Source of the DNA: Candidatus Latescibacterota bacterium
Lineage (GTDB): Bacteria > Latescibacterota > UBA2968 > UBA8231
Length of the DNA stretch: 64,000 nucleotides
Reading direction: 5' to 3'
Assembly: GCA_965203175.1 (NCBI GenBank)
Contig: OZ241867.1
Coordinates: 4,224,001 to 4,288,000, forward strand
Of this stretch, positions 1 through 64,000 are shown one piece after another. Made by a program: the position numbers and the translations under genes. The notes below the pieces were generated by a model that saw only the letters and a list, made by a program, of their open reading frames with translations, did no database searches and had not been told where the DNA came from. Positions within the stretch are counted from its first letter, which is position 1. Every line of letters starts with the position of its first letter.

Positions 1-89
1 ACTTCGGCGGCCAGCGGCGAGGTTAGGTTGAGCCAAGAGCCGATAGAAGGCTGCCCGGCGGCAAGTTGTTCTTTGATAGGATTTTGCAT
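1..89 (-). CDS. HpcH/HpaI aldolase family protein (N-terminal part, runs off the window)
   Basis: Manual translation from ATG at 89: MQNPIKEQLAAGQPSIGSWLNLTSPLAAEV, a typical HpcH/HpaI N-terminus. Confidence 0.7.
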   Translation of the reverse strand, partial: MQNPIKEQLAAGQPSIGSWLNLTSPLAAE

Positions 90-174
90 GGGATACCTAA
101 TCTGTGGATGTATGTAATTGAGTTTGAGGTCTAAGGGACGGCAGCGAGTGCTTTACTCAGAAGGCGTGGTATGT

Positions 175-381
175 TTACACCTCGACTAGGGCGACGGAAG
201 TTTGCGGTTCAGGTACTGGGTCGCCGTGCTCCCGCAGCGATTCCAAGTGCATGATGATCGCTTCGCGGATCAATTCCTCCACTTCGACCTGCGAATCTCC
301 GGCGGCGATGCAGCCCGGCAAATCGGGCGCGTAAGCCGAGTAGCCGTTGTCGGTCTTTTCGATGACGACACTGTATTTCAT
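175..381 (-). CDS. hicB: HicB family antitoxin
   Basis: MKYSVVIEKTDNGYSAYAPDLPGCIAAGDS motif; start moved to ATG 381; downstream of hicA. Confidence 0.9.
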   Translation of the reverse strand: MKYSVVIEKTDNGYSAYAPDLPGCIAAGDSQVEVEELIREAIIMHLESLREHGDPVPEPQTSVALVEV

Positions 382-383
382 GG

Positions 384-581
384 TTATTCTCCTCTGCCGA
401 GTCCAGCCTGTTTCAGAATACTGTTCCAAGTTTTAGGTGCCAAATCCTTGTTCATCTTGCCTGCTATCGTAACCGTCCCCGATTTCTCAGGGTGCCGATA
501 TTGCCGGTGGCTTCCACGAGTACGGTCCAACCTCCAGCCGTCTCGCTTTACGATCCGTATCGCATCCCTAACTTTTGGCAT
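384..581 (-). CDS. hicA: HicA family mRNA interferase toxin
   Basis: 65 aa, GWRLDRTRGSHRQYRHP motif with the catalytic His. Confidence 0.9.
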   Translation of the reverse strand: MPKVRDAIRIVKRDGWRLDRTRGSHRQYRHPEKSGTVTIAGKMNKDLAPKTWNSILKQAGLGRGE

Positions 582-632
582 ACCCTAGCCCCACAAGCCA
601 CCTTCCACGAGTTGCTATCGCGGTTAAAGGGC

Positions 633-1769
633 CTAGTCAGCAGCAATTAACTCGTCAACTTGATCTTTGAGCACGTCGAGCACTTTGTCGTACGGGAACT
701 GGCCTATGAGTTGGGGGCCGCGTTTGAGGTTGACGAAGTTGGGGGCGCACCATAGCCCTAAGTCGGCGTCATCGGTCTCGCCTGGGCCGTTGACTCGGCA
801 GCCCATGACGGCGATGGTGATCTGGTGATCGCGGGCGTACTCGGTCAGCTCGCGCACTTGGTGGGCTAGGTCGATGAAGGCTTCGTTTTCCACCCGCGAG
901 CAAGAGGGACAGGAGATAATATTCAGCCCGGACGGGAGCAACTTGGGAACCGAGCGGAAGCGGCCTGAGTAAATATCGTCGAGGATCTGTCGTCCGACTT
1001 TGACCTCTTCGCCCTTGTCGTCAAATGGCAAGGTCAGCGAGACGCGAATGGTGTCGCCAATGCCGGCGCTGATGAGCTGTTCAAAGGCAATGCGGGTCTT
1101 GATCACGCCTTCGGGGGGCATCCCGGCCTCGGTGACGCCAAGGTGCAGCGGCACATCGGGCCGCTCTTGGGCAAAGCGGGTGTTGGCGGCAATGACCTTG
1201 GCCGGATCGGAGTCCTTGAGCGAGACGCAGTAGCGCGTAAAGCCCAAATCATCGAGCAACTCGCAGTGCTCTAGGGCCGAGGCGATCATGGGCGAGATGG
1301 AGTCGTCGGCCGGAAAGCGCTCGGCTTGGGCCGGATCGACCGAGCCGCAGTTGACTCCCACGCGCAGGGCGCAGTCGTGCTTGGCGGCCTCGTCCGCAAT
1401 AAAGGCGACCTTGTCGGCGACCGGCTTGTCCTTTTCGTGATGGTAGAGGTGCCCGGGGTTGTAGCGTATTTTCTCCACGTGCGGTGCCACGCTGCGCACC
1501 AAGCGGTAGTTTTCTTGCAAATCCACGGACAGAGGCACGTCAACCGTCGGCGCTATTTGGGCGAGGGCTTCCACGTCTTTTTTGCTATCTACGGCCACGC
1601 GGATGACGTCTGCCCCGGCCTCGGCTAAGAGCCGGAGTTGGCGGATGGTCGCCTCTGTGTCTTGGGTGCGAGTAGCGGCCATGCTTTGCACGGCAATGAG
1701 GTGATCGCCGCCAATGGTCGTGCGGCCGATTTGCACCTCGCGGGTGGGATTTCTCGTCGTTGGATTCAT
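633..1769 (-). CDS. ispG: (E)-4-hydroxy-3-methylbut-2-enyl-diphosphate synthase
   Basis: [40 protein letters not shown] and [10 protein letters not shown] motifs. Confidence 0.95.
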
Positions 1770-1975
1770 GTCCCAAAAGTTAAATGTGAGGTCCTGTTTG
1801 TCAAAGGAAGAAGGCGGCAGTGGGGCGTTGTCTCTTGCTGGAAACGCGCCTCTTTGTGTATTTGTGTATGTTGTAGTGCATTCAATTGATTAAGGAGTTT
1901 TTGCAGTGAAAGTATTGGTACTAAGAGCCGCTGGTTTTGTGAGGAGCGCGCTAGCCCTGTCGCTGGCGCAGGGAG

Positions 1976-3142
1976 ATGGGCGCGACCGTGCCGTCTAAAG
2001 TGCCCCAGACAAGGCCCTGTATCCCCGAGGAGGACGTGGCCGCGCTGCTCGAGGATTTTGCCCAGATCCTCCGCAGCGGACGCCTGACGATGGGGCCTTA
2101 CTTGGAGCGGTTTGAGCAGGAGTTTGCCGCGCATGTGGGCGCGGAACACGCCGTGGGCATGAGTTCGGGGACCGCACCGCTGGAGGTGGCCTTGCGCTAT
2201 TGGGGGGTCGAAGGGCGGGAAGTGGTAGTGCCGACGAATACGTTTATTGCCTCGTCTAACGCCGCGCTGTTGGCCGGAGGGCGGTCCGTCCTCTGCGACA
2301 TTGACCCGCAGACCCTGTCGAGCGGTCTGCCGCAGATTGAGGCCCTGGTCGGGGAAAAGACGCGGGCCGTAGTCGCGGTCCACATCGCCGGCCTAATTGC
2401 GCCCGACATCGAGGACATTCGCTCGTTTTGCCGCGCGCGCGAGCTGTTGCTGCTCGAAGACGCGGCCCACGCCCACGGTGCTAGCGCCAACGGTCAACAG
2501 GCCGGGAGTTTAGGCGATGCCGCGGCCTTTTCCTTTTTCCCGACCAAGCCGCTGACGACGGGTGAGGGGGGCATGTTGAGCACCAACGACCGCGATTTGG
2601 CCGACTTTGCGCGAAGCTTCCGCACGCATGGGGTGAGCGCAAAAGGCCGCTCGTTGGAGCGCTTGGGCAACAACTACCGCTTGCCCGAACTGAGCGCGGC
2701 ACTCGGCTTGCGGCAATTGGCGCGGCTGGCCGAACACACCGCCGTGCGCAATCGCCTCGCCACCCGCTACCGGGACGCACTCACGCGATTGGGGTGCGGC
2801 GAGGTACTCTTGCCGGAATTTGCCGGTCGAGTACACGCGTACTACAAGTTTCCCGTGCGCTTGCCCGCCGGGAAAAGACGCGAGTGGGTGGTTGCCCAGT
2901 TGCGCGAGCGCTGGGGGATTGAAGCAGGCAGCGTGTACTGGCCGCCGTGCCACCTGACGCCGTTTTACCAGCGGGAACTAGGCTATGGTCCCGGGGATTT
3001 TCCCGTTGCTGAGGAAGTGCTAGCGCAGGTGGTGAGCTTGCCGATGTTCCCAGACTTGAGCGACGAGGCCGTGGAAATGGTGTGCTGCAGCTTGGCAGAG
3101 GTATTGGCAGAGGCAGAAGGAGATTGTCGTGACGGCAAATAA
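1976..3142 (+). CDS. DegT/DnrJ/EryC1/StrS family PLP-dependent sugar aminotransferase
   Basis: SSGTAPL, EDAAHAHG, FSFFPTKPLTTGEGGM motifs. Confidence 0.92.
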   Translation: MGATVPSKVPQTRPCIPEEDVAALLEDFAQILRSGRLTMGPYLERFEQEFAAHVGAEHAVGMSSGTAPLEVALRYWGVEGREVVVPTNTFIASSNAALLAGGRSVLCDIDPQTLSSGLPQIEALVGEKTRAVVAVHIAGLIAPDIEDIRSFCRARELLLLEDAAHAHGASANGQQAGSLGDAAAFSFFPTKPLTTGEGGMLSTNDRDLADFARSFRTHGVSAKGRSLERLGNNYRLPELSAALGLRQLARLAEHTAVRNRLATRYRDALTRLGCGEVLLPEFAGRVHAYYKFPVRLPAGKRREWVVAQLRERWGIEAGSVYWPPCHLTPFYQRELGYGPGDFPVAEEVLAQVVSLPMFPDLSDEAVEMVCCSLAEVLAEAEGDCRDGK

Positions 3143-3761
3143 CCGAGTTTTGGTGCTCGCGCCGCACACGGATGACGGCGAGCTCGGCTGCGGAGGGACG
3201 ATCAGCCGCATGGTAGAAGAGGGGCGCGAGGTGTACTACGCGGCCTTTTCCACGGCTGCCGAGTCGGTGCCGCCGCCCTTTCCGCCCGACATTCTGGAGA
3301 AGGAGGTGCGGGAGGGGACGAAGGTGCTGGGGATCTCTGCGGCGAATCTGCTGGTCTATAAGTACAAAGTGCGTCACTTGCCCCACATGCGCCAAGAAAT
3401 CCTCGAAGAGTTGGTGAGGATGAAAAGAGAAATTGACCCAGCAACCGTGTTCTTGCCTAGCGCCCAAGATCTGCACCAAGATCACCAGACCGTTCACATT
3501 GAGGGCCTGCGCGCCTTTAAGACGGTCACCGTGCTCGGCTACGAGCTGCCGTGGAACAACTTGAGCTTTGACTATCGACATTTTTGCGTGCTCACTCGCG
3601 AGCATGTTCAGACCAAGATTGCCGCGCTGCGCTGCTACCAGTCGCAACAGCATCGTCCGTACACCCAAGAGGAGTTTATATGGAGCTGGGCGCGGACTAG
3701 GGGTGGGCAGATTATGGTGGAGTACGCCGAGGCATTTGACGTGCTCAGGTGGGTGCGCTGA
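3129..3761 (+). CDS. PIG-L family deacetylase
   Basis: LAPHTDDGELGCGG and DLHQDH motifs. Confidence 0.9.
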   Translation: MTANNRVLVLAPHTDDGELGCGGTISRMVEEGREVYYAAFSTAAESVPPPFPPDILEKEVREGTKVLGISAANLLVYKYKVRHLPHMRQEILEELVRMKREIDPATVFLPSAQDLHQDHQTVHIEGLRAFKTVTVLGYELPWNNLSFDYRHFCVLTREHVQTKIAALRCYQSQQHRPYTQEEFIWSWARTRGGQIMVEYAEAFDVLRWVR

Positions 3762-4456
3762 TGAGCCGGGTGCTGGCAGCGCACCAGCCCAACTTCCTGC
3801 CTTGGCTGGGCTTGTTTCACAAGGTGGGGCAAGCCGACGTGTGGGTCTTGGCCGACGATGTGCAATACAGCCGTGGCAGCCTGACCAATCGCAACCGCAT
3901 CCGCACGGCCTCTGGCTGGCAATGGTTGACCGTGCCAGTCTTGACGCGAGGCCGGGGCCAGCAGCGAATATGCGATGTGCAAATCCCGCCCGACGGCGAT
4001 TGGCACCGCAAGCACTGCCAATCCCTGCGCTGGCACTACGGCCACGCACCCTTTTTCGACGCGTACGCCCCAGCCATAGAGGACCTATACGCGAGTGCGT
4101 GGACCCAGTTGCTCGACTTAAACGTAGCTCTGCTGCGCCACCTGTTGCAGCTCTTGGACTTGGAGGTCGAAGTTCGCTTTAGCTCGCAGATGGACCTGCG
4201 GGAAGAGCGGACCTTGCGCTTGGTGGATATGACCCAGGCGTGCGACTGTCAGGTATACCTAGCGGGAGAAGGGGCTTCGAAGGCGTATTTGGACGCTGAG
4301 GCATTTGCCGCAGCCGGCCTTGAATGCCGCTTTACCGAGTTTGAACACCCGGTGTACCCCCAGTGTCACGAGGGTTTTGTCGCTGAGATGTCGGTGTTGG
4401 ATTTGCTGTTTAATTGCGGCCCGCAAAGCCGGGAGGTGCTCTTTGGCTGCGCCTGA
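3761..4456 (+). CDS. WbqC family protein
   Basis: HQPNFLPWLG, DDVQY, NRNRI, WLTVPV, MSVLDLLFNCG; start overlaps the upstream stop. Confidence 0.9.
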   Translation: MSRVLAAHQPNFLPWLGLFHKVGQADVWVLADDVQYSRGSLTNRNRIRTASGWQWLTVPVLTRGRGQQRICDVQIPPDGDWHRKHCQSLRWHYGHAPFFDAYAPAIEDLYASAWTQLLDLNVALLRHLLQLLDLEVEVRFSSQMDLREERTLRLVDMTQACDCQVYLAGEGASKAYLDAEAFAAAGLECRFTEFEHPVYPQCHEGFVAEMSVLDLLFNCGPQSREVLFGCA

Positions 4457-5603
4457 GGTGTACCACCTGACGAATGTCCACAGCCCGTTTGACGCGCGGA
4501 TTTTCTACAAACAAGCGCAGACATTGGCGCGTGCGGGCTACGCGGTGACAGTGGTGGGGCCAGGGCCGGAGGAATGGTGTGGAGAGCGAGCAGGGGTGCG
4601 CGTGCAGACCGTGCCGGTGGCACGAGGGACTGGCCAGCGGATTTTGAACTTGTGGCGCTTGCTGCGGTTCGGGTTGGGTGCGGATGCTGCTTGTTTCCAC
4701 TTCCACGATCCTGAACTGTTGCCGGTGGGTGCGGTGCTCAAGCTCTGCGGTCGCCGGGTCATCTACGACGTCCACGAGCACTTTCCACTGGTGGCCATGG
4801 TGCGGCCGTGGGTGCCCGAGCGGCTGCGACGGCCCCTTGCGCGATTGGTTGATTGGGGGGAACGCGCGATTGCTCGCTACTTTGTCACCGCCGTGGTCGG
4901 AGTGGTCGAAGAGCAAGGCGACCGCTTTGCCAGCCGCCCCTTTGCGGTGGTGAAGAACTACCCGCGCTTGGAGTGGTTTTCCCCCGGCTGCGGCGAGCTA
5001 GGGCCTTGTGCGCTGGTCCACATTGGCTCGCTATCCGAAGATCGGGGCGGGCTGTTTCTGCTCGAAATCATGCGCGAACTGGCCAAGACCCATCCGCAGG
5101 TCCGCCTCTTGAGCGTCGGGGCGTTTCACTCGCAGGAGTTGCGGGAGCGGTTCGAGTCCCGTCGGCGCGAGTGGGGGCTGGAAGAGCAGATACACTACAG
5201 TGAAAAGCGCGTGCCGTACGACGAATTAGGGGCGGCGATCGCCGCGTGCCAGATCGGCTTGGTACCGGGGCAGATCTCGCCCAAGAATTTGGCCTCCTTC
5301 GTGCCGACCAAGCTCTTTGAGTACCTCGCCTGCGGCTTGCCCGTAGTCGCTAGCGACTTACCTTCCATACGTAGGTTTCTCGCGGTCGCAGATTGGGGTT
5401 TGCTCGCAGATCCGAGCGACCCGGTAGCCCATGCGCGCGCCATCGGGTGCTTGCTCGACGACCCGGTAGCAGCGCAGGTCAAGGGAACGCAGGCGCGGCA
5501 AGCTGCTGAAGAGCATTTTAACTGGGAGGCCGAGGGCGAGAAGCTGCTGGCACTTTACGAGCGGATTGTACCGCGGAAAGGGGTTAGGGAATGCGTTGGT
5601 TAG
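4443..5603 (+). CDS. Glycosyltransferase family 4 protein
   Basis: FHFHDPELL, IYDVHE, PTKLFEYLACGLPVVASDLP; probable TTG start at 4443 after GGAGG. Confidence 0.88.
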   Translation: MAAPEVYHLTNVHSPFDARIFYKQAQTLARAGYAVTVVGPGPEEWCGERAGVRVQTVPVARGTGQRILNLWRLLRFGLGADAACFHFHDPELLPVGAVLKLCGRRVIYDVHEHFPLVAMVRPWVPERLRRPLARLVDWGERAIARYFVTAVVGVVEEQGDRFASRPFAVVKNYPRLEWFSPGCGELGPCALVHIGSLSEDRGGLFLLEIMRELAKTHPQVRLLSVGAFHSQELRERFESRRREWGLEEQIHYSEKRVPYDELGAAIAACQIGLVPGQISPKNLASFVPTKLFEYLACGLPVVASDLPSIRRFLAVADWGLLADPSDPVAHARAIGCLLDDPVAAQVKGTQARQAAEEHFNWEAEGEKLLALYERIVPRKGVRECVG

Positions 5604-6403
5604 TAATGGGCCTGTTGGCCCTGTGTTGGGCAGGCGAGGTCTGGGCGGGGGCTTGGAGCCAGCCTCGCGGCGGCTACTACGCCAAGCTCTCGGGGATCCA
5701 CTACTCGACTACTGAGGTATTTAACGACATGGGCAACCGTGCGCTCATGGGCATGGACGATAATCAATTCCGCGCCCGCCAAGTCCTCGCCTACGGCGAG
5801 TACGGGTTGCGCGAGCGGTTGACGCTGACCGGGCAGGTCGGCGCGGGCAGGTTGGTGTCTGAGGATAGCTTTGTCGAGCGCATTACTTGGGGGCTGGGCG
5901 ATGTGCATCTCGGCGCGAAATACCAGCTTACCGGAGGCAGGCTGGTGTTGTCGCCGCAGGTCGATGTCGCGTTCCCGAGTGGGTACAACCGAGATTACGA
6001 CCCAGCCCTTGGCACTGGTTATTCCGAACAGGGAGCGCGGCTCTTGGCGGGGTTGTCTCTCTACCCGCTGCCGCTCTACGCGGGTGGTGAGGTGGGGTAC
6101 AAGCTGCGCGGCGGTCCGTTTTCCAATCAGGTGTCCTATTTTGTCGAGTTGGGAGCTACTCCGCGTCCGTGGCTATTTGCCAAGGGCTTTGTCGCCAGTG
6201 TGTACACGCTCGCGGCGGACTCGGAGGGGGGAGTGGTCGGAGTAGTGCAGGTTTCAGAAGGGGATTTCACCGAAGTAGGTGGCAATGTGGCCGTGCAGGT
6301 GGCAGGCCCGCTGTGGATCGACTTGTTGTGGAAGTCGGTTTTCAAGGGCGAGAACATCGGGGCCGGATCGTCGTTGGGCCTAGGGTTGGCCCTCATTCGC
6401 TGA
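5591..6403 (+). CDS. Exported, probable outer-membrane beta-barrel protein
   Basis: Signal peptide followed by AGAWSQPRG; alternating amphipathic beta strands. Confidence 0.6.
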   Translation: MRWLVMGLLALCWAGEVWAGAWSQPRGGYYAKLSGIHYSTTEVFNDMGNRALMGMDDNQFRARQVLAYGEYGLRERLTLTGQVGAGRLVSEDSFVERITWGLGDVHLGAKYQLTGGRLVLSPQVDVAFPSGYNRDYDPALGTGYSEQGARLLAGLSLYPLPLYAGGEVGYKLRGGPFSNQVSYFVELGATPRPWLFAKGFVASVYTLAADSEGGVVGVVQVSEGDFTEVGGNVAVQVAGPLWIDLLWKSVFKGENIGAGSSLGLGLALIR

Positions 6404-6413
6404 AGGAGTTGTC

Positions 6414-7580
6414 ATGAACAGATCAACTAGACGTCAGTTTCTCAAGTCGAGCGGGGCGGTTATCGCCACCGCGATTTTCCCCACTTGGGGTTGCGACGGC
6501 AACGAGGTGCGCATCAAGAGCATGCCCACCGGGCCGGACATGGACATTATGGACATGGACATGGAAGAGATGTCCGTGGAAGAGATGGCAGACATGCTAC
6601 CGCTGCCGCCGATTACTTCCAATGCGCGGCACTATCTCCAGTCGATTAAGGGGAAAAATTACGACCCGAAGATCTCGGACAATAGTTGGCGCTTGGCGGT
6701 GGATGGATTGGTGGACCAGCCCCGCGCGGATTGGACGTACGAGGAGATTACCGAGCTGCCCATGCAGCGGCAGGTCTTGACCATGCAGTGCATTGGCAAC
6801 TGGATTGGCGGGCCATTGGTGGGCAATGCCGAGTGGGGCGGTACGCCGCTGTCCAACGTGCTAGACCTAGCCGGGATCAGGAGCGAGGCGATCCGAGTCA
6901 AGTTTTACAGCGACAGCTCCGATGGCTATACCACGTCGATTCCGCTAGAGCGGGCGCTGCGCGACGAGGTGATTCTCGCTTGGGAAATGAATGGCGAGCC
7001 ACTGCCGTCTAAGCACGGATTTCCCCTGCGCTTGATAAACCCCGGGCACTACGGCCAGAAGATGCCCAAATGGATCACCCGTATCGAGTTGATCGATCAC
7101 GCCTATCTCGGCTATTGGGAAAGCAAGCCCGAGAACAAGTCCATCAAGTGGTCGGACCCGGCCGTAGCGACCGTGAATTCGCGGATTGACGCGCCCCTCT
7201 CGGTGTGGGACGATGTGAAAGATCCAGACAACGGCGGCGTTACAAGGGTGCTGCAAACCATTCGCGGAGTCGAAGGCAGCCCTTTTATTATTCACGGGAT
7301 CGCCATGGCCGGCGAGCGCACGATCGAATCGGTTAAGGTCAGCACCAATGGCGGGCGGGCTTGGCACGAGGCGCAGATTACCACCCAGCGCTTGCCCAAC
7401 ATTTGGGTCAGGTGGGCCTACGAATGGAAATTGCCCGCGTCGGGCGAGTACGAGATTGTTGCGCGGGCAACGGATAGCGAGGGGAAATCTCAGCCGCGGA
7501 CCGACGCTGGAGTCGATCTGTACGATGGCCGCACAGGCTGGCATCGCGTGCCAGTGAAGGTCGCTAGCAGAGCAGGGTGA
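6414..7580 (+). CDS. Tat-exported sulfite oxidase/MsrP-like molybdopterin oxidoreductase
   Basis: TRRQFLK Tat motif, TMQCIGN Mo-ligand Cys, MNGEPLPSKHGFPLRL, GYWE, C-terminal dimerisation-like domain. Confidence 0.88.
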   Translation: MNRSTRRQFLKSSGAVIATAIFPTWGCDGNEVRIKSMPTGPDMDIMDMDMEEMSVEEMADMLPLPPITSNARHYLQSIKGKNYDPKISDNSWRLAVDGLVDQPRADWTYEEITELPMQRQVLTMQCIGNWIGGPLVGNAEWGGTPLSNVLDLAGIRSEAIRVKFYSDSSDGYTTSIPLERALRDEVILAWEMNGEPLPSKHGFPLRLINPGHYGQKMPKWITRIELIDHAYLGYWESKPENKSIKWSDPAVATVNSRIDAPLSVWDDVKDPDNGGVTRVLQTIRGVEGSPFIIHGIAMAGERTIESVKVSTNGGRAWHEAQITTQRLPNIWVRWAYEWKLPASGEYEIVARATDSEGKSQPRTDAGVDLYDGRTGWHRVPVKVASRAG

Positions 7581-7589
7581 GCAGAGCGT

Positions 7590-7877
7590 CTATTCCGGAG
7601 GGAACCAGTCTTGTATCTTGCTGCATATCGCCCGCGCTTGCGCGGCGCTTGATACCTCGAACTTGCTGCGCTGCAAAAAGGTGCCGTCGCGCTTCTGGTA
7701 GCGGCGAATAGATATTTTGCTCGGGCCGTACTCGCCGGTTTTGCGGTCGAGGTCTTGGTAGAGGTACATAATCGTCGCCCAAGCTCCCTTGCTGAGCACT
7801 TCCTTGGCCACTTCTTTGCGCAAGACTCTGCCGTCTTCCTCGTACTGGATGGTGAGTTCGTCAATCGTTTCGGCCAT
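7590..7877 (-). CDS. Conserved hypothetical protein
   Basis: 95 aa ORF with normal composition (KEVLSKGAWATIMY, ISIRRYQKR) filling an intergenic space. Confidence 0.7.
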   Translation of the reverse strand: MAETIDELTIQYEEDGRVLRKEVAKEVLSKGAWATIMYLYQDLDRKTGEYGPSKISIRRYQKRDGTFLQRSKFEVSSAAQARAICSKIQDWFPPE

Positions 7878-7997
7878 TTTAAACTCTACGTTGTGGATTA
7901 AAGGGTGGCGTGCGTCTGCGGCGCGTTATCTAAATTATATATAATATATGGCGTGACGGACAAGAGCTATCGGGAGAGCTTAGCTCAAGAGTCTCTT

Positions 7998-10900
7998 ATG
8001 AAGCTGGATATTCAGGACAAATTTCTACAGCGCGACGGCCAGGTCTTTCTCACGGGCATGGAGGCGATTGTGCGCCTCGTGCGCGAAAAACAGGAGCGCG
8101 ACCGAGCCACTGGCCACGTCAACCAGACCTATTTCACCGGCTACGAGGGATCGCCGCTGGGCGGCCTAGACCTGAAGATCGTCGCCCAACTCGAAATGCT
8201 CAACGAGTTGGGGCACACGGTGCATCAGTTCGGCATCAACGAGAAAACCGCGGCCTCGGCCGTATTGGGCAGCCAGTTTGCGGCCAGTGGGGACATCGAT
8301 GCCTTTTGGTATGGCAAGGCGCACGGCACGATGTGGATTCCCGACGAGGTGTGGTTGGCCAACCTCAGCGGCACAGGGGCACGCGGAGCCATGGTCCTGC
8401 TGTCGGGAGAAGATCATCGCTCCAAGAGCTCGGTCTCGCCCGGGGCCAGCGATTGGGTGTTGCGCAGCAGCATGGTGCCGATTTTCTATCCGGCCAGCAT
8501 CGAGGATGTCATCCGCTTGGGGCTGCACGCGGTCGCTCTGTCGCGCCACGCCGGCGTAGTAACCGCGCTCAAGCTGGCAACGCCGGTGTGCGATGGCGCG
8601 AGCACGGTTGATTTGGCCTCTGTGCGGCCAGATATCGCCTTGCCCGAGCGCGCGTTTGCCAAGCGCTTCAACCAGATCGTTATGGCTACAGGCGCATTGC
8701 CCATGCAGCAGCAACTGGTGGAGGAAAAGTGGCCGCTGGTGGAAGCGTATGTCCGCGCCAACGACCTCAACCGCATAGTGGATGCGGACGCGGGCGGTGG
8801 GGTCGGCATCGTTGCTGCGGGCAAGAGCTACGCGGATGTGCGGCAAGCCCTCGACTACTTGGGGTTGCGCGTGCCGGTATTGTTCCTCGCGGTGAGCTAT
8901 CCGCTCGACTACGAGATTGTGCGCAACTTCGCCCGTGGACTGCGGCACATCTACGTGGTTGAGGAGCCAGGGCCCTTTGTCGAAGAGGGCGTCAAAGCCG
9001 CGCTGTGGGGAATGGATGTGGAGGCCGTGTACGGCCAGTGGGACGAGGACGGGCAGCCGCTGATTCCAGCGCACGGCGAGGTAGATCCCGAGGAATTGGC
9101 GCGCAAGCTCGGCCCGCGTTTGGGGGCGTCCCCCGAGCGCCTCGCCGAGTTGCAGCGCGTGCTCGACCGCACCTATCCGACCGTGCCCCGCGTCACGCCC
9201 ATGTCCTGCGGTGGCTGTCCGTACAACAGTTTCCGCGACTTGCACGAAAAGCCCGGGGGGGCCATTGGCTGCTCCTCCATCCGGGCGATTGAAGCCTACG
9301 ATTCCGGCGTCCTCTACATCCCCACGATGGGGGCCGGTGGGTCTATTTACAGTGGCTGGGCACCCTTTAATGGCAATCAGCACATCTACCAATACTTGGG
9401 CGACGGAAGCTATTTCCACAGCGGCCGCGGCGCGATTCAAAGCTGCGTCCAAGGCGAAGTGAACATTACCTTTCTGCTGCTTTTTAACGGGGCGGTCGCG
9501 CTTACTGGTGGTCAGACGCCTGGGGGGCAGCGGCCAGTGTCGGATGTTGTACAGGAGCTTTTGGGGCTGGGGGTAGTGAAGGTGGGGATCGTCAGCGAGG
9601 ACCCCGCGCGTTACCGCCACTTGGACGGAGAGCGGATCGCGGTTTTCGGCTTGGAGCGCCACGCCGAAGCCCTTGAGCAGTTTAAGGAAATTGCCGGGAC
9701 GACCGTGCTCATCCTCGACAAGGAGTGCGCCACCGAGAAGGGTCGCCGCCGTCGCCGCCAGGGTTTGACGCCCGACGAATACGTGCTCATCGACGAGGAT
9801 ATTTGCGAGGGCTGCGGAGACTGTTATGCCCAGTCCGAAGGCTGCGCCGCGCTCTACAGCGTGGCGACCGAGTTTGGCGACAAGACACAGGTGCGGCAGG
9901 CCCAATGCGCCCAAGACGGGCTGTGCATCGACGGCGAGTGCCCGTCCTTTGCCGTGGTAAAGCCAGCCAAGGGCACGCGCTTGCGCCGCCGCCGTCCAGA
10001 GCCTTTGGACGAACTGCCAGAGCCGCCGGAGTGCCCGCTGGACCGGCCGTACGCGATCTTCGCCATGGGGCGAGGCGGGACGGGCGTGGTGACGATTTCC
10101 CATCTCATTGCGTACGCGGCCATGATGGAGGGCAAATACGTGTATTTGTCCAACAATACCGGCTTGGCGCAAAAGGGCGGTCCGGTCGAAGCGCCGATTG
10201 TGATAAGCGCCGCTGAGCAGCCTGTGTTCAACCGCCTCTTCCCCGGGGAAGTCGATCTGTATCTGGGATTTGACCTGCTGCGGGCGGCCGAGCCAGACAA
10301 TCTCAAATACGCCGCGCCCCAGCACACCCGTGCCTTCGTCAGCACCGCTGAAATCGCCAATGCGGAGATGAATCGCAATCCGCGTACGCAGCCTTTTCCC
10401 GACGCGGCCCAACTGCGCGCCCTGATCGATCGCTGCACGGGCAAGGACAATATCTACCTCGATACCTACTGGTTGGCCGAACGGCTGTTCTCGGATACGA
10501 TCTTCGCCAATATGCTCCTGTTGGGGGCTGCGTATCAGGCCGGGGTGCTGCCCCTACAAGCGGCCTCCATTGAGCAGGCCATTGTCCTAAACGCGCAGGC
10601 CGTGGAAAACAATGTGCAGGCTTTTCGCTGGGGGCGCTTGGCTGTGGCCGATCCGGCGCGAGTGGAGCGGGCGTTGGGGACTCAGCAAGTGTCCGCGGAG
10701 CAAACGTTGGCCGAGGTGAAGGAGCGGCTGGCGCATGACGCGGCTGCTCGGGCACTGTTCGACGAGGGGTTGGCTGCGTTGGCGGATTTGAATGCGGAGG
10801 GACAGAAGGAGTTGGGGGTGCGGCTGGCCGAGTTGTGCGCGTATCAGGACGTCGCCTATGCTCGACGCTACTTGGGGTTTGTGCGCCAAGTGTGGGAAGC

Positions 10901-11423
10901 TGATCGGGGTTTGTCGCACGGCTTGCAGTTCACGCGGGCCGTAGTGCGGGGTCTGTACAAGCTGATGGCGTACAAGGACGAATACGAGGTCGCGCGGTTG
11001 GCGACGCGCAATGGCAGCGAAGAGCGGATGCGCGCCCTGTTCGACGGGGAGGTGAAAATCGTCCGGCAACTGCATCCGCCCACGATGCGGCGCTTGCTCA
11101 AGGGCAAGATCGGCTTCGGCAAGGGCATGCGTCCGGCGCTGGTGCTGCTGAGCCGGCTGAAGGGGTTGCGCGGAACCTCCTTCGACCTCTTCGGACACAC
11201 GGCGGCGCGGCGCTTGGAGCGCGCCTTGGTGGGTTGGTACTGCGGGTTGATCGAAGAGGTCTTGCCGGTGCTGGAGGAAGAAAATTATGAGCTAGCCGTG
11301 GAAATCGCCGAGTTGCCGGACAGCATCCGCGGGTACGAGCAGGTAAAAGAGGCGTCGGCTATCCAAGCCAAGCAGCGGGCGGAGCGCTTGTTGACAGAGT
11401 TGCACGCCCAGCGCGATTCTTAG
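7998..11423 (+). CDS. Fused indolepyruvate:ferredoxin oxidoreductase family protein
   Basis: GYEGSPLGG, CGGCP, GDGSYFHSG TPP motif, CEGCGDC ferredoxin motif, GLAQKGG, AYKDEYEVAR; start moved to ATG 7998. Confidence 0.92.
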   Translation: MKLDIQDKFLQRDGQVFLTGMEAIVRLVREKQERDRATGHVNQTYFTGYEGSPLGGLDLKIVAQLEMLNELGHTVHQFGINEKTAASAVLGSQFAASGDIDAFWYGKAHGTMWIPDEVWLANLSGTGARGAMVLLSGEDHRSKSSVSPGASDWVLRSSMVPIFYPASIEDVIRLGLHAVALSRHAGVVTALKLATPVCDGASTVDLASVRPDIALPERAFAKRFNQIVMATGALPMQQQLVEEKWPLVEAYVRANDLNRIVDADAGGGVGIVAAGKSYADVRQALDYLGLRVPVLFLAVSYPLDYEIVRNFARGLRHIYVVEEPGPFVEEGVKAALWGMDVEAVYGQWDEDGQPLIPAHGEVDPEELARKLGPRLGASPERLAELQRVLDRTYPTVPRVTPMSCGGCPYNSFRDLHEKPGGAIGCSSIRAIEAYDSGVLYIPTMGAGGSIYSGWAPFNGNQHIYQYLGDGSYFHSGRGAIQSCVQGEVNITFLLLFNGAVALTGGQTPGGQRPVSDVVQELLGLGVVKVGIVSEDPARYRHLDGERIAVFGLERHAEALEQFKEIAGTTVLILDKECATEKGRRRRRQGLTPDEYVLIDEDICEGCGDCYAQSEGCAALYSVATEFGDKTQVRQAQCAQDGLCIDGECPSFAVVKPAKGTRLRRRRPEPLDELPEPPECPLDRPYAIFAMGRGGTGVVTISHLIAYAAMMEGKYVYLSNNTGLAQKGGPVEAPIVISAAEQPVFNRLFPGEVDLYLGFDLLRAAEPDNLKYAAPQHTRAFVSTAEIANAEMNRNPRTQPFPDAAQLRALIDRCTGKDNIYLDTYWLAERLFSDTIFANMLLLGAAYQAGVLPLQAASIEQAIVLNAQAVENNVQAFRWGRLAVADPARVERALGTQQVSAEQTLAEVKERLAHDAAARALFDEGLAALADLNAEGQKELGVRLAELCAYQDVAYARRYLGFVRQVWEADRGLSHGLQFTRAVVRGLYKLMAYKDEYEVARLATRNGSEERMRALFDGEVKIVRQLHPPTMRRLLKGKIGFGKGMRPALVLLSRLKGLRGTSFDLFGHTAARRLERALVGWYCGLIEEVLPVLEEENYELAVEIAELPDSIRGYEQVKEASAIQAKQRAERLLTELHAQRDS

Positions 11424-11444
11424 AATTAGGAGAAGAGGTACTCT

Positions 11445-11738
11445 ATGCCTACGACCCTGAAACCGGAAATGGAGGCCCAAATCGAGGCATTGGCGGAACG
11501 GCTGGCTCTTACGGACCCCGATGCTCACGAACGGGTGCTGAAAATGGCTCTTGATGAATTGGACGCAAAAGTTCCTCCACTGAGGCGCAAGATGACGCCG
11601 GAGGAAATCGCCGAGGAGAAGGCGCATTGGCTGGAGGTCGGTCGCCAGTTACGTGCAAAATATCCTTACGATGACGACCATCCGCCGTCCAAAGTCTGGC
11701 AAGAGGAGCTATACAACGATCAGGGTCTGCCAAAATGA
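11445..11738 (+). CDS. VapB-like antitoxin
   Basis: Small ORF overlapping a PIN toxin; C-terminal LYNDQGLPK typical of this antitoxin type. Confidence 0.75.
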   Translation: MPTTLKPEMEAQIEALAERLALTDPDAHERVLKMALDELDAKVPPLRRKMTPEEIAEEKAHWLEVGRQLRAKYPYDDDHPPSKVWQEELYNDQGLPK

Positions 11739-12124
11739 TGGTAGCCGACACTTCCGCGCTAATGGCCGTACTGATGAACGAACAGGAGCATCAGGAATTT
11801 CTCGATGCGATGCTAAACGATGGGGAGGTGCTGGTATCTACGGCCACTGCCGTTGAACTTATGATCGTCGCAATAGGGAAAGGCGATGCCTTCTACCAAT
11901 CCGCCGTTCAATTTCTAAGGCGGCCTTTTATCCGCCTGACGCCGCTGGACGAGATTCAACTATGGGCTGCCGTTAGAGCCTATCAGGGTTTCGGCAAACG
12001 CCGCCACCCGGCTAGTCTGAATTTCGGCGATACCTTTTCGTACGCTTTGGCTACGACGCACCAGCTACCTCTGCTGTTCAAAGGTGACGATTTCGTGCAG
12101 ACAGGTATTCGGTCGGCGGTGTAG
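11735..12124 (+). CDS. vapC: VapC family PIN-domain toxin
   Basis: VADTSAL, HPASLNFGDTFSYALA, LLFKGDDF motifs. Confidence 0.92.
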   Translation: MMVADTSALMAVLMNEQEHQEFLDAMLNDGEVLVSTATAVELMIVAIGKGDAFYQSAVQFLRRPFIRLTPLDEIQLWAAVRAYQGFGKRRHPASLNFGDTFSYALATTHQLPLLFKGDDFVQTGIRSAV

Positions 12125-12133
12125 CTTAGGTTT

Positions 12134-12970
12134 TTAGCAAGTGACCAAAACCGGTTGGCGCGTCCTCAGCGCCCGCCGCAGGCCGCTGAGCAAGGCTTGG
12201 CCGCTGTCGCCTGAGTCCTCGCTTGGCGGATTCTCTTTTTCCAAAAAATCGCGCAACCACGCCAGTTCAGCAGGGGGAGTTGCCGCGTCGGGTACGACGT
12301 GGGTTCCCTTGGCGCTAGCTAGGGCAATCCCGTTGTGTGCGGCACTGGCCGATATTACGCCGCCTCGGCCTAGCAAAGTCAGCTCGGCGATCACTGGTTG
12401 AGGAGCGACGACTAGCTGGATCGACGCGCTACTGGGAGCCGTGGCGGTCAGCGCTACTTGGTAGGCGCGGCCGTGGCGGTTGGCGCAAAGATGTACCTGG
12501 GATGGGGTCTCGCCTAATAGGTCACTGGCAAAGGATAGTTGGCGACAGATGGCCCACCACGCTGGCAGCAATCCCGGCTCTTGAGCACCGGCCACGAGGC
12601 GCAAATAGACCGGCTCGTCAAACGAAGAATTGCGCCGCTGCTGGAGCGCCTTGGCAAACAAGGGAGACCCGCGATGGACTCCGCCACTGGCGATGGGCTG
12701 GTCGGCCTTGGGCACTGGTCCGGCGCAGAGGACATCCACACCGGATTGGAGGCAGGTGTGGACGTCGTTGTGGAGGTCTGAATATGGCGAGAGGAAGGCG
12801 CAGACGCGGGGGCTGGTTGCCTGGAGCATGGTCGGCAAGTCGCTGAAAAAAGGCAGGTCGGTGTTAGGGTTCCGACGCGCTGGATAGTACAGGCCCTTGA
12901 TCGGCAGGGCATCGGCGAGCTGGCCGACGAGTGGGTTGAGGGCGGGATGGGCGCTGAGGGTGATCGTCAT
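12134..12970 (-). CDS. Hypothetical protein, divergent Gfo/Idh/MocA-like
   Basis: Translationally coupled to the upstream oxidoreductase; CLQSGVDVLCAGP resembles the GKHVLCEKP motif. Confidence 0.5.
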   Translation of the reverse strand: MTITLSAHPALNPLVGQLADALPIKGLYYPARRNPNTDLPFFSDLPTMLQATSPRVCAFLSPYSDLHNDVHTCLQSGVDVLCAGPVPKADQPIASGGVHRGSPLFAKALQQRRNSSFDEPVYLRLVAGAQEPGLLPAWWAICRQLSFASDLLGETPSQVHLCANRHGRAYQVALTATAPSSASIQLVVAPQPVIAELTLLGRGGVISASAAHNGIALASAKGTHVVPDAATPPAELAWLRDFLEKENPPSEDSGDSGQALLSGLRRALRTRQPVLVTC

Positions 12971-14103
12971 AGGTTTTTCTCCAGCGGCAGATCAACGGCC
13001 GCGTTGCACTCGACGGCGCGGTAGCCAGCGAGGATAATTTCCATTAAATCCCGCGCTTGGCGCACGCCATAGCGGGGCGGTCGGTCGTCGTCAATAGCGG
13101 CAACCAAATCGTCGAGCCCGGCTGCCAGACCCGCTGTGTCCTCGGATAGGGCGGCAGTTGGGACGGGTGGTCCTCCGTGCCACTGCATGGGATCCTGGGG
13201 GTTGGGCTGATAGTCGTATCCGGTGCTATAGTCGCGCAGATAGGCGTCTAGCGCGGGTCTTTTGGCGTCGATGGTAGCGCTCTGGCGGGTGCCGATTAGG
13301 TACGCTCGCGACGGCCCGCCTTGAGGGTGGGAGGCCGTGCCGATGCGCCCGCCGCACAAGGTGGCTACGCGGCCTTCGGCGTCGGTCATGGTTAGCGTGC
13401 CAAAATCGTCGCAGCCGTGGGCACCGTGTTCGGGGAAGAAGAAAGCCCCTGCGTGACCGACGACGTGGCGGATGGGGCCGAGGCATTCTTGGATTAGGCC
13501 GACGGCGTATGCGCCCACTGTCAACAACTCTCTTTTGATATCGGGGTATTTCCACCGGCCGTTGGGTGCGACAAAGGCGCGGCGTTGGGTTATCGGGCGC
13601 GGCCAGCCCTTGCCGAACATCACATCGACGTGGACGCCGAGCAGAGTGCCCAAATCGCCGCTGGCGAGGACTTGGCGGGTGTGTTGGGCGAGGGTGCCGT
13701 AGGCGTAGCCGGGGATGATCGCCCGGACGCCGGTGCGCTCGACCGCGACTGCGGACGCCTCGGACTCGGCGAGGGTGGCCCCGGGAAACTTGTCGATCCA
13801 CAGGTGCTTGCCAGCTTCGGCGGCGCGGACGATGAGCGCGGATCGCCGTTCGATCTCGCAGCCGACGCTGACGATATCGATGGCTGGATCGTCGATGGAC
13901 TCGTCGAGGTCCTCTGAGTAGGGCACGCCGAGTTGGCCAGCCCAGTGCTGATTGTAGGCGCGCAAGTCCGGATCGATGTCGGGGTAGTCGGCGACGCCGA
14001 TGATGCGCAGGCGGGGATGGGCCTGATACAGGGGGATGAAGTGCTGCTGGTGGCTGTGTTTGCTGAAGCTGACCAGCAGAATGCCGTAGGTTTCATTGGG
14101 CAT
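12967..14103 (-). CDS. Gfo/Idh/MocA family oxidoreductase
   Basis: AAEAGKHLWIDK motif, Rossmann-like N-terminus. Confidence 0.8.
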   Translation of the reverse strand: MPNETYGILLVSFSKHSHQQHFIPLYQAHPRLRIIGVADYPDIDPDLRAYNQHWAGQLGVPYSEDLDESIDDPAIDIVSVGCEIERRSALIVRAAEAGKHLWIDKFPGATLAESEASAVAVERTGVRAIIPGYAYGTLAQHTRQVLASGDLGTLLGVHVDVMFGKGWPRPITQRRAFVAPNGRWKYPDIKRELLTVGAYAVGLIQECLGPIRHVVGHAGAFFFPEHGAHGCDDFGTLTMTDAEGRVATLCGGRIGTASHPQGGPSRAYLIGTRQSATIDAKRPALDAYLRDYSTGYDYQPNPQDPMQWHGGPPVPTAALSEDTAGLAAGLDDLVAAIDDDRPPRYGVRQARDLMEIILAGYRAVECNAAVDLPLEKNL

Positions 14104-14277
14104 AGGATGGTTCCTCGTTGGCTATAGAGACGCACCGGTAGCTTATCCGGTACGCGAGATAGTATAACGGCCCTGAGAATGATCGCCAAGACGACGGGCG
14201 GTAAACGGGCCTGCGTAGCTTGACAGCAGCCGGGCGCTAGGACTATCCTAGCAGTTCCACACAAGGAGGAAATAATA

Positions 14278-15288
14278 ATGGTCAATATCGGCATTGTCGG
14301 CATCGGTTTTATGGGCATGACCCACTACAAGGCTATGGCCCAAGTCAACGGGGGCCAAGTTGCGGCTATCGTCTCCCGCGACCCCAAAAAGCGCGCGGGG
14401 GATTGGCGCGACATTCAGGGCAATTTCGGCGACAGCGGCGGGGAGCAGGACTTGTCGGGAATACGCTGCTATGAAACGTTGGACGAGTTGCTCGCCGATG
14501 GGGAGATCGACTTGGTGGATATATGCCTGCCGACGAACATGCACGTCGAGACTAGCATCCGCGCTTTATCTGCGGGCAAGCACGTGCTATTGGAAAAGCC
14601 CATTGCCTTGGCCTTGGACGACGCTGATCGGATCGTGGCGGCGGCCGAGGAACACCAGCGGCAGTTTATGGTTGCCCATGTGCTGCGGTATTTCCCCGAG
14701 TTCCGGCTGATCAAACAGCTCGTCGACGATGCGGAACACGGCCCCGTGCTCGCCGCTCACTTCAAGCGGATTATCTCGCGCCCGGCGTGGTGGGCACCAG
14801 AAGACTTAGAGCGCACTGGCGGCCCAGCAATCGACCTGCACATCCACGACGCGGACTTCGTGCAGTTTTTGTTTGGGATGCCCACTGAGGTTAGCGCGCA
14901 AGGATACATTGGCCGGGGCGAGACGGTCGAGTACATCAACGTCCACTACCAGTACGACGGCCCAATGGCCATCAGCGCCGAAGGTGGCTGGTTGGCGCAA
15001 CAGGGCTGTCCTTTTGAGCACGGTTATGACGTGTACTTTGAGGAGGCCACGCTCAAGTTCAACTCGTCTTGGGGCGAGCCGCCGCAACTGTTGACCAAGG
15101 ACGGCGAGGTCAGTACGCCATCACTGTCGGGTGAGGACGGCTTTGTCGGCGAGTTGCAGGAAGCAGTGGATGCGATCGCGCAGGGCAAGGCGTCGCAGGA
15201 GATAGGCGGTCAGAGCGCGCGGAACTCGCTGCTGTTGTGTTTGAAGGGAATTGAGTCGGTGCAGACGGGGGAGAAGGTGGCGATATAG
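14278..15288 (+). CDS. Gfo/Idh/MocA family oxidoreductase
   Basis: IGIVGIGFMG, AGKHVLLEKP, DLHIHDAD motifs. Confidence 0.92.
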   Translation: MVNIGIVGIGFMGMTHYKAMAQVNGGQVAAIVSRDPKKRAGDWRDIQGNFGDSGGEQDLSGIRCYETLDELLADGEIDLVDICLPTNMHVETSIRALSAGKHVLLEKPIALALDDADRIVAAAEEHQRQFMVAHVLRYFPEFRLIKQLVDDAEHGPVLAAHFKRIISRPAWWAPEDLERTGGPAIDLHIHDADFVQFLFGMPTEVSAQGYIGRGETVEYINVHYQYDGPMAISAEGGWLAQQGCPFEHGYDVYFEEATLKFNSSWGEPPQLLTKDGEVSTPSLSGEDGFVGELQEAVDAIAQGKASQEIGGQSARNSLLLCLKGIESVQTGEKVAI

Positions 15289-16155
15289 CTAATGCCCTTC
15301 GTGCGTGTCTATCCCATGGAGGGCGCTGGATTCAACGTAATACAGTATGTAGGCGAGGCCGATCCCTACGAGGAGGGACACGATGAGCTTGCCGCGATCG
15401 TGGCTGTGGAAATGGATCTCCGGTAGCAAGTCGCTCAAGGCAATGCACAGGAACGCGCCCGCCGCAAAAGCCAGCACATAGCCAACTGTTGCCCCTCCTT
15501 CTAGGTCAAGCAATTCCACACCTTCAAAGCTCGCTATAGCCACCACAGGGCACAGGATGGCAAAGCCGACATTGGCCAATGTCCGGGCGCGCTGGCTGTG
15601 ACCGGCGGACTTCATCATGCCGATAATGGAGTACGCATCGAGCGGCTTGTGCAGTAGAATGGCGAGGAACACCCCCAGGCCCGCCAATGCAACTCCGTCT
15701 TCATGCGACGGCCCTATCTTCATGATGGTACCCAGCGCGATTCCTTCGGTCACGGTGTGCACCCCTAGGCCTATGGCAACGCCGAACAAACTCCGCGAAT
15801 GGACGACACTGTGGCCGTGATCATGGTCATCGTCATCGTACAGATCGCTCGCCTCACTGCTGAAATCGTGCTGATGAAAGTGAAAGATGCGCAACAAGAA
15901 AATCATCAGGACCATGCCGAGCACCATCCATCCCACGGCTCTTTCTACAATGCCTGTCCCGGAGATGCGCTCGAGACTGTGGGGTAGCAGGTGAAACATG
16001 GCGACGCCGAGGATGAAGCCGGCCACAAGACTCATCACGATCTGAGTGCGCGTGTGCGTCATAGTACCCAAAGCCGCCAGCTTCCCGCCGAGAAAAGAAG
16101 CGGCAAAGATAGCGGCTGAGTAGGCCAACAAAACCAGTAGAGCGGTTGCATCCAT
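15289..16155 (-). CDS. ZIP family divalent metal transporter
   Basis: Eight TM segments, His-rich loop, HTVTEG and HKPLD metal-site motifs, DLLPE. Confidence 0.9.
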   Translation of the reverse strand: MDATALLVLLAYSAAIFAASFLGGKLAALGTMTHTRTQIVMSLVAGFILGVAMFHLLPHSLERISGTGIVERAVGWMVLGMVLMIFLLRIFHFHQHDFSSEASDLYDDDDHDHGHSVVHSRSLFGVAIGLGVHTVTEGIALGTIMKIGPSHEDGVALAGLGVFLAILLHKPLDAYSIIGMMKSAGHSQRARTLANVGFAILCPVVAIASFEGVELLDLEGGATVGYVLAFAAGAFLCIALSDLLPEIHFHSHDRGKLIVSLLVGIGLAYILYYVESSALHGIDTHEGH

Positions 16156-16281
16156 GATGACTATAATCGGAAGCTAGCTGGGTTGCCGGAGAGCGCTGTT
16201 TTCCGCAACGTCATTGCCTTTTCCTTAGCACTGTCGGGTTGTGCATTGGGAAGAGGATGCCCAGCAAGCAACGACTGCGAA

Positions 16282-17535
16282 TCAGGTGCTTTCACACCTA
16301 TCGCCCGTACTGGACCGGAAGCGAAGATTGAGCAGCATATCCTCGTAACCACGGCGCAGGGCACCGGCGCGAAAGCGCCAGACGATCAGGGCGATGAGGA
16401 GCAAAGCGCTGCCCCATTGCAGGAACTGAATGGCCGGCGCATGGGAGGCGCCGAGGTTGACGGAAATCGCCAGACCAGCCGCGAGAAGCAGCGCGTCGAT
16501 GGCAATGCCGAGGACGACCGTAACCGCAATAACAGCGGCGACGTAGATGGATGCGAAGCGGGAGCCAAACTGGCTGACGATGATCGCGATGGTCCCCGTG
16601 TTGGTGGCCGGTCCAGTCATCAGAAAAATCAGCGCCGCGCCGGGACTGACCCCCTTGGCAACTAGCGCGGCGGCGATTGGAGTACTGGCGGAGGCGCAGA
16701 TATAAAGAGGGATGCCGATCAGCACCATGACCGGATAGGACAGCCAGCGGGCATACTCGTGCGCCATCAGATCGCTCGGAATCGCCAGAAAGAGCACACC
16801 GCCCAGCACGACCCCCACCAACAGCGCAAAGAGAATGTCGTCGGCGATCTCAATGAAGCCATAGCGCAAGATGTGCCTGACCAGCTTTTTGAAGTCGAGA
16901 CCTTGATTGTCGGTGGGGACTTCTGCCGCAGAAGAATTACCGGTGGATTGTCGGCCAGCGATTCCCTTCAACCAATTGACTAGTAAAATCTTCAGTTGCG
17001 AGGGACTGACGTAGCAATCATCCCTACCAGCTATGAGGGATTGGTGATTATCGTGCTCACAGTCATGGCAGTGAGCCGGGCCGCTCGCCTCGGCTTCATC
17101 TCGGTCGTCTCTTATCAGTCCGATGCAAAAGATACCGGCGACGACTGCGGTGATGAAGCTGATGACGGGCCGAACAATGGCAACGATGGGTCCGAAAAAG
17201 GCGTTGGTTACTAGGATCGAGTCTGCGCCTGTCTCCGGCGCGGTGATCAAGAAAGACATGCAGGACGAACGGGACGCCCCCTTGTTACGCATCTCGGCAA
17301 CCACAGGGACGACCGAACAACTGCACAGCGGCACGGGTACGCCGATGGCCGAACTCATGGTCACGGATTTTAGACTATCGTCGCGGAGCCAGCGGAGAAT
17401 GGCCTGACGGGAGATGAATACATGGATCAGGCCGGAAAGAAACAGCCCTAGCAACAGCATGGGCGCTAGCAACAAGAAGGAGGACCAGAGGAAGGCAAAA
17501 AAACTGGCCGATATCCCAAAAAATTCAAAGGTCAT
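16282..17535 (-). CDS. SO_0444/ArsP-like (DUF318) metal permease, copy 1
   Basis: PLCSCSVVP and PLYICASASTP motifs, His/Cys-rich loop; ATG 17535. Confidence 0.85.
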   Translation of the reverse strand: MTFEFFGISASFFAFLWSSFLLLAPMLLLGLFLSGLIHVFISRQAILRWLRDDSLKSVTMSSAIGVPVPLCSCSVVPVVAEMRNKGASRSSCMSFLITAPETGADSILVTNAFFGPIVAIVRPVISFITAVVAGIFCIGLIRDDRDEAEASGPAHCHDCEHDNHQSLIAGRDDCYVSPSQLKILLVNWLKGIAGRQSTGNSSAAEVPTDNQGLDFKKLVRHILRYGFIEIADDILFALLVGVVLGGVLFLAIPSDLMAHEYARWLSYPVMVLIGIPLYICASASTPIAAALVAKGVSPGAALIFLMTGPATNTGTIAIIVSQFGSRFASIYVAAVIAVTVVLGIAIDALLLAAGLAISVNLGASHAPAIQFLQWGSALLLIALIVWRFRAGALRRGYEDMLLNLRFRSSTGDRCEST

Positions 17536-17604
17536 TGTGATAAGAAGTAGACATTGACTAGAAAGGGCAAGCCTCCGATCAGAGTAGCTTCTGGGGGTTT
17601 GAAG

Positions 17605-17633
17605 TTGCGTTTTTTCTGCCGGACTACTAAAAT
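17605..17633 (+). promoter_or_regulatory. Sigma70-type promoter of leader ORF copy 1
   Basis: TTGCGT-N17-TAAAAT, 8 nt before ATG 17642 (near-leaderless); conserved in copy 2. Confidence 0.6.
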
Positions 17634-17641
17634 CAGAGGTC

Positions 17642-17956
17642 ATGCTAACGCGCAAAGCGGACCTCTCGACGTGCTCGGCATCCTCGCTGGCCCTGCTGGT
17701 GCTGACCGTGCTCTTTGCGGCTGTAAGCTGCGGCCTACCCTTCAGCCACCAGCTTTTCCACGAGAGCCACGTCGAGCCTGGGAACTGCCCGGCTTACCTG
17801 TTACAGAGCGGTCTATCGCTCCTTTTTGGGGGCTTGGCGCTCGTGCTCATAGCGCTGAGTGTCTCTGAGCCAAGTCCGTCCGCTCCGCGCACAATACCGT
17901 TACCCCTTTTTACCCCTCGCTTTACTCATCTCAACCGAGGCCCGCCCCGGTGCTAG
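17642..17956 (+). CDS. DUF2946/CruR-like leader protein with C-terminal RGPP, copy 1 (CPAY variant)
   Basis: N-terminal hydrophobic helix, HQLFHESH, CPAY, second hydrophobic stretch, Pro-rich tail, HLNRGPPRC end. Confidence 0.7.
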   Translation: MLTRKADLSTCSASSLALLVLTVLFAAVSCGLPFSHQLFHESHVEPGNCPAYLLQSGLSLLFGGLALVLIALSVSEPSPSAPRTIPLPLFTPRFTHLNRGPPRC

Positions 17957-18091
17957 TGCATCCACGCTGGTAAACCGCCTCAGTGCGTGGGTGTCTCTCT
18001 CCAGATTCAATTCGCGTACCATTAACCTCCCGTCTTGTGCGCAAGCCTAGGAAAGCGTGCATGGACGACCAAACCATTGGAGACTAGCACC

Positions 18092-18598
18092 ATGTTTAAA
18101 AGAAGTATGTCTGCGTTGAGCATTTTCGCCTTGGCTCTCTTTGTTGCGAGCTGCGGCGACGACGACAATCCCGTCGATCCTGACCTCCATGATGAACACG
18201 CTGAGGCCATCGGCCTGATTATACGCGATAGCGGCGCTGAAATCGTCCGCGTTGAAAGCGGTCAGGTGACCGGCGAGATTGAAGTCGGTCACGGCAAGGA
18301 AACCGCTCTGCTTTCCGTGCGCTTTATCGCCGAAGACGGCGATCTCTTCACCCCAGACGAAGACGAGGATTTTTCTCTCGGTTGGGAAATTGCCGACGAG
18401 AGCATCGCCGAAGTAGAGCATCATGCCGAGGACGGCGCTTGGGCTTTTCACATCCTCGGCTTAGAGGAAGGCGAGACTACTATCCGCATCAAAATCAACC
18501 ACGAAGGCCACGCCGATTTCGTCTCGCCGGAGATTGAAATCCACGTCAGCGAGGACGGACCCGGCGAGGAACATGATGATCACGATGACGAAGGGTAA
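18092..18598 (+). CDS. His/acid-rich lipoprotein, copy 1
   Basis: Lipobox LFVASC, DLHDEHAE and EEHDDHDDEG ends, beta-rich body. Confidence 0.8.
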   Translation: MFKRSMSALSIFALALFVASCGDDDNPVDPDLHDEHAEAIGLIIRDSGAEIVRVESGQVTGEIEVGHGKETALLSVRFIAEDGDLFTPDEDEDFSLGWEIADESIAEVEHHAEDGAWAFHILGLEEGETTIRIKINHEGHADFVSPEIEIHVSEDGPGEEHDDHDDEG

Positions 18599-18626
18599 AG
18601 CGGTTAGACCTGCATAGGTAGAGGTG

Positions 18627-18659
18627 ACGCGGGACCGGACGCAAGCACCGGTCCCGCGT
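18627..18659 (+). terminator. GC-rich hairpin after lipoprotein copy 1
   Basis: ACGCGGGACCGG...CCGGTCCCGCGT, no U-tract; repeated at about 19760-19789. Confidence 0.45.
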
Positions 18660-18705
18660 ACTTATGTCAAGCTTAATTGGATAGCCGACAGACAAAAGGT
18701 TGAAG

Positions 18706-18734
18706 TTGCGTTTTTTTGCCAGATCACTTAAAAT
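18706..18734 (+). promoter_or_regulatory. Sigma70-type promoter of leader ORF copy 2
   Basis: TTGCGT-N17-TAAAAT, 8 nt before ATG 18743. Confidence 0.6.
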
Positions 18735-18742
18735 CAAAAGTT

Positions 18743-19075
18743 ATGCTAAGGCGCAAAGCGGACATCTCGATAGGCTCGGCGTCCGCGCTGGCCCTGCTGG
18801 CGCTGACCGTGCTCTTTGCGGCTGTAAGCTGCGGCCTACCCTTCGGCCACCAGCTTTGCCACGAGAGCCACGAGAGCCACGAGAGCCACGTCGAGCCTGA
18901 GAACTGTCCGGCTTGCCTGTTGCAGAGCAGCCTATCGCTCCTTTTTGGGGGCTTGGCGCTCGCGGTCGTGGCGCTGAATGCCTTAGAGCCAAATCCGTCC
19001 GCTCTGCGCACAGTACCTTTACCTCTTTTTTCTCCTCGCTTTACCCACCTCAACCGAGGCCCGCCCCGGTGCTAG
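18743..19075 (+). CDS. DUF2946/CruR-like leader protein with CxxC and RGPP, copy 2
   Basis: HQLCHESHESHESH, CPAC, C-terminal HLNRGPPRC. Confidence 0.75.
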   Translation: MLRRKADISIGSASALALLALTVLFAAVSCGLPFGHQLCHESHESHESHVEPENCPACLLQSSLSLLFGGLALAVVALNALEPNPSALRTVPLPLFSPRFTHLNRGPPRC

Positions 19076-19212
19076 TGCATCCACGCTGGTAAATCACCTC
19101 AGTGCGTGGGTGTCTCTCTCCAGATCCAATTCGCGTACCATTAAATTCCCGTTCTGCGCGCAACGTCTAGGGAAAGTGCGCGTGGACGGTCAAACCATTG
19201 GAGACTAGCACC

Positions 19213-19719
19213 ATGTTTAAAAGAAGTATGTCTGCGTTGAGCATTTTCGCCTTGGCTCTGTTTATGGCTAGCTGCGGCGACGACGACAATCCCGTCGATC
19301 CTGACCTCCATGATGAACATGCCGAGGCTATCGGCCTAGTTATACGCGATAGCGGCACTGAAATCGTCCGCGTTGAAAGCGGTCAGGTGACCGGCGAGAT
19401 TGAAGTCGGTCACGGCAAGGAAACCGCCCTGCTTTCCGTGCGCTTTATCGCCGAAGACGGCGATCTCTTCACCCCAGACGAAGACGAGGATTTTTCTCTC
19501 GGTTGGGAAATTGCCGACGAGAGCATCGCCGAAGTAGAGCATCATGCCGAGGACGGCGCTTGGGCTTTTCACATCCTCGGCTTAGAGGAAGGCGAGACTA
19601 CTATCCGCATCAAAATCAACCACGAAGGCCACGCCGATTTCGTCTCGCCGGAGATTGAAATCCACGTCAGTGAGGACGGACCCGGTGAGGAACACGATGA
19701 TCACGATGACGAAGGGTAA
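19213..19719 (+). CDS. His/acid-rich lipoprotein, copy 2
   Basis: Lipobox LFMASC; nearly identical to copy 1. Confidence 0.8.
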   Translation: MFKRSMSALSIFALALFMASCGDDDNPVDPDLHDEHAEAIGLVIRDSGTEIVRVESGQVTGEIEVGHGKETALLSVRFIAEDGDLFTPDEDEDFSLGWEIADESIAEVEHHAEDGAWAFHILGLEEGETTIRIKINHEGHADFVSPEIEIHVSEDGPGEEHDDHDDEG

Positions 19720-19807
19720 AGTGGTTAGATCTGCTGCGGCCTTCATAGGTAAAAGCGACGCGGGACCGGACGCAAACTCCGGTCCCGTGCACTTATGTCA
19801 AGGCCAA

Positions 19808-22048
19808 TTGAATAGCCGACAGATAAAAAACACAGGCCGCAGGCTACTTTGGAAACTCACATCCATAATCGGCCTAGCAGTCGGTCCCGTTTGGGGCGAC
19901 CAGACTGGCGCTCTAGCCGGGCACGTGATCGACGCCGAAAGCGGCCAACCCGTCGGTTGGACTACCGTCGTCATTGAGGGGCTCGAACGGGCGCGGATGA
20001 GCGACGCCGAGGGGTACTTCTTCTTCGCCAACGTACCCGCCGGTGCGCACGTCTTGCAAAGCCTACACGTCGGCTACCAAGAGGCCCACTTTAAGGTGAG
20101 GGTCGTCGCGGGGGATACCACCCATGTCGATCTAGCTATCGGCTACGAGTCCCTGCAGGTAGAGGGGATTCTCATCGAAGGCGAATACACGCGCCCTGTT
20201 TCTCCACTCCAAGCACCCGAAGTTGTCTTCAGCGGCAGCAAGCTGCGGCAGAATTTGAGCCGCACCATCGCCGAGACCATTGACTACGAGCCGGGCATTG
20301 CCCAGCGCTCAATGGGGCCAGCGCCCGCGCGTCCAGTCCTGCGCGGGCTAGGCGGCGACCGCTTGCTGATGATCGAAGACGGCGAGCGCACCGGCGATTT
20401 GTCTGCCACCTCCTCGGACCACGCCGTGGCCATCGAGCCGATGACTACCGAGCGCATTGAGGTCGTGCGCGGCCCTCGCACCTTGCTCTACGGGTCCAAT
20501 GCCTTGGCCGGGGTTGTCAATGTGGTGCGGGGATACGTGCCCTCTGAGCAGCCCGATGGTTTGGGGGGATCTGTGACGTATCAAGGAGAGAGCGTCAACC
20601 GAGGTTTGTCTGGCGGCCTGACTCTCGAACAGCCGCTCGGCCCACTGGCGCTGCGCTTCGACAGCAGTTTGCGCAATGCCGACGATATTGCCACGCCGCG
20701 TGGGGTACTCGCCAATACGAACATCCGCACGGGCAATGCCTCAGTCGGCCTGAGTCTGGTTCGTCCTTGGGGGCACGTAGGCGCGTCCGGTAGCTTGTAC
20801 GACTCCGACTATGGCATCCCTCCCGATGCAGAGAGCGGCCACCCGGACGGCGTATCCATTGATCTCCAGCGCCAGCACCTCGAAGGGCGCGGCGAAATCC
20901 TCACCGGGCCGGATTGGCTCCAGCGCCTAGAATTGCACCACGCGTTTTCGCGCTATCAGCACGGCGAATACGAAGCTAGTGGCAACTTGGGGCTGGAGTA
21001 CGGGGTGCTCACGCACAACAGCGGCGCGCTGGCCCACCTAGATCGCATGGGGCCTTTTGCCAACGGCGTGACTGGCTTGTGGTTCGAGTACCGCAACTAT
21101 GCCGCGGCCGGGCTCAACTATACGCCGCCGGCCGAGGAATACGCCGGTGCTTTGTTCGCGTACCAGGAGTGGGAGCATGGGCCTTGGGCGGCCAATGCGG
21201 CTTGGCGCGTTGACGCCCGCCGCGTCGAGCCGCGCGAGGAGCGCTATTCGCGCCGGGTCGGCAGCATCCAGACGCGCGACTTTGCCGGGATGTCTGCCGG
21301 TTTGTCCAATCACTATCGCGCCAGTTCGACTTTGACGTTGGGCTCGACCTTGATGCGCACCTTTCGCGCTCCTGGCATCGAAGAGCTGTTTTCCGAAGGA
21401 CCGCATCTGGCCGCCTATTCGTACGAGGTGGGCAACGGCTCCCTCGACAGCGAACGCGGCCTAGGACTGGAGCTGTTCGCCGACTACCACCGCGAAGAAG
21501 GCCATGTACACGTGGCCGTCTTCCGCAACGCGATCAATGGGTTCATTTTTTTCAAGAATAGCGGCGAGCGCAGTCTGCGGCGCGCCGATCTTTTTCTCTA
21601 TCAGACTCTGGGAGAGCGCGTCCTCATGCACGGTGCCGAAGTTACCTTCGATTGGCATCTGGCGGAGCCTTGGAAAGTGGCCGGTACCCTCAGCTATGTG
21701 CGCGGCCGGCTCACTGATCTCGACGACGAACCTCTGCCGCGGCTGCCACCTCTGCAAGGGCACTTGGCCCTGACTTGCGAACCTACTGAGGCGCTGAGTG
21801 CGACTATTGACGTGCGCTTGGCTGCGGAACAGGACCAGATCGGCGAGTTTGAAGAGCCTACAGAAGGCTACGCAGTGCTGGATCTTTCGAGCCAGTACTA
21901 CGCGCAGTGGGGGGGCCGTCTGCACACCTTCGCCCTGACCTTGGAAAACGCCACTGACGCGGTGTACCGCAACCACCTCAACCGCGTCAAAGATATCCTG
22001 CCCGAGCCAGGCCGCAATCTGCGCCTGCTGCACAAGATATTCTTCTGA
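19808..22048 (+). CDS. TonB-dependent receptor (ZnuD-like), copy 1
   Basis: N-terminal carboxypeptidase-regulatory-like domain, RPVLRGLGGDR, SSDHAV, IEVVRGPRTLLYGSNA plug, PGRN..FF end; start uncertain (TTG 19808). Confidence 0.9.
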   Translation: MNSRQIKNTGRRLLWKLTSIIGLAVGPVWGDQTGALAGHVIDAESGQPVGWTTVVIEGLERARMSDAEGYFFFANVPAGAHVLQSLHVGYQEAHFKVRVVAGDTTHVDLAIGYESLQVEGILIEGEYTRPVSPLQAPEVVFSGSKLRQNLSRTIAETIDYEPGIAQRSMGPAPARPVLRGLGGDRLLMIEDGERTGDLSATSSDHAVAIEPMTTERIEVVRGPRTLLYGSNALAGVVNVVRGYVPSEQPDGLGGSVTYQGESVNRGLSGGLTLEQPLGPLALRFDSSLRNADDIATPRGVLANTNIRTGNASVGLSLVRPWGHVGASGSLYDSDYGIPPDAESGHPDGVSIDLQRQHLEGRGEILTGPDWLQRLELHHAFSRYQHGEYEASGNLGLEYGVLTHNSGALAHLDRMGPFANGVTGLWFEYRNYAAAGLNYTPPAEEYAGALFAYQEWEHGPWAANAAWRVDARRVEPREERYSRRVGSIQTRDFAGMSAGLSNHYRASSTLTLGSTLMRTFRAPGIEELFSEGPHLAAYSYEVGNGSLDSERGLGLELFADYHREEGHVHVAVFRNAINGFIFFKNSGERSLRRADLFLYQTLGERVLMHGAEVTFDWHLAEPWKVAGTLSYVRGRLTDLDDEPLPRLPPLQGHLALTCEPTEALSATIDVRLAAEQDQIGEFEEPTEGYAVLDLSSQYYAQWGGRLHTFALTLENATDAVYRNHLNRVKDILPEPGRNLRLLHKIFF

Positions 22049-22089
22049 GAATTCGTCTGGATTCACTTACCGGACTGGGATTGCACAGA

Positions 22090-23367
22090 ATGACCTTTGA
22101 TTTTCTTGGGATATTAACCAGTTTTTTTGCCTTCCTCTGGTCTTCCTTTTTACTGCTAGCCCCCATGCTTCTGCTGGGGTTCCTCCTCTCCGGCCTGATT
22201 CATGTGTTTATCTCCCGTCAGGCCGTTCTCCGCTGGCTCCACGACGACAGCCTAAAATCCGTCACCTTGAGTTCGGCCATTGGCGTACCCGTGCCGCTGT
22301 GCAGTTGTTCGGTCGTGCCCGTGGTGGCCGAGATGCGTAACAAGGGGGCGTCCCGTTCGTCCTGCATGTCCTTCCTGATCACCGCGCCGGAAACAGGTGC
22401 GGATTCGATTTTAGTCACTAACGCCTTTTTCGGACCCATCGTTGCCATCGTCCGGCCCGTCATCAGCTTCATCACTGCGGTCGTCGCCGGTATCTTTTGC
22501 ATCGGACTGATAAGAGACGACCGAAATGAAGCCGAGGTAAGCGGCCACGATCACTACCATGAATGTAGCCACGATCATCACCAATCCCTCATAGCCGACA
22601 GGGATGATTGCTACGTCAGTCCCGCGCAACTGAAGGGCTTACTGGTCAACTGGTTGAAGGGAATCGCTGGCCGACCATCCACCGGTGGTTCTTCTGCGGC
22701 AGCAGTCCCCACCGACAATCAAGGTCTCGACTTCAAAAAGCTGATCAAGCACATCTTGCGCTATGGCTTCATTGAGATCGCCGACGACATTCTCTTTGCG
22801 CTGTTGGTGGGGGTCGTGCTGGGCGGTGTGCTCTTTCTGGCGATTCCGAGCGATCTGATGGCGCACGAGTACGCCCGCTGGCTGTCCTATCCGGTCATGG
22901 TGCTGATCGGCATTCCCCTCTATATCTGCGCCTCCGCCAGTACTCCGATCGCCGCCGCGCTAGTTGCCAAGGGGGTCAGCCCCGGCGCAGCGCTGATTTT
23001 TCTGATGACTGGACCGGCCACCAACACGGGCACGATCGCGATCATCGTCAGCCAATTCGGCTCCCGCTTCGCATCCATTTACGTCGCCGCAGTCATCGCG
23101 GTTACAGTCGTCCTCGGCATTGCCATCGACGCGCTGCTTCTCGCGGCTGGTCTGGCGATTTCCGTCAACCTCGGCGCCTCTCATGCGCCAGCCATTCAGT
23201 TCCTGCAATGGGGCAGCGCTTTGCTCCTCATCGCCCTGATCGTCTGGCGCTTTCGCGCCGGTGCCCTGCGCCATGGCTACGAGGATATGCTGCTCAATCT
23301 TCGCTTCCGGTCCAGCGCGGGCGATCGGGATCTGTCAGCGCGAGACCTCAGCAGTGGTAAGTCTTAA
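22090..23367 (+). CDS. SO_0444/ArsP-like metal permease, copy 2
   Basis: Near-identical to 16282-17535, in inverted orientation. Confidence 0.85.
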   Translation: MTFDFLGILTSFFAFLWSSFLLLAPMLLLGFLLSGLIHVFISRQAVLRWLHDDSLKSVTLSSAIGVPVPLCSCSVVPVVAEMRNKGASRSSCMSFLITAPETGADSILVTNAFFGPIVAIVRPVISFITAVVAGIFCIGLIRDDRNEAEVSGHDHYHECSHDHHQSLIADRDDCYVSPAQLKGLLVNWLKGIAGRPSTGGSSAAAVPTDNQGLDFKKLIKHILRYGFIEIADDILFALLVGVVLGGVLFLAIPSDLMAHEYARWLSYPVMVLIGIPLYICASASTPIAAALVAKGVSPGAALIFLMTGPATNTGTIAIIVSQFGSRFASIYVAAVIAVTVVLGIAIDALLLAAGLAISVNLGASHAPAIQFLQWGSALLLIALIVWRFRAGALRHGYEDMLLNLRFRSSAGDRDLSARDLSSGKS

Positions 23368-23398
23368 CCCGAACTCACGTTAAAGGAGGATTCTATAT

Positions 23399-24646
23399 AT
23401 GAACACGCCGCGCAAAGTACCTAAAGTGCCCCTGTCAGAGAGACTGCCCGTTACTGTCCTGTCCGGCTTTCTCGGCGCAGGCAAGACCTCTCTTCTCAAC
23501 AACGTGCTCAACAACCGCGAGGGCATGCGCGTCGCGGTCATCGTCAACGACATGAGCGAGGTCAACATCGACGCGGCGCTCGTTGAGCACGGCGGTGCCC
23601 AGCTCTCGCGGACCGAGGAGAAGCTGGTCGAGATGTCGAACGGCTGCATCTGCTGCACGCTGCGAGACGACCTGCTCGCCGAGGTCTCACGGCTCGCACA
23701 GGAGAGACGCTTCGACTACCTGCTCATCGAGTCCACTGGGATCTCGGAGCCCATTCCGGTCGCGCAGACCTTCACCTTCGAGGACGAGAACGGTGTGAGC
23801 CTGAGTCAGGTTTCGCGCCTCGACACCATGGTCACGGTCGTGGACGCGGCGAGCTTCCTGCGGGACTACAACGCCGCCGAAGCGCTCCAAGACCGCGGTG
23901 AGTCGCTGGGCGAAGAAGATCTCCGGACGGTGACCGACCTGCTTATCGACCAGATCGAGTTCGCCGACGTCATCGTGCTCAACAAGCTCGATCTCGTGAG
24001 CAACGATCAGGCTCTCGAGGTCGAGGCTATCGTGAAAGCGTTCAACCCCGGCGCGAAGATCCTCATGGCGACGCGCGGACAGATCCCGCTCGAATGCGTG
24101 CTCGACACGGGCCTGTTCGACTACGAGAAGGCGGAGAGCTCCGCCGGCTGGATTCGAGAGCTTCAGGGTGAGCACACGCCGGAGACCGAGGAGTACGGGA
24201 TCTCGAGCTTCACCTATCGGACGTCGCAGCCCTTCGACGCCGAGAAGCTGTGGGCGTTCCTGCACGACGCCGAGAACTGGAGCGGCGTGCTCCGCTCGAA
24301 GGGCTTCTTCTGGGTCGCCGCTGACCATCGGATCCTCTACGAGTGGGCTCAAGCCGGCGGCGTCTTCAACGTGAACCCCGCCGGGATGTGGTGGGCGGCC
24401 GTGCCTCGCAAATACTGGGAGCACCCCGAGGGTCAGCGACCTGACCAGCAGTCGGGCTGGGATCCTCGCTTCGGCGATCGCGCGCAGCAGCTCGTCTTCA
24501 TCGGCCAGCAGATGCACGAGGCGGCGATACGCGCTCGCCTCAACGCGTGCCTGCTCGACGAGCGCCTCGCCGCCGCTGACAGCAAGGCCTGGGCAGCGCT
24601 CCGGAACCCGTTTCCGGAGCTTCTCATGGACGAGGAGGCAGCATGA
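23399..24646 (+). CDS. COG0523 metallochaperone GTPase (ZigA/YciC-like)
   Basis: [29 protein letters not shown] CobW_C domain; strong RBS. Confidence 0.93.
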
Positions 24647-25014
24647 CCGAGACTGTCTCATCCGTTTTGGCGAAAGGGTCACCGACATCTCATGTCGCAG
24701 GGAGAAGAGAGAACATGTTGATCAACACATCACCACGTCGCCCGAACCGCGAACGGGTTCGATATATCAAAGAGGCATTGCGCGAGGCGCTGAGCCTTCC
24801 CGATGACATGACAGTCACGGTCACCGAGCTGGCTTGTCTCGAAGAAGGCTGCGCGCCCGTCGAAACCGTGATTGGCCTGCTTCGGCCCGATGCACCACAG
24901 CTTCAGTGCAAGCTACACAAACCCGTGGACGCCGTTGACGCCAAGGATCTGGTCCGGGTCTGCACGGCGTGGGGCTTCGACGTCCAGATTGCCATCCCCG
25001 AACCACTCACCTAG
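24643..25014 (+). CDS. Small conserved CxxxxC protein
   Basis: [18 protein letters not shown] motif; lies between two COG0523 genes; true start may be internal. Confidence 0.65.
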
Positions 25015-25023
25015 GAGAATTAG

Positions 25024-26370
25024 ATGAATACGCCTCAAAAAGTACCCGTAACGATCCTCACCGGCTTCCTCGGCTCTGGCAAGACGACCCTACTCAACCG
25101 GATCTTGAGTGAGGAGCACGGCAAGCGCATTGCCGTGATCGAGAACGAGTATGGAGAAGTCGGCATCGATCAGGCGCTCGTCATCAACGCTGACGAGGAG
25201 ATCTTTGAGATGTCGAATGGCTGCATCTGCTGCACGGTGCGCGGAGACCTGATTCGCGTGCTCGGCAATCTCATGAAGCGCCGCGACAAGTTCGACTATG
25301 TGTTGGTGGAGACCACAGGGCTGGCCGATCCCGGTCCGGTCGCTCAGACGTTCTTCATGGACGACGAGATTCGCGCGGAGTTCTCGCTTGACGGAATCGT
25401 CACGCTCGTCGATGCAGCCCACATTGAGCAGCAGCTCGGCCGAAGCGACGAAAGCACGGAGCAAATCGCGTTCGCAGACATCCTCGTGCTCAACAAGACG
25501 GACCTCGTCAACGGCGAGGCGCTCGACGGACTCGAATCTCGGCTCCGAGACATGAACCGAATGGCGCGAGTCGTGCGCAGCGAGCAGGCGAACGTCTCCG
25601 TCGATACGGTACTCAACCTCGACGCCTTCGACTTGGACCAGGCGCTCGAGCGTCGCCCCACCTTCCTCGAGCCGGAGTATCCATTCGAATGGACTGGAGT
25701 CTATTCGCTCGATATGGGCCGCTACGAACTCAGCCTCGCCGATGGACCTGATCCGGCGATGTCGCTCGTCGTCGTGTCTGACCAGGGCACGGATGACGCT
25801 GCCCTCCGTGAGGGTGCGGAGTGGTGTGTGCGGCGGTACGCCGAACCTGCGGAGCTTATTGGCCCGGGGGAAGATATTCCGGTCGGAAAGCATGTGAACC
25901 TCCAGCTCGATTCCCCAGGGCGCAAGTCGTTCTTCTTGGAGGTCGATACACAAGTGCAGATTGGCCTCTACGCCCAGCACCTCGCGGAGGAGTTCGATCT
26001 CCAACTGACGAACGCGGATGGAGCGACAATCAGGCAAGAGGTCGAGCGAACCTGGGTCGCCCAGCACGAGCACGACGACGAGGTGGGCTCGATCGCGATC
26101 GAGCGGGACGGCGACGTCGATATCGTCAGGCTCAACGCTTGGCTTACCATACTGCTCGGTGAGCGCGGGGTGGACATCTTCCGCATGAAGGGCTTCATCA
26201 GCCTCGCAGGTGAGTCGCGTCGCTTCGTCTTCCAGGGGGTTCACATGCTTTTTGACGGCCAGCCAGAGCGCGAATGGGGGGACGAGCCCCGCCGCAATCA
26301 ACTCGTCTTCATCGGCCGCAACCTCGATGAGCAGAGCATGCGGCAGGGGTTCGAAGCATGTCTGATTTGA
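25024..26370 (+). CDS. COG0523/CobW family GTPase with an inserted domain
   Basis: GFLGSGKT, GCICC, ETTG, NKTD, about 130 aa insert, HEHDDEV, FRMKG. Confidence 0.92.
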   Translation: MNTPQKVPVTILTGFLGSGKTTLLNRILSEEHGKRIAVIENEYGEVGIDQALVINADEEIFEMSNGCICCTVRGDLIRVLGNLMKRRDKFDYVLVETTGLADPGPVAQTFFMDDEIRAEFSLDGIVTLVDAAHIEQQLGRSDESTEQIAFADILVLNKTDLVNGEALDGLESRLRDMNRMARVVRSEQANVSVDTVLNLDAFDLDQALERRPTFLEPEYPFEWTGVYSLDMGRYELSLADGPDPAMSLVVVSDQGTDDAALREGAEWCVRRYAEPAELIGPGEDIPVGKHVNLQLDSPGRKSFFLEVDTQVQIGLYAQHLAEEFDLQLTNADGATIRQEVERTWVAQHEHDDEVGSIAIERDGDVDIVRLNAWLTILLGERGVDIFRMKGFISLAGESRRFVFQGVHMLFDGQPEREWGDEPRRNQLVFIGRNLDEQSMRQGFEACLI

Positions 26371-26440
26371 ATGTTCAGCATGGATTAGGTAATCCGGCAA
26401 CGACGCATTCCATCCAAACACTCGATGGAGGTCAACCACA

Positions 26441-27253
26441 TTGCCTCAATCTGACGCGATCATCTGGAATGTCGACCCAGTCCTTTTCCAGATCGGTCCG
26501 CTCTCGATCAGATACTACGGTATCTTCTTCGCGCTCTCGTTCTTCATTGGATACAACATCATCCGTTCCGTCTTCAGGCGAGAGGGGAAGCCGGAATCCG
26601 ACCTCTCAACGCTCCTGACTTATATGATGGTCGGCGTTATCGCGGGCGCGCGCCTCGGTCATTGCCTCTTCTACGATCCGGGATACTTCCTCAGCAATCC
26701 GCACAAGATGCTGATGGTGTGGGAAGGCGGACTCGCCAGCCACGGTGGCGCGATCGGCATTTTGACAGCACTGTTCATCTACGCCCGACGCCACCCCGAT
26801 CAACCGTATCTGTGGCTGCTCGATCGGATGGTCATTGTCGTCGCACTCGCCGGACTGCTGATCCGACTCGGGAACTTCTTCAATTCGGAGATTCTCGGAA
26901 TCCCCACCGATGTCCCTTGGGCCGTCGTCTTCGACCGGATCGACGATACACCGAGACATCCCGCACAACTCTACGAGTCGATCGCCTACGGGACGATCTT
27001 CGTGGGGTTGTATAGACTCTACATCCGGCTCGAAGCCCGAACGCCACGCGGTCTCTTGTTCGGCCTCTTCCTCGTCTCCGTCTTCGGGTTCAGGTTTCTG
27101 ATCGAATTCGTCAAAGAACGACAGGCGGCGTATGGCGCGGACCTTGCCCTCAGTGTCGGCCAGATCCTCAGCATACCGCTGCTCATCCTCGGAATCGCAT
27201 TCCTGGCAAGGGCGCTGCGCACCGGTTTCTCCAAGCCCGATTCGGTCGAATAG
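26441..27253 (+). CDS. lgt: Prolipoprotein diacylglyceryl transferase
   Basis: IRYYG, GARLGHC, GGLASHGG, RLGNFFNSEI, HPAQLYES, RFLIEF. Confidence 0.93.
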   Translation: MPQSDAIIWNVDPVLFQIGPLSIRYYGIFFALSFFIGYNIIRSVFRREGKPESDLSTLLTYMMVGVIAGARLGHCLFYDPGYFLSNPHKMLMVWEGGLASHGGAIGILTALFIYARRHPDQPYLWLLDRMVIVVALAGLLIRLGNFFNSEILGIPTDVPWAVVFDRIDDTPRHPAQLYESIAYGTIFVGLYRLYIRLEARTPRGLLFGLFLVSVFGFRFLIEFVKERQAAYGADLALSVGQILSIPLLILGIAFLARALRTGFSKPDSVE

Positions 27254-27291
27254 GCGGCCTTGGCCGGAGAGGCCCTGGTGACACGAAAGCC

Positions 27292-28389
27292 TTATTTCGC
27301 CGCAGGCTGCCGAAGCAAATCAAGATCGGCATCAGACGCGGTATCCTGATGAGGATCCTTCTCCGTTTGGCACGCATCGAAGCGGCTTTGCAGCTCGCAA
27401 TCGTCGATTCCACCTTCCTCACCGATAAAGACCAACTGTGTCCCCGGACTCTCGTCGCCCCACGGCTCACCAATAATCAAACGCGCCCGTTTGCCGGCAA
27501 CGTGGACGATTCCCTTCCGACTGGGAATGTCGGAAAGGTAAACAATCCCTTTGGCTCGGTAGATAGTCGCAGGTAGAGTTTTCACCGCATCAAGCACAGC
27601 CCCACGTGACAGAGGTTTGTTCGTCGTATAGCACCACGTGTTGAAGACAAGCGTATGGTCCGTGTGGTGTTCGTGATGGTTCGCGTCAGCGTGGTCGTGT
27701 CCATGGGCCTCGCCGTCCGCATGTATGTGAACATCCAGACCTGGTTTCCCCGCAAAGCGGTGGAGGTCGTATGTCCCGATACCGAGTACCAAATCGAGCG
27801 GAACCTCACCAAAAGTAGCTTCGAGGATACGCGCTCTCGGAACGGTATCTCTGACAAAGTTTGCCAAATCCTCCCGCTCTTCATCATTGACCAGGTCCAG
27901 CTTGTTCAGCACCACAATGTCTGCCATGGCGATCTGGTCTACCGCGAGTCTACGATGTTTCTCGTTCACGTGGTGAATCTGCTCCGCATCGACCACGGTC
28001 AGGACACTGTCCACTCGGGTCCGAGACTGCAATTCGGCAGCCAGGAAGGTCAATGAAACCGCCGCCGGGTCAGATACGCCGCTCGTTTCAACGACGATAT
28101 ACTCCGGCGGGTTTGGGCCCTGAATCAACTGAACCGTTGCTTCGAGCAGGTCATCGCGAATCGAGCAACAGATACACCCGTTGGAAAGGTTGATGGTGGA
28201 TTCCCCGGAGACCCCAGAGACCAACTCGGCGTCAATGTTGATCTCTCCAAAGTCGTTGACCAACACTGCCACGCGCAATCCGTGGTCGGCGTTGAGAATG
28301 TGGTTGAGCAGGGAGGTTTTGCCCGCACCTAAAAAGCCGCTGATAATTGTTACTGGAATAGGTTCTTTTGAGTCCCGGCTTTCAGCCAT
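27292..28389 (-). CDS. COG0523/CobW family GTPase with His-rich linker
   Basis: [35 protein letters not shown]; ATG 28389. Confidence 0.92.
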   Translation of the reverse strand: MAESRDSKEPIPVTIISGFLGAGKTSLLNHILNADHGLRVAVLVNDFGEINIDAELVSGVSGESTINLSNGCICCSIRDDLLEATVQLIQGPNPPEYIVVETSGVSDPAAVSLTFLAAELQSRTRVDSVLTVVDAEQIHHVNEKHRRLAVDQIAMADIVVLNKLDLVNDEEREDLANFVRDTVPRARILEATFGEVPLDLVLGIGTYDLHRFAGKPGLDVHIHADGEAHGHDHADANHHEHHTDHTLVFNTWCYTTNKPLSRGAVLDAVKTLPATIYRAKGIVYLSDIPSRKGIVHVAGKRARLIIGEPWGDESPGTQLVFIGEEGGIDDCELQSRFDACQTEKDPHQDTASDADLDLLRQPAAK

Positions 28390-28439
28390 TGATTCCCTCC
28401 TGGGGGCGCGCGACCCCGTGGTGGCGGCGGGGTCGCAGC

Positions 28440-29000
28440 TCACCGAGCTACCGCCCGCCTGTAGGGCTCGATCGACTCGACGTCCATCGAGTAGCCAAAA
28501 CTGACATTGGTGATGGAGTCGTAACCGTCCTCACCAAGCTTGCTCGTATCGTGACCAGTCTTCAGGCGGCCAGAGATCCAGACCGGCCGCCGCATCTGCT
28601 GCAGGTCATGGGCTTGCTCGAGACTGCAGCGGATAACCTGGTTGGCCGGCGGCGGCGGGGTATGGAGACAGGCACCAAGATAGGGCATCAACAGGAATTC
28701 GCGGATCCGTGTTCCTTTGTATTCCAAGGGCAATACGTAGCCCGGAATCCTGACCGTCTGGCCATCGAGCTCCTTGACCACCGGTGCCTTGTCGAGCATT
28801 TCTTGGGCCTTCTCCCGCAACGCGAAGTACTCTTCGTCGCTGAGTGCGGCGTACTCCTCGTCGCTGAGTTCATCGAACACGGCGTAGGGATTCCAGCCCT
28901 CGGGAACGAGCTGGTCCCACAGGATCTCGCGCGGTGAGTCCGAGGCGGCTGCGCTGGTGACGAGCAGCAACACGAGCAATCGTTGGCGAAACATGGGCAT
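28440..29000 (-). CDS. DUF3299 family protein (ZrgD-like)
   Basis: WDQLVP, VRIPGYVLPL, EFLLMPYLGACLHTPPPPANQ; ATG 29000 with CAGGAGG RBS. Confidence 0.88.
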   Translation of the reverse strand: MPMFRQRLLVLLLVTSAAASDSPREILWDQLVPEGWNPYAVFDELSDEEYAALSDEEYFALREKAQEMLDKAPVVKELDGQTVRIPGYVLPLEYKGTRIREFLLMPYLGACLHTPPPPANQVIRCSLEQAHDLQQMRRPVWISGRLKTGHDTSKLGEDGYDSITNVSFGYSMDVESIEPYRRAVAR

Positions 29001-29035
29001 GGTCCTCCTGATCTGCGACTGAGAGTGTCTCGCGC

Positions 29036-30277
29036 TCACAGTCGAGTCGACAGTCCGTCGGCGAGCGAGTTCCGGTAACAGCGCCAAGCCGGCACCAGGC
29101 CAACGAGCAGGCCGGCAGTCATCAGACCGCCGAGCAGCGGCCATTCGCCCGCAGTGGGCAAGCCGATCGGCAGAAGCAGGCCGAAGCGCTCGACGATCCA
29201 GGGCTGCAAGGCCCGCAGCGCCAGGTTCTGCATCGCTACTCCCATTGCGATACCGACCAGTGTCAGCAGCGCTGACTCCATGATGAGTAACTCCATGACG
29301 TGGCGATAGCCGGCGCCGACCGAGCGCAGCACTGCCATTTCGCGCCGGCGTTCGTTGAGTCCGGCCAGTGAGACCGCCAGCAGACCCGCCAGCGCCGCGG
29401 CTGCGACAAGGATCGAGACGACCCGCAGCGCCTGTTCGCCAACGCGCATCAGGTCCCAGAGTTCCTGTAGCGCCACGCCCGGAAAGATGGCGAGCAAGGG
29501 TTCGGCACCATACTGATTGATGTCGCGCTGCAGCTTGAAGGCGGCGAGTCGGTTGTCGAGGCCGAGCAGGAAGGCGGTGATCTGGCGCGGGGTCAGGTCC
29601 TGACCCCGTGCGCGCCGGAGATCGGTCTCGACGCGGTTCCAGTTCATGTGCATGGCCTCGATCCCCGCGAGGCCGACGTGAACGGTGCGATCGACGGGCG
29701 TGCCCGTCGGTGCCAGGATGCCGGTGACCTTGAACGGGTGGTTGTCGTGGTCGCCGAAGCCTTCTGTCCCGATGCCGTGGGTAACGACCAGTTCGTCGCC
29801 GAGACGGTATCCGAGCTTGCGCGCCACTTCTGCGCCGAGGACGGCATCCAGCGTCTCGGCGAAGGGTCCACCCTCCGAAAAGCCAAGACGACGCTTGTCG
29901 GCGTAGCGGAAGTGCTCGAAGTAGTCGGTAGACGTGCCCATGACGCGGTAACCGCGGTGCGAATCGCCGAGCGAGATCGGGATGGCCCAGCGGACGCCTG
30001 GCCAGGTCGAGATGTCCGTATAGCTGGACCAGGCGACATTGCTGGTGGCGTTGCCGATGCGAAAGACCGAATAGAGCAATAGCTGCACCGAACCGCTGCG
30101 CGCGCCGACGATCAGGTCGGTACCGGACACGGTGTTGGCGAAGCTCAGGCGCGCGTGGGAACGGACCTTCTCGACGCCAAGCAGCAGCGCCACGCTGACC
30201 GCGATCGTCAGGACGGTCAGCGTGGCGGTATCGCGCCGGTTCAGCAAACTCTTCCAGGCCAGACGCAGCACGTTCAC
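29036..30277 (-). CDS. FtsX-type ABC permease (ZrgC-like)
   Basis: LAWKSLLNRR, DLIVGARSGSVQLLLYSVF, AIPISLGDSH, ERRREMAVLRSVGA; GTG 30277. Confidence 0.88.
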   Translation of the reverse strand: MNVLRLAWKSLLNRRDTATLTVLTIAVSVALLLGVEKVRSHARLSFANTVSGTDLIVGARSGSVQLLLYSVFRIGNATSNVAWSSYTDISTWPGVRWAIPISLGDSHRGYRVMGTSTDYFEHFRYADKRRLGFSEGGPFAETLDAVLGAEVARKLGYRLGDELVVTHGIGTEGFGDHDNHPFKVTGILAPTGTPVDRTVHVGLAGIEAMHMNWNRVETDLRRARGQDLTPRQITAFLLGLDNRLAAFKLQRDINQYGAEPLLAIFPGVALQELWDLMRVGEQALRVVSILVAAAALAGLLAVSLAGLNERRREMAVLRSVGAGYRHVMELLIMESALLTLVGIAMGVAMQNLALRALQPWIVERFGLLLPIGLPTAGEWPLLGGLMTAGLLVGLVPAWRCYRNSLADGLSTRL

Positions 30278-30984
30278 GGGCGAGTCTCCGCTCGGAAGTC
30301 GTCGATATCGACTGTACGATCGAAGCACGCCGCGAGGGTTGGATCATGACTGACGAAGACCAGCGTCGCTCGCGACGCCTGAACCTGCTCAAACAGCAGC
30401 TCGATGAAGCGTGCTCGTGCATCGAAGTCGAGTGCCGAGGTCGGTTCGTCCGCAATCACGATCTCGGGATCGCCAACCAAGGCTCGCGCCGCGGCCACGC
30501 GCTGCTGCTGGCCGACGGAGAGCCTGGATACGGGTGCCGTCGGGTCCAGCTCCTCCTCGACGAACAGGCGCTGCAGCAGCAACCGCGCGGCAGCGGTCAC
30601 GCCACCGTGCTCCTCGGCCGCGCGCATGGCTCGGCGCCGGGAGAAGTGGCAGGGCAGGACGACGTTCTCGGCCAGGTTGAGGTAGGGGACCAAGTTGAAT
30701 TGCTGAAAGATGAACCCGATGTGGTCGGCGCGAAGTCGGTCGCGAGCGGCCGCGGCCAGCGAGCCCGTATCCTGCTGCATCAGCGACAGGCGGCCCGAAT
30801 CCGGCGTCAGTACTCCTGCCAACAGGTTCAGCAGCGTCGACTTGCCGCTACCCGAGGGGCCGCGGATATACAGGTGTTCGCCGCGTCGCAGGAGGAAGCG
30901 GTCGCAACTGAGCAGAGGCGCAGCGCCGGGCCAACCGAAGCGCAGGTCCTCGATTTCGATGAGCTCTTCGTTCACCTCGGGCAT
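30274..30984 (-). CDS. ABC ATP-binding protein (ZrgB-like)
   Basis: GPSGSGKST, LSVGQQQRV, ADEPTSALD, VSHD. Confidence 0.92.
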   Translation of the reverse strand: MPEVNEELIEIEDLRFGWPGAAPLLSCDRFLLRRGEHLYIRGPSGSGKSTLLNLLAGVLTPDSGRLSLMQQDTGSLAAAARDRLRADHIGFIFQQFNLVPYLNLAENVVLPCHFSRRRAMRAAEEHGGVTAAARLLLQRLFVEEELDPTAPVSRLSVGQQQRVAAARALVGDPEIVIADEPTSALDFDARARFIELLFEQVQASRATLVFVSHDPTLAACFDRTVDIDDFRAETRP

Positions 30985-30996
30985 CGGCTCGCGTAG

Positions 30997-31893
30997 CTAT
31001 CTCAACCGGATCACCGGGTCATCCGCCTTGGCAACGCCACCGAACTGGCCGTCCGGCGTCAGTGCCTGCACACGGATCGCCTCGATGCGCGGCCAGTACT
31101 CGAAGAGACGAACCCCGATCGTCTCGATGGCTGATCCATTGCACTCGCAGCGATAGCGTGCATGGAACTCGGAGTGCATGTCCCCATCCTCGCCGTCATG
31201 TCCGTGCTCGTCGCCGTCATCGTGTTTGGCTTCGTGCCCGGCGTGCATGCCGTCCCCATCCTCGCCGTCATGTCCGTGCTCGTCGCCGTCATCGTGTTTG
31301 GCTTCGTGCCCGGCGTGCATGCCGTCCCCATCCTCGCCGTCATGTCCGTGCTCGTCGCCGTCATCGTGTTTGGCTTCGTGCCCGGCGTGCATGCCGTCCC
31401 CATCCTCGCCGTCATGTCCGTGCTCGTCGCCGTCATCGTGTTTGGCTTCGTGCCCGGCGTGCGTGCCGTCCCCATCCTCGCCGGCGTGTCCGTGCTCGTC
31501 GCCGTCATCGTGTTCAGCGTCTTGTCCATGACCATCTTCGCGCTTCTCTTCTTCTCCGTGGCCGTGCTCCACTTCCGCGACATGCAAGCTGCAGCTGGCC
31601 GCAAGGGGCAGGTCGAACAGCTCGTTGCCCTTCCTCAGCTGCTCGATCGCATCTCGGATCGCTCGACGCTCGGCGGCAGTGACGGCTTCGTGCTCGAAGC
31701 CAACGATATTGCCGGCCGGTGACACGAACTCGATCTCAAGTTCGTCGCCTTCCATTGCCAGATTGAGGGTTGCGATCCCGTGAACGTGTGCGGACTGTTG
31801 AGCTGCCGTCACACCGGTCAGCATCAACAGGGAGGCCACGACGGGCAGAGATCTACAGATCATACGGCTCATCCTCCGAGCGGGCACAGTCAC
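30997..31893 (-). CDS. DUF2796/ZrgA-like periplasmic zinc-binding protein with His/Asp tandem repeat
   Basis: Signal peptide, AHVHG, SPAGNIVGFEH, HSEFHARYRCEC; start may be at an internal Met. Confidence 0.88.
   Translation of the reverse strand: MTVPARRMSRMICRSLPVVASLLMLTGVTAAQQSAHVHGIATLNLAMEGDELEIEFVSPAGNIVGFEHEAVTAAERRAIRDAIEQLRKGNELFDLPLAASCSLHVAEVEHGHGEEEKREDGHGQDAEHDDGDEHGHAGEDGDGTHAGHEAKHDDGDEHGHDGEDGDGMHAGHEAKHDDGDEHGHDGEDGDGMHAGHEAKHDDGDEHGHDGEDGDGMHAGHEAKHDDGDEHGHDGEDGDMHSEFHARYRCECNGSAIETIGVRLFEYWPRIEAIRVQALTPDGQFGGVAKADDPVIRLR
31181..31513 (-). repeat. 72-bp coding tandem repeat, about 4.6 copies
   Basis: Unit starts at 31181, 31253, 31325, 31397, 31469; encodes HAGHEAKHDDGDEHGHDGEDGDGM. 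Confidence 0.95.
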
Positions 31894-32290
31894 ATCGGCT
31901 TGCGCGGCACAGGCGGTAGTTGCGGACGTGGGCGGAGATCAGAACGACGGCCGCCGCGAGCGTCGCTGCGCGCTCACCGGACTCGCCGAGGACATCATGC
32001 AACACCGTGGCGGCCAACAGGATCCCAAGCATGCCGATGGCACCCAGGGCCAGCACCCAGGCATCGCGGTGCTCACGGCAACCCAGGCTGAACGCCACGA
32101 TTCCGGCCGGGAGAACCAAACACAGCAGGCCGAGATGGAAGATCTCCTCGCCCATCAGCGTGAGAGGCAAGGTGGTGCCCAGTACTAGGCTCAGGGGGAG
32201 GATGGCGCAGTGCAGGGCGCACAGTGACGATCCGACGGTGCCCACAACGTCGGCGCCGAGCTGTAGGGCTGGCGACTTGGATTTCAGCAT
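31853..32290 (-). CDS. MerC domain membrane protein
   Basis: SSLCALHCAILP, four TM helices, AHVRNYRLCR. Confidence 0.82.
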   Translation of the reverse strand: MLKSKSPALQLGADVVGTVGSSLCALHCAILPLSLVLGTTLPLTLMGEEIFHLGLLCLVLPAGIVAFSLGCREHRDAWVLALGAIGMLGILLAATVLHDVLGESGERAATLAAAVVLISAHVRNYRLCRASRCDCARSEDEPYDL

Positions 32291-32437
32291 TTATCCTCGC
32301 TGGTATTTGGCGTCTCGGCCCCTGACCGTTCCTATGTAGTCAGGAAGCCCGCTGGCTGGCCCGAGCGTCCGGCCCTGCCGGTTCTCCGCGTTCCGGCCCG
32401 AGGCCCAGGGACGAGACTCCCGTGCTGAAAGCAAGCC

Positions 32438-32465
32438 TTGACGATAACTGAAAATCGATTATCAT
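32438..32465 (+). promoter_or_regulatory. Promoter with Fur-family-like operator A
   Basis: TTGACG-N16-TATCAT overlapping TGAAAA-TCGA-TTATCA (32449-32464). Confidence 0.65.
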
Positions 32466-32472
32466 GCAATTC

Positions 32473-32760
32473 ATGCAGAGAGCGAAGCAGCAGATGACCG
32501 TCTTGCGAGCCCTTGACGAGGCGGACGGCCCCCTGTCCGCCAGGGAACTGTGGAGCCGCCTGAGCGGAACGGGTGTCGGTCTCGCCACGGTATACCGCGC
32601 TCTCCAACGGGGTGTTGAGGAAGGCACGCTGGAATCGGTCGAGGGGTTAGGCGGCGGCGTTCGGTACGAGCCCAAGGACCGCGAGCATCACCATCACTTT
32701 CTCTGCTCGGCCTGCGACCGCGCGTTCGACCTCTTCGAACCACTCACCCAGGAGAATTAG
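32473..32760 (+). pseudogene. C-terminally truncated Fur/Zur family regulator
   Basis: GVGLATVYRAL, HHHHFLCSAC, then fused to foreign sequence; lacks the second CxxC. Confidence 0.75.
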
Positions 32761-32909
32761 ATGAATACGCCTCAAAAAGTACCCGTAACGATCCTCACCG
32801 GCTTCCTCGGCTCTGGCAAGACGACCCCCGCCGCAATCAGCTCGTCTTCATCGGCCGCAACCTCGATGAGCAGAGCATGCGGCAGGGGTTTGAAGCATGT
32901 CTGATTTAA
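32736..32909 (+). pseudogene. Internally deleted copy of the COG0523 gene at 25024-26370
   Basis: Matches 24999-25090 joined to 26287-26370 across a GACGA(C/G)CCC microhomology. Confidence 0.9.
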
Positions 32910-33943
32910 ATGGCGGCAGCCCGAGGGGCGCTCTTCGCCGGGGCTGGTCTGCGGCGGTTGGCGACTACGCTATCGCCGGGGGTTGGAGCCTACGCGGTGA
33001 GGCGCTGATGGTCGGTGATGCTGCGGGTGGCGTTTACGCATTCGACGGCAAGTCTGGCGCGACCGTCTGGGAGCGGCGCGGGGTTCATGAAGGCGGTGTG
33101 CTCGCGGTGGCGATCCACCCAAGCGGAACCGCGTTCGCTACGGCCGGCCAGGACAGCCGAGTCTTAATCTGGAGTGCCGCCGAAGGTCAGGTAAGCCGGG
33201 CTATCGACGTCGGAAGCGGTTGGGTAGAAAACGTGGCGTGGTCGCCGGACGGCCAATGGTTGGCGGCCTCCTGCTCCCGGCAGGTTCGCGCGTATGGTGC
33301 GGACGGCGCGGAGGTTTGGCGATCTGATGATCATCCCAGCACCGTCAGCGCGATCGCCTGGTCAAGCGCAGGGGAGCTGGCGACGGCCTGTTACGGTCGA
33401 GTGACGTTCTTCGACGCGCCCACTGGCGAGCTTCGCCAGAAGCTGGAATGGCAGGGATCCTTGGTGTCGATGGTACTGAGCTCGGACGGGGATATCGTGG
33501 CCTGCGGCAGCCAGGACAACTCGGTGCACTTCTGGCGTCGCTCCACGGAGCAGGACTCCATGATGTCCGGATATCCTGGCAAGCCGTCGGCCTTGGATTT
33601 CGATGACACCGACACCCTCTTGGCCACCGGCGGAGGGGAGGCGGTGACGGTCTGGAGCTTCCAGGGAAGGGGTCCCGAAGGCACGCGGCCCGGCGTTCTG
33701 GAACTTCATGATCAACCTGTTACAACGCTCGCCTTCGCTCGCCGCGGGATGCGTCTGGCCTCGGGAGCTCGGGATGGCGGCGTAGTTGTGTGGTCGCTCA
33801 GGCGCGATGGACAAGGCGATCCGACAGGAGTTGCGCTTGTGGCAGATGTTGTCGGCGGCTTGTACTGGCGACCAGATGGACGCGCGCTTGCCGCGCTCGA
33901 CGCGCAGGGTGGCGTGACGGTTTGGCGAGTGAGCAATAGGTGA
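32897..33943 (+). CDS. WD40 repeat beta-propeller protein (COG0523-associated type)
   Basis: Repeated ATAGQDSRVLIW, ACGSQDNSVHFW, ASGARDGGVVVW; SMMSGYPGKP. Confidence 0.88.
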   Translation: MSDLNGGSPRGALRRGWSAAVGDYAIAGGWSLRGEALMVGDAAGGVYAFDGKSGATVWERRGVHEGGVLAVAIHPSGTAFATAGQDSRVLIWSAAEGQVSRAIDVGSGWVENVAWSPDGQWLAASCSRQVRAYGADGAEVWRSDDHPSTVSAIAWSSAGELATACYGRVTFFDAPTGELRQKLEWQGSLVSMVLSSDGDIVACGSQDNSVHFWRRSTEQDSMMSGYPGKPSALDFDDTDTLLATGGGEAVTVWSFQGRGPEGTRPGVLELHDQPVTTLAFARRGMRLASGARDGGVVVWSLRRDGQGDPTGVALVADVVGGLYWRPDGRALAALDAQGGVTVWRVSNR

Positions 33944-33957
33944 AGCACGACCGCAAC

Positions 33958-34045
33958 TCCTTTCTTTGTCGACAAGGTACGGGATATCGTCGGCTTATAC
34001 CTGAATCCCCCCGAGCCCATGGTGCTGTGCGTGGACGAGACGAGC
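33958..34045 (+). mobile_element. IS630-family transposase fragment
   Basis: Translates to PFFVDKVRDIVGLYLNPPEPMVLCVDETS, a hallmark IS630 segment. Confidence 0.8.
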
Positions 34046-34085
34046 CTCTCGCCCTAATGGGCCTAATACAGGTATTTCGGTCACT

Positions 34086-35342
34086 CTAGAAAATGAACTC
34101 GGGAAGATGTGCCGTGCCTAGGACCATGCTCTTGCGACGAAGCTCCTCTCCTTGCTCTTGAATCTGGCTGATGTTTTGCACTCCGAGCAGTTCCATGGAG
34201 CGAAGTAGGTCTTCCTTCATTAACTCAAAGGCTCGGGTTAGACCCAAGTGACCACCGGCTCCTAGTCCACCTGCGGTCACTCTGCCCAAGCCCACAGCCT
34301 TCAGGCCGTAGCTCAGCCCAATAAGAACATCCAGTCCGCTGCGGATACCGCCGTCCATCGCGCAATCGAGTTTGGACTTGGCCGCGCCCAACTTAGGCAT
34401 AGCCTCGGCGACAATCTGCAGGGACGGAATAGCCCGACCTAACTGGCGACCGCCGTGGTTGGAGAAAATTACTCCATTTGCTCCTAGCTCCTCCGCTTTT
34501 AAAGCGTCCTCCGCGCAGTGAACGCCTTTGACGATGAGCGGTTGCCCACCCCATGTTTCTTTAATCCATGGGAGGTCGCTCCAGGTAACAGCCGAGGCAG
34601 CAAGCTGTTCTCCAATACCGGCATATGGCATGGGCTCGCCGCATTCGTCGATGATGTTAACAAAGGGAAGCAATCCACCGTCACGCCAATGCCTCCGTAA
34701 CCACCCCATTCGAGGGACGATCTGTGGTGCTAGCTTCACCTTGTGTAACGCGCGCTTTAGCTTTCTCGGGCCAGAGTAAATAGAGCCCACAGCATCCATC
34801 GGCTTCATCCTGGCATGTTCTATTCTGTTCCCCGACACCGCGGTGTCGATAGTAAGGACCAGTGCAGAAAAACCCGCATCTCTTGCCCGCCTGATTCCTC
34901 GTTTCGCGGTTTCCACTCCGCCGCACAGGTAGAGCTGAAACCACTTCGGACCGTTCGACGCGTCGGCCACGGCTTCCATGGGTGTTTGTGAAAGCGTCGA
35001 CAGCGTCATGGCCGTTCCAAATTCCCCGGCGACTTGGGATGCGACCGCGTCGGCCATCGGCCATAGCGTGCGCAGACTCCCAACCGGCGCGACGAAAAAA
35101 GGAAGAGAAAGTTCCTGGCCGAATATGCTCGTCGTCGTGTCCAACGTCTTGTGTTTGACGGCTCCGGGAGGCGCGAGCATCGTCTGTTGAAACGCCAGGA
35201 CATTCGCCTTCAGCGTAGTCAGCTCATCAGCGCCACCGATAAAGTATTCAGCGGCGATCGGAGGAACTTCTCGCAGCATAATCCGCCAAATATCTGCTGT
35301 TGTCAGCGCATCGGCGATTTCGTTTTCCCTGATTCGGAACAT
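34086..35342 (-). CDS. FMN-dependent alpha-hydroxy acid oxidase/dehydrogenase
   Basis: WFQLY, LTIDTAVSGNR, IVKGV, SNHGGRQL, DGGIRSGLD. Confidence 0.9.
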   Translation of the reverse strand: MFRIRENEIADALTTADIWRIMLREVPPIAAEYFIGGADELTTLKANVLAFQQTMLAPPGAVKHKTLDTTTSIFGQELSLPFFVAPVGSLRTLWPMADAVASQVAGEFGTAMTLSTLSQTPMEAVADASNGPKWFQLYLCGGVETAKRGIRRARDAGFSALVLTIDTAVSGNRIEHARMKPMDAVGSIYSGPRKLKRALHKVKLAPQIVPRMGWLRRHWRDGGLLPFVNIIDECGEPMPYAGIGEQLAASAVTWSDLPWIKETWGGQPLIVKGVHCAEDALKAEELGANGVIFSNHGGRQLGRAIPSLQIVAEAMPKLGAAKSKLDCAMDGGIRSGLDVLIGLSYGLKAVGLGRVTAGGLGAGGHLGLTRAFELMKEDLLRSMELLGVQNISQIQEQGEELRRKSMVLGTAHLPEFIF

Positions 35343-35818
35343 AAGGTGTTCCCATATTCGCGGCGGCCTGGGGTGGGTGACTGCACGCAAACGGATTGCT
35401 CACGGGGTTCGGAAACAGCGAACCGTTCAAATCGGTGGCGATCCAGTTCAGCGGGCAATTCGAGTAAAACACCCGCGTCGCGCGAGGCTTTGGCCCAATC
35501 GAGGAGCAAGCCGTATTGCCACTGTTCCTGGAGGCCGCCAAACCACTGTATCCCCTGAGGCGAGATGACACAGGCGACATTGGCCAGGTCGCACGGGCCA
35601 AGGCATCCGGAGATCGTCAGTTCCACCGTCCTGTTGAGTTTTTCCTCTTTCCACTGCTGCTCGATCCAGTCGCAGGGCACGGGTTTGAACCCTCTGTCCG
35701 TCCGACCGCAGCAACAGCCTTCGCAGAGCAGGATCTGCCCGAGAGCGCGGCTCCGGGGCGTAGCCAGTGCTTCGCGTCTGTCGAGCTTTTCGCGGATGCG
35801 ATGAGTCTGCGCATTCAT
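35303..35818 (-). CDS. Thioredoxin-like [2Fe-2S] ferredoxin (CbiW-like)
   Basis: CEGCCCGRTDRG and SGCLGPCDLANV motifs; ATG 35818; C-terminus may be a read-through extension. Confidence 0.75.
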   Translation of the reverse strand: MNAQTHRIREKLDRREALATPRSRALGQILLCEGCCCGRTDRGFKPVPCDWIEQQWKEEKLNRTVELTISGCLGPCDLANVACVISPQGIQWFGGLQEQWQYGLLLDWAKASRDAGVLLELPAELDRHRFERFAVSEPREQSVCVQSPTPGRREYGNTLCSESGKTKSPMR

Positions 35819-35910
35819 GGGCGTGCCTTTGGCGCATCGGCCCCGCAGTCCGGCTTGTTCTTTTTCCTTATTCCCATATGCTGTTTGCTTGTGAATGTAG
35901 CGATAAGCTG

Positions 35911-37098
35911 CTAGCCACGTGCCCTTGCGGCCGCGACCAACCGGGTGCCGGCTAGTCTCGCTCCGGCGATGTCGCGGGACGCGGGCCCCAGCTCGAGCTC
36001 GGCGAGAGGGCCCGAGACGTGAATGCGCGGATGCCAGCGAAGCGCGGAATCCACGATGGGGTAGCCGCAGCGCGCGCACGGCAACGAGGCCGAGGCGATC
36101 AACGCATCGACCATCGATCCGCCAGGGCGGGTCGATGCGAACCCGGTCGCGAGCAGAACGCGCTCCGCTTCCAGCCCTGAGTGGGTCGCGAGCCGCAGCG
36201 CGAGGACATCGCGGCGCGCATCGAACCCTTCAACCTCGCCCTCGTGCCAGAGCAGCTGGCCCCCTGCGATGGACCGGCGCAGCGCGCGCCGGACGTCGGG
36301 GGGCACCGAACCTTTGTGGCGCGCTTCAGCGATCAGGGTCCGCCGACGATCAAAATTCCGTTCGCGGTGGAAGCGCTCCATGCACTTCGGACCGAGCCAG
36401 CCCGGATCGCTGTCGAATTGGTGCTGGCGCAGGGCATGGCGCGAGACGAGATGGACGCGATGCCCTTCCTCCACGAGGCGGAGCGCCACTTGGGCCGCCG
36501 AGATACCGCCGCCGATGACCACGACGGTCTCGCTTGACGACGGCCACCCGTCGAACCCCGGCTCGCAGACATGGTGGACGCGGGCGTGACTGCGCGGCGC
36601 CCAATCCGGCCACTCGGGCTGTTCGCTCGCGCCGATGGCCAATACGAGGTGCTGCGCTGCGATCTCGCGCCCGGTCGCGAGCAGAACGCCGACGCCGTCA
36701 CGGTCGATCGAGCACTTCGTGGCCCGGTCCTGGATGTGGAGGTTGGCGAGCCCGAAGGTCTCCACCACCCGGTCGCAGTGCGCATTGAAGAGGGCCAGGG
36801 CGGGCCGGTCGTAGGGCGGGGCGAACAGCCCGGTCTTTCGGCGCTTGCGTTTCTTGCGTTTGCCCGCAAAGTGTAGGAGCGAGAAGGGGTCGAGGTCCAG
36901 GTGATGGACTCCCGATGAGCGCAGGTGGGTCATCCCCGTCGTGGCGGTGCAGCTGCGCCAGTGCGCGAGCAGCCGGTCGCCCGGGTCCACGATGCGGAGT
37001 CGTTCGGGGGCGACACCCGATTCTCCAAGCAGACGCGCGGCGATGTGCACGCCGTGAATCCCGCCGCCGATGATCAGCCAATCCAGTGCCACCGACAT
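35911..37098 (-). CDS. FAD/NAD(P)-binding oxidoreductase (N-hydroxylase-like fold)
   Basis: IIGGGIHG, HLRSSGVHHLD, IGGGISAAQ, LLATGF, AELELGPASRDIAGAR. Confidence 0.85.
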   Translation of the reverse strand: MSVALDWLIIGGGIHGVHIAARLLGESGVAPERLRIVDPGDRLLAHWRSCTATTGMTHLRSSGVHHLDLDPFSLLHFAGKRKKRKRRKTGLFAPPYDRPALALFNAHCDRVVETFGLANLHIQDRATKCSIDRDGVGVLLATGREIAAQHLVLAIGASEQPEWPDWAPRSHARVHHVCEPGFDGWPSSSETVVVIGGGISAAQVALRLVEEGHRVHLVSRHALRQHQFDSDPGWLGPKCMERFHRERNFDRRRTLIAEARHKGSVPPDVRRALRRSIAGGQLLWHEGEVEGFDARRDVLALRLATHSGLEAERVLLATGFASTRPGGSMVDALIASASLPCARCGYPIVDSALRWHPRIHVSGPLAELELGPASRDIAGARLAGTRLVAAARARG

Positions 37099-37099
37099 C

Positions 37100-37294
37100 T
37101 CAATCAGCCCTGGCAGTCGCCACCGCTGCGATATTGGCCAGCAACCAAGCCGACGCAGCGCACAGCTGCAACCAGTCCCCTCCGGAGCTGATCCCGTAGA
37201 CGAACATGCTGCCGATCCAACACACGCTAGCCGCCGTCTGGCCGAGCCACTCGGGGCGAAGTGCCCGTTCGACCCGGCTTCGCCGCGGCGTCAT
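37100..37294 (-). CDS. Small two-TM membrane protein
   Basis: EWLGQTAASVCWIGSMFVYGISSGGDWLQLCAASAWLLAN, within the operon. Confidence 0.65.
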   Translation of the reverse strand: MTPRRSRVERALRPEWLGQTAASVCWIGSMFVYGISSGGDWLQLCAASAWLLANIAAVATARAD

Positions 37295-37320
37295 GGAGTT
37301 GGTATCATTGCCACCGCCGG

Positions 37321-38448
37321 TCAGCATTCGCATTCTTGGCCGCAGCAGGACAGGTCGTCCAGGTACATGCCCCACATACGGTACATCTCTAGACCCTCCG
37401 CTGGCAGTCCCAGCGATGTTGCGATCGCCTTGGCGACGACGGCGAAGCGCTGTCGGTACTTGTAGATGAAGCAGAAGATGAGGTTGTCGTGCCGAACGGC
37501 CGCCCCGCAGAGGAAGATCCCCGGGACGAGCGTCGATTCATCGTGCTCGTTCAGCAGCGGAAAGCCGTCCTCCCGCTGTTCAAACAGGTCTGAGACGAGC
37601 GTATGGCTTCCCTCGAATCCGCCAGCGAGCAGCGGCGGCGCAGGCGTGTAGAACCGGCGCCCGTCCTGCGTGACGACCTCGTACGTGGAGTCCGACAGGG
37701 CGACCGACTCGACGGGTGAGTCCGGGATTAGTTCCACATGTTCAGTGAAGGCTGTCCGACGCGTGCGTTCGAGCGAATACGTCGACAGCGCCACGCTGGG
37801 GTCGGAGCTTTGGGACTCCCAGGGATTGCCCCTGTCGAAGAGCCGCACGTGCTTGCCCCGTTCGGCGAGGTGGTAGGCGACGTCAACGCCGCTCTCGTAG
37901 CCGCCGACGACGATGAAGTCGTCGCCGTCCAGCTCGGCGTAGCTGGGGATCGTGGCGGTGTGCCGGCACAGGGCGCTGCCTGCAAATCCGTCCAATCGCG
38001 GGTACTGGAAGTCGCCTGCCGCCCAGATGACGTGGCGGGCCCGCACGGTCCCATCCGCCGTTTCGATCGCGAACTCGTCTCCCTGTCGGGCGATGCTCGT
38101 CACGTCGGTGTGTTCCTGGACCGGCAGTTCGAAGTGCGTCACCGTCGCCTTCAGGAAGGCCGAGTACTCCCGTCCCGTCGGATGCTCGACCCCTATCGTG
38201 TATGCGGGCGAGGTGCCAATCACGACGGAGTTCAGGTCGAGCATGCCGATGGAGTTGGTCGTACACGAGGGCGTGATGAAGCGCATCTCGGCCGGCCACG
38301 AGGCGAAGGACGCGCCGACGGTTTGACGCTCGAGCACGAGGAAGCTCTCGATGCCCGCATGCCCAAGGGCGACCGCGACGCCCACACCTGCCGCGCCGCC
38401 ACCGACGACGACCGCGTCGTACACGTGATCTGTAGTCGAGGCGCTCAT
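37321..38448 (-). CDS. NAD(P)/FAD-dependent oxidoreductase with Cys-rich tail
   Basis: VVGGGAAG, MRFITPS, VVGGYESG, FCFIYKYRQRF, YLDDLSCCGQECEC. Confidence 0.88.
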   Translation of the reverse strand: MSASTTDHVYDAVVVGGGAAGVGVAVALGHAGIESFLVLERQTVGASFASWPAEMRFITPSCTTNSIGMLDLNSVVIGTSPAYTIGVEHPTGREYSAFLKATVTHFELPVQEHTDVTSIARQGDEFAIETADGTVRARHVIWAAGDFQYPRLDGFAGSALCRHTATIPSYAELDGDDFIVVGGYESGVDVAYHLAERGKHVRLFDRGNPWESQSSDPSVALSTYSLERTRRTAFTEHVELIPDSPVESVALSDSTYEVVTQDGRRFYTPAPPLLAGGFEGSHTLVSDLFEQREDGFPLLNEHDESTLVPGIFLCGAAVRHDNLIFCFIYKYRQRFAVVAKAIATSLGLPAEGLEMYRMWGMYLDDLSCCGQECEC

Positions 38449-38564
38449 TCGCCCGTTCCTTCGACCATTTCAAGCCCGGGGAAGGGGTTCGGAAGCCCTG
38501 CCCAGTCCTGGCTGTCGCGGGACGCAAGAGCGTCGTCGCGAGGGGGTATTTCTTCGAGTGTCAT
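38445..38564 (-). pseudogene. Probable internally deleted ZigA-like COG0523 gene
   Basis: DALASRDSQDWAGLPNPFPGLEM aligns with [23 protein letters not shown] at the C-terminus of the 23399 GTPase. Confidence 0.6.
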
Positions 38565-38669
38565 CGGGGTTTTCGTCCAGGTGTGGAGCAGCAAGCTCCG
38601 GTTTGTTTGGTAGCGAGACGCTGCCGCAAACCGACCGCGAATCAAGCGAGGGCGGCAACTTTTGAACCG

Positions 38670-38701
38670 ATAATGATAATCCGTTATCATTATTTGGGCA
38701 A
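38670..38701 (-). promoter_or_regulatory. Promoter with Fur-family-like operator B
   Basis: Perfect ATAATGATAA-TCCG-TTATCATTAT inverted repeat (38670-38693); TTGCCC-N17-TATCAT on the minus strand. Confidence 0.8.
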
Positions 38702-38772
38702 GTCAAATACCGAATATTCGATACCCCTACTTGATCCAGCTCGATCTCCCGCTCGTCGGGTAATTCGTTCAA
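38702..38772 (-). pseudogene. folE2: 5' stump of GTP cyclohydrolase IB (FolE2-like)
   Basis: MNELPDEREIELDQVGVSNIRY resembles the FolE2 N-terminus; follows a Fur-family gene. Confidence 0.5.
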
Positions 38773-38793
38773 ATCATCCTATTCAAGCCTGTT

Positions 38794-39174
38794 TCACTTG
38801 TCCGCGCTGCAATCGCGGCATTGTCCGTACAGCGTGATCTCGTGCCCTTCGAGCTCGAAGCCCGGCGGCGCCAGCTGCGCGATACCCTCGGCACACCCGT
38901 GGATGTCGAAGGCTTCGTCGCACTCGCGACAGAGAAAATGGTGATGATGACCCCGGTCGGTCGGCTCGTAGCGCACATCATTGACGCCCAGATCCACGGC
39001 CCGCACTTCACCGGCGTCTTGCAGGCGCCTGAGCTGCCGATAGACCGTTGCAATGCCCAGCGTCGGCACTATGGGGGACGCCAAGTCGAGGATTTCCAGG
39101 GGGCGAAGTGGGCCGGGGGCGTCGCGAATAACCCGCACGATGGCGCTGCGTTGGCTGGTGCGTCTGTTGCTCAT
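38794..39174 (-). CDS. Fur family regulator (Zur-like)
   Basis: TSQRSAI, GIATVYR, HHHHFLCREC, GQCRDC. Confidence 0.9.
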   Translation of the reverse strand: MSNRRTSQRSAIVRVIRDAPGPLRPLEILDLASPIVPTLGIATVYRQLRRLQDAGEVRAVDLGVNDVRYEPTDRGHHHHFLCRECDEAFDIHGCAEGIAQLAPPGFELEGHEITLYGQCRDCSADK

Positions 39175-39226
39175 GGGGATGCCTCCTTGATCTGCCGGAT
39201 GCCGGATCGGACCTGGTTGTGGCGAA

Positions 39227-40108
39227 TTACGCTTTTTGGCTGAGCGCTTGAATCAGCGTTCCCAAATTGTGCTCGAACATCTTCTCGTAGCTGGTCGCCG
39301 GGCTGCCGCGTTCCGAGAGCGCGTCGGAGAACAGTCGGCCACCGATCTGAATTCCGGTTTCGTGCGCGATCTGCTGAATCAGGGATGGGCTGGTGATGTT
39401 CTCAACGAACAGTGCGCCGGCGCCGACGGCCTTCAAGTGATCGATCAGCTTGGCGAGGTCTCGTGCCGACGGCTCGGCATCGGTGTCGATCCCGACCGGG
39501 GCCAGAAATGTGAGCCCATAGGCTGCCTCCAGATAGCCAAAGGCGTCGTGGGCGGTCACGACCGTACGCTGGCCGGCGGGCAGTCTTTTGAGTTGGCCGA
39601 GCGCGCGGTCGTGTAATGCCTTTAGTCTCGCGGTGTAGGCGCGGGCATTGGCCTTGTAGGCTGCCGCGTTTTGCGGATCGGTTTCCGCCATGCCATCCGC
39701 AATATTGGCGACATACTTCATGCCGTTTGTGAGCGAGTTCCAGGCGTGCGGGTCGATTGCGCCGTCAACCTTCAAAGGCGCTATGCCATCCGTCGCGACG
39801 AACACTTTGGCCTGGGTAGCGGATGTCTCGATCAGGGTTTGCGACCAGGTCTCGAAGCCCAGACCGTTGACAAAGATCACCTCGGCGTTGGTCACTGCTT
39901 TGGCGTCGGCCGCGTTGGGGGTGTAAACGTGCGCATCCGCGTCCGGGCCGACAATGGTTGTCACCTCGGCTAAATCGCCGGTGACCTGGCGCACCATATC
40001 GCCGAGGATGGAGAAGCTGGCGACGACCTTGATTCTGTCCTGGGCGGCCGCCGGGATTGAGGTCAACGCCAGGCCCGCTACCAGCAGTGCGCTGAAGAGT
40101 TGTTTCAT
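39227..40108 (-). CDS. Metal ABC transporter solute-binding protein (AztC/ZnuA cluster A-I)
   Basis: VASFSILGD, DAHVYTP, DPHAW, HDAFGY, SDALS. Confidence 0.92.
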   Translation of the reverse strand: MKQLFSALLVAGLALTSIPAAAQDRIKVVASFSILGDMVRQVTGDLAEVTTIVGPDADAHVYTPNAADAKAVTNAEVIFVNGLGFETWSQTLIETSATQAKVFVATDGIAPLKVDGAIDPHAWNSLTNGMKYVANIADGMAETDPQNAAAYKANARAYTARLKALHDRALGQLKRLPAGQRTVVTAHDAFGYLEAAYGLTFLAPVGIDTDAEPSARDLAKLIDHLKAVGAGALFVENITSPSLIQQIAHETGIQIGGRLFSDALSERGSPATSYEKMFEHNLGTLIQALSQKA

Positions 40109-40120
40109 GGTTTTTTGCTC

Positions 40121-40999
40121 CTACATTGAGTTTCTGTTGATGGTCAGAGGTTCGCGGCGGTACGGGTTGAGGCGTGCGCCGACCTGAAATCCTTGCGGTG
40201 CGAAGATCAGGCTGAAAAAGAAAAAGACCGCCGCAACCAGCACGATTGCGGGACCTGAAGGCACGTCCGACAAATAGAACGAAACGATCAGCCCGATCCA
40301 GCCGCTCAGCAGCGCGAATATGAAGGTAACGATCAAATAGCCGGTGATTGTCGAGACCCAATAACGCGCCGCCGTCGCCGGCAGGATCATCAGCCCGACC
40401 GCCATCAGCGTGCCGAGCGCCTTGAAGGCGCCCAACAGATTGAGCACGACCAGAAACATGAACCAGTGGGCCACGAGGCCTGGGTGCTTGGACTGGCTCT
40501 CATGGAAGACCGGATCGATTGTACTGATGATCAGCGGCCTGATGATCAGCGCGAAGCTCACCAATGTGATTGTAGCCGTCATCCCGATCAGCAGGAGGCT
40601 TTCGTCGTTGATGCCGAGGATCGAACCGAACAGGAAACTCTTCAGCGGCACCGCCGAGCCGGCGGCGGACAGGATGAAGATGCCGAGGGCGAGGGCGGTC
40701 AGGTAGAGCGACGCCAGACTCGCATCCTCGCGGATGATTGTCATACGGGCGAGCAGGCTGGTCAGCGCGGCGACGGTGATACCGGCGGTCAACCCGCCAA
40801 CGATCATGGATCCCACCGACAGACCGGCAATCACGAAAGCGATGACGATTCCCGGCACAATAGCGTGAGCCATCGCCTCGCCGGCGAGCGACAGACGCCT
40901 GAGCACTAGGAATGCTCCGACCGGGGCGACGGAGAAACTCAACACCGTCGTCGCGGTCAGTGCCCGGACCATGAACGCGTAGTCGAGCCACTCAAACAT
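40121..40999 (-). CDS. Metal ABC transporter permease (AztB/ZnuB-like)
   Basis: LRRLSLAGEAMAHAIVPG, FLFGSIL, PSGPAIVL; ATG 40999. Confidence 0.92.
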   Translation of the reverse strand: MFEWLDYAFMVRALTATTVLSFSVAPVGAFLVLRRLSLAGEAMAHAIVPGIVIAFVIAGLSVGSMIVGGLTAGITVAALTSLLARMTIIREDASLASLYLTALALGIFILSAAGSAVPLKSFLFGSILGINDESLLLIGMTATITLVSFALIIRPLIISTIDPVFHESQSKHPGLVAHWFMFLVVLNLLGAFKALGTLMAVGLMILPATAARYWVSTITGYLIVTFIFALLSGWIGLIVSFYLSDVPSGPAIVLVAAVFFFFSLIFAPQGFQVGARLNPYRREPLTINRNSM

Positions 41000-41753
41000 C
41001 GTCTGCTTTCGATTGCGAGTACATGTTTTCGATCCAGGCGGCCTGACTTTGCGACAGGTACCGGTGAACGACCAGATTGTCGGGCGTAAGCGTTTCTTTC
41101 GGGGCACCGAAAAGCGCGCGGCCATCTCCCAGGAGAAGCGCTGAGCCGCAATGTTGTAGAACGGCGGAAAGGTCGTGCAGAACGAGGATGATGGTGCGTC
41201 CTTCCGCGGCCCAGTGATCGATCAGCGTCAGCAGAGCCGCTTCCGTTGTCTGGTCGACGGCCGTAAACGGCTCATCCAATAGGATCAGCGGCGCATCCTG
41301 AACCATGGTCCGGGCAAATAGCGCCCGTTGCAGCTGACCCGCGGATAGTTTGTGCAAGGGCATATCGGCGATCTCGGCGGTGCCTGTGCGCTCGAGCGCG
41401 CACCCGATCCGAGCCCGGCACTCGCTATCGATGCGGCCGAGAAACCCCAAGTTGGGCCAAGCACCCATTGCCGCTAGGTCGCGGACCCGGATGGGAAAGC
41501 GGCTGTCGAACTCGGTCCTTTGGCCTAGATAAGCAATTGTCGGTGGCCGCCCGATGGGCCAGTTGAGCGTACCGGCAAGCGGCGGCAAGGTGCCCAACAG
41601 TGTTTTGATCAGGGTCGATTTTCCCGATCCGTTGTGACCGACAACAGCAAGCACATCGCCGAGCGCAAGGTTGAACGCGACGTCTTCAGCGACGGTCTCG
41701 GTCCCATAGCCGAGCGAGAGTCCAGTTGCCGAAAGGAGCATTGGATTCGCCAT
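40992..41753 (-). CDS. Metal ABC transporter ATP-binding protein (AztA/ZnuC-like)
   Basis: GHNGSGKST, LSAGQLQR, LLDEPF, VLHDL. Confidence 0.92.
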   Translation of the reverse strand: MANPMLLSATGLSLGYGTETVAEDVAFNLALGDVLAVVGHNGSGKSTLIKTLLGTLPPLAGTLNWPIGRPPTIAYLGQRTEFDSRFPIRVRDLAAMGAWPNLGFLGRIDSECRARIGCALERTGTAEIADMPLHKLSAGQLQRALFARTMVQDAPLILLDEPFTAVDQTTEAALLTLIDHWAAEGRTIILVLHDLSAVLQHCGSALLLGDGRALFGAPKETLTPDNLVVHRYLSQSQAAWIENMYSQSKADDV

Positions 41754-41768
41754 CGGCCTCTGTCGGAC

Positions 41769-41906
41769 TCAGATGCCGAGGGTCGCGATGATGATGACCC
41801 AGAGTCCTGCGCAGGCAACGCTGACTGCAATCAGATAATGGAGCGTACTGGCAACTGTAAGATCGAATCCCGCCAAGCTTTGAGTCTGTAAGTTTTGCGA
41901 GCTCAT
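41769..41906 (-). CDS. 45-aa single-TM small protein heading the ABC operon (below the ORF-track cutoff)
   Basis: MSSQNLQTQSLAGFDLTVASTLHYLIAVSVACAGLWVIIIATLGI, translated by hand. Confidence 0.65.
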   Translation of the reverse strand: MSSQNLQTQSLAGFDLTVASTLHYLIAVSVACAGLWVIIIATLGI

Positions 41907-43205
41907 AAAAACCTCGCGTGAGACCGTCGCCTTTAGGCGATGGAGGGATAGCGATTCAATCGGCGAGAGGCGGCTTGCCCGCCTTTAGCCGGTTGAAATC
42001 TGTTGTAGAAAGGTTGACACGGCTTCTTGTAGAGATTGTATTTATCTCTATGAAGAAGGTGATACAGATACAGCTTAAGCCTACCCCTGAGCAAGCGGCT
42101 GCGCTGGAGAAGACGATGCGTCGATTCAACGAGGCGTGTAACTGGCTGGCTGTTCGCGCTTTTGAGCGCAAGCTGGCCAATCGCTTTGGCTTGCACAAGC
42201 TGTATTACTACGAACTGCGTGAACGCTTTGGCCTGCCTGCTCAGATGGCCTGTCTGGTATCGGCCAATGTATCGGCCGCCTACAAGCGGGACACCGCCAA
42301 GCCAGTGTCCTTTCGTCCCTTGGCGTCGATGCCCTATGACCGGCATCTGCTGCGCTACCAAGACCTGACTACGGTCTCCATGTCCACGTTGGATGGGCGC
42401 ATCAGCCTGCCGATGGTCATGGGCGCCTATCAGGCCGAGCAGTTTGCCCAAGTCAAATACTACGCCGAACTGGTGCATCGCAAAGACGGCCAGTGGTTCC
42501 TTATGGCTGTGGTCGAGACCGATGACCTGCCGCCGCTGGATACCGACGACTTCCTCGGCGTTGATCTGGGGGTCGAGAACCTTGCCACGGACTCCGACGG
42601 ACAACAGCACTCGGGCGAGGACGTAGAGCAGGTGCGCGTCAAGCACCAGACGCTCAAGCAAGCCCTTCAATCGGCGGCTGATTTGGCGGCTAATGCTCGG
42701 AAGCGCAAGCGCATCCGTAAGAAGCTCAAACGTATCGGCGATAGAGAAGCACGCTTTCGCCGCAATACCAACCACTGCCTCTCTAAGCGAATCGTTGCGA
42801 AGGCTAAAGGCACTCTGAGAGGGATAGCCCTCGAAGACCTCAAGGGCATCCGACAGAGAACCCGGTTTCGCAAGCCGCAACGTAACCGCATGGATAGCTG
42901 GGGATTCGACCAGCTTCGCCAGTTTGTCCGCTACAAGGCGGAGCAAGCCGGCGTACCGCTCAAGATTGTCGATCCCAAGCATACCTCTCAGATGTGTTCG
43001 CAGTGTGAACATGTCGAAGCGGCTAATCGCTCCTCTCAGTCTCGGTTTCGTTGTAAGCAGTGTGGATATGCCGTCCATGCCGATTACAACGCCGCCCGGA
43101 ACATCCGGGCCAGGGCTCTTGTCAGCGAGCCTATAGTTTCAAGCTACTCCGCTGCGGCGGGGTAGCTTAGGGACAAGCCGCTCGCTTTAGCCGGCGGTGG
43201 TTGAC
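41907..43205 (+). mobile_element. IS200/IS605-family tnpB-only (IS1341-like) element
   Basis: Left subterminal hairpin 41924-41943, right hairpin 43177-43198 ending GGTTGAC, no TSD, inserted 3' of TCAT. Confidence 0.82.
42050..43165 (+). CDS. tnpB: RNA-guided endonuclease TnpB
   Basis: RuvC residues in GVDLG, LEDL and ADYNAARNI; zinc finger CSQC/CKQC. Confidence 0.95.
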   Translation: MKKVIQIQLKPTPEQAAALEKTMRRFNEACNWLAVRAFERKLANRFGLHKLYYYELRERFGLPAQMACLVSANVSAAYKRDTAKPVSFRPLASMPYDRHLLRYQDLTTVSMSTLDGRISLPMVMGAYQAEQFAQVKYYAELVHRKDGQWFLMAVVETDDLPPLDTDDFLGVDLGVENLATDSDGQQHSGEDVEQVRVKHQTLKQALQSAADLAANARKRKRIRKKLKRIGDREARFRRNTNHCLSKRIVAKAKGTLRGIALEDLKGIRQRTRFRKPQRNRMDSWGFDQLRQFVRYKAEQAGVPLKIVDPKHTSQMCSQCEHVEAANRSSQSRFRCKQCGYAVHADYNAARNIRARALVSEPIVSSYSAAAG

Positions 43206-43328
43206 TATTCTCTCTTTCAGGGGTATGGCCACTGGGTTCCCTGTTATGCATTCCGCCTTCGGCCTCAGGACACCAAGCTACTGCCCCATAGCAACCCTCT
43301 CCCCATCGCTCAACCTGGACTGACCTCC

Positions 43329-43358
43329 AATGATATTCTATTATCATTAAGTAGTCAA
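43329..43358 (-). promoter_or_regulatory. Promoter with Fur-family-like operator C (native ABC-operon promoter)
   Basis: AATGATAT-TCTA-TTATCATT (43329-43348); TTGACT-N17-TATCAT on the minus strand. Confidence 0.75.
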
Positions 43359-43414
43359 CCCAACTCGGGCGGATAGGAATGTTTCTGTTGCCCTCTAGAT
43401 CACCATGCGCCTCA

Positions 43415-43757
43415 AAGCCAGCCGATGCGTACTCCGTTATCAGCATGATGAAGTCCGCCGGTCACAGCCAGCGCGCCCGGACATGGACCAATGTCGGCTT
43501 TGCCCTTCTGTGCCCGGTAGTGGCCCTGGCGAGCTTTGGGGGGTGGAATTGCTTGGCCCGGAAGAAGGGGCGGTGATCGGCTATGTGCTGTCCTTTGCGG
43601 CGGGCGCGTTTTTGTGCATTGCCTTGAGCGACCTGTTACCAGAGATTCATTTCCACAGCCACGATCGCGGCAAGCTCATCGTGTCCCTCCTCGTGGGAAT
43701 CAGTCTCGCCTATGTACTTTGAATCCAGCACCCTTTATGGCGCACGAAGGGCATTAG
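43415..43757 (+). pseudogene. 3' fragment of a ZIP transporter, frameshifted
   Basis: Inverted copy of about 15289-15648 with a 1-nt deletion in a G run near 43540. Confidence 0.85.
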
Positions 43758-43822
43758 CTATATCGCTACCTTCTGCCCGGTCTGCACCGACTCAATTTTC
43801 TTCAAACTGGCCCCGACTGATT

Positions 43823-46021
43823 TTGAGGTTCGTACCTGTACTCGGCCTAGCAGTAAGTTCCGCTTGGGGCGACCAGACTGGCACTCTAGCTGGCCACGTG
43901 ATCGACGCCGAAAGCGGTCAACCCGTCGGTTGGACTACCATCGTCATTGAGGGGCTCGAACGAGCGCGGATGAGCGATGCCGAGGGGTACTTCTTCTTCG
44001 CCAACGTACCCGCTGGCGCGCACGTCTTGCAAAGCCTACACGTCGGCTACCGCGAGGAGCGCTTTAAGGTCGAGATCGTCGCGGGAGATACCACTCATGT
44101 CGATCTGGTTATCGGCCACGAGTCCCTGCATGTAGATGAGATCCTCGTCGAAGGCGAACGCAAGATCCCTGCTTCTCCACTCCAAGCACCCGAAGTCGTC
44201 TTCAGCGGCAGCAAGCTGCGGCAGAATTTGAGCCGCACCATCGCCGAGACCATCGCCTACGAGCCGGGCATTGCCCAGCGCTCGATGGGGCCCGCGCCTG
44301 CGCGTCCGGTGCTGCGCGGGCTGGGCGGCGACCGCTTGCTGATGGTCGAAGACGGCGAGCGCACCGGCGATTTGTCTGCTACCTCTTCGGACCACGCCGT
44401 AGCCATTGAGCCAATGACCACCGAGCGCATCGAGGTCGTGCGCGGCCCTCGCACCTTGCTCTACGGCTCCAATGCCTTGGCCGGGGTCGTCAACGTGGTG
44501 CGCGGGTACGTGCCCTCCGAGCGACCCGACGGCTTGGGGGGAGCTGTGACGTATCAGGGGGAGAGCGTCAACCGAGGTTTGTCCGGCGGCCTGACCCTCG
44601 AACAGGCACTCGGCCCACTGGCCCTGCGCTTCGACAGTAGTCTGCGCAATGCCGACGATATTGCCACGCCGCGTGGAGTACTCACCAATACGGATATCCG
44701 CACGGGCAATGCTTCAGTCGGCCTGAGTCTGGTTCGTCCTTGGGGGCATGTAGGCGCGTCCGGCAGCTTATACGACTCCGACTACGGCATCCCTCCCGAC
44801 CCAGAGGGCGGCCATCCGCACGGCGTATCCATTGATCTCCAACGCCAGCATCTCGAAGGGCGCGGCGAAATCCTCACCGGGCCGGACTGGCTCCAGCGCT
44901 TAGAACTGCACCACTCGTTTTCGCGCTATCAGCACGGCGAATTCGAAGCTAGTGGCGACTTGGGGATGGAGTTCGGCGTGCTCACGCACAACAGCGGTGT
45001 GCTGGCCCACTTGGATCGCATGGGGCCTTTTGAAAACGGTGCGATTGGCTTGTGGTACGAGTACCGCAACTATGCCGCGGCCGGGCTTAACTTCACGCCG
45101 CCGGCCGAGGAATATGCCGGTGCTCTTTTCACGTACCAGGAGTGGGAGCATGGGCCTTGGGCGGCCAATGCGGCCTTGCGCGTTGATGCCCGCCGCGTCG
45201 AGCCAAGAGAAGAGCGCGACGCGCGCAGGGTCGGCAGCATCCAGACGCGCGATTTTGCCGGTATGTCTGCCGGTCTGTCCAACCACTATCGCGCCAACTC
45301 GACCTTGACGCTGGGTACGACCTTGATGCGCACTTTTCGCGCTCCTGGTATCGAAGAACTATTCTCCGAAGGGCCGCATTTGGCTGCCTATTCGTACGAG
45401 GTGGGCAATGGTGCTCTCGGCAGCGAACGTGGCTTGGGACTGGAGCTGTTCGCCGACTACCACCGCGAAGAAGGCCATGTACACGTGGCCGTCTTCCGCA
45501 ATGCGATCAATGGGTTCATTTTTCCCAAGAACAGCGGTGAGCACAGCTTGCGGCGCGCCGATCTCTTTCTCTATCGGACTGTGGGGGAGCGCGTCCTCAT
45601 GCACGGCGCCGAAGCCAACTTTGATTGGCATCTGGTGGAGCCTTGGAAGGTGGCTGGCACCCTCAGCTATGTGCGCGGTCGTCTCATTGATCTCAACGAC
45701 GAACCCCTGCCGCGTCTGCCGCCCCTACAAGGGCATCTGGGCCTGACTTGCGAACCCACTGAGGCGCTGAGTGCGACCATTGACGTGCGCTTGGCTGCGG
45801 AGCAGAACCGGATCGGCGAGTTTGAAGAGCCTACGGAGGGCTACGCAGTGCTGGATTTTTCAGGTCAGTACTATGCGGAGTGGGGGGGACGGTTGCACAC
45901 CTTCTCCTTGACCTTGGAAAACGCCACTGACGCGGTGTACCGCAATCACCTCAACCGCGTCAAAGAGATCCTGCCCGAGCCAGGCCGCAATCTGCGCCTG
46001 CTGCACAAGATATTCTTCTGA
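43823..46021 (+). CDS. TonB-dependent receptor (ZnuD-like), copy 2
   Basis: Highly similar to 19808-22048; likely TTG start giving MRFVPVLGLAVSSAWG; start uncertain. Confidence 0.88.
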   Translation: MRFVPVLGLAVSSAWGDQTGTLAGHVIDAESGQPVGWTTIVIEGLERARMSDAEGYFFFANVPAGAHVLQSLHVGYREERFKVEIVAGDTTHVDLVIGHESLHVDEILVEGERKIPASPLQAPEVVFSGSKLRQNLSRTIAETIAYEPGIAQRSMGPAPARPVLRGLGGDRLLMVEDGERTGDLSATSSDHAVAIEPMTTERIEVVRGPRTLLYGSNALAGVVNVVRGYVPSERPDGLGGAVTYQGESVNRGLSGGLTLEQALGPLALRFDSSLRNADDIATPRGVLTNTDIRTGNASVGLSLVRPWGHVGASGSLYDSDYGIPPDPEGGHPHGVSIDLQRQHLEGRGEILTGPDWLQRLELHHSFSRYQHGEFEASGDLGMEFGVLTHNSGVLAHLDRMGPFENGAIGLWYEYRNYAAAGLNFTPPAEEYAGALFTYQEWEHGPWAANAALRVDARRVEPREERDARRVGSIQTRDFAGMSAGLSNHYRANSTLTLGTTLMRTFRAPGIEELFSEGPHLAAYSYEVGNGALGSERGLGLELFADYHREEGHVHVAVFRNAINGFIFPKNSGEHSLRRADLFLYRTVGERVLMHGAEANFDWHLVEPWKVAGTLSYVRGRLIDLNDEPLPRLPPLQGHLGLTCEPTEALSATIDVRLAAEQNRIGEFEEPTEGYAVLDFSGQYYAEWGGRLHTFSLTLENATDAVYRNHLNRVKEILPEPGRNLRLLHKIFF

Positions 46022-46024
46022 GAC

Positions 46025-46330
46025 TCAACTCCCCGGCTGCCACTCGTTGAGCGTGCGGGCGAAGAGGATATCCGAGCGGGTGACGGCCCCTTCGCTGTGC
46101 GTTGTTACCGAGACGGCAACGGTGCGCTTGCCGGTGTCCAAGGAGAAGTCGGGGTGGTGGTTCTGCTCGGTGATGGTGCGGGTCAGGTGGTTGAGGAACG
46201 AGGTGATGTCCTTGAAATTGGCAAAGACGAAGTCGCGCGAGATGATGATGCCGTCGCGGCTCCATCCTTCGAGAGTTTGCAATTCGGCATCTACTTCGGC
46301 GGCAGTGAGGGTGGTTTTGTCTTCGGTCAT
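46025..46330 (-). CDS. Pterin-4-alpha-carbinolamine dehydratase family protein
   Basis: EQNHHPDF and TTHSEGAVTRSD motifs. Confidence 0.9.
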   Translation of the reverse strand: MTEDKTTLTAAEVDAELQTLEGWSRDGIIISRDFVFANFKDITSFLNHLTRTITEQNHHPDFSLDTGKRTVAVSVTTHSEGAVTRSDILFARTLNEWQPGS

Positions 46331-46356
46331 GGTGGATTGGCTCCTCGTTGAGATGG

Positions 46357-47466
46357 TTAGAGGGTTAGGATGCGGTGGAGGCGGTCGGCGATGATTTCGG
46401 CTTCGCCGTCTAAGAGGGTTTGCGGCCCAACGCTGAGCGCGGTGTCATCGCCGCTGACGAGGATCGACGGCTCGCCTTCTTCGAGTGCGCGCACTACGTC
46501 GCCAGCCGAGAGGGGGGCCGCGTCGCCAAAGTGCAGATGCACCAGCGGCGAGGCCGGCGGAAATTTGTTCTCGTAGGCTTTGGTAAAACTGGCTTCAATA
46601 CCGGCGATGCCTTCGACGGCCTCGGCGACGACCCGACAGCGGTGCTCCCACTCGGCGACGACCGCCGTTTCGTCCATTTCAAAGAACAGTTCGACGGCGC
46701 GGAGCAGGCCGCAGATCTCCTCTTTGCCGACCTTCATGCCGCGGCCGATGGCCGAGTGCGGGTTGGAGTTGAGGTGGCACGCGGCAATCAGGTCTTTGCG
46801 TCCCAAGATCAGGCCCGATGATTGTGGCCCGAACAGGCCCTTGCCGCCGCTGAAGACGGATAGATCGCATCCCATAGCCGGTAGATCGGTCAGGTTGGAG
46901 CGCGGCGGCAATTGCGCGGCCGCATCGACGATGACCGGCACGTTGCGCTCGTGGGCGGCGGTGACGAGCGCGGGCAGTTCGGACAGGGGCTGGCTGCCGA
47001 GGAAGTACACTACGGCTGCGGTCTTGGGGCCGATACCGGCGACGTAATCGTCAATAGTCACAGACTTTGTGGTCCCTACTTTGACCAGTTCGCCGCCGCT
47101 GAGGCGAAAGCCCTGGTGGATGTAGTAGTGAGAATCGACCAAGCTGATGACGAACTGGTTGGGCCGATCTCCAACATCGGGAAGCTGGGCAATGGCACGG
47201 GTGTCCGTGCCGGTCAGGCAGGCTGCACCGGCCAAGAGCATGCCGCCGGCTGCGCCCGAAGACACAAAGGCCGCTTCTGCGCCGGTGAGTTCGGCGATGC
47301 GAGCACCGGCTTTTTCGTGCAGTTCGTTGAGGTGGACGAATTGGCGCGACGCTTCGGCCATGGCCTCGACCACGGGCGCGGGCATGATGGAGCCGCCGAG
47401 CGTGGTGATGGTGCCGCGGGCGTTGATGAAAGGGCGCAGGCCTAGGCGTTGGTACAGGGGGGTCAT
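46357..47466 (-). CDS. SelA-like PLP-dependent enzyme (DgaE-like)
   Basis: INARGTITTLGGS, VDAAAQ, FSGGKGLFGPQSSG, IGRGMKVGKE. Confidence 0.85.
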   Translation of the reverse strand: MTPLYQRLGLRPFINARGTITTLGGSIMPAPVVEAMAEASRQFVHLNELHEKAGARIAELTGAEAAFVSSGAAGGMLLAGAACLTGTDTRAIAQLPDVGDRPNQFVISLVDSHYYIHQGFRLSGGELVKVGTTKSVTIDDYVAGIGPKTAAVVYFLGSQPLSELPALVTAAHERNVPVIVDAAAQLPPRSNLTDLPAMGCDLSVFSGGKGLFGPQSSGLILGRKDLIAACHLNSNPHSAIGRGMKVGKEEICGLLRAVELFFEMDETAVVAEWEHRCRVVAEAVEGIAGIEASFTKAYENKFPPASPLVHLHFGDAAPLSAGDVVRALEEGEPSILVSGDDTALSVGPQTLLDGEAEIIADRLHRILTL

Positions 47467-47513
47467 AGGTAGATCCTTAAGGAAGCAGTGGATTGAAGTC
47501 GCGCATCCAATGA

Positions 47514-48053
47514 CTATAGCGTTTGGAGTATGGGTGGATTGCCGGGTCCTTGGGCGATGATTGTCGAAAACTTGAACTTGAACACCGTCTTGCTGTCATC
47601 GACATAAGCAATCAGAAGGTAAGTGTCCCCTCGTGCACCGTTAAATGCGCCGACATGTTTGCATAGCAGGTTGCCGACGCCTTCCGCCCCGCCATTTATT
47701 TGCTTTGTGTGACACACCATCACCCGAACCGCCGATCTCGCGAGTAGTAGCTTCTGGAAATCGTATTCGATTTCTTCAAATTTGCCCCATTCGCTCTCCC
47801 CGACCATTGGCACAGAAATTAGCTGCTTGGAGGAGTTGAATTGACACCAAATAACGTCATAGAGCCATTCAAATCCATTGTTTTTTGCCCCTGCTGTGTA
47901 GCCTAATCGTCTACCTATGTCGCAGAGAGTGGTAAGCACTAGTCGAGTCCATTCAGTATTTGTATGAGGTATCTGATTGGGACATTTCAATAGCTCTTGT
48001 TCCAGTTCTCTAAATGCGGCGACAATTTCGTGCACTAGTGCGTTTGGGCTCAT
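47514..48053 (-). CDS. Hypothetical protein, possible PD-(D/E)xK-like fold
   Basis: Lower GC; WLYDVIW...GESEWG...DFQKL pattern. Confidence 0.6.
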   Translation of the reverse strand: MSPNALVHEIVAAFRELEQELLKCPNQIPHTNTEWTRLVLTTLCDIGRRLGYTAGAKNNGFEWLYDVIWCQFNSSKQLISVPMVGESEWGKFEEIEYDFQKLLLARSAVRVMVCHTKQINGGAEGVGNLLCKHVGAFNGARGDTYLLIAYVDDSKTVFKFKFSTIIAQGPGNPPILQTL

Positions 48054-48548
48054 TCTTTTCTCCTATAGAGTAGGTAAGACGGTTTACAATATACGTATCA
48101 GGTGAAGACGATCAACAGCACGGGCCTGAGCCACCAATCAAACTATACACGCGCTACGCCTTAAGCGACATCAATCAGAGGGGAGTCGGCTCGAACACCG
48201 ATGAGGAAGGCGGTGCTATGACAAGTCCCGCTCTGGGAGCAATTCCGGAGCGGGGCCTTCGTATGCTTGCTAGCACCGTCGCCTAGACCAATTAGGTAGA
48301 TCAAATCCACGCTGGACGAGTCATACCTTGCATAATATCGAGATTGTCGCTCGTTCACAGGTTTGATTTTGCCAATTCGCTACTTACGCTTATATATCCG
48401 AAGTGGTCCCAAAACTAGCGTCGGACCGCCATCAAGGGTCGTCAAGAGCCTTCGCATTGAGCGTTTTTCATAGGGCGAGACGCTCTTGATCCGACGCTTT
48501 TTCTCCACATAAGGAACTAAATCCGGAGTTTTAGGACCATTTCATCCA

Positions 48549-49634
48549 TTAAAATAAAAATAGATCCTGATTCTCAGTATTCAACCAATCCCGCTCAAAA
48601 ACAGCTCTCGGTTGATGTTTATCAACAAGTAGATCCTGATTATATTCAGTGGGAATTGTTTGAAAATAAAACTCTTCAATTGCTTTTCTACTCTGTTCAG
48701 ATTTTGTATCCCAATAATCAGGAGATAAAGCAAAAAAATCACAAGATTGTAGTATATATTTAGAGAGGAGATAGTTCAAATAATAACCGTCACTATTTAA
48801 AAGTCTACTTAAGGAAAAGCCCACTTGAGTACAATCTCTTTGAAGAGCTGAAAAAACCACTGCTGTTTCTTTATCATTTATGGGAAGAACTTGTAAAAAA
48901 ACTCTAGGAACAGTTAATAGCTTTTCACCCTGAGGACCTCTGAGACACGATGGAACAGGATCAGAGTCAACGATTACGATCCCAGAACTAACAGCAATTG
49001 TTGGACGTTCAACATGAATAATCTTAACCCAACTTTTGAGTATATCCCAGCATTTACCCAAAAGAGCGTTATCAAATATATATTTATATTCGTATGCTTG
49101 ATGCAAATGCATCATCTTTTGCGAAAAGATATTCTTTATTCTGTTTATATTAATCGACTTAACCTTACAAAATTCTTCAAAGCCTTCTAAATCTAATCCT
49201 TCTTCAGAGCCAAAGAAAGATTGCAATTGTTTAAATACACTTACTTGTACGAAATATTCTCGTAGTGTTGCTCTATATGCCAAAAGAAATTGATGTTCTT
49301 TATTGCAAACATCAAGATCGTCATCTATCGGATTAAAAATTTCCTCGTCATGCTTATTACATAAACCTCTAAACGTTGTTGCGTTTCTAGCGTAAACTAG
49401 GTCAAAAGACATACTAGACGATTCCATCATATTTTTAAAAGAAGTATAGTTTTGCCAAGCAGCAGTCAAAACCTTATTATCTCTATTTTGCAATCTCTTT
49501 AATAGAGTATACTGTACTGTATGTGCTCTTATACCTTCTTCATTGCATGTTCCTGATGGTTCAGCACAGAAATTTATATCTCTAATACTAGAGATCGAGT
49601 TATTTAATCTCTCAATAAATTCCCGATTATTCAT
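48549..49634 (-). CDS. AT-rich hypothetical protein with Cys/His motifs
   Basis: 361 aa open frame in very AT-rich DNA; C-x5-C...AHTVQ and FRGLCNKHD motifs. Confidence 0.7.
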   Translation of the reverse strand: MNNREFIERLNNSISSIRDINFCAEPSGTCNEEGIRAHTVQYTLLKRLQNRDNKVLTAAWQNYTSFKNMMESSSMSFDLVYARNATTFRGLCNKHDEEIFNPIDDDLDVCNKEHQFLLAYRATLREYFVQVSVFKQLQSFFGSEEGLDLEGFEEFCKVKSININRIKNIFSQKMMHLHQAYEYKYIFDNALLGKCWDILKSWVKIIHVERPTIAVSSGIVIVDSDPVPSCLRGPQGEKLLTVPRVFLQVLPINDKETAVVFSALQRDCTQVGFSLSRLLNSDGYYLNYLLSKYILQSCDFFALSPDYWDTKSEQSRKAIEEFYFQTIPTEYNQDLLVDKHQPRAVFERDWLNTENQDLFLF

Positions 49635-49717
49635 AATAAGTTCCTAATGTTGTCTCCTAAATATCTGCGGGTCGCATAGCGCGCATTTAGAGATTTAGGA
49701 AATGGCTTTTACTAAAG

Positions 49718-49751
49718 AAAGCGGGCGGGATGAAACACCCCGCCCGCTTTT
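49718..49751 (-). terminator. Intrinsic terminator downstream of groEL (bidirectional-looking)
   Basis: AAAGCGGGCGGG-loop-CCCGCCCGCTTTT. Confidence 0.8.
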
Positions 49752-49771
49752 ACATATGTGCCAAGCGTCCC

Positions 49772-51719
<1,948 letters not shown>

Positions 51720-51768
51720 GTTAGCTCCTCCTTTTATGGGTAAAATGGCTATGGCACGCTATATGCAA

Positions 51769-51785
51769 TGCAACTTTCGTGCCAA
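51769..51785 (-). promoter_or_regulatory. Sigma54 (-24/-12) promoter upstream of groES
   Basis: TTGGCACGAAAGTTGCA matches the TGGCACG-N4-TTGCW consensus. Confidence 0.7.
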
Positions 51786-51996
51786 ATGACGAAAAATTTG
51801 CTAGTGTTTTGTTTATAAAGCACTTACGACTTATCTTGACGCAAGACAATAAATGGGGATTTTATCATATTGAGAATATACGCGTAAAAAAGACATAAAA
51901 AACAAATATAAGTACATTAAAAATAATTTATTGTGTTATTTTCTCTAAATGATAATAAGAACATAAAATTCTCATTATGAAAAAATCGAGGGATTA

Positions 51997-52779
51997 ATGA
52001 ATTGGGATGACCAGCGGGTTGTACTGACCGGAGCCAGCAGCGGCATCGGTCGCGCCTTGGCCCTCGTGCTAGCCGAGCGAGGGGCGCGCTTGGTGTTGGT
52101 GGCTCGCCGCGCTCAGGCGCTAGCAGAGCTAGGATCGGCCATTGAAGAAAGCGGTGGTCGCCGACCGTTAGTGGTACCGTGCGACGTAAGCGATCTAGCC
52201 CAAGTCGGCGCTTTGCACGCCGAGGTGGAGGCGCAATGGGGCGGGGCTGACGTGCTGATCAACAACGCGGGTCGGGGGCACTACAACTTTTTTGCCGACG
52301 CGGATGTGCGCGAATGCGAGGCCGTGGTGCAAACGAATCTGCTCGGTGCCATCTACTGCACTCGGGCGTTTCTGCCGGGTATGCTGGCGCAAGGGCGGGG
52401 CCGGTTGGTCTTTATATCGAGTATTGTCGGCGAATTTCCCGTACCCAAGCACGCAGTGTATAGCGCGACAAAATTCGCGGTGAGCGGTTTGGCCGAAAGC
52501 CTCGATTACGAGCTGGCTCCCCGAGGCATTGGCGTCCACCTCGTAGAGCCGGGTTTGGTGCATACCGAGTTTGCTGCGCGGGCTGGCACTAAGCACCTGC
52601 CCGTGCAGAAAAAATTCGCCAAGTCGGCGGAGGAAGTGGCCGAAGCTATTGCAGACGCCGTAGCCGCGGGCAAGCGCAAGAGCGTCCCAGATGCGGCCGC
52701 GCTTTTGCTGATCAAGCTGCGCCAGCACTTGCCCCGCTTGACGCGGTTTGCTTTTAGGAGGGTCTGCCGTCGGCTCTAG
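51997..52779 (+). CDS. SDR family oxidoreductase
   Basis: TGASSGIG, NNAG, YSATK. Confidence 0.92.
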   Translation: MNWDDQRVVLTGASSGIGRALALVLAERGARLVLVARRAQALAELGSAIEESGGRRPLVVPCDVSDLAQVGALHAEVEAQWGGADVLINNAGRGHYNFFADADVRECEAVVQTNLLGAIYCTRAFLPGMLAQGRGRLVFISSIVGEFPVPKHAVYSATKFAVSGLAESLDYELAPRGIGVHLVEPGLVHTEFAARAGTKHLPVQKKFAKSAEEVAEAIADAVAAGKRKSVPDAAALLLIKLRQHLPRLTRFAFRRVCRRL

Positions 52780-52785
52780 GCCGTA

Positions 52786-53568
52786 CTACTGAGAGGTGTA
52801 CCCGCCATCGACGACTAAGGTCGCCCCGGTGGTAAAGCCAGATGCTTCCGAGGCGAAGTAGAGGACGGCCGTGGCTAGCTCGGCCGGGTCGCCCCAGCGG
52901 TCCATGGGGACTTTGGCGATCATTGCGCGCGCCTTGGCTGGGTCTTGCAGCAGAGGTTCATTGATTGGGGTGATAAAAGGGCCGGGGCAGATGGCGTTGA
53001 CGGTGATTCCGTGCGCTGCCCATTCGAGGGCGAGGGTCTTGGTGAGTTGGACGATGCCGCCCTTGCTCGATGCATACGGCGTGCGGTCGGCGATTGAGAC
53101 CTGCGATACAGTGGATCCAAGGTTGATGACGCGGCCGTAACCGCGCTCGATCATCTGCGGCCCCACGGCTCGACAGTAATACATCGGGCCGGTGAGGTTG
53201 ATGGCGATAACCGCGTCCCAATCCTCGTCGCGCAAATCGACGATAGGGCTGCGGATGTTGATGCCGGCGTTGTTGATCAGAATGTCGATGGGGCCCAAGG
53301 CGTCGTTGATTTGGCTCACTGAGGCTTCCACTTGGGCGCGGTCGGCCGCATCGGCTTGGAAAGCGAGCACGCGGCCGTTGGTGTGAGCGCTGATTTGCGC
53401 GGCTGCGACGCGGGCTTCTTCTGCATTGCGGCTGGTGAGGGCCACGTCGGCGCCGGCCGCGGACAGCGCACAGGCCATGGCTTCTCCGAGGCCCTTGCTG
53501 CCGCCCGTCACCAAGGCCGTGCGGCCCTTGAGACTGAAGAGGTCGAGCGAGGAAGGCGGAATCATCAC
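52786..53568 (-). CDS. SDR family oxidoreductase
   Basis: [21 protein letters not shown]. Confidence 0.92.
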
Positions 53569-53810
53569 AGCGAGGACCAGCCTTCGGCCTCGACCATGGA
53601 CTTGGCGAGGTCGCCTAACTCGGCGACTAGCTCATCCTGATCTTTGGCGCGGGCCTTATTGGTGATCTGCATGGTTAGGGCGATCAACCCCAAGCCGAAA
53701 ATCCGCTGCAAGCTCTGCGGCGAGTCTGGTTCGAGGTCGGGAATCAGCTCGGACAGGCGGTTGAGCAGGTCGCGGTGCTCGGCGGGAATTTCAATGACTT
53801 CCAAGGACAT
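53565..53810 (-). CDS. Hypothetical protein
   Basis: ATG 53810 (MSLEVIEIP...); stop overlaps the SDR start. Confidence 0.55.
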
Positions 53811-53845
53811 AGCGGCATTAAAAGTAACGCACGGTATAGTTGCGG

Positions 53846-54691
53846 TCAAAGTTCCACATCGCAGGTGACGAAGTGTTCGTCCTCTTGGGTGATGCGGCTC
53901 CAAGGCGCGTCGGGATCATGGTCCCAGGCGACAATCCACCCTTGAGCGGCGGCTTCGGCGGTAAATTGCTGTTTGCGGGTCAGGGTCTGGTAGGGGAACA
54001 TGTCGTAGGCCATGTTCCAATAGGGCCGCAGGTGGAGACGCGTGGGGATTAGCTCCCCGGGATAGATGAGGGTGTGGCCGCTGGCCTCAAGGCGAAAGCC
54101 CTGATGAGTGCGGGTGTGGCCGCCGGTGACAAAAGTCGTCAGTCCCGGTGCCAATTCGCTGTCGCCGTCGAGGAAGCGCATCTCGACTTGGCGGGCGAGA
54201 GCGTGGAGTTCTTCGGGCCGATAGCTGCTGCGCATGGTACTGCGACCGGCCAAGGCGTCGTCCCACTCGCCGCGCTGTACCATGTGGACGGCATTGGGAA
54301 AGAGCGGCTCTAGATCCGTAGGCTCCTCGACGAGACAGCCACTGAAGTGGTCGAAGTGCAGGTGGGTGAGCGCGACCATGGTGATTGCCTCCGGGGCCAC
54401 GTCTGCGGCGGCGAGCGAGCCACGCAGCGTCTGCGCGCCATCCATGCCGTACATAGTGCGTTCGCGTGAAGAGAAGCGCTCGCCAAATCCGGTGTCGAGT
54501 AGCACGAGTTCGCGACCCGTTTTTAGGAGTAGGCAGTTGCACGACAGGCGGATGCGGTTGTGTTCGTCGGCAGTTGTGACGCGCTGCCACAGGGCCTTGG
54601 GCACCAAGCCGAACATGGTCCCTCCATCGAGGCGAAAGTCGCCGCCGGGCAGGTGTACGGCCTCTGCGTCGCCTAGGTCGAGGGTGTGCAT
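53846..54691 (-). CDS. MBL-fold metallo-hydrolase (YtnP-like)
   Basis: LDGGTMFGLVPK, THLHFDH, GGHT. Confidence 0.9.
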   Translation of the reverse strand: MHTLDLGDAEAVHLPGGDFRLDGGTMFGLVPKALWQRVTTADEHNRIRLSCNCLLLKTGRELVLLDTGFGERFSSRERTMYGMDGAQTLRGSLAAADVAPEAITMVALTHLHFDHFSGCLVEEPTDLEPLFPNAVHMVQRGEWDDALAGRSTMRSSYRPEELHALARQVEMRFLDGDSELAPGLTTFVTGGHTRTHQGFRLEASGHTLIYPGELIPTRLHLRPYWNMAYDMFPYQTLTRKQQFTAEAAAQGWIVAWDHDPDAPWSRITQEDEHFVTCDVEL

Positions 54692-55680
54692 CAGGTGTGG
54701 ACGAGGACCTTGACGCCCTCGGTGGCAAATTGGCAGCGCATCTCGCGCAGGCCCTCACGGGCCATGCTTGCGCGCAGCTTGGCGTGGTGTTCAGCCGGGC
54801 AATAGAACATGAGGAAACCACCGCCGCCGGCCCCTAGCAGCTTGCCGCCGAGGGCACCGGCGGCGCGACCGGTCGCGTACCAGAGGTCGATATCCGCATT
54901 GGATATCTGCTGCGCCCGTTGCTTTTTGGCCAGCCAGTGCTCGTGGAGCAATTCGCCGAAGCGTTCGAGCGCGTTTCGTTCGAGCGCCTCCTTGATCTGG
55001 TAGCCGATTTGCTTGGTCTGATGTAGGCTGTCTATGACCTGGTCGTCGCCTTGTTGGGTATCTTGATTTTGTTGGGAGAGGATGTCCGAACTCTCTCGCC
55101 GAATGCCGGTAAAAAAGACCAGCATGTTGGCGGCTAGGGCCTCGGCGGTGGGTGTGGGGATTGCCAGTGACGAGACTGTGACGCGCCCGCTGGTGTCGAT
55201 GTCGAGGCAAGTCAGGCCGCCGAAGGTGCCCAAGTAATGGTCGTGTTTGCCCGCTGGCTGGGCGGCCCGTACCGCTTCGATATGGTGGGCTTCCTCTGCT
55301 AGCGCTTGGGGGGAGGGCTGTTCGCGTTTATAGGCGTGGAGCGCGGCCAGCAGCGCCACGGTGAACGCGCCAGACGACCCCAGACCCGTGCGTCCTGGCA
55401 CGTCGGACATCGCGCTAATTTCGATCCCACCCTCGATTCCGGCGTAGATCAGGGCTTCGCGCAGCAGAGGGTGTTGGATCTGGTCGGGTGCATCGACCTT
55501 TTCGGTCTGCGAGTACTTGACGCGGATGAAGTCTTCCACCTTGAGGTCGTTGAGCTGGATATAGACGTATTTGTCAATGCCAGCGCTGAGCACAAAGCCC
55601 CCGTAATGGGTGTAATAGGAGGCTAGGTCGGTGCCGCCACCGCCGAGCGGAATGCGCAAGGGCGCTCTGGTGATGATCAA
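54691..55680 (-). CDS. GHMP sugar kinase (HddA-like heptose-7-phosphate kinase)
   Basis: APLRIPLGGGGTD, GLGSSG, GKLLGAGGGGF. Confidence 0.88.
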   Translation of the reverse strand: MIITRAPLRIPLGGGGTDLASYYTHYGGFVLSAGIDKYVYIQLNDLKVEDFIRVKYSQTEKVDAPDQIQHPLLREALIYAGIEGGIEISAMSDVPGRTGLGSSGAFTVALLAALHAYKREQPSPQALAEEAHHIEAVRAAQPAGKHDHYLGTFGGLTCLDIDTSGRVTVSSLAIPTPTAEALAANMLVFFTGIRRESSDILSQQNQDTQQGDDQVIDSLHQTKQIGYQIKEALERNALERFGELLHEHWLAKKQRAQQISNADIDLWYATGRAAGALGGKLLGAGGGGFLMFYCPAEHHAKLRASMAREGLREMRCQFATEGVKVLVHT

Positions 55681-55692
55681 ACTATCCTCGTT

Positions 55693-56412
55693 TCAGGGAA
55701 GGGCAAAAGCGCCCGAGTCCACGCACTGACAGGCGTGACGATAGCGCTGCGGCGTATCGGTCGAAAGGAGCTGACCGCGCAAGGGATGCCCGAGTAGGGG
55801 GCGGCCTGCGGCGAGCAAGTCGGCGAAGACCTCGCTGAAGTCGCAGGGGGTGTCGAGCGGGATGCGGTCGAGGATTTCGGGTTGTAGGGCGTAGATCCCG
55901 GCATTGACCCAGTAGTTGTCGAATACTTGGTCGGGCCGCGGTTTTTCTATGAAGCGCTCGATGCGGTGGTGTGCGTCGAGGCCGATGATGCCCCGCGTGG
56001 TCGGATCGTCCATCCACAAGAGTCCGATGCTGGCGATTTCGCCCTCGCGTTGGTGGGTTTGCCACAAGTCGCCTAAGTCGAAGTTGGTCAGGTTGTCTCC
56101 GTAGTACACTAAAAAAGGGTCGTCGAAGCAGTCGGCAACTTGCCGCACAGCGCCAGCGGTGCCTAGTAGCTCGTCCTCCAGTGAATAGGTGATCGACACG
56201 CCCCAGGCCCGACCATCGCCGAAATAGTCGGTGATGATTTGGGGCAAGTGGTGGAGGTTGATGACGAGGTCGTCGAATCCGTGTTGCGCCAACAGGCGCA
56301 CGACGTATTCGAGCAGGGGTTTGCCGGCAAAGGGGACCATCGCCTTGGGGGTCGCGTCGGTGAGCGGGCGCAGGCGCGTGCCGCGCCCGGCGGCTAGGAT
56401 CATCGCCTTCAC
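55693..56412 (-). CDS. Sugar-phosphate nucleotidyltransferase
   Basis: LAAGRGTRLRPLT..PK, LGTAGA, YGD. Confidence 0.9.
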   Translation of the reverse strand: MKAMILAAGRGTRLRPLTDATPKAMVPFAGKPLLEYVVRLLAQHGFDDLVINLHHLPQIITDYFGDGRAWGVSITYSLEDELLGTAGAVRQVADCFDDPFLVYYGDNLTNFDLGDLWQTHQREGEIASIGLLWMDDPTTRGIIGLDAHHRIERFIEKPRPDQVFDNYWVNAGIYALQPEILDRIPLDTPCDFSEVFADLLAAGRPLLGHPLRGQLLSTDTPQRYRHACQCVDSGAFALP

Positions 56413-57524
56413 GCGCTAGCCATGCGAAGGACGTTGGCAGCTCGCATATTCGCTTGGGCCGCCGCGTAGAAGTCCGCGAGGTTGGGCTGACCTTTAATCC
56501 ACTCGATGTATTCGCCAATAGTCTGTTCGAGCGAGCCCTCGGGCTGCCAGCCGAGGGCTTGTAGGGCCGCGCCGGAGGAAACGGTGTGGCGGGTGTCGCC
56601 AAAGCGATATTCGCCGCTTACGAGCGGTTCGATGGTCCGCCCGGCGATGTGCGTTACTAGCTGGGCGTATTCGAGGACGGTGGTGCCGCGCTGTCCGGCG
56701 ACATTGAAGGAGCGAAAATCGGCGCGCTCGTCTTCGAGACAGAGGACATTGGCGCGGGCCACATCGCCGACATAGACGTAGTCGCGCAGCGATTGGCCGT
56801 CCTCGTAGCAGATGGGGGGTTGGTCGTGTAGGACGCGGAGAGCAAAAATGCGGCCGATGCCCGAATAGGCATTGAAAAAAGAGTTGCGCGGCCCTTGGAC
56901 GATGGAGTAGCGCATGTTGACTGTGGGAATGTCGTATTTGCGACCGAGGCTGAAGGAGGTCAGTTCTGCCGCGTATTTGGAGATGCCATAGGGAGTGTGG
57001 GGGTTGACGGTATCTTCAGTGATTGGCTGGTGTTCGAGTTCAGCGGCGCAGTAAGGGCAGCGGACTTCCCACTCAGCTCTAGCTAACTGTGCATCGGGAC
57101 GGGCGTCGGGATAGACGATGCCGTGCTCGCCGCAGCGGTACTTGCCCTCGCCATAGACGGCTTGCGACGAGGCTAGGACGACTTTTCGCACGGGTAACTT
57201 CTCGGCGACGATCAGTTCGTAGAGCAGGGTGGCACCGACGGTGTTGACGTGGTGGAAGGTGGAGAAATCGGGCAGGTAGTCTTGGTAGGCCGCTAAGTGA
57301 ATGACGCCATCGATGCCGTCGAGCGCGGCCAGCCAGTCGGTGCGGTGGCGCACGTCGCCGCGCATCTTTTCCACGCCTGTGGGGAGATAGGTGGGCCAGC
57401 CTTCGGGGTGGACCCGCTCCTGGAGGGAGTCGAGGATGCGGACGCGATAGCCCGCGGCGACGAGGCGATCTACGGTGTGCGAGCCGATAAAGCCGGCACC
57501 GCCTGTGACTAGAATGTGGCGCAT
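56409..57524 (-). CDS. NAD-dependent epimerase/dehydratase
   Basis: TGGAGFIG, YGISK, RDYVYVGD. Confidence 0.92.
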   Translation of the reverse strand: MRHILVTGGAGFIGSHTVDRLVAAGYRVRILDSLQERVHPEGWPTYLPTGVEKMRGDVRHRTDWLAALDGIDGVIHLAAYQDYLPDFSTFHHVNTVGATLLYELIVAEKLPVRKVVLASSQAVYGEGKYRCGEHGIVYPDARPDAQLARAEWEVRCPYCAAELEHQPITEDTVNPHTPYGISKYAAELTSFSLGRKYDIPTVNMRYSIVQGPRNSFFNAYSGIGRIFALRVLHDQPPICYEDGQSLRDYVYVGDVARANVLCLEDERADFRSFNVAGQRGTTVLEYAQLVTHIAGRTIEPLVSGEYRFGDTRHTVSSGAALQALGWQPEGSLEQTIGEYIEWIKGQPNLADFYAAAQANMRAANVLRMASA

Positions 57525-57643
57525 GAGTTGGCTCTAAGATAAATAGGGGGAGAAATCCCAGCCAAGGGCGTCGCGGTTGACAGAAAATCGCTGTTGTGTG
57601 GATTTTCAGAGGTCGCAGTGAAATCGAATGGACGAAACAGAGA

Positions 57644-58765
57644 ATGCGCTACGCGCCTAAAATAGCCCTCGCACTGGTCAGCTTAATCATCGGGATTGCA
57701 CTGTGCGAGTTGGCGTTGAGCTTCTTGCACCCGCAGCTCTTCCGCCGGCCTCCCGTCTGGCACTACGATCCCGAACTGGGTTGGAGCCACATCCCGGACC
57801 GCGCCGGCCGTTTGATCACCCCGGAATTCGACGTGGAAATGCGGATCAACAGCATCGGGTTGCGCGATCGCGAATTCGCAACAGAAAAGGCCGCGGGCGT
57901 CCGTCGTGTGGCCCTGTTCGGCGACTCATTTGTCGAAGGGTGGGGCGTTCCCATAGAATCCGCGGTCAGCCGTCAGCTCGAAGCTTGTCTCCAGCGGGAG
58001 GAGGCCGAGGTGGAGGTGGCTAACTTCGGGGTGGCTGGCTACGGCACCGATCAAGCCTTGTTGTTTTTCGAACAACAAGGACCGCGATTCAAGGCCGATG
58101 AGGTGGTGCTCTTTTTTTACGGCAACGACCTGTGGAACAATGCCTCGCGCCGGGGCATTGGTGCCGAGCGGGGCTTCAAGCCCTACTTCCGGGTGCGGAA
58201 CAACGGGCAGCTCGCGCTCGCGGGTGTCCCGGTAAAGGAGTCGAGCTTTTGGCGACAGCCCGCAGACGCGTTGCCCCTTACGGTGCGATTGGAACGCTAC
58301 TTTTCGCAGCACTGGCACTTGTACCGGCTGGTGCAAAAGGCGTGGCAGCCGGAGGTGCCGCGCGGGCAGCAACAGGATTTTTACGCGGGCCTGTACGGCG
58401 CGGAGGCGCGCTTTGCTCCCGCTTGGGAGCTGACGGGCCGCATCCTCGCGGCCTTTAAGCACAGCGTCGAGCGACACGGCGCGCGCCTAACCGTTGTGTA
58501 CGTACCGTCGATCGTCCAGGTAGAAGAGGACAACTGGCGCGCCAAGCGCGAGCTGTACGGCCTGATCGGCGAGTTTGACCTGAGCAAGCCCAATGCCAGG
58601 CTAGCCAGCTTTGCCGAGGAGTACGGATTCGCGTTGATCGACTTGCTCGACGAGTTCAGGGAAAAGACCCAAACCCAAACCCTGTATTGGCGCGATAGCC
58701 ACTGGAACGCGGCTGGCCACGCCTTGGCGGCTGAGCGGCTCTGCGCGCATCTGCGGAGGCCCTAG
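57644..58765 (+). CDS. SGNH/GDSL hydrolase family protein (AlgX-like)
   Basis: GDSFVEG, NFGVAGYG, GND, DSHWN. Confidence 0.85.
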   Translation: MRYAPKIALALVSLIIGIALCELALSFLHPQLFRRPPVWHYDPELGWSHIPDRAGRLITPEFDVEMRINSIGLRDREFATEKAAGVRRVALFGDSFVEGWGVPIESAVSRQLEACLQREEAEVEVANFGVAGYGTDQALLFFEQQGPRFKADEVVLFFYGNDLWNNASRRGIGAERGFKPYFRVRNNGQLALAGVPVKESSFWRQPADALPLTVRLERYFSQHWHLYRLVQKAWQPEVPRGQQQDFYAGLYGAEARFAPAWELTGRILAAFKHSVERHGARLTVVYVPSIVQVEEDNWRAKRELYGLIGEFDLSKPNARLASFAEEYGFALIDLLDEFREKTQTQTLYWRDSHWNAAGHALAAERLCAHLRRP

Positions 58766-58768
58766 CCA

Positions 58769-61132
58769 GTGGAGTGGCGCAAGGATCTAGGTGCTGTGGG
58801 GCTGCTCGGGGCGGCGGTCGCCATTTTCTTCTGGCCGGCCGCTGTGTTAGAAGGGGCGTTTTTCGTGCAGGACGTGATGGTGCAAAACCACCCGTTCCGC
58901 GACTTTTTCGCCCGCGCCCTCCGCGAAGGCCAATTGCCGTTATGGAATGCGGCCATCAACTGCGGCTTCCCGCTGTTTGCCGAAGGCCAAGCCGGGCCGC
59001 TGTATCCGCCCAATGTGATTTTGGCGTTGCTGTTGCCTACTTGGGCCGCTATCAACTGGAACATTGTCTTGCACCTGTGGTTGGCGGGCGCGGGCATGTA
59101 CGCGCTGGTGCGCACTTTTGGTACTGTGCGACCGGCTGCGCTGTGCGCGGGGCTTTGCTACGCCCTGAGCGGGTACATGGTCGTGCGGGCCATGTCACCC
59201 AACTTCATCGACGTATGCGCTTGGTTGCCGCTGCTGTTTTGGCTCGTCGATCGCATCCTGAACCGGAGGCACTTTTTTTGCGTACTGCTCTTTGCCTTAG
59301 TGATTGGCTTGCAATTGCTGGCTGGCCATCCCCAAGCCGCTCTGTACGGGGCCGTCGCCGTTGCGGGCTACTGGCTCTATCGAAGCTGGGTTCAAGGCGC
59401 GGGATGGATCGCTTGGCCGATGCTGGTTGGCGCACTCGTGCTGGGTGCGGCCCTAGCCGCTGTCCAGCTAGTACCTACTGCCGAATTAGTGCAGCTATCC
59501 AATCGCGGGGCCGGTCTGTCGTGGGCCAGCTTTGTGGCAATGTCGCTGCCTCCCGAGCGGCTGGCTACCTTGTTGTGGCCCAACTTCTTCGGCAATTCGG
59601 CACACGGCACGTACGGGAGCCGGGAAGTGGGCTTCTTCATCCAACTCTGCACTTATGTCGGCGTGGTGCCCCTGTTTTTGGCTTGGGCAGCCCTGCGCGA
59701 GCGGCGGGACGGCCAAGTCGGTTTTTTCGCTGCGCTCGCCCTTGTCGGGCTAGTGCTCGCACTGGGCAAATACACGGCCATCTTTTCCTTTTTTTATCAA
59801 ATTCCAGGGTTTAGCCTATTCCGCATCCCAACGCGCTTTTTGTTGTGGTTTGCCGTGGGAGCATCCGTGCTCTGCGGCCTCGGCCTCGATCAAGTGTTGC
59901 GCCGTGAGCGTCAACGGCCTGCGAATGGTTGGCTGTTGGCCGCAGTCCTCGGCGCGGCCAGTGTAGGTCTGCTATGGGCTAGCGAAGTTGCGCTCTTTGG
60001 GGATGGTTTAGAGCCAACGCGCTACATTCACCACTTGCGCGGCGACGGCCTGCGGCTCGTAGGAGCGTTGATAATCGGCGCGTGGCTGCTCGGCCGACGA
60101 ACTCGACGAGCCGCAGCGTGGGCTGCGCCCGTGGTCATTTTTGCCGAGCTGTACAGCTTTGGCGCGGATTTTAACGGCACCATAGAGCCAACTGCGTACA
60201 CCGAAACTCCGGCGACGGTCCGCGAGATTTTGGCCGACCACACGGCTGTGGCACCGCCGCGGATCGTCAGTTTGGTCAACGAGCGGAACTCGCCATTTGA
60301 CTGGCACGGGGGATGGGCCTACGACTTGGAGTCCTATCGGCGCTATAACGAGACCTTGCGGATGTATTCGGGGGGGCTGTACGGATTGGCCAACGCGCTG
60401 CCTGGGTGGAGTCCGCTGCACCTGTATCGCCACGGGGAGTTCGCTCGCGGTTATCCGGCGTTTGCCTCCTTGGCCAGCGTGGAATACGCGGTGCGCTACA
60501 GCCGAGCTGGGGGCTTTGACGTGCAGCGTCTGACTACGGCCTTGCCCCGCGCGTACGCGGTGGATCAATTCCACCTCGCCACTAGTCCGCGAGCCGGGCT
60601 GAATTATATGGCTCGCGGGTTTCCCATGCGGCGCGAAGTCGTTTTGGAGGAAGCACCGACCGCGCCGATTGGGCCGGGAGGTGCAGCGCGAATCGTCCGC
60701 TACGAAGACGAGGAAGTCGCCGTGGCCCTTGCCGACTCGGCCGGGGGAATTTTGGTCTTGAGCGATACCTATTATCCGGGCTGGCGAGCCTTTGTCGACG
60801 GGGTTGAGCGCCCGATTCTTCGCACCAATCACGTGTTCCGCGCCGTAGTGGTCCCGGCCGGAGCGCGAGAGGTTGTCTTTTCGTACGAGCCGGATAGTTT
60901 CCGCTATGGCTTACTGGTCAGCGTGGCCGCGGCAGCGCTCTTGTTGGGGCTAGCTTGGGGCGGTAGGCGGCTGATCTTGCCACCGGTGGAGAATATGCCG
61001 GTGGCCGCAGGGGCGCAGTTGAAAGTCCGGGCTGTGTTGGGAGTCTTGGTTTTCGTACTCCACGCAATAGCCACGCAAGGGCCTTTGTGGAGCGAGTGGC
61101 TCGAACGCCTGCGGCTAGGGGTGGGGTCGTGA
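58769..61132 (+). CDS. YfhO family GT-C membrane protein
   Basis: PLWN...GFPLFA, LAGHPQ, FRIPTR, LSDTYYPGWRA. Confidence 0.85.
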   Translation: MEWRKDLGAVGLLGAAVAIFFWPAAVLEGAFFVQDVMVQNHPFRDFFARALREGQLPLWNAAINCGFPLFAEGQAGPLYPPNVILALLLPTWAAINWNIVLHLWLAGAGMYALVRTFGTVRPAALCAGLCYALSGYMVVRAMSPNFIDVCAWLPLLFWLVDRILNRRHFFCVLLFALVIGLQLLAGHPQAALYGAVAVAGYWLYRSWVQGAGWIAWPMLVGALVLGAALAAVQLVPTAELVQLSNRGAGLSWASFVAMSLPPERLATLLWPNFFGNSAHGTYGSREVGFFIQLCTYVGVVPLFLAWAALRERRDGQVGFFAALALVGLVLALGKYTAIFSFFYQIPGFSLFRIPTRFLLWFAVGASVLCGLGLDQVLRRERQRPANGWLLAAVLGAASVGLLWASEVALFGDGLEPTRYIHHLRGDGLRLVGALIIGAWLLGRRTRRAAAWAAPVVIFAELYSFGADFNGTIEPTAYTETPATVREILADHTAVAPPRIVSLVNERNSPFDWHGGWAYDLESYRRYNETLRMYSGGLYGLANALPGWSPLHLYRHGEFARGYPAFASLASVEYAVRYSRAGGFDVQRLTTALPRAYAVDQFHLATSPRAGLNYMARGFPMRREVVLEEAPTAPIGPGGAARIVRYEDEEVAVALADSAGGILVLSDTYYPGWRAFVDGVERPILRTNHVFRAVVVPAGAREVVFSYEPDSFRYGLLVSVAAAALLLGLAWGGRRLILPPVENMPVAAGAQLKVRAVLGVLVFVLHAIATQGPLWSEWLERLRLGVGS

Positions 61133-62973
61133 CGGCCGGGATTGTCGGGATGGCCGCAGGGATCGCCGCATTCGCGGTCTATGGGATGACGCTGTGCCCG
61201 ACCGTGTACGTAGAAGGGAGCGGCGAACTGATCGGCGCGGCCTATAGGTTGGGGACGGCGCATCCGACTGGGTATCCCCTGTTTTGCCTTGGCAGCCGCT
61301 TGCTCGCACTGGCTCTGCCGTGGGTTAGTCCGGCCGTGGCGATCAATGCCGCATCGGCTCTGTTTGCCGCTGCCTGTTGCGGAGTCTTGGCAGCCGTGCT
61401 CTACGGCCGTGGGGTGCGGCCTGTGGTGGCCTTGGCCACGGCCTTGGCGTTAGCGTTCTCGCGCACTTTTTGGTCCCAAGCCGTCATCGCCGAAGTCTAT
61501 GGCTTGGCCTTGTTGCTGGTGGTCTTGGTTCTGGCCCAAACCCTTAGAGTATGTGAGAACAAGGAGCCGCGCCAAGTTCTTCTCTTGGGCTGGCTCATGG
61601 GTTTGGGGCTGACGGCTCACTTGATGCAGGTACTCGTTTGGCCAGGCGTGGTCGCGGTCTTGGCTTGGCGCTGGCCCGCACTTTGGCGTCGGCCCTTGTT
61701 GCTGGCGCAGGGGATGCTCGCTGTGCTGGGTGGGTACAGCTTGGTGGCGTACTTACCGCTGCGCAATGGCCGGGGTGCGGGGTTTCACTGGGGGCCACTC
61801 GGCGACCTAGCGGCTCTGTGGCAACACTTGAGCGGTGCGCTATATCGCTCGTCGTTTTTTTCTTTGCCCTTGGAGGGTATGCTGCTCAACGCCCAGCGCT
61901 GGTTGGAGCAGGCGGCAGGCGAGTTTCACTTCGCATTGGTGCCGTTGGTCGCTTGGGGCGGGTGGACGGCTTGGCACCGTGATCGCAGTGTGTTCGTCTT
62001 GGTTGGGGGGGCAATCGTTTGTAATTTGATCGCTGCGCTCAACTACCACCGCGATCCCAATGGCTTGCCAGTGTTTTACTTGCTCAGCGTAGTGGGATTG
62101 GCCGTGTGGTTAGGCATGGGATTGGACGCGTTGGCTCGCCGGGTGAGGCCGGTCGTCTCGGTGCTGATTGCCGCGCTGGTCGTCGCCTTGGTGCTGATCG
62201 CGCACTACGAAGAATCCGACCGCAGCGAAAATTGGGTCGCCGACCGCTATGGCCGCGACATCCTCGCCGACTTGCCCGAAGGCGCGATTCTGATTGTCGA
62301 GGGGGATGATGCGGCTTTTTTGCTCGATTATCTATTGAGGATAGAGGGGTTGCGCCCGGACGTAACCTTGTACAACCGTTTAGGACGAGGGACGGATGTA
62401 CTCGCTTGGAGCGAGCACGTGCTGCCGTCACTAAAGCAGGAGCGGCTGCGTTGGCGGCGCGAGGCCACATTGGCCCGAGCAGGACACGCTCTCTTTTATT
62501 TGGTCCCGCGCCGTGCGCCGATTTCGGGGTGGGTGTTTGTGCCTGCGGGCTTGGTTTATCGCCTGCAAGCTCCCAACAACAGCACTGGAATTGCCCCACA
62601 AATTGAGATGGGCAATGCGTTGGCCACGGGATTTTTCCGCGATCCTTGGGTGCGGAAGATTCAAAGTAATTATTATTTTATGGCCGGTGAGGAGCGCCTG
62701 TGGGCTGGGGATCGGGCTGGGGCAGCGGCCGCGTACGAGCAGGCGGCCGCCATTGCTTTCGACTCGCGCACTGCGCGCTTTAACGTGGCGCTTAAGCTGT
62801 TTGAAGTCGGCGAGTGGGATCGCGCTATGGACCATGCGGCGGCCTCGGCAGCCATCGACCCTTGGCAGCCTACTCCCTACCGCTTGATGGCGCGCATTGA
62901 GCGAGAACAGGGTCGCTATGACGAGGCGCGCCGCTGGAACCAAAAAGCAGGTGAGTTGCAGCGGGGGCCTTGA
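61129..62973 (+). CDS. DUF2723 (TMEM260-like) glycosyltransferase with TPR tail
   Basis: SGEL, AHPTGYPL, FWSQAVIAEVY, C-terminal TPR-like helices. Confidence 0.85.
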   Translation: MTAGIVGMAAGIAAFAVYGMTLCPTVYVEGSGELIGAAYRLGTAHPTGYPLFCLGSRLLALALPWVSPAVAINAASALFAAACCGVLAAVLYGRGVRPVVALATALALAFSRTFWSQAVIAEVYGLALLLVVLVLAQTLRVCENKEPRQVLLLGWLMGLGLTAHLMQVLVWPGVVAVLAWRWPALWRRPLLLAQGMLAVLGGYSLVAYLPLRNGRGAGFHWGPLGDLAALWQHLSGALYRSSFFSLPLEGMLLNAQRWLEQAAGEFHFALVPLVAWGGWTAWHRDRSVFVLVGGAIVCNLIAALNYHRDPNGLPVFYLLSVVGLAVWLGMGLDALARRVRPVVSVLIAALVVALVLIAHYEESDRSENWVADRYGRDILADLPEGAILIVEGDDAAFLLDYLLRIEGLRPDVTLYNRLGRGTDVLAWSEHVLPSLKQERLRWRREATLARAGHALFYLVPRRAPISGWVFVPAGLVYRLQAPNNSTGIAPQIEMGNALATGFFRDPWVRKIQSNYYFMAGEERLWAGDRAGAAAAYEQAAAIAFDSRTARFNVALKLFEVGEWDRAMDHAAASAAIDPWQPTPYRLMARIEREQGRYDEARRWNQKAGELQRGP

Positions 62974-63024
62974 TGGGGTATATAAGCTGTGACTGCTTCC
63001 CCTCTGACGCCGTTGAGGATCGCT

Positions 63025-63489
63025 ATGGAAAAATTAAAACGCATACTCGATCCTAATAAGGTCGTCCTAAACCTCGCGGCGCAGCGCAACTTCGACGCCA
63101 TCCGCGAATTGGCTGCCGCGTTGTGTCAAGACGAGGTCGTCCCTGATCAAAAGGGCTTGCTCGCCGCTCTGATTCGGCGCGAGCAACAGGCCTCTACGGG
63201 CATTGGCAAGGGCGTGGCCGTACCCCACGCACACGAGGACGGGATCCAACGCCAACTCTTGGCCATCGGCATCTCGCAGGCCGGCATTGACTTTGGCGCG
63301 CCCGATGGCCAGCCCGTACACATCATCGCGCTGTTGGTCACGCCTCTCAAACACCAAAAACAACACATGGCGCTGCTGGCGGCTCTGTCGCAGTGCTTGC
63401 AGCAAGAGGAGGTACGCCAGCGTTTGCTGCAAGCGGCTGATGCGGCCGAGGTCGTCGATATCTTCGCGGGCAACCCCCCCCCGGGCTGA
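63025..63489 (+). CDS. PTS EIIA component (fructose/nitrogen type)
   Basis: RE...STGIGKGVAVPHA, DFGAPDGQPV. Confidence 0.9.
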   Translation: MEKLKRILDPNKVVLNLAAQRNFDAIRELAAALCQDEVVPDQKGLLAALIRREQQASTGIGKGVAVPHAHEDGIQRQLLAIGISQAGIDFGAPDGQPVHIIALLVTPLKHQKQHMALLAALSQCLQQEEVRQRLLQAADAAEVVDIFAGNPPPG

Positions 63490-63505
63490 GCACAGCGCAA
63501 AAATC

Positions 63506-64000
63506 ATGGTTCCAGAATTCGCTAGGGCGGTGCACACCCCCCTATTTGAGCGGCACTCTTGCTTTCTCGCGGGACCGCTTGTAGCGGGGCAGCGGCAGGC
63601 CCTGATCGAGCGGCTGCGGGTCTTGCTCGCAGCAGGGGTGCCCGGGTACGCGATCTTGGTGTTGCTGCCCGACCGGGCGACCACGCGGCGCTTTCGCCAG
63701 GCAATAGATCGGCTCGACTTGGGTCCGTACAGCACTGTTGATCTACAGACGTACTACGGGCTGGCGAGCCGGTTGGTGCGGCTGTTTTGGCCGCTGGTGG
63801 CTGGCAAGGCTGGCTTTGCTGCACCAGCGCGGCCGCCGGTCTTCCTCAACTACGAAGCCGCCCAATACCTGATGGGGCAGGTCGTTGAGCCGCTGCTTGC
63901 CGAGGGCTATTTCGAAGGTCTGTACCTGCGACCCCAGCGCATTCTCTCCCAATTACTCGACAATTTGAACAAGGCGGCCGTAGCGGATTTCTCGCTCGCG
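63506..64000 (+). CDS. Partial CDS, degenerate UvrD/SF1 helicase-like N-terminus
   Basis: Open from ATG 63506 to the window end: FLAGPLVAGQRQALIERL...ILVLLP...TYYGLA...QLLDNLNKAA. Confidence 0.55.
   Translation, partial: MVPEFARAVHTPLFERHSCFLAGPLVAGQRQALIERLRVLLAAGVPGYAILVLLPDRATTRRFRQAIDRLDLGPYSTVDLQTYYGLASRLVRLFWPLVAGKAGFAAPARPPVFLNYEAAQYLMGQVVEPLLAEGYFEGLYLRPQRILSQLLDNLNKAAVADFSLA

Follow-up and report, generated by a model that had tools for sequence, protein, structure and literature searches.

Bacterial zinc uptake is generally controlled at the level of transcription, by Zur, and the same holds for the known control of ZnuD-type receptors. To our knowledge, copper is the only metal with an experimentally shown arrest-peptide sensor, in the form of CruR and CutF. 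CruR (Bp2923) of Bordetella pertussis is a DUF2946 upstream ORF that controls the TonB-dependent transporter BfrG; its ligand motif lies 45 +/- 1-2 residues before the Arg of a RAPP motif, which is located 3 residues from the end of the protein (PMC9426467). CutF of Rhodobacter capsulatus is a DUF2946-like sensor that controls the translation of cutO (PMC9973294; preprint 10.1101/2025.02.05.636593). The RAPP/RGPP arrest peptides described to date also include ApdA, ApdP, ApcA and seven Streptomyces lividans peptides (PMC12992588, PMC10987492). When several motifs were placed in four arrest-peptide contexts, arrest was most robust with RGPP, and TonB-dependent receptors and metal-homeostasis genes were among the downstream classes enriched in the accompanying RAPP/RGPP survey (PMC12992588). 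The first-pass annotation of the locus described here proposed a metal-sensing arrest leader for which no characterised case was known. None was found in the literature searched, where the supplements of key papers may list members, but the general ideas, RAPP/RGPP upstream ORFs ahead of TonB receptors and CutF-like proteins for non-copper metals, had already been published (PMC12992588, PMC9973294).

The window, meaning the whole stretch of DNA that was analysed, comprises 64,000 nt of a Candidatus Latescibacterota bacterium (GCA_965203175.1, contig OZ241867.1, positions 4,224,001-4,288,000, forward strand), and its relevant features are collected in Table 1. The small ORF with a TM signal and a Pro-rich tail that had been annotated is present as described; the RGPP motif, taken at first to be terminal, is instead near-terminal, because Arg, Cys and the stop codon come after it (...FTHLNRGPPRC*). 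Leader 1 has a basic N-terminus followed by a hydrophobic helix (residues 13-39), a predicted export or N-in TM segment. In an AlphaFold2 model built from a 33-sequence alignment (mean pLDDT 76), helices span residues 13-39 and 50-74, followed by an unstructured tail (75-104) in which 9 of the 30 residues are Pro. The loop between the helices reads S-H-Q-L-F-H-E-S-H-V-E-P-G-N-C-P-A-Y, with three His and one Cys and without CxxC (CPAY). The entire unit is duplicated in tandem (17599-18697 versus 18700-19828, 85-95% identity), and the second copy, absent from the first-pass annotation, carries a paralogous leader.

Table 1. Features of the leader locus and the surrounding island (positions in the window)
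Feature	Position	Strand	Description
ZIP transporter	15289-16155	-	context, divergent from leader 1
SO_0444-type permease	16282-17539	-	context, divergent from leader 1
Promoter-like block, leader 1	17605-17633	+	TTGCGT 17605-17610, 17-nt spacer, TAAAAT 17628-17633
Leader ORF 1	17642-17956	+	104 aa: TM1, periplasmic (predicted) His/His/Cys loop, TM2, Pro-rich cytoplasmic tail, RGPP-R-C-stop
Putative metal-ligand loop	17747-17788	+	codons 36-49, H36-x3-H40-x8-C49; between two helices in model
rut-like candidate	17860-17979	+	C-rich, G-poor; leader ORF 3' end and start of spacer; GC skew -0.40 to -0.46 (80-nt windows)
R-G-P-P codons, presumed arrest site	17936-17947	+	conserved motif; analogy with CruR toeprint
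Hairpin 1	17958-17994	+	10-bp stem, GCATCCACGC (17958-17967) with GCGTGGGTGT (17985-17994); begins 2 nt after stop
Anti-Shine-Dalgarno (anti-SD) UCUCCA	17998-18003	+	just 3' of hairpin 1
Hairpin 2 (approximate limits)	18031-18067	+	RNAalifold helix, columns 154-161/190-196
Lipoprotein 1 RBS	18078-18091	+	SD UGGAGA 18078-18083, spacer CUAGCACC 18084-18091
Lipoprotein 1	18092-18598	+	168 aa, lipobox FVASC, Ig-like beta-sandwich, invariant His/Asp/Glu residues
Promoter-like block, leader 2	18706-18734	+	TTGCGT 18706-18711, 17-nt spacer, TAAAAT 18729-18734
Leader ORF 2	18743-19075	+	110 aa paralog, HESHESHESH and CPAC, same ...NRGPPRC* end
Hairpin 1 of copy 2 and anti-SD	19077-19122	+	hairpin 19077-19113, anti-SD 19117-19122
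SD and spacer, lipoprotein gene 2	19199-19212	+	ahead of lipoprotein gene 2 (19213)
Lipoprotein 2	19213-19719	+	98% identical to lipoprotein 1
TonB-dependent receptor	19808-22048	+	N-terminal CarboxypepD_reg domain; proposed TTG start at 19808 gives signal peptide
Context block, second SO_0444-type permease first	22081-26370	+	includes small ORF between ZigA and COG0523 GTPase
ZigA	23399-24646	+	equivalog, 620.6 versus cut-off of 600
Second COG0523 GTPase	25024-26370	+	context

The near-leaderless promoter proposed for this ORF is represented by a promoter-like block at the stated place. Between the end of the -10-like TAAAAT of leader 1 and the ATG there are 8 nt, a layout that implies a leaderless or near-leaderless mRNA. 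Nearly all upstream regions that were aligned from relatives retain the promoter-like block and its distance from the ATG, and most of the divergent loci have -10-like hexamers 6-11 nt upstream of the ATG. A generic sigma-70 consensus scan did not detect the block (0 sites). One 1445-nt RNA-library contig of a single-copy relative extends from the leader across spacer and lipoprotein gene into the receptor gene; this is a weak indication of transcription across all three, and DNA carry-over is possible. The sequencing runs considered (RNA-library contigs only, in small shares) show bridging contigs in relatives.

The C-terminal motif is conserved across the leader family. Among 141 collected family proteins, 132 keep [RK][AGPS]PP (RGPP 93, RAPP 30, KAPP 6, RPPP 2, RSPP 1), with RAPP replacing RGPP in the more distant relatives. 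Exactly two residues follow the motif in 116 of these 132 members, and the Cys+3-to-Arg spacer is 46 residues in 110 and 44-48 residues in 128. Over 33 diverse members, H36, C49 and both Pro never vary, and almost every family member has either His or Cys at position 40; upstream of the Cys, 126/132 members carry H-x3-[HC]. A ligand set of a His cluster plus CxxC does not describe the family: the conserved ligands are His/His/Cys, and CxxC occurs in 38 of the 132 members and is absent from 94. The family is found in 49 of the 168 genomes of the phylum, all within one GTDB family, and a metagenome scan for it yielded only 3 loci. A single R[AG]PP in the last 8 residues is not rare as such, being present in 49 of 72,493 raw stop-to-stop ORFs of the genome, versus 37 for A[AG]PP. 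The motif is non-random here because it is conserved at a fixed position in 132/141 homologs. When the 49 raw ORFs were considered as further candidates, only the two leaders resembled real membrane peptides.

Reading frame, length and amino-acid motifs are maintained across 13 genera at 40-100% identity, and loci differ by synonymous changes in the codons used for the arrest motif (Arg CGA 36, CGC 17, CGG 3, AGG 1; first Pro CCG 37, CCA 14, CCT 6), so that selection acts on the peptide. These observations make it very improbable that the ORF is untranslated and the locus a non-coding RNA leader, with the hairpins and anti-SD forming a riboswitch-like or protein-bound attenuator, as the conserved, covarying structure of the spacer (described below) might otherwise suggest. 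Such a reading could also appeal to the fact that no SD precedes the leader 1 ORF; however, the missing SD fits a leaderless mRNA, since a -10-like element sits 6-11 nt before the ATG.

The first-pass annotation had likened the ORF to DUF2946 leaders, and here the profile and the design give different answers. Measured against the gathering cut-off of PF11162 (23.7 bits), leader 1 gave no match and leader 2 only 16.8 bits (E 0.012). Weak matches were obtained for 9 of 25 family members (best E 8.9e-5) and for 1 of 34 distant representatives (19 bits), and at E <= 1e-4 none of the 168 genomes of the phylum matched. When 1.84 billion representatives were searched with a profile, 36 matches were returned, a single one of which resembles PF11162, and that weakly; a word-indexed profile search brought no canonical DUF2946 members, and PF11162 was the precomputed label on 1 of 93 database matches. 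In a protein atlas, the nearest named cluster is DUF2946 at 0.91, a value that is based on 50% of its members and that we treat as a lead only. Moreover, neither the CxxC (CruR) nor the CxxxC (CutF) motif of DUF2946 proteins characterizes the family. The proposed CruR/CutF-type design, in contrast, is borne out by the export/TM signal, the ligand motif, the 46-residue spacer, R(G/A)PP 2 residues from the end and a structured intergenic region. As in DUF2946-type leaders, an N-terminal export/TM signal is combined with a RAPP-type C-terminus at a fixed distance, in the first gene of a metal-homeostasis operon, and as in RAPP/RGPP arrest peptides, a small membrane protein with the motif near its C-terminus is encoded directly upstream of a putatively regulated gene. 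Because the PF11162 cut-off is missed, the relation to CruR/CutF is one of likeness of design only, and judged by sequence the leaders appear CruR/CutF-like in design and outside formal DUF2946 membership. Surveys that rely on the Pfam DUF2946 model, which does not see this family, arrive at too low a number of such leaders.

At this locus, leader and lipoprotein gene are separated by 135-137 nt. The hairpin and pyrimidine-rich spacer annotated here, followed by the lipoprotein gene, are found in their assigned places, with the pyrimidine run CTCTCTCCA at 17995-18003, directly after hairpin 1. The position of hairpin 1 is that expected for the leading edge of a ribosome stalled on RGPP, and the RBS spacer CUAGCACC is complementary to the last 8 nt of leader ORF 1, GGUGCUAG (17949-17956). 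This arrangement is widely conserved. Of 58 unique spacers, 48 have a stem of at least 8 bp that begins no more than 4 nt past the stop codon, compared with 171 of 1160 random anchors (15%); compensatory versions of the stem are clade-specific (CACGC/GCGTG, CGCGC/GCGCG, CGCAC/GTGCG), and CTCC follows within 9 nt of the stem in 43 of the 48. The flanks of the anti-SD and SD co-vary between clades as well (TCTCCA/TGGAGA, GTTCTCC/GGAGAAC, GTTCTCCT/AGGAGAAC, CTCCAT/ATGGAG). In the structure alignment of the spacer, 98.1% of cells are paired, versus 28-52% in slid controls, and seven pairs are changed on both sides, versus 2.8 +/- 1.3 in shuffles (0/500 reach the observed value), although few lineages supply the covariation and these sequences also served to derive the structure. 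In hairpin 2, 4 of 7 pairs are changed on both sides, and the anti-SD helix is invariant within the close alignment. The fold of the single spacer sequence is no more stable than shuffles (z -0.42), and a per-locus anti-SD 6-mer match anywhere in the spacer is not significant against shuffles (p about 0.2-0.5); the anti-SD signal resides in its fixed position and in the covariation of its flanks. Terminator-like sites number 9 versus 6.9 expected, with none on the + strand after the leader. The genome has a Rho gene, and the C-richness of the ORF end in the rut-like candidate may come from its Pro/Ser/Thr codons.

In folding calculations, the RBS of the lipoprotein gene is occluded by the anti-SD: the SD has an unpaired probability of 0.07 at this locus and a median of 0.05 over 56 spacers, whereas the value for 22 other genes in the window is 0.375. 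Simple melting as the way in which the RBS opens was tried as an explanation and rejected, as masking the footprint of a stalled or a terminating ribosome raised the SD (>0.1) in only 2/56 and 8/56 spacers, respectively. This calculation is one of equilibrium folding with the covered nucleotides forced unpaired, and sterics and kinetics lie outside the model. Since the SD stays paired under masking, we do not claim simple melting as the explanation of control.

Alternatively, the ORF might encode a stable small inner-membrane protein, such as an uptake component or chaperone, in which RGPP merely slows translation or is incidental, and the downstream genes would be controlled by a transcription factor such as Zur and RNA structure alone. 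In favour of this reading are the conservation of TM hairpin and ligand loop, which resembles that of a functional protein, the separate promoter-like block of the leader, the presence of a Fur-family gene in the island and the occlusion of the SD, which in the folding calculation does not respond to ribosome masking. Against it, conservation is highest in the unstructured tail and in the arrest motif, whose distances to the stop and to the hairpin are fixed. We regard a stable protein as quite unlikely. Arrest peptides of such kind are described as not needing to accumulate, and RAPP-like motifs are reported to be strongly avoided in the proteomes of bacteria, arrest peptides being the exception (PMC12992588).

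The conserved gene next to the leader encodes a His-rich lipoprotein. It matches no Pfam or NCBIfam family, and a fold search returned Ig-like/Big_2-like sandwiches of a generic kind, from S-layer and phage tail domains (TM 0.4-0.46), and no functional lead. Its start lies 42-293 nt downstream in all 42 leader copies (the window and 27 genome loci), a receptor homolog follows in 24 of the 27 genome loci, and in 21 of 23 further, more divergent loci the lipoprotein is the next gene. The zinc-type receptor context that had been annotated is supported in silico. Compared with solved chains, the receptor is closest to ZnuD (E 9e-36), and to the ZnuD model NF038289 it scores 169.8 bits, a partial match far under the cut-off of 950. 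ZigA exceeds its cut-off, a ZIP transporter and ZrgA are nearby, and the island holds three COG0523 genes in all and a Fur-family ORF. Among divergent members, leader L086 heads an operon with a ZnuA/AztC-like binding protein and L082 heads another receptor with a ZigA-like gene. The island intergenic regions share no AT-rich palindrome, and TTGCC-N7-GGCAA, which may not be the Zur box of the phylum, occurs at chance level (4 found versus 3.0 expected). From this genomic context, zinc is likely the signal.

The same arrest-leader mechanism might instead read another metal, be it copper as in CruR/CutF, or Ni, Co or Mn, with the zinc genes co-located rather than co-regulated. His2-Cys is also a copper ligand set and leader 2 has CPAC, but 94/132 members are without CxxC. 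OprC is the second-best solved receptor (5e-14) and the TonB-copper model scores 79 bits, yet ZnuD beats OprC by 22 orders of magnitude. The flanking SO_0444-type permeases belong to a family named Cu/Zn efflux, but the island contains the ZigA equivalog, ZIP, ZrgA and the Fur-family gene, and no copper oxidase, PCuAC or CopA-type gene was found among the scanned window ORFs (37 of 65 called). The L086 binding protein matches Mn-type models as well; however, the downstream gene sets of divergent members are of three different kinds, all of zinc-uptake type. A metal other than zinc is, on this evidence, unlikely, even though CutF-like clusters with His-only motifs are described next to Ni/Co genes (PMC9973294).

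Based upon the parts of this picture that are directly supported, namely the anatomy, the conservation, the RNA covariation, the occluded RBS seen when the RNA is folded in silico and the setting among zinc-uptake genes, we consider it reasonably probable that the two small ORFs are cis-acting leaders of the CruR/CutF class, that is, membrane peptides that, while nascent, sense metal and arrest the ribosome making them. The leader peptides would probably tune the lipoprotein and receptor genes to metal supply during their own synthesis. In such a mechanism, the mRNA would be leaderless or almost so, and the peptide would insert as a helical hairpin with its N-terminus in and its loop out, placing the His-x3-His...Cys site at the periplasmic turn; the periplasm would thus be the compartment sensed. 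R-G-P-P would be reached 46 residues later, two codons before the stop, and the arrest itself would leave a Pro codon in each of the P and A sites (CCG 17942-17944 and CCC 17945-17947, respectively, if the CruR toeprint is taken as a guide). At arrest, TM2 would be just emerging from the exit tunnel, such that folding or insertion of the hairpin could pull the chain. The stalled ribosome would cover the C-rich ORF end and its last 8 nt, which would otherwise pair with the spacer before the lipoprotein start codon, and would abut hairpin 1. It may exclude Rho and/or loosen the anti-SD structure, with Rho termination and RBS opening each possibly taking a share of the control, and the lipoprotein, and the ZnuD-like receptor where present, would be made. 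The direction of control that we infer is negative: plentiful metal would bind the loop and release the arrest, the ribosome would terminate, the RBS would close, Rho would enter and expression would fall.

A more specific and more tentative version, which is possible but which we would not bet on, is that these are the first zinc-responsive arrest peptides. The two-helix hairpin would read periplasmic zinc via a His-x3-His...Cys clamp, and force-sensitive release of RGPP would control a ZnuD-type operon, with Rho shielding and RBS occlusion, the two outputs known from DUF2946 leaders, combined. The two leaders, with different loops (His2Cys versus a variable-length HES repeat plus CxxC) and their own promoters, would set two zinc thresholds: at one, only the lipoprotein would be controlled, at the other the lipoprotein together with the receptor and downstream zinc genes. 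If this zinc version is true, metal-sensing arrest peptides would be a general design with exchangeable ligand sets, and arrest-peptide sensors would extend to a little-studied, uncultured phylum. The leader would also represent a compact natural part (~450 nt) with natural variation in the number of His repeats in its ligand loop. The fixed geometry of arrest site, two codons, stop, hairpin and anti-SD is open to standard in vitro translation and reporter assays.

How does this locus compare with the known systems? Relative to ZnuD-type zinc piracy receptors, the receptor here misses the ZnuD equivalog cut-off, no Zur box was found in the island, and the operon is preceded by a translated leader with an arrest motif; nevertheless, ZnuD is the closest solved relative, and ZigA/COG0523, ZIP, ZrgA and Fur-family genes accompany it. 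With the RAPP/RGPP arrest peptides the leaders share the C-terminal RGPP/RAPP and the layout of a small membrane or secreted protein upstream of a regulated gene, whereas the tested arrest peptides regulate Sec/YidC or copper-related genes. In the available text of PMC12992588, the leader family is not among the arrest peptides tested, and the word zinc is absent from the main text.

Compared with CutF, the leaders have, as far as can be read from sequence, the same design of a nascent sensor that is exported co-translationally, its ligand motif in the periplasm and a Pro-rich stall site at its C-terminus; an mRNA structure likewise shields the next RBS, and action in cis is proposed here, as CutF must act in cis. 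Metal induces stalling of CutF and turns a detoxification gene on, whereas for uptake genes the sign would have to be reversed. In CutF, the stem-loop is situated right at the RBS, whereas the anti-SD here lies 75-200 nt upstream of the SD, behind a separate hairpin. In addition, CutF stalling is EF-P-dependent, whereas RAPP/RGPP arrest is reported to be refractory to EF-P.

CruR differs from the present leaders in having RAPP rather than RGPP, an invariant CxxC rather than His-x3-His...Cys, a soluble exported domain rather than a second TM helix, and a copper rather than a zinc context. Here, moreover, a lipoprotein gene lies between leader and receptor, an anti-SD occludes the next RBS, PF11162 is under cut-off, the phylum is another one and the paralogs stand in tandem. 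In both cases, a small exported protein is the first gene of an operon with a TonB-dependent receptor downstream; a ligand motif is followed after ~45 residues by R-x-P-P, 2-3 residues before the stop; and a long intergenic region follows (162 nt in CruR, 135-137 nt here). The uptake logic of CruR, in which expression is off when metal is present, would fit as well, and a C-rich region and a Rho gene would be at hand for a possible Rho-dependent step.

A small ORF with a transmembrane helix, a Pro-rich end and RGPP, followed by a hairpin and a lipoprotein gene, had been proposed in the first-pass annotation, and all of these can be read at 17642-18092 of the window. The encoded peptide, leader 1, consists in order of MLTRKADLSTCSASS, a hydrophobic helix, SHQLFHESHVEPGNCPAY, a second hydrophobic helix and SEPSPSAPRTIPLPLFTPRFTHLNRGPPRC. 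Its RGPP motif, presumed to arrest the ribosome, is present but not strictly terminal as had been claimed, being followed by Arg-Cys and the stop codon. Moreover, the whole leader-lipoprotein unit is duplicated in tandem, which had gone unrecorded. Identity between the two copies in this genome is 98% for the lipoproteins and 80% for the leaders, a pattern that suggests gene conversion sparing the leaders. A layout of two leaders, one CPAY-type and one CPAC-type, is seen again in 14 of 27 related genome loci and is therefore an old arrangement.

Features of the leader operon and the surrounding zinc-type island
Feature	Position in window	Strand	Remarks
SO_0444-type permease gene copies	16297-17539, 22086-23328		inverted, bracketing the operon; 92% identity over 1243 nt
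TTGAC-N7-GGCAA element	17554-17570		in the divergent permease/leader intergenic region, ~35 nt 5' of the -35-like hexamer
Promoter-like block			TTGCGT-17 nt-TAAAAT; 3' end 8 nt upstream of leader 1 ATG
Duplicated leader-lipoprotein unit	17599-19828		~1.12 kb, 85-95% identity
Leader 1 ORF	17642-17956	+	104 residues; sequence reading
Hairpin 1	17958-17967 with 17985-17994		perfect 10 bp; starts 2 nt past stop
Lipoprotein gene 1	18092-18598		start 18092
Leader 2	18743-19075		110 aa, with HESHESHESH and CPAC
Variable loop repeats	17757 (leader 1), 18856-18890 (leader 2)
Lipoprotein gene 2	19213-19719		upstream of receptor
GC-rich 9-12 bp hairpins	18627-18659, 19761-19787		one after each lipoprotein gene; inside repeat family 18609-18697 / 19740-19828
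Receptor start, proposed	19808		TTG
Third COG0523 GTPase	27292-28443	-
Protein with DUF3299 domain	28440-30455	-	671 aa
ZrgA-family zinc uptake protein	30997-31893	-
MerC-like membrane protein	31853-32290	-
Fur-family ORF with adjoining COG0523 remnant	32464-32904		ORF 98 aa; PF01475, E 6e-13, profile positions 6-96 of 121; remnant 47 codons

A word-indexed search gave 103 protein clusters of the leader family, and a profile search of 1.84 billion representatives gave 36 clusters at 50% identity; family statistics were taken over 141 collected proteins. An [RK][AGPS]PP motif is found in 132 of the 141 (RGPP 93, RAPP 30, KAPP 6, RPPP 2, RSPP 1), with exactly two residues beyond it in 116/132. 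The distance from Cys+3 to the Arg is 46 residues in 110/132 and 44-48 in 128/132. H36, C49 and the two Pro are the sole invariant residues in a set of 33 diverse members; position 40 carries His, or Cys in a few, and CxxC occurs in 38 of the 132 motif-bearing proteins. The family therefore keeps His-x3-His...Cys as its ligands, and acidic residues between them are conserved as well. This set of two His and one Cys stands in place of a His cluster with CxxC. AlphaFold2 predicts a helical hairpin (H13-39 / H50-74) with the putative ligands at its turn and a loose tail. The arrest-motif codons differ synonymously among loci and the reading frame is retained in 13 genera; it is therefore a translated peptide that is under selection. 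Orthologs differ in how many His-Glu/Gly-Ser repeats their ligand loop contains (proteins of 104, 107, 110 and 113 aa), and in relatives' contigs 18 nt are deleted at 18858 and 9 nt inserted at 17757; this variable 9-nt repeat could tune metal affinity.

The nine proteins lacking the arrest motif look like out-of-frame calls of the same DNA. In five of these database proteins (P0043, P0064, P0078, P0090, P0092) the frame shifts within the tail or ahead of it, with a T-run nearby in those traced, and then runs past the normal stop into hairpin 1; in one related locus, L020, RGPP is intact and reading continues beyond the normal stop. Such anomalies are most simply explained as homopolymer assembly errors. 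Of 168 genomes in the phylum, 49 were positive for the family profile, all of them from one GTDB family (48 of 75 genomes, the window's own excluded) and from 13 of 49 genera; the database records of relatives are labeled Latescibacterota or Gemmatimonadota. The leader is a real, conserved and well-formed candidate arrest leader.

What does the leader accompany? The lipoprotein gene lies 42-293 nt downstream of every one of the 42 leader copies found in the window and in 27 genome loci, and a receptor homolog then follows in 24 of the 27; the other three loci end too early or fall below the coverage filter. Of 23 loci of greater divergence, 21 have the lipoprotein gene next to the leader, and the receptor lies directly after in 13 and ~4.8 kb further on in two; it was not found within the fetched 3-5 kb in three, and three loci end early. 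Thus, the conserved partner of the leader is the lipoprotein. This protein matched no family in Pfam or NCBIfam, and is better conserved (61-98%) than the leader. It has a lipobox, an Ig-like beta-sandwich with invariant His, Asp and Glu (six His in all; pLDDT above 90 over residues 40-160 of the predicted fold) and an acidic, His-rich C-terminal tail. It is a candidate zinc-binding partner of the receptor, at the surface or in the periplasm. Among solved structures the receptor is closest to ZnuD (E 9e-36), followed by the copper porin OprC (5e-14). The hairpins after the lipoprotein genes have a T-run on the minus strand only, so they are not canonical terminators for the operon; they may be partial terminators or RNA-stability elements setting the lipoprotein:receptor ratio.

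The spacer between leader and lipoprotein is predicted to hide the lipoprotein RBS. Four elements make up the fold of an alignment of 22 spacers: hairpin 1, with CTCTCTCCA directly 3' of it; hairpin 2; a 6-bp helix between UCUCCA just 3' of hairpin 1 and the SD UGGAGA; and a helix of 7-8 bp that pairs the final 8 nt of the leader ORF (GGUGCUAG) with the 8 nt preceding the lipoprotein ATG (CUAGCACC). In this alignment 98.1% of cells are paired (28-52% in slid controls) and both sides change in 7 pairs versus 2.8 +/- 1.3 in shuffles (observed value reached in 0/500), a test that leans in the structure's favour because the fold came from the same 22 sequences. A stem of at least 8 bp starting within 4 nt of the stop is present in 48 of 58 unique spacers versus 171 of 1160 random anchors, with CTCC no more than 9 nt beyond it in 43 of the 48. 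The hairpin 1 stem differs among clades with compensatory changes, and anti-SD flanks co-vary with SD flanks (TCTCCA/TGGAGA, GTTCTCC/GGAGAAC, GTTCTCCT/AGGAGAAC, CTCCAT/ATGGAG). The predicted unpaired probability of the SD has a median of 0.05 over 56 spacers, versus 0.375 for 22 other SD-bearing genes of the window, none at or below 0.1. Second leader copies at five loci (L001, L006, L008, L016, L021) have spacers of 209-293 nt, with an insertion of ~70-160 nt within or beside hairpin 1 that may be a small mobile repeat; anti-SD and SD are retained. Upstream of the leader, the TTGAC-N7-GGCAA element is conserved, reading TTGCC-N7-GGCAA in most relatives. With 4 occurrences in the window for 3.0 expected, patterns of this type show no enrichment there. 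The element could be a regulator site or a piece of the permease promoter.

How might arrest control these genes? A ribosome arrested with residue 101 in its P site would have TM2 just leaving the exit tunnel, which holds roughly 30-35 residues. The motif, two codons, stop and hairpin keep a fixed geometry family-wide. By analogy with the CruR toeprint, which places Pro codons in the P and A sites (PMC12992588), an arrested ribosome would reach about the stop codon, cover the C-rich ORF end (GC skew to -0.46) with part or all of GGUGCUAG, and contact the base of hairpin 1. It could thereby shield the transcript from Rho, whose gene is present in the genome, as in CruR, and weaken the RBS-hiding three-way junction, as in CutF. 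Zinc bound to the loop would promote release, turning the genes off when zinc is plentiful. An equilibrium folding calculation did not reproduce RBS opening, and we therefore infer both the division between Rho and RBS and the sign of the response.

The metal is assigned by association, from gene content. The island contains a ZIP transporter, a ZigA equivalog above its cut-off, two more COG0523 genes, a ZrgA-family gene, a DUF3299 gene and a short Fur-family ORF. Other genes follow the most divergent family members. At the related locus L082 (leader stop at oriented position 1716) these are a different TonB receptor, one unknown gene and a ZigA-like GTPase; at L086 (stop at 3276) a ZnuA/AztC-like binding protein comes after an unknown protein of 380 aa. 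L086 also has an anti-SD-like CCUCCG immediately 3' of the leader stop, in reach of the leader's ribosome. That three different downstream gene sets are all of zinc uptake is the main argument for zinc as the putative sensed metal. The minus-strand genes at 27292-32290 form a second zinc-type cluster. Directly after the Fur-family ORF lies a 47-codon remnant with the start and end of the COG0523 gene at 25024-26370, apparently a COG0523 copy that has lost its interior, beside a possibly truncated Zur-like gene.

Control by arrest peptides is in print for copper (PMC9426467; PMC9973294; 10.1101/2025.02.05.636593). RAPP/RGPP uORFs are described as enriched upstream of TonB receptors and metal genes (PMC12992588), and CutF-like clusters with His-only motifs as adjoining Ni/Co genes (PMC9973294). 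The word zinc is absent from the main text of these four papers, and a literature search combining arrest peptides with zinc found no relevant report, in agreement with the earlier statement that no characterised case was known. A Zur-regulon table for Caulobacter lists two DUF2946 genes with lower expression in the zur mutant, one of them adjoining czr efflux genes and having a predicted Zur motif (PMC4176598), which hints at zinc-linked DUF2946 members elsewhere.

The proposed search with the DUF2946 Pfam model did not place the leaders in that family: leader 2 scored 16.8 bits against a cut-off of 23.7 and leader 1 was unmatched. The model gave weak matches in 9 of 25 family members, a match in 1 of 34 distant representatives and none among the 168 genomes of the phylum. 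CruR has as its defining features an export signal, CxxC, a spacer of 45 residues and RAPP three residues short of the C-terminus (PMC9426467), and the leader design agrees with it point for point save for the ligand motif and the Gly. With this likeness and Pfam scores below the cut-off, we file the leader as CruR/CutF-like in its working rather than as a shown member. A leader of the CruR/CutF kind that is invisible to Pfam and set among zinc-uptake genes is a new variant, and its proposed function is plausible.

Follow-up and report, generated by a model that had tools for sequence, protein, structure and literature searches.

The window, a 64,000-nucleotide stretch of a Candidatus Latescibacterota genome (contig OZ241867.1, positions 4,224,001 to 4,288,000), contains at 41907-43205 a 1,299-bp element of the IS200/IS605 type, here called copy A, in which tnpB is present and tnpA is absent. 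On the plus strand, the left junction reads ...gcgagctcat/AAAAACCTCGCG..., with the last host letter at 41906, and the right junction reads ...GGTGGTTGAC/tattctctctttcagggg, with the last element letter at 43205 (slashes mark insertion junctions throughout). The four letters before the left junction (41903-41906, plus strand) are the host target motif TCAT, the presumed TnpB TAM, which is retained in empty sites and is the complement of the ATGA heading a minus-strand ORF. The left end (LE; 41907-42049, plus strand, 143 nt) begins AAAAACCTCGCG and stops just 5' of the tnpB ATG; homology to other copies ends at 41907, and the empty sites agree. Within it, the element provides an SD-like GAGG (41912-41915, minus strand) that lies 5 nt upstream of the host ATG and has a duplex energy of -7.1 kcal/mol against the 3' end of the genome's own 16S rRNA. 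Next to it lies a subterminal hairpin (41924-41943, plus strand; 8-bp stem, TTTA loop), the presumed TnpA binding site, which folds in minus-strand RNA too and whose loop reads TAA on the minus strand. A putative tnpB promoter, TTGACA with an A/T-rich -10 near the ATG (42014-42044, plus strand), was read from the sequence; the promoter scan of the window left it unflagged, and flagged the homologous position in two other copies. The right end (RE; 43166-43205, plus strand) comprises an imperfect hairpin around a TTTA loop (around 43178-43197) and ends in GGTTGAC, again in agreement with the empty sites; GTTGAC terminates all six copies in the source genome. Terminal inverted repeats are absent, and the subterminal imperfect hairpins at both ends share the TTTA loop. 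In other copies, the LE hairpin has the same loop with compensating stems, and both LE and RE stems vary among copies yet still pair.

The tnpB gene (42050-43165, plus strand) encodes a protein of 371 aa that matches the Pfam families OrfB_IS605 (PF01385, E = 1.6e-10) and Cas12f1-like_TNB (PF07282, E = 4e-23). It also matches solved TnpB/Cas12f chains in the PDB (E = 2e-28), and the alignment covers the DLG, EDL and ADYNAARN motifs (GVDLGV, ALEDL and HADYNAARN in the protein). Residues D172, E262 and D345 are invariant across six copies, and with its RuvC D-E-D triad intact the protein is predicted to be nuclease-competent. From these sequence features, the element is best classed as a TnpB-only (IS605B/IS1341-like) member of the IS200/IS605 family. 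The structured 3' region together with the flanking 16 nt (43020-43221, plus strand) is a candidate omega RNA scaffold and guide, assigned by folding and by analogy with TnpB systems; its fold energy is -91 kcal/mol (z = -4.34), and none of 200 shuffled sequences folded as well. An Rfam search over 41700-43500 on both strands gave no matches at E up to 1, so no group I intron was found there and an IStron is ruled out. In register with the tnpB codons, a long antisense ORF (41933-43078, minus strand) ends within the LE hairpin loop, 26 nt short of the host ATG. We make no claim of an antisense gene, as the start codon of this frame is unconserved (at the His codon, 21 copies have CAT and 14 have CAC).

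In related genomes, the empty site reads ...GAGCTCAT/TATTCTCTC..., and positions 41000-41906 and 43206-43391 are contiguous by coordinates in four genomes of the same genus (G003, G010, G012 and G014). The junction sequence itself was read in G003, G014 and G012 as ...gcgagctcat/tattctctctttc..., with one-base variants. These empty sites fix the boundaries 41907-43205 exactly, show that there is no target duplication and assign the CAT to the host. Together with the Pfam matches, they bear out the first-pass annotation, which had described an IS200/IS605-type TnpB element with these bounds, inserted 3' of TCAT. On the minus strand, the native junction is GAAAGAGAGAATA/ATGAGC, and with the element present it becomes GCGAGGTTTTT/ATGAGC, which puts GAGG five bases ahead of the ATG. 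For two further copies in the source genome, B and E, empty junctions were read in two and four relatives, respectively, and the flanks are adjacent by listed coordinates in many more genus members.

The minus-strand ORF that abuts the element (41769-41906) has 45 codons, a hydrophobic C-terminal half and no Pfam match; a protein search found just five near-identical homologues, and its coding status is doubtful. In the relatives with empty sites, its frame is open to a GTG nine codons upstream, where the public gene calls begin (54 aa), and the true start may thus lie there rather than at the junction ATG. The insertion at a start codon proposed earlier therefore stands in that the element abuts an ATG exactly, and is weakened for this particular ORF. 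Downstream lies a znuABC-like operon (39227-41753, minus strand), assigned from Pfam, with an ABC ATPase (40992-41753), an ABC-3 permease (40121-41125) and a ZnuA-type binding protein (39227-40108), all on the minus strand, and further on a FUR-family regulator gene (38794-39174, minus strand; PF01475, E = 8e-18). At the element's opposite flank, a promoter scan placed a native promoter-like site, TTGACT-17-TATCAT, at 43330-43358 (minus strand, 10 of 12 matches), which the element displaces to about 1.4 kb from the ATG. Overlapping its -10 hexamer, a sequence scan found a palindromic operator-like site, ATGATA-N6-TATCAT (43330-43347); this palindrome has two matches in the window, the second at 38673, against 0.01 expected. 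Given the promoter-like site, the palindrome and the FUR-family gene, it is reasonable to infer that tnpB may be transcribed antisense from a metal-regulated promoter.

We took a census of 168 related genomes, in which 41 independent YCAT-flanked TnpB-only copies were counted. Left junctions were determined by aligning the copies to 24 reference left ends and were then moved to the closest YAY triplet, a step with a slight bias toward CAT; an automatic hairpin search and a homology-boundary snap had proved too noisy and were superseded. One distant locus (L112), the sole match from a scan of metagenome contigs, was left out of the count. The sites were grouped by their YCAT motif, which borders 40 of the 41, and the remaining one has TAT; in the target logo across copies, YCAT is the only conserved flank motif. 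At 24 of the 41 sites, the junction ATG opens an ORF of at least 100 aa on the opposite strand, where chance would give 11 (26.9% of 87,592 genomic YCAT sites open such an ORF; P = 2e-5). A stricter test, which also limits the upstream open extension to at most 40 codons, gave 16 of 40 against a background of 7.1% (P = 5e-9). All P values of the census overstate the case, as the copies are related and the gene models crude. The copies of this lineage that carry only TnpB thus sit on start codons at over half of their sites, beyond chance, and the check proposed earlier, for enrichment of other copies at starts and conservation of the end, came out positive. Fourteen of the ORFs have full-length N-termini, in that the Pfam model begins at profile position 1-5 near residue 1; among them are HisD, HisG, Ddl, an aminotransferase, an amidohydrolase, a glucan phosphorylase N-domain, STAS, a sulfatase and binding proteins. 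The hisD and ddl genes behind element copies are single-copy in their genomes. One of the 24 ORFs starts at an internal Met of a methylase, and 17 of the 41 sites open no ORF of at least 100 aa. In a sister subfamily with a TCAC target, at most 2 of 15 sites are at starts, and of the tnpA-bearing relatives with the same left end, only 1 of 6 is.

What the ends contribute to the host reading frames was followed on both sides. A long same-strand upstream ORF ends within -60 to +10 of the ATG at 17 of 23 start sites, and seven start sites are ATGA stop/start overlaps inside operons. There, the right end closes the upstream reading frame after 0-10 further codons, so that the upstream protein is unchanged in two cases, extended by 5 aa in three and by 10 aa in two; in one family its sequence is wholly unaltered. 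On the other side, the left end usually provides an SD-like motif and an A/T spacer (GAGG and TTTTT in copy A). The median SD duplex energy is -4.3 for leaders supplied by the left end (n = 41) and -4.7 for the native leaders (n = 23); random 20-mers (n = 3000) gave -3.0 and the TCAC-target sister subfamily (n = 15) -2.9. SD strength varies widely, and one subfamily (L029, L057) has no SD in its left end and yet sits on real starts, which means that the SD is either not required or beside the point. The idea that the element brings a replacement ribosome-binding site thus holds for copy A as far as the GAGG and spacer go, but not every member of the lineage has the SD, and RNA folding predicts that the SD and AUG of copy A pair with host codons 2-3. 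A scan for sigma-70-like outward promoters found none in the left ends of copy A and two others; host expression would therefore depend on read-through of 1.3 kb.

Taken together, we consider tolerated insertion at start codons, with the element's ends acting as translation punctuation, to be the best explanation overall, and a fairly probable one. Copy A is a non-autonomous IS200/IS605 element, which under this explanation inserted by the single-strand 'peel-and-paste' route 3' of TCAT without duplication. As TCAT is complementary to ATGA, the insertion separates the first ORF of a presumably Fur-family-controlled znuABC-like operon, exactly at its ATG, from its native leader and promoter. 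More generally, the YCAT target of the lineage coincides with ATGR starts and, where operon genes overlap, with their ATGA stop/start junctions. The left end then sets an SD-like purine motif and an A/T spacer before the host ATG, from which translation could start, and the right end supplies the stop of the upstream gene at once or within 5-10 codons, an arrangement that may reflect adaptation rather than coincidence. Host genes stay open and would be expressed from transcripts reading antisense through the element, and such insertions, being tolerated even at single-copy housekeeping genes, would accumulate. An extra preference at the insertion step may come on top.

The strongest rival is pure survivorship, in which the element inserts at any YCAT, genic insertions are purged, and the signals in the ends are by-products of TnpA recognition and hairpin loops. 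Start ATG(R) would then be over-represented for being nearly the sole harmless YCAT in tight operons. That the target logo holds nothing beyond YCAT fits this account, as do the high share of start sites at tight operon junctions, the fact that the conserved TTTA hairpin loops and the terminal cleavage motif account for the stops at either side, and the variable SD, absent in one start-sitting subfamily. A null with selection only predicts by itself that 25-35% of surviving sites lie at starts. The observed 20-23 of 38 (53-60%) exceeds it, with P = 2e-4 to 3e-6 against a null of 0.25 and just P = 0.02 against a generous 0.35. Moreover, without compensation, loss of the leader should cost more than an ordinary intergenic insertion, and yet single-copy hisD and ddl carry copies. 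Two unrelated left ends (...GAGGTTTTT and ...GGAGGTAAA) both place an SD at working distance, and the TCAC-target sister family is without one. We regard survivorship alone as a serious contender, though an unlikely one.

A bolder version of the preferred explanation holds that the IS605B lineage has evolved to use start codons and ATGA overlaps as safe harbours, with ends that supply a stop and an SD and a tnpB that avoids the three antisense-stop codons. We put this version forward tentatively, as rather unlikely. If it is true, read-through host transcripts carry a long open frame ending 26-28 nt before the host ATG, which could shield them from polarity. On essential starts, imprecise loss of the element would be lethal, and the emptied site would become a TnpB target.

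The earlier proposal of start-codon targeting holds for the enrichment; as a mechanism, targeting would be one possibility among others, given a logo of YCAT alone and a selection-only null that already puts 25-35% of sites at starts. Active targeting, in which the machinery favours translation-start regions beyond the 4-nt motif, possibly through A/T-rich unstructured ssDNA or a link to transcription or replication of start regions, appears improbable to us. Copies A, B and E are each limited to the source genome among 31 genus genomes and all sit on an ATG, and the native leaders at target sites are 57% A+T in a genome of 59% G+C, both as targeting would have it. Set against this, there is no extended motif, non-start target sites are similarly A+T-rich (54%), and the known target choice of IS200/IS605 elements involves 4-5 nt paired with the left end, as set out in 10.1101/2023.03.14.532601 and PMC4810608. 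A test of orientation against GC skew was uninformative (three copies consistent, two inconsistent and one ambiguous, on an irregular skew curve). The census data themselves cannot separate targeting from survivorship.

The first-pass annotation had also suggested looking for a tnpA in trans, and the source genome indeed has two PF01797 (TnpA, Y1 HUH) genes, outside copy A, in other elements. These share the CCAT/ junction and the LE hairpin type with the family copies; their RE hairpin is common to copy F and to the 39% family, and differs from that of copy A. Copy A may be mobilised by these two TnpA proteins. The assembled contigs, as distinct from raw reads, showed no sign of excision within the same population. 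One DNA contig (X3) joins 41906 to 43206, but its shorter side has 25 letters, below the 31-letter threshold. A contig from an RNA-library run (X17) spans 43206-43423, preceded by 33 letters that resemble the left flank of a relative, and would at best point to an empty form in other samples; contigs from another such run (X16) show a related element at a different site. Neither excision nor transcription in the source organism follows from these contigs, and stretches without coverage carry no weight either way. A domesticated switch, in which seamless TnpA-mediated excision and re-insertion would toggle the zinc-uptake operon, was raised at first and is very improbable: excision would restore the native junction exactly, the two tnpA genes come with a related left end and hairpins, and the RuvC triad is intact, but the insertion sites are many unrelated genes, unlike those of a dedicated switch, 23 of the 31 genus genomes, including one with nine copies, have no tnpA, the RE hairpin of copy A is unlike that of the tnpA-bearing elements, and the contigs gave no trace of excision.

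IS608 and ISDra2 are the studied models of the IS200/IS605 family, with target motifs such as TTAC and TTGAT. Motifs given in a preprint on the family are TTTAT or TTCAT (10.1101/2023.03.14.532601). The elements described there excise as single strands without a scar and insert 3' of a motif of 4-5 nt that equals the TnpB TAM, and their TnpB is an RNA-guided homing nuclease whose guide comes from the right flank; the present elements likewise insert 3' of a short motif and would share the other traits. They differ in their motifs and, for copy A, in the lack of tnpA, and the part of that preprint drawn on here reports no link to start codons. The closest likeness is to the IS605B/ISC elements, such as IS605B-1_MA of Microcystis aeruginosa, which are TnpB-only, have subterminal hairpins, make no target duplication and insert beside ATGA (TCAT on the element strand), with Y1 transposases of related elements mobilising them in trans (PMC4810608). 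The N/ATGA target of TnpB-only IS605 elements was thus already published by Kapitonov, Makarova and Koonin in 2016, who report 46 copies in Microcystis aeruginosa NIES-843 (PMC4810608). The likeness to IS605B-1_MA, whose host belongs to a different phylum, is one of target and architecture. In the passages of PMC4810608 considered here, ATGA is treated solely as a target motif, and by term search 'start codon' occurs nowhere in its main text, whereas here over half of the copies have the motif at a host start or stop/start overlap, and the ends restore apparent translation signals. We have not found a start-codon link of N/ATGA elements in print. IStrons, which combine an IS605-type element with a group I intron, likewise limit the harm of their own insertion to host genes (PMC4227781; 10.1101/2023.11.20.567912). 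As these sources describe, they do so by self-splicing from RNA, whereas here there is no intron, and harm would be limited by position and by the SD and stop in the ends (PMC4227781; 10.1101/2023.11.20.567912). TldRs offer another likeness, a TnpB-family gene beside a host gene with a guide matching the upstream region of that gene, but as reported they are nuclease-dead and fixed beside particular genes (PMC10705468), and here the neighbours are all different. A TldR-like repressor is ruled out by the intact RuvC triad and the whole transposon ends.

The persistence of such elements in compact genomes is a matter of continuing discussion, and self-splicing IStrons are, to our knowledge, the known way of limiting harm. 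If our reading is true, there would be a second way, in the form of a 4-nt target that is itself a start codon or a stop/start overlap, combined with punctuation in the ends. Such an element could occupy operons, even before single-copy housekeeping genes, without disabling them. The pattern would also matter for annotation, where gene starts next to IS ends are prone to miscalls, and for predicting the polar effects of IS insertions. It also suggests a route by which host transcription may feed back on tnpB and its guide RNA.

When 31 genomes from the same class were searched at the DNA level, four of the same genus (G003, G010, G012 and G014) proved to carry window positions 41000-41906 and 43206-43391 directly adjoining, at a flank identity of 94-99% with one right-flank match of 85%. 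On the plus strand of the window the left junction reads ...GCGAGCTCAT to 41906 and AAAAACCTCGCGTGAGACC... from 41907, and the right junction ...GGCGGTGGTTGAC to 43205 and TATTCTCTCTTTCAGGGG from 43206, while the empty junction in three printed relatives reads ...gcgagctcat/tattctctctttcagggg, with single-base variants. The empty sites therefore place the element at exactly 41907-43205 (1,299 bp), with zero target duplication and with the CAT at its left edge belonging to the host; the junction described in the first-pass annotation is correct to the base. The sole long sense ORF, tnpB (42050-43165, plus strand, 371 aa), matches Pfam OrfB_IS605 and a Cas12f1-like TNB domain and aligns with solved TnpB/Cas12f chains (E=2e-28) through the DLG, EDL and ADYNAARN motifs; D172, E262 and D345 are invariant in all six copies of the genome, and 41907-43205 contains no tnpA. 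The left end (143 nt) holds an 8-bp hairpin with a TTTA loop (41924-41943), and the right end an imperfect hairpin with the same loop, terminating GGTTGAC. The final 150 nt of tnpB and the right end give a folding z of -4.34 against shuffles, as would be expected for a TnpB guide-RNA scaffold; Rfam returned zero family matches for the element region. In its TnpB with catalytic residues, its subterminal hairpins and its insertion without duplication, the element has the features that define a TnpB-only IS200/IS605 element. It is unremarkable as an element, both its kind and its target motif being already known.

An antisense frame also runs in the codon register of tnpB (window 41933-43078, minus strand). 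It is open for 350-428 codons in most genus copies, is likewise present in copies L001-L004, L008, L011 and L061-L071, and in 11 copies ends at a stop within the hairpin loop of the left end, 26-28 nt short of the host ATG. TTA, CTA and TCA codons together number 1.59 (22 copies) or 0.77 (9 copies) per 371 codons of tnpB, where about 5.5 are expected from genes of like GC3 in the genome; a conserved antisense start was not found in the copies compared.

In the window, the element abuts the ATG (41906-41904, minus strand) of a 45-codon ORF, downstream of which lie genes for an ABC ATPase, an ABC-3 permease and a ZnuA-type binding protein, followed by a FUR-family regulator. The sequence TTGACT-17-TATCAT (43358-43330, minus strand) resembles a promoter and overlaps the palindrome ATGATA-N6-TATCAT, of which the window has two occurrences where 0.01 would be expected. 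The element has displaced this native site to 1.3 kb from the ATG, and a transcript starting there would have to cross tnpB in antisense. The 45-codon ORF has no Pfam match and only five homologues, all near-identical, among which several substitutions are non-conservative; in the empty-site relatives its frame stays open as far as a GTG 9 codons upstream, which is the start used in public gene calls. It is weak and doubtful as a gene, and this makes the insertion in the window the weakest example of all. Separately, a region with a ZIP fragment and a TonB-dependent receptor is duplicated in the window (about 15239-20127 versus 43416-44100, 84-90% identical; second-copy matches at G000:C1:4239239-4239648 and 4243866-4244127), and the match of the ZIP-like ORF at 43405-43722 is limited to the final 50 positions of the Zip profile.

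Searches with blastn and tblastn showed that the genome holds six family copies (A, in the window, to F; 70-100% protein identity) and six distant TnpBs. The terminus GTTGAC is present in 6/6 family copies. In five of the six, CAT lies left of the left end and an opposite-strand ORF begins at exactly that ATG: 45 aa for A, 168 aa for B (a UVR-motif protein), 177 aa for C, 562 aa for D and 440 aa for E (a lipoprotein-type solute-binding protein). Copy F has the flank CCCT and lies at the 3' terminus of a gene on the same strand. Both flanks of copies B and E are matched in all 31 genus genomes and, by the listed coordinates, lie 0-8 nt apart in the many genomes compared, the printed empty junctions reading ...catttcat/gtcgc... 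and ...gctttcat/cgcgttatcc.... With empty sites for A, B and E, three insertions of one genome are thus proven to sit between an ATG and its native upstream sequence. Copy C (L002, G000:C1 about 353.7-355.0 kb) interrupts a gene for a DNA methylase, at an internal ATG that is in frame; with the element removed the methylase frame is open for 135 codons upstream, and the C-terminal 177 aa could be translated separately using left-end signals. Nine of the 12 TnpB genes and one of the two tnpA genes lie within about 90 kb (G000:C1 about 316-403 kb) of locally negative GC skew, which may be a mobile-element-rich island.

For a wider census, relatives were gathered from 24 related loci, 31 genus genomes and 168 phylum genomes (33 with a match), and each junction was placed by aligning the locus with 24 reference left ends and then moving to the closest YAY triplet, at most 4 nt away. 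Once duplicate and orthologous sites had been merged, 67 remained, from which 11 with degenerate or missing left ends were dropped (F, L010, L021, L024, L028, L065, L084, L086, L096, L026 and L027), giving 41 YCAT sites (one TAT) and 15 sister-subfamily sites flanked by TCAC. An opposite-strand ORF of at least 100 aa starts from the junction ATG at 24 of the 41 YCAT sites, against 26.9% of the 87,592 YCAT sites of this genome (P=2e-5), which bears out the suggestion that other copies would be enriched at starts. Under a stricter test, in which the upstream frame is open for at most 40 codons after in-silico element removal, the figures are 16/40 versus 7.1% (P=5e-9). At most 2 of the 15 TCAC sites are at starts, in keeping with the lower frequency of GTG as a start codon; of six elements that carry tnpA and share the left end, 1 is at a start.

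In 14 of the 24 long ORFs a Pfam model begins from profile position 1-5 near residue 1 or past a signal peptide: HisD (residues 22-428 versus profile 3-410 of 411), Ddl (residues 5-125 versus profile 1-121), HisG, an aminotransferase, an amidohydrolase, DUF3417 with phosphorylase, STAS, a sulfatase, two Peripla_BP_4 proteins, an SBP, two PhyH proteins and an HTH protein. One is internal (the methylase, profile 162-217 of 221), and the other nine have domains further in or no Pfam match, four of them with obvious signal or lipoprotein N-termini as judged by reading the sequences. Both hisD in G012 and ddl in G114 are intact sole copies, in genomes 94% and 98% complete, and single-copy genes of this kind are presumably still expressed, with the left end of the element serving as their leader. 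No other finding gives stronger indirect support to the earlier idea that the element limits harm by re-supplying translation signals.

We calculated duplex energies between the genome's 16S rRNA 3' end (GGATCACCTCCTTTCT) and the 20 nt preceding the ATG. Medians were -4.3 kcal/mol for YCAT-type left-end leaders (n=41) and -4.7 for native leaders of the start sites (n=23), as against -2.9 for TCAC-type left ends (n=15) and -3.0 for random 20-mers (n=3000). Unrelated left ends arrive at a Shine-Dalgarno-like motif, with GAGGTTTTT-ATG in the window and GGAGGTAAA-ATG and GGAGGAAAA-ATG in another genus; the motif is not universal, as the subfamily with GCCGAAATTTCT-ATG lacks it, yet sits on two real starts. 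The fold predicted for the window junction pairs GCGAG with CUCGC of host codons 2-3 (z = -0.69), a possible hindrance to initiation. Three left ends were scanned, and none showed an outward promoter. A second TnpB family of 36-39% protein identity (L061-L071; G003, G010, G013, G032, G035, G042 and G001) shares about 100 nt of left end with the window's element, at up to 95% identity, and has a different right end, terminating GCGATTAC; left ends appear to have been exchanged between TnpB lineages.

After in-silico removal, a long same-strand ORF ends between -60 and +10 nt of the ATG at 17 of 23 start sites. Read on the other strand, the target motif TCAT is ATGA, the overlap of stop and start that is commonest between coupled genes. 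Seven sites are such overlaps, two bases of the upstream TGA being part of the ATG. The upstream protein is unchanged at two of these seven junctions, where the last codon is altered at its third base only and a right-end TAA follows directly; both come from the family with 36-39% TnpB identity. It gains five residues at three junctions and ten at two. In the TCAC-flanked subfamily (L080-L098, genus g2) the left end starts CTAA; in L082 and L088 it fills up the final codon of a gene on the same strand and adds an immediate TAA, and L091 lies directly past a same-strand stop. The habit of sitting on start codons may have a 3'-end counterpart here.

The notion of a reversible switch is not supported: tnpA is present in only 8/31 genus genomes (G010, with nine TnpB-only copies, has none) and public-run contigs gave no evidence of excision within one population. 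The family has moved recently, since copies 98% identical to A and B occupy other sites in other genomes. The suggested search for tnpA in trans recovered two Y1 transposase genes elsewhere in the genome, within elements that resemble the TnpB-only copies and share with them a CCAT/AAAAAATCACCG... junction and left-end hairpin type; their right-end hairpin is that of copy F and the 39% family, and copy A's differs. In the 5' part of a YbbR-like gene, one genome has a tnpA+tnpB element (L043, G000:C1 about 330.5 kb, flank CCAT), and G006 has a TnpB-only family member at the same site (L014/L035/L059, flank CTAT). Start-codon targeting as a mechanism is not supported either. The sole conserved motif of the flanks is YCAT (position -4: T 28/38, C 10/38). 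A crude selection-only null, in which intragenic insertions are all lost and intergenic and start-codon YCAT sites are equally tolerated, predicts 25% at starts (35% if generous); 20-23/38 were observed, for which P is 2e-4 to 3e-6 against the 25% and 0.02 against the 35%, with copies that are related and gene models that are rough. The excess is real but modest, and may reflect a preference at the insertion step or better survival.

The available text of Kapitonov et al. 2016 (PMC4810608) already gives N/ATGA targets for TnpB-only elements of the IS605B and ISC types, from Microcystis, Halomonas and Marinobacter, and the window's element has this motif too; a term search of its main text returned 0 occurrences of 'start codon'. 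A preprint (10.1101/2023.03.14.532601), in the portion available, reports TTCAT and TTTAT motifs and an absence of orientation bias for TnpB. In the available passages of the full-text literature searched, nothing was found on elements occupying start codons or stop/start overlaps, or on ends that carry translation signals. What is new, and supports that part of the earlier idea, is that the motif coincides with a host start codon in more than half of the copies and is often an ATGA overlap inside an operon, sometimes preceding a single-copy housekeeping gene; both ends appear to leave the genes on either side with usable stop and start signals.

Follow-up and report, generated by a model that had tools for sequence, protein, structure and literature searches.

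Transposons are usually thought to persist because they fall between genes, or through exceptional luck. In the stretch of 64,000 nucleotides analysed here (the window), a tnpB-bearing element lies exactly at the ATG of a short open reading frame (ORF) that heads a znuCBA-like operon, and it now puts 1.3 kb between this operon and a promoter-like site. This arrangement raises the question of how a mobile element can occupy a start codon and be kept there, and whether its own end takes over the signals that it has displaced. To answer it, we consider the boundaries of the element, the design of its left end and the insertion sites of its relatives (coordinates are collected in Table 1).

Table 1. 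Features at and around the insertion (positions are those of the window)
Feature	Position	Strand	Remarks
ZnuA-type binding protein	39227-40108	-	Pfam ZnuA; downstream operon
ABC-3 permease	40121-41125	-	Pfam ABC-3; downstream operon
ABC ATPase	40992-41753	-	Pfam ABC_tran; downstream operon 39227..41753
45-codon ORF	41769..41906	-	ATG is the insertion point; heads the znuCBA-like operon; homologues in two other genera
Target tetranucleotide TCAT	41903..41906	+	Reads as ATG (41906-41904) and the first base of codon 2 on the minus strand
Whole tnpB-only IS200/IS605-type element	41907..43205	+	1299 bp; ends from empty sites and second copy
Left-end linker	41907..41919	+	On the minus strand GAGG (41915-41912), five T (41911-41907), host ATG
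Stem P2	5′ strand 41913-41917, 3′ strand 41963..41967	+	DNA fold; family-wide support
Guide tetranucleotide GAGA	41920..41923	+	Adjoins the hairpin foot on its 5′ side; covariation with the target throughout the clade
Subterminal hairpin P1	41924..41943	+	Stem of 8 bp including one G-T pair; loop TTTA
tnpB	42050..43165	+	371 aa; Pfam OrfB_IS605 and Cas12f1-like TNB
Right-end hairpin and terminal bases	43178..43205	+	Hairpin 43178-43197, loop TTTA; end TGAC; same end in other copies
Right flank	43206..43225	+	Antisense to the host ORF: its native 5′ UTR with the purine-rich stretch before the ATG
Promoter-like site	43329..43358	-	TTGACT, 17 nt spacer, TATCAT; promoter scan

A seamless tnpB element at the head of a metal-uptake operon

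A preliminary description of this DNA had proposed that an IS200/IS605-type tnpB element was inserted seamlessly 3′ of TCAT, the reverse complement of ATGA, and that its removal would restore a native ribosome binding site and start codon. Re-reading of the sequence bore out the coordinates and the motif, and the insertion itself was confirmed by Pfam domains and empty sites. Among 40 relatives searched, five genomes of the same genus (G010, G003, G014, G012 and G022) matched the left flank over its full length, and in all five the match to the right flank resumed at the very next base, giving an exact empty site. In each of these genomes a purine-rich native upstream stretch immediately adjoins the ATG, so that the insert measures exactly 1299 bp and came without target duplication. 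A search for empty forms in public data, suggested at the outset, was also productive: among four runs, all consisting of contigs, the joint between 41906 and 43206 was present in the sponge metagenome runs X2 and X16. Consistent with these boundaries, similarity to a second, 91% identical copy stops at the same end bases as in the window element, whose 3′ terminus at 43205 reads GTTGAC.

The ends are those of the IS200/IS605 family: the element lies 3′ of a specific motif, the target is not duplicated and the empty site is seamless; subterminal imperfect hairpins take the place of terminal inverted repeats; and a guide located 5′ of the hairpin at the left end specifies the target. For the right-end hairpin we relied on reading every printed copy by eye, covariation having been tested for the left end only. 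The TnpB protein matches PF07282 (4e-23) and PF01385 (1.6e-10) and aligns to solved TnpB and Cas12f chains. Its RuvC residues Asp172, Glu262 and Asp345 and its four zinc-finger Cys are present, and are invariant in 16 relatives; the protein has, in other words, both the RuvC Asp-Glu-Asp triad and the zinc-finger/TNB domain that mark a TnpB nuclease. In known TnpB systems the omega RNA overlaps the 3′ end of tnpB and the right end, and its guide is taken from the flank; by analogy, the right flank would be expected to form the guide portion here. An Rfam scan of the element and its flanks for this RNA gave no match at E<=1.

The window element is without tnpA, the Y1 (HUH) transposase gene of IS200/IS605 elements. 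A search for tnpA in trans, another suggestion of the preliminary description, revealed two Y1 tnpA (PF01797) genes elsewhere in this genome, carried by elements whose left ends are built to the same plan. With no tnpA of its own and two copies available elsewhere, the window feature is, judged by its sequence, a non-autonomous (tnpB-only), IS1341-like member of the IS200/IS605 group.

The host ORF is open in all six close sequences, and it has protein homologues in two further genera (identity of 91% across residues 1-45, and of 57% across residues 11-45 at E 7e-8). It belongs to no Pfam family, and codon comparison of the six close sequences gave no sign of coding-type constraint (2 synonymous-only vs. 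8 amino-acid-changing codons, compared to 13 vs. 10, respectively, in the next gene). The ORF probably encodes a small membrane protein, and as the host gene of the window copy it is weakly supported.

The promoter-like site overlaps a 7-6-7 palindrome that resembles, by eye, a Fur/Zur box, and the regulator that binds it may be of the Fur/Zur type. The geometry implies that a metal-regulated promoter would transcribe antisense through tnpB. The promoter scan detected no outward sigma-70-like promoter in the window element and none that was convincing in a copy preceding ddl (L174), and a scan within the window element revealed no terminator-like site. An intrinsic terminator at the left end, where stems are followed by a T run on the gene strand, was considered as a possibility; it is neither called by the scan nor present in the RNA fold. 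In the RNA-library run X16, one contig holds the empty-site joint and a second spans the left-end junction of another copy; contigs reveal neither transcripts nor their direction and DNA carry-over is possible, and these two are not counted here as evidence of transcription.

A guide, two stems and a Shine-Dalgarno-like motif at the left end

Comparison of 39 left ends revealed that the bases next to the subterminal hairpin change together with the target. Guide position 4 fits target position 4 in 34 of them, and guide position 2 fits target position 1 in 35. Indeed, GAGA, GAAA and GATA are found with TCAT, GGGA with CCAT, and GAAG and GATG with TCAC. These sequence data indicate that the 4-nt target of the clade is read by a guide beside the left-end hairpin, the exact pairing geometry not being fixed by the covariation. 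Hairpin P1 has compensatory changes in 7 of its 9 consensus pairs in the same 39 left ends. The second stem, P2, encloses the guide and P1; the longest Watson-Crick run between a left end's own linker and its tail reaches at least 6 in 17/33 left ends, vs. 5.3% of cross pairs. It should be noted that automatic left-end finders based on hairpin rules mis-called many copies, and that the final junctions come from rules combined with offsets chosen from candidate lists.

Read outward on the gene strand, the window left end is GAGG, five T and ATG, just as the preliminary description had it, which places a Shine-Dalgarno (SD)-like GAGGT 4 nt before the ATG; the 16S rRNA of this genome terminates with the usual CCUCC. 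Its further proposal, a replacement ribosome binding site carried by the element itself, held only in part. SD-like stretches of at least 5 nt at a spacing of 3-12 nt occur in 14/51 left-end types, against backgrounds of 5.3% in front of random RTGR sites and 3.4% within antisense tnpB, an enrichment at the proper spacing. Related copies also keep a similar architecture. However, the motif reaches at least 4 nt in just 24/51 types and is absent (<4 nt) from the other 27, some of which sit on start codons. In addition, the SD-like bases double as one strand of P2, and the constraint on this stem could account for conservation of the linker without any translational role.

The native upstream regions of these host genes have a canonical SD of at least 4 nt in just 6/19 cases. 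In the predicted mRNA fold, the SD and AUG of the window copy lie inside a local hairpin that is not significant (z-score -1.3). The sole ddl, the sole hisD and the sole hisG of their respective genomes (G161, G012 and G065) are intact and lie directly behind an element. Since these are intact single-copy genes, we infer that translation occurs with the element in place, and the left end may drive it.

Start codons as insertion sites of related elements

To see how often related elements occupy start codons, we assembled 91 independent insertion sites from three collections (genus, metagenome and phylum sets). From the genus set 3/30 loci were dropped (no left end), and from the phylum set 4/39 (no or atypical left end). 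In the metagenome set, 23/80 loci were left out because their match did not include the start of tnpB; of the 57 that were examined, 21 were unassigned (contig end, tnpA upstream or ambiguous end). A start was considered supported on the basis of Pfam coverage from the first positions of the profile, signal peptides identified by eye and ORF length, without a gene caller. A mechanical rule (ORF of >=60 codons, <=30 codons from the first in-frame start) was abandoned as useless in this GC-rich genome: among random RTGR sites, 41% begin an ORF of >=60 codons and 13% satisfy the rule. It also rejects genuine starts, among them the one in the ATGA stop/start overlap at copy c2.

Among YCAT-type targets, 31/64 sites coincide exactly with the well-supported start codon of an intact gene (12/22 in the genus set, 11/18 in the phylum set and 8/24 in the metagenome set, the last of which alone does not exceed the survivor null described below). 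The two whole-genome sets together give 23/40. At CAC-type targets, which complement the rarer GTG starts, a supported start was found at just 1/27 sites, and the difference from the YCAT type fits a motif-driven pattern. Of all ATGR sites in this genome, about 2-3.2% are gene starts, and 31/64 is far above this chance expectation (P 3e-29). A stricter null supposes that only harmless insertions persist and that all intergenic sites are harmless; it predicts 21-29% on starts and is also exceeded (P 1e-6 to 8e-4). The enrichment at starts that the preliminary description had hoped to see in other copies was thus found. Its proposal that the element targets start codons fared less well, since an active preference beyond the tetranucleotide is not separable from the survival of harmless insertions. 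In the two whole-genome sets, just 3/58 independent sites were noted as clearly intragenic (L015, identified by Pfam, and L181 and L184, identified by eye). This shows that selection has filtered the copies, and that those on start codons have passed the filter.

The best explanation, to which we give a probability of roughly 60%, is that a guide-read YCAT target leads to ORF-preserving insertions at start codons, which are tolerated and so accumulate. The element would have moved as single-stranded DNA, inserting 3′ of a tetranucleotide base-paired with the 4-nt guide. The target of the clade is YCAY, mostly YCAT, a sequence complementary to a start codon followed by a purine, so that any ATG-purine start is a legal target on the antisense strand. 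Insertion at such a start would keep the entire ORF intact and swap the native upstream region for the first ~15 nt of the element, which read outward as an A/T-rich spacer with, in many variants, a purine-rich SD-like motif upstream. The host promoter would have to transcribe 1.3 kb antisense across the element. The TnpA of the two tnpA-bearing elements would mobilise the window element, and TnpB with its omega RNA would re-cut the empty site. Insertions at start codons would be tolerated where most other intragenic ones are not, and such tolerance would lead to accumulation, with about half of the YCAT-type copies on starts. A more ambitious version, which we put forward tentatively, is that a widespread clade has specialised in parking on start codons, with a guide that holds the target to the complement of ATG/GTG plus purine, a left end that serves as a portable initiation region and keeps the gene working, and a TAM, the host start codon itself, that cannot be mutated. 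If this were true, copies at needed genes would be both harmless and nearly impossible to lose.

An alternative that we consider possible, though on the unlikely side, is that integration actively favours translation-initiation regions beyond the 4-nt motif, either because these are A/T-rich, unstructured single strands or because the bases that follow the target on its 3′ side are similar to the start of the element's left end. Both 31/64 and 23/40 are above even the generous 29% survivor null (P 8e-4 and 1.6e-4, respectively), and several non-start sites, antisense in orientation, precede a start codon by 10-45 nt, as judged by eye (L075 and a tnpA-bearing copy at the same site, L179, L201 and L209). 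However, the covariation is confined to the tetranucleotide, and the survivor null rises to about 45% if half of intergenic insertions are harmful, which would explain the data. Nor was any orientation bias relative to replication found: 3/6 copies have their top strand on the lagging-strand template, given an uncertain origin that cumulative GC skew places near 1.98 Mb, with the terminus near 4.49 Mb.

It is less probable that the pattern results from retention by TnpB. The TAM would here be the host start codon and the guide would correspond to the upstream region, a target that the host is unable to mutate or delete; unable to escape re-cutting after excision, it would lose copies at the starts of needed genes more slowly than intergenic ones. 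By the geometry, the putative TAM coincides with the ATG and the native upstream region would supply the guide, the TnpB looks catalytically competent from its residues, and elements precede the single-copy ddl, hisD and hisG. On the other hand, the omega RNA is without an Rfam match, and the genes behind start-type copies include many with no evident essential role (binding proteins, sulfatase, PhyH). Slower loss of this kind would be compatible with the preferred reading, in which start-codon insertions are tolerated.

We also think it improbable, and somewhat more so, that no adaptation is involved, the SD-like end being a by-product of P2 and the start position an accident of the motif, with the genes behind the elements poorly expressed or being lost. 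P2 is indeed real by the pairing statistics given above, about half of the left-end types are without an SD-like motif, and the host ORF in the window is weakly constrained. Such decay is difficult to reconcile with full-length, intact, single-copy ddl, hisD and hisG behind elements, or with the scarcity of intragenic sites, which indicates that the start-codon copies have survived selection.

Lastly, the element could be a domesticated regulator guided by RNA or, as the preliminary description had suggested, a reversible excision switch for the metal-uptake operon. TldR proteins are described as nuclease-dead, TnpB-derived repressors encoded near transporter or flagellin genes, with a guide directed toward the upstream region (PMC10705468); the window TnpB likewise adjoins transporter genes and has a guide that would be aimed at an upstream region. 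The position between a promoter resembling a Fur/Zur-controlled one and an ABC uptake operon, and the occurrence of both occupied and empty forms in nature, favour such a role, which is nevertheless very improbable: TldR proteins have lost RuvC residues and are fixed beside their target genes, whereas the catalytic triad is intact here, the element is multicopy with complete transposon ends, and its absence from 5/5 close relatives holding the locus points to a recent insertion rather than a fixed regulator. The switch finds no support either, as the empty forms come from other strains and samples, between which presence and absence vary, and contigs cannot show excision.

Relation to known elements and implications

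IS608 and ISDra2, of the IS200/IS605 family, move by peel-and-paste single-strand transposition; they have subterminal hairpins, a tetra- or pentanucleotide target (TTAC and TTGAT, respectively) that is not duplicated, and a guide 5′ of the left hairpin. The clade described here shares the subterminal hairpins, insertion 3′ of a fixed, guide-read motif and the position of tnpB at the right side. It differs in its YCAY target, in the second stem P2 at the left end, in the lack of tnpA from most copies and in having about half of its YCAT-type copies on start codons. Other mobile elements also preserve the function of their hosts' genes: IStrons restore the mRNA by splicing, and Tn7 spares genes by landing behind glmS at attTn7. 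Unlike these, the present elements keep the ORF by inserting at its first codon, and the element end would replace the upstream signals.

The nearest parallel in target motif is ISGst5 of Geobacillus stearothermophilus, an IscB element with a TTCAT TAM and a TTCAC right-end motif, whose nuclease re-cuts the empty donor site (10.1101/2023.03.14.532601). It too is an IS200/IS605 element and its target/TAM motif is nearly identical, although its nuclease is IscB rather than TnpB; the parts of that account considered here make no mention of start-codon insertion or of an outward ribosome binding site (10.1101/2023.03.14.532601). In full-text searches of freely accessible papers, we found no description of start-codon-associated IS200/IS605 elements.

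The apparent rule that emerges is a 4-nt target that mirrors the start codon, combined with an end able to substitute for lost upstream signals. The location of about half of the YCAT-type relatives on start codons suggests a way to insert without killing genes, with essential genes such as ddl included among the hosts. If confirmed, this would be a new way for mobile elements to avoid harming the host, next to the self-splicing of IStrons and the use of safe sites by other transposons, and would account for part of the genomic distribution of TnpB elements. Annotation would also be affected, since genes apparently severed from their promoter and ribosome binding site would remain live. For TnpB-based tools, such elements would offer a natural, compact, gene-preserving insertion module with a TAM at each ATG-purine start.

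Boundaries and identity of the insert

The preliminary description had read an insertion immediately behind a target motif, and this reading was borne out: TCAT lies at 41903-41906 and a 1299-bp insert (41907-43205) follows directly. In a search of 40 relatives, five genomes of the same genus matched the left flank in full, and in 5/5 the right-flank match began at the very next base; the boundaries are therefore exact and there is no target duplication. When the sequences were printed out, the native purine-rich stretch directly adjoined the ATG in 5/5 empty-site genomes. Two public sponge-metagenome runs (X2 and X16) also have contigs with the joint of 41906 to 43206, 1299 nt being skipped, and a third public run has the empty form in one contig. 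X16 is a metatranscriptome library; besides its contig with the empty-site joint it has another, of 1151 nt, that passes from host flank into the element at the left end of a different copy. These contigs could be read-through transcripts or DNA carry-over.

Features of the insertion locus, in window positions
Feature	Position	Strand	Basis
Host ATG, opening a 45-codon ORF	41906-41904	-	
ABC ATPase, ABC-3 permease and ZnuA-type binding protein genes, downstream of the host ORF		-	Pfam
P2, second left-end stem	41913-41917 paired with 41963-41967	+	fold of left end
tnpB, sole long ORF of the insert	42050-43165	+	Pfam OrfB_IS605 and Cas12f1-like TNB domains
Promoter-like site with 7-6-7 palindrome resembling a Fur/Zur box	43329-43358	-	promoter scan

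TnpB retains Asp172, Glu262, Asp345 and four zinc-finger cysteines, all invariant in 16 relatives. This tnpB family is represented six times in the window's genome, which also has two Y1 tnpA genes, each on a separate element whose left end aligns with those of the tnpB-only copies. Given these copies, tnpA in trans, the TnpB residues and the guide features of the left end (see below), the element is a non-autonomous IS200/IS605 member with a YCAY target. Contig C1 of this genome (G000) has a cluster of eight tnpB matches or end fragments, which belong to this family and to related ones. They lie within 100 kb (0.30-0.40 Mb), near 317, 331, 333, 354, 363, 372, 400 and 403 kb, adjoining the single 16S rRNA gene (303.6-305.2 kb). 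In another genus (g2), most tnpB matches were flagged for one internal TAA close to where the alignment ends at the C-terminus; these proteins are probably a little shorter, with the TAA as their natural stop.

In the empty state the Fur/Zur-box-like promoter lies about 120 nt upstream of the ATG; the element now parts it from the operon, and a scan of the element found no promoter-like or terminator-like sites inside. The host ORF is weakly supported as a real gene in the window: it has protein-level matches in two other genera, no Pfam family, and 2 synonymous-only vs. 8 replacement codons among six close sequences. Between the promoter-like site and a TonB-dependent receptor gene (43712-46021) sits a 105-aa plus-strand ORF (43405-43722) that looks to be a ZIP zinc-transporter gene, truncated or very short; it matches the Pfam profile only at its end (positions 266-316 of 323) and scores under the cut-off.

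Architecture of the left end

A linker of 16-22 nt opens the left end, followed in turn by a 4-nt guide, a GC-rich hairpin of 8 bp and a purine-rich tail. Among 39 diverse left ends, compensatory changes occur in 7/9 hairpin pairs, and the guide covaries with the flanking tetranucleotide, matching pairs being found in 34/39 and 35/39 (GAGA, GAAA or GATA with TCAT; GGGA with CCAT; GAAG or GATG with TCAC). IS608 picks its target by such a match. The linker also forms one strand of a second stem, P2, whose other strand lies 3' of the hairpin. When each linker is compared with the tail of its own left end, the longest Watson-Crick run reaches at least 6 in 17/33 left ends vs. 5.3% of cross pairs, and at least 5 in 25/33 vs. 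23%. P2 surrounds guide and hairpin, with many compensatory variants among subfamilies in these 33 elements; we know of no such second stem in IS608-type ends.

On the gene strand, the 20 nt preceding the junction codon are element sequence. A Shine-Dalgarno (SD) stretch of at least 5 nt, 3-12 nt from the codon, is present in 14/51 left-end types, which are related to each other, compared to 5.3% for the sequence before random RTGR sites and 3.4% for tnpB read in antisense; at least 4 nt are found in 24/51 types vs. 20% in the comparison, and in 6/13 types of set C (see below). The window copy has GAGGT at a spacing of 4, and the genome's 16S rRNA has CCUCC. Three observations count against a dedicated ribosome-binding role: about half of the left ends have no SD-like motif, an SD motif is uncommon in native leaders of the hosts (6/19), and the linker doubles as a P2 strand. 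Because the linker is a P2 strand and the motif is often missing, the SD-like reading may reflect P2 as a by-product, as an exaptation, or as both. From sequence, we consider the chances that the left end functions in translation to be evenly balanced.

Start codons among the insertion sites

Three sets of copies were assembled. For set A, 76 genomes were searched at family level, which yielded 30 tnpB matches at E<=1e-100; these fall in 11 genomes, all of one genus. The left end could be recognised in 27 copies, representing 26 independent sites, and the target is YCAT at 22 of them. Set B comprises hits from metagenomes, scanned with an alignment of 16 sequences (80 loci, 30-58% identity); among the 57 loci containing the tnpB start, the junction was placed in 36 (24 CAT-type, 11 CAC-type, 1 TAT). 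Set C, from a phylum-level search of 168 genomes with hits in 33, added 39 copies, with 35 junctions placed at 32 independent sites (18 YCAT, 14 CAC). Within a subfamily, each site represents an independent insertion event. For sets B and C, and in part for A, junction placement relied on a rule plus our own reading rather than on empty-site comparison, and the MAGs may be chimeric. The opposite strand was translated from each junction codon and ORFs of at least 40 codons were run against Pfam. A start was called supported on any of three grounds: alignment of a family profile near residue 1 from the profile's first positions onward, a signal or lipoprotein peptide recognised by eye after the Met, or a very long ORF opening at that codon and lacking an in-frame start upstream.

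By these calls, which are our own judgement, 31/64 YCAT-type sites lie on supported starts (12/22 in A, 8/24 in B, 11/18 in C), three further long ORFs without a family being excluded. Profile-supported examples are Amidohydro_2 (residues 3-270 on profile positions 1-282), RmlD_sub_bind (1-283 on 1-258), Dala_Dala_lig_N (5-125 on 1-121), HpcH_HpaI (5-223 on 1-221), Histidinol_dh (22-428 on 3-410) and Sulfatase (12-336 on 1-301). Of the CAC-type sites, 1/27 lies on a supported start, and one more opens a long ORF that has no family. There are clear counter-examples: one copy of the window's genome breaks a DNA methylase, entering at an internal Met (match to profile positions 162-217 of 221), and two copies, read by eye, interrupt plus-strand genes. 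Numerous others are intergenic or within 5' leaders.

The window's genome has 87,592 ATGR and 96,841 GTGR sites. A greedy longest-ORF map (5,018 genes, 92% coding) leaves 6,698 ATGR sites outside its genes. The number of genes starting with ATGR lies between 1,791 (longest-ORF starts) and about 2,800 (our upper estimate), and start codons thus make up 2-3.2% of ATGR sites, a share that 31/64 exceeds (P = 3e-29). If only harmless insertions persist, all intergenic ones being harmless and all other intragenic ones lethal, start codons make up 21-29% of the permitted sites; 31/64 still exceeds both figures (P = 1e-6 and 8e-4), with no excess in set B by itself. Survival alone could nevertheless bring about half of the copies to starts if a good part of intergenic insertions were also harmful, and these data therefore do not separate active targeting from selection. 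An insertion preference beyond the tetranucleotide seems unlikely to us. We put the probability that the element is as described and that the start-codon enrichment is real at about 0.9.

Tolerance and a possible insertion route

Full-length ddl, hisD and hisG stand behind elements (L174, L067 and L203, respectively), each the only match to its family in genomes that are 98%, 94% and 75% complete. Whether they arise from targeting or selection, start-codon insertions must be well tolerated.

A second copy in the window's genome (L013, or c2; C1 ~316.9 kb) lies in an ATGA where the stop and start of two genes overlap, one for an ABC ATPase and the other for a zinc-ribbon/UVR-motif protein. On reading by eye, the insertion removes the TGA of the upstream gene, which would be extended by six codons and closed by a TAA, both supplied by the right-end hairpin loop, so that both genes remain open. 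At L173/L196 and L183 (set C), the first bases of TCAC-type left ends form an in-frame TAA (read by eye), so a co-oriented gene hit in its last codons ends a residue or two later with no run-on. L011 (G000:C1 330.3-332.7 kb, tnpA and tnpB) and the tnpB-only L075 of another genome (G006:C239) occupy the same site and resemble each other in both flanks. The site lies just past a terminator, and a probable TTG start follows about 10 nt downstream. Their tnpB genes are only ~30% identical, and the site is either a hot spot or the product of a cargo swap between shared ends.

Full-text literature searches found no report tying IS200/IS605 elements to start codons. For ISGst5, TTCAT is both target and TAM (target-adjacent motif) and TTCAC the right-end motif (10.1101/2023.03.14.532601), in passages where start codons go unmentioned; passages of a second paper (10.64898/2026.09.24.754181) concern Arc repression only.

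In the mechanism we propose, TnpA acting in trans would paste the single-stranded element 3' of YCAT. Wherever this motif forms the complement of a start codon, the ORF would remain whole, the element end would provide a spacer and often a purine-rich motif before the ATG, and the host promoter would read through the element. Copies at start codons would persist while disruptive ones would be purged. By analogy, and with its active site intact, TnpB would re-cut the restored site, where the TAM would be the start codon itself.
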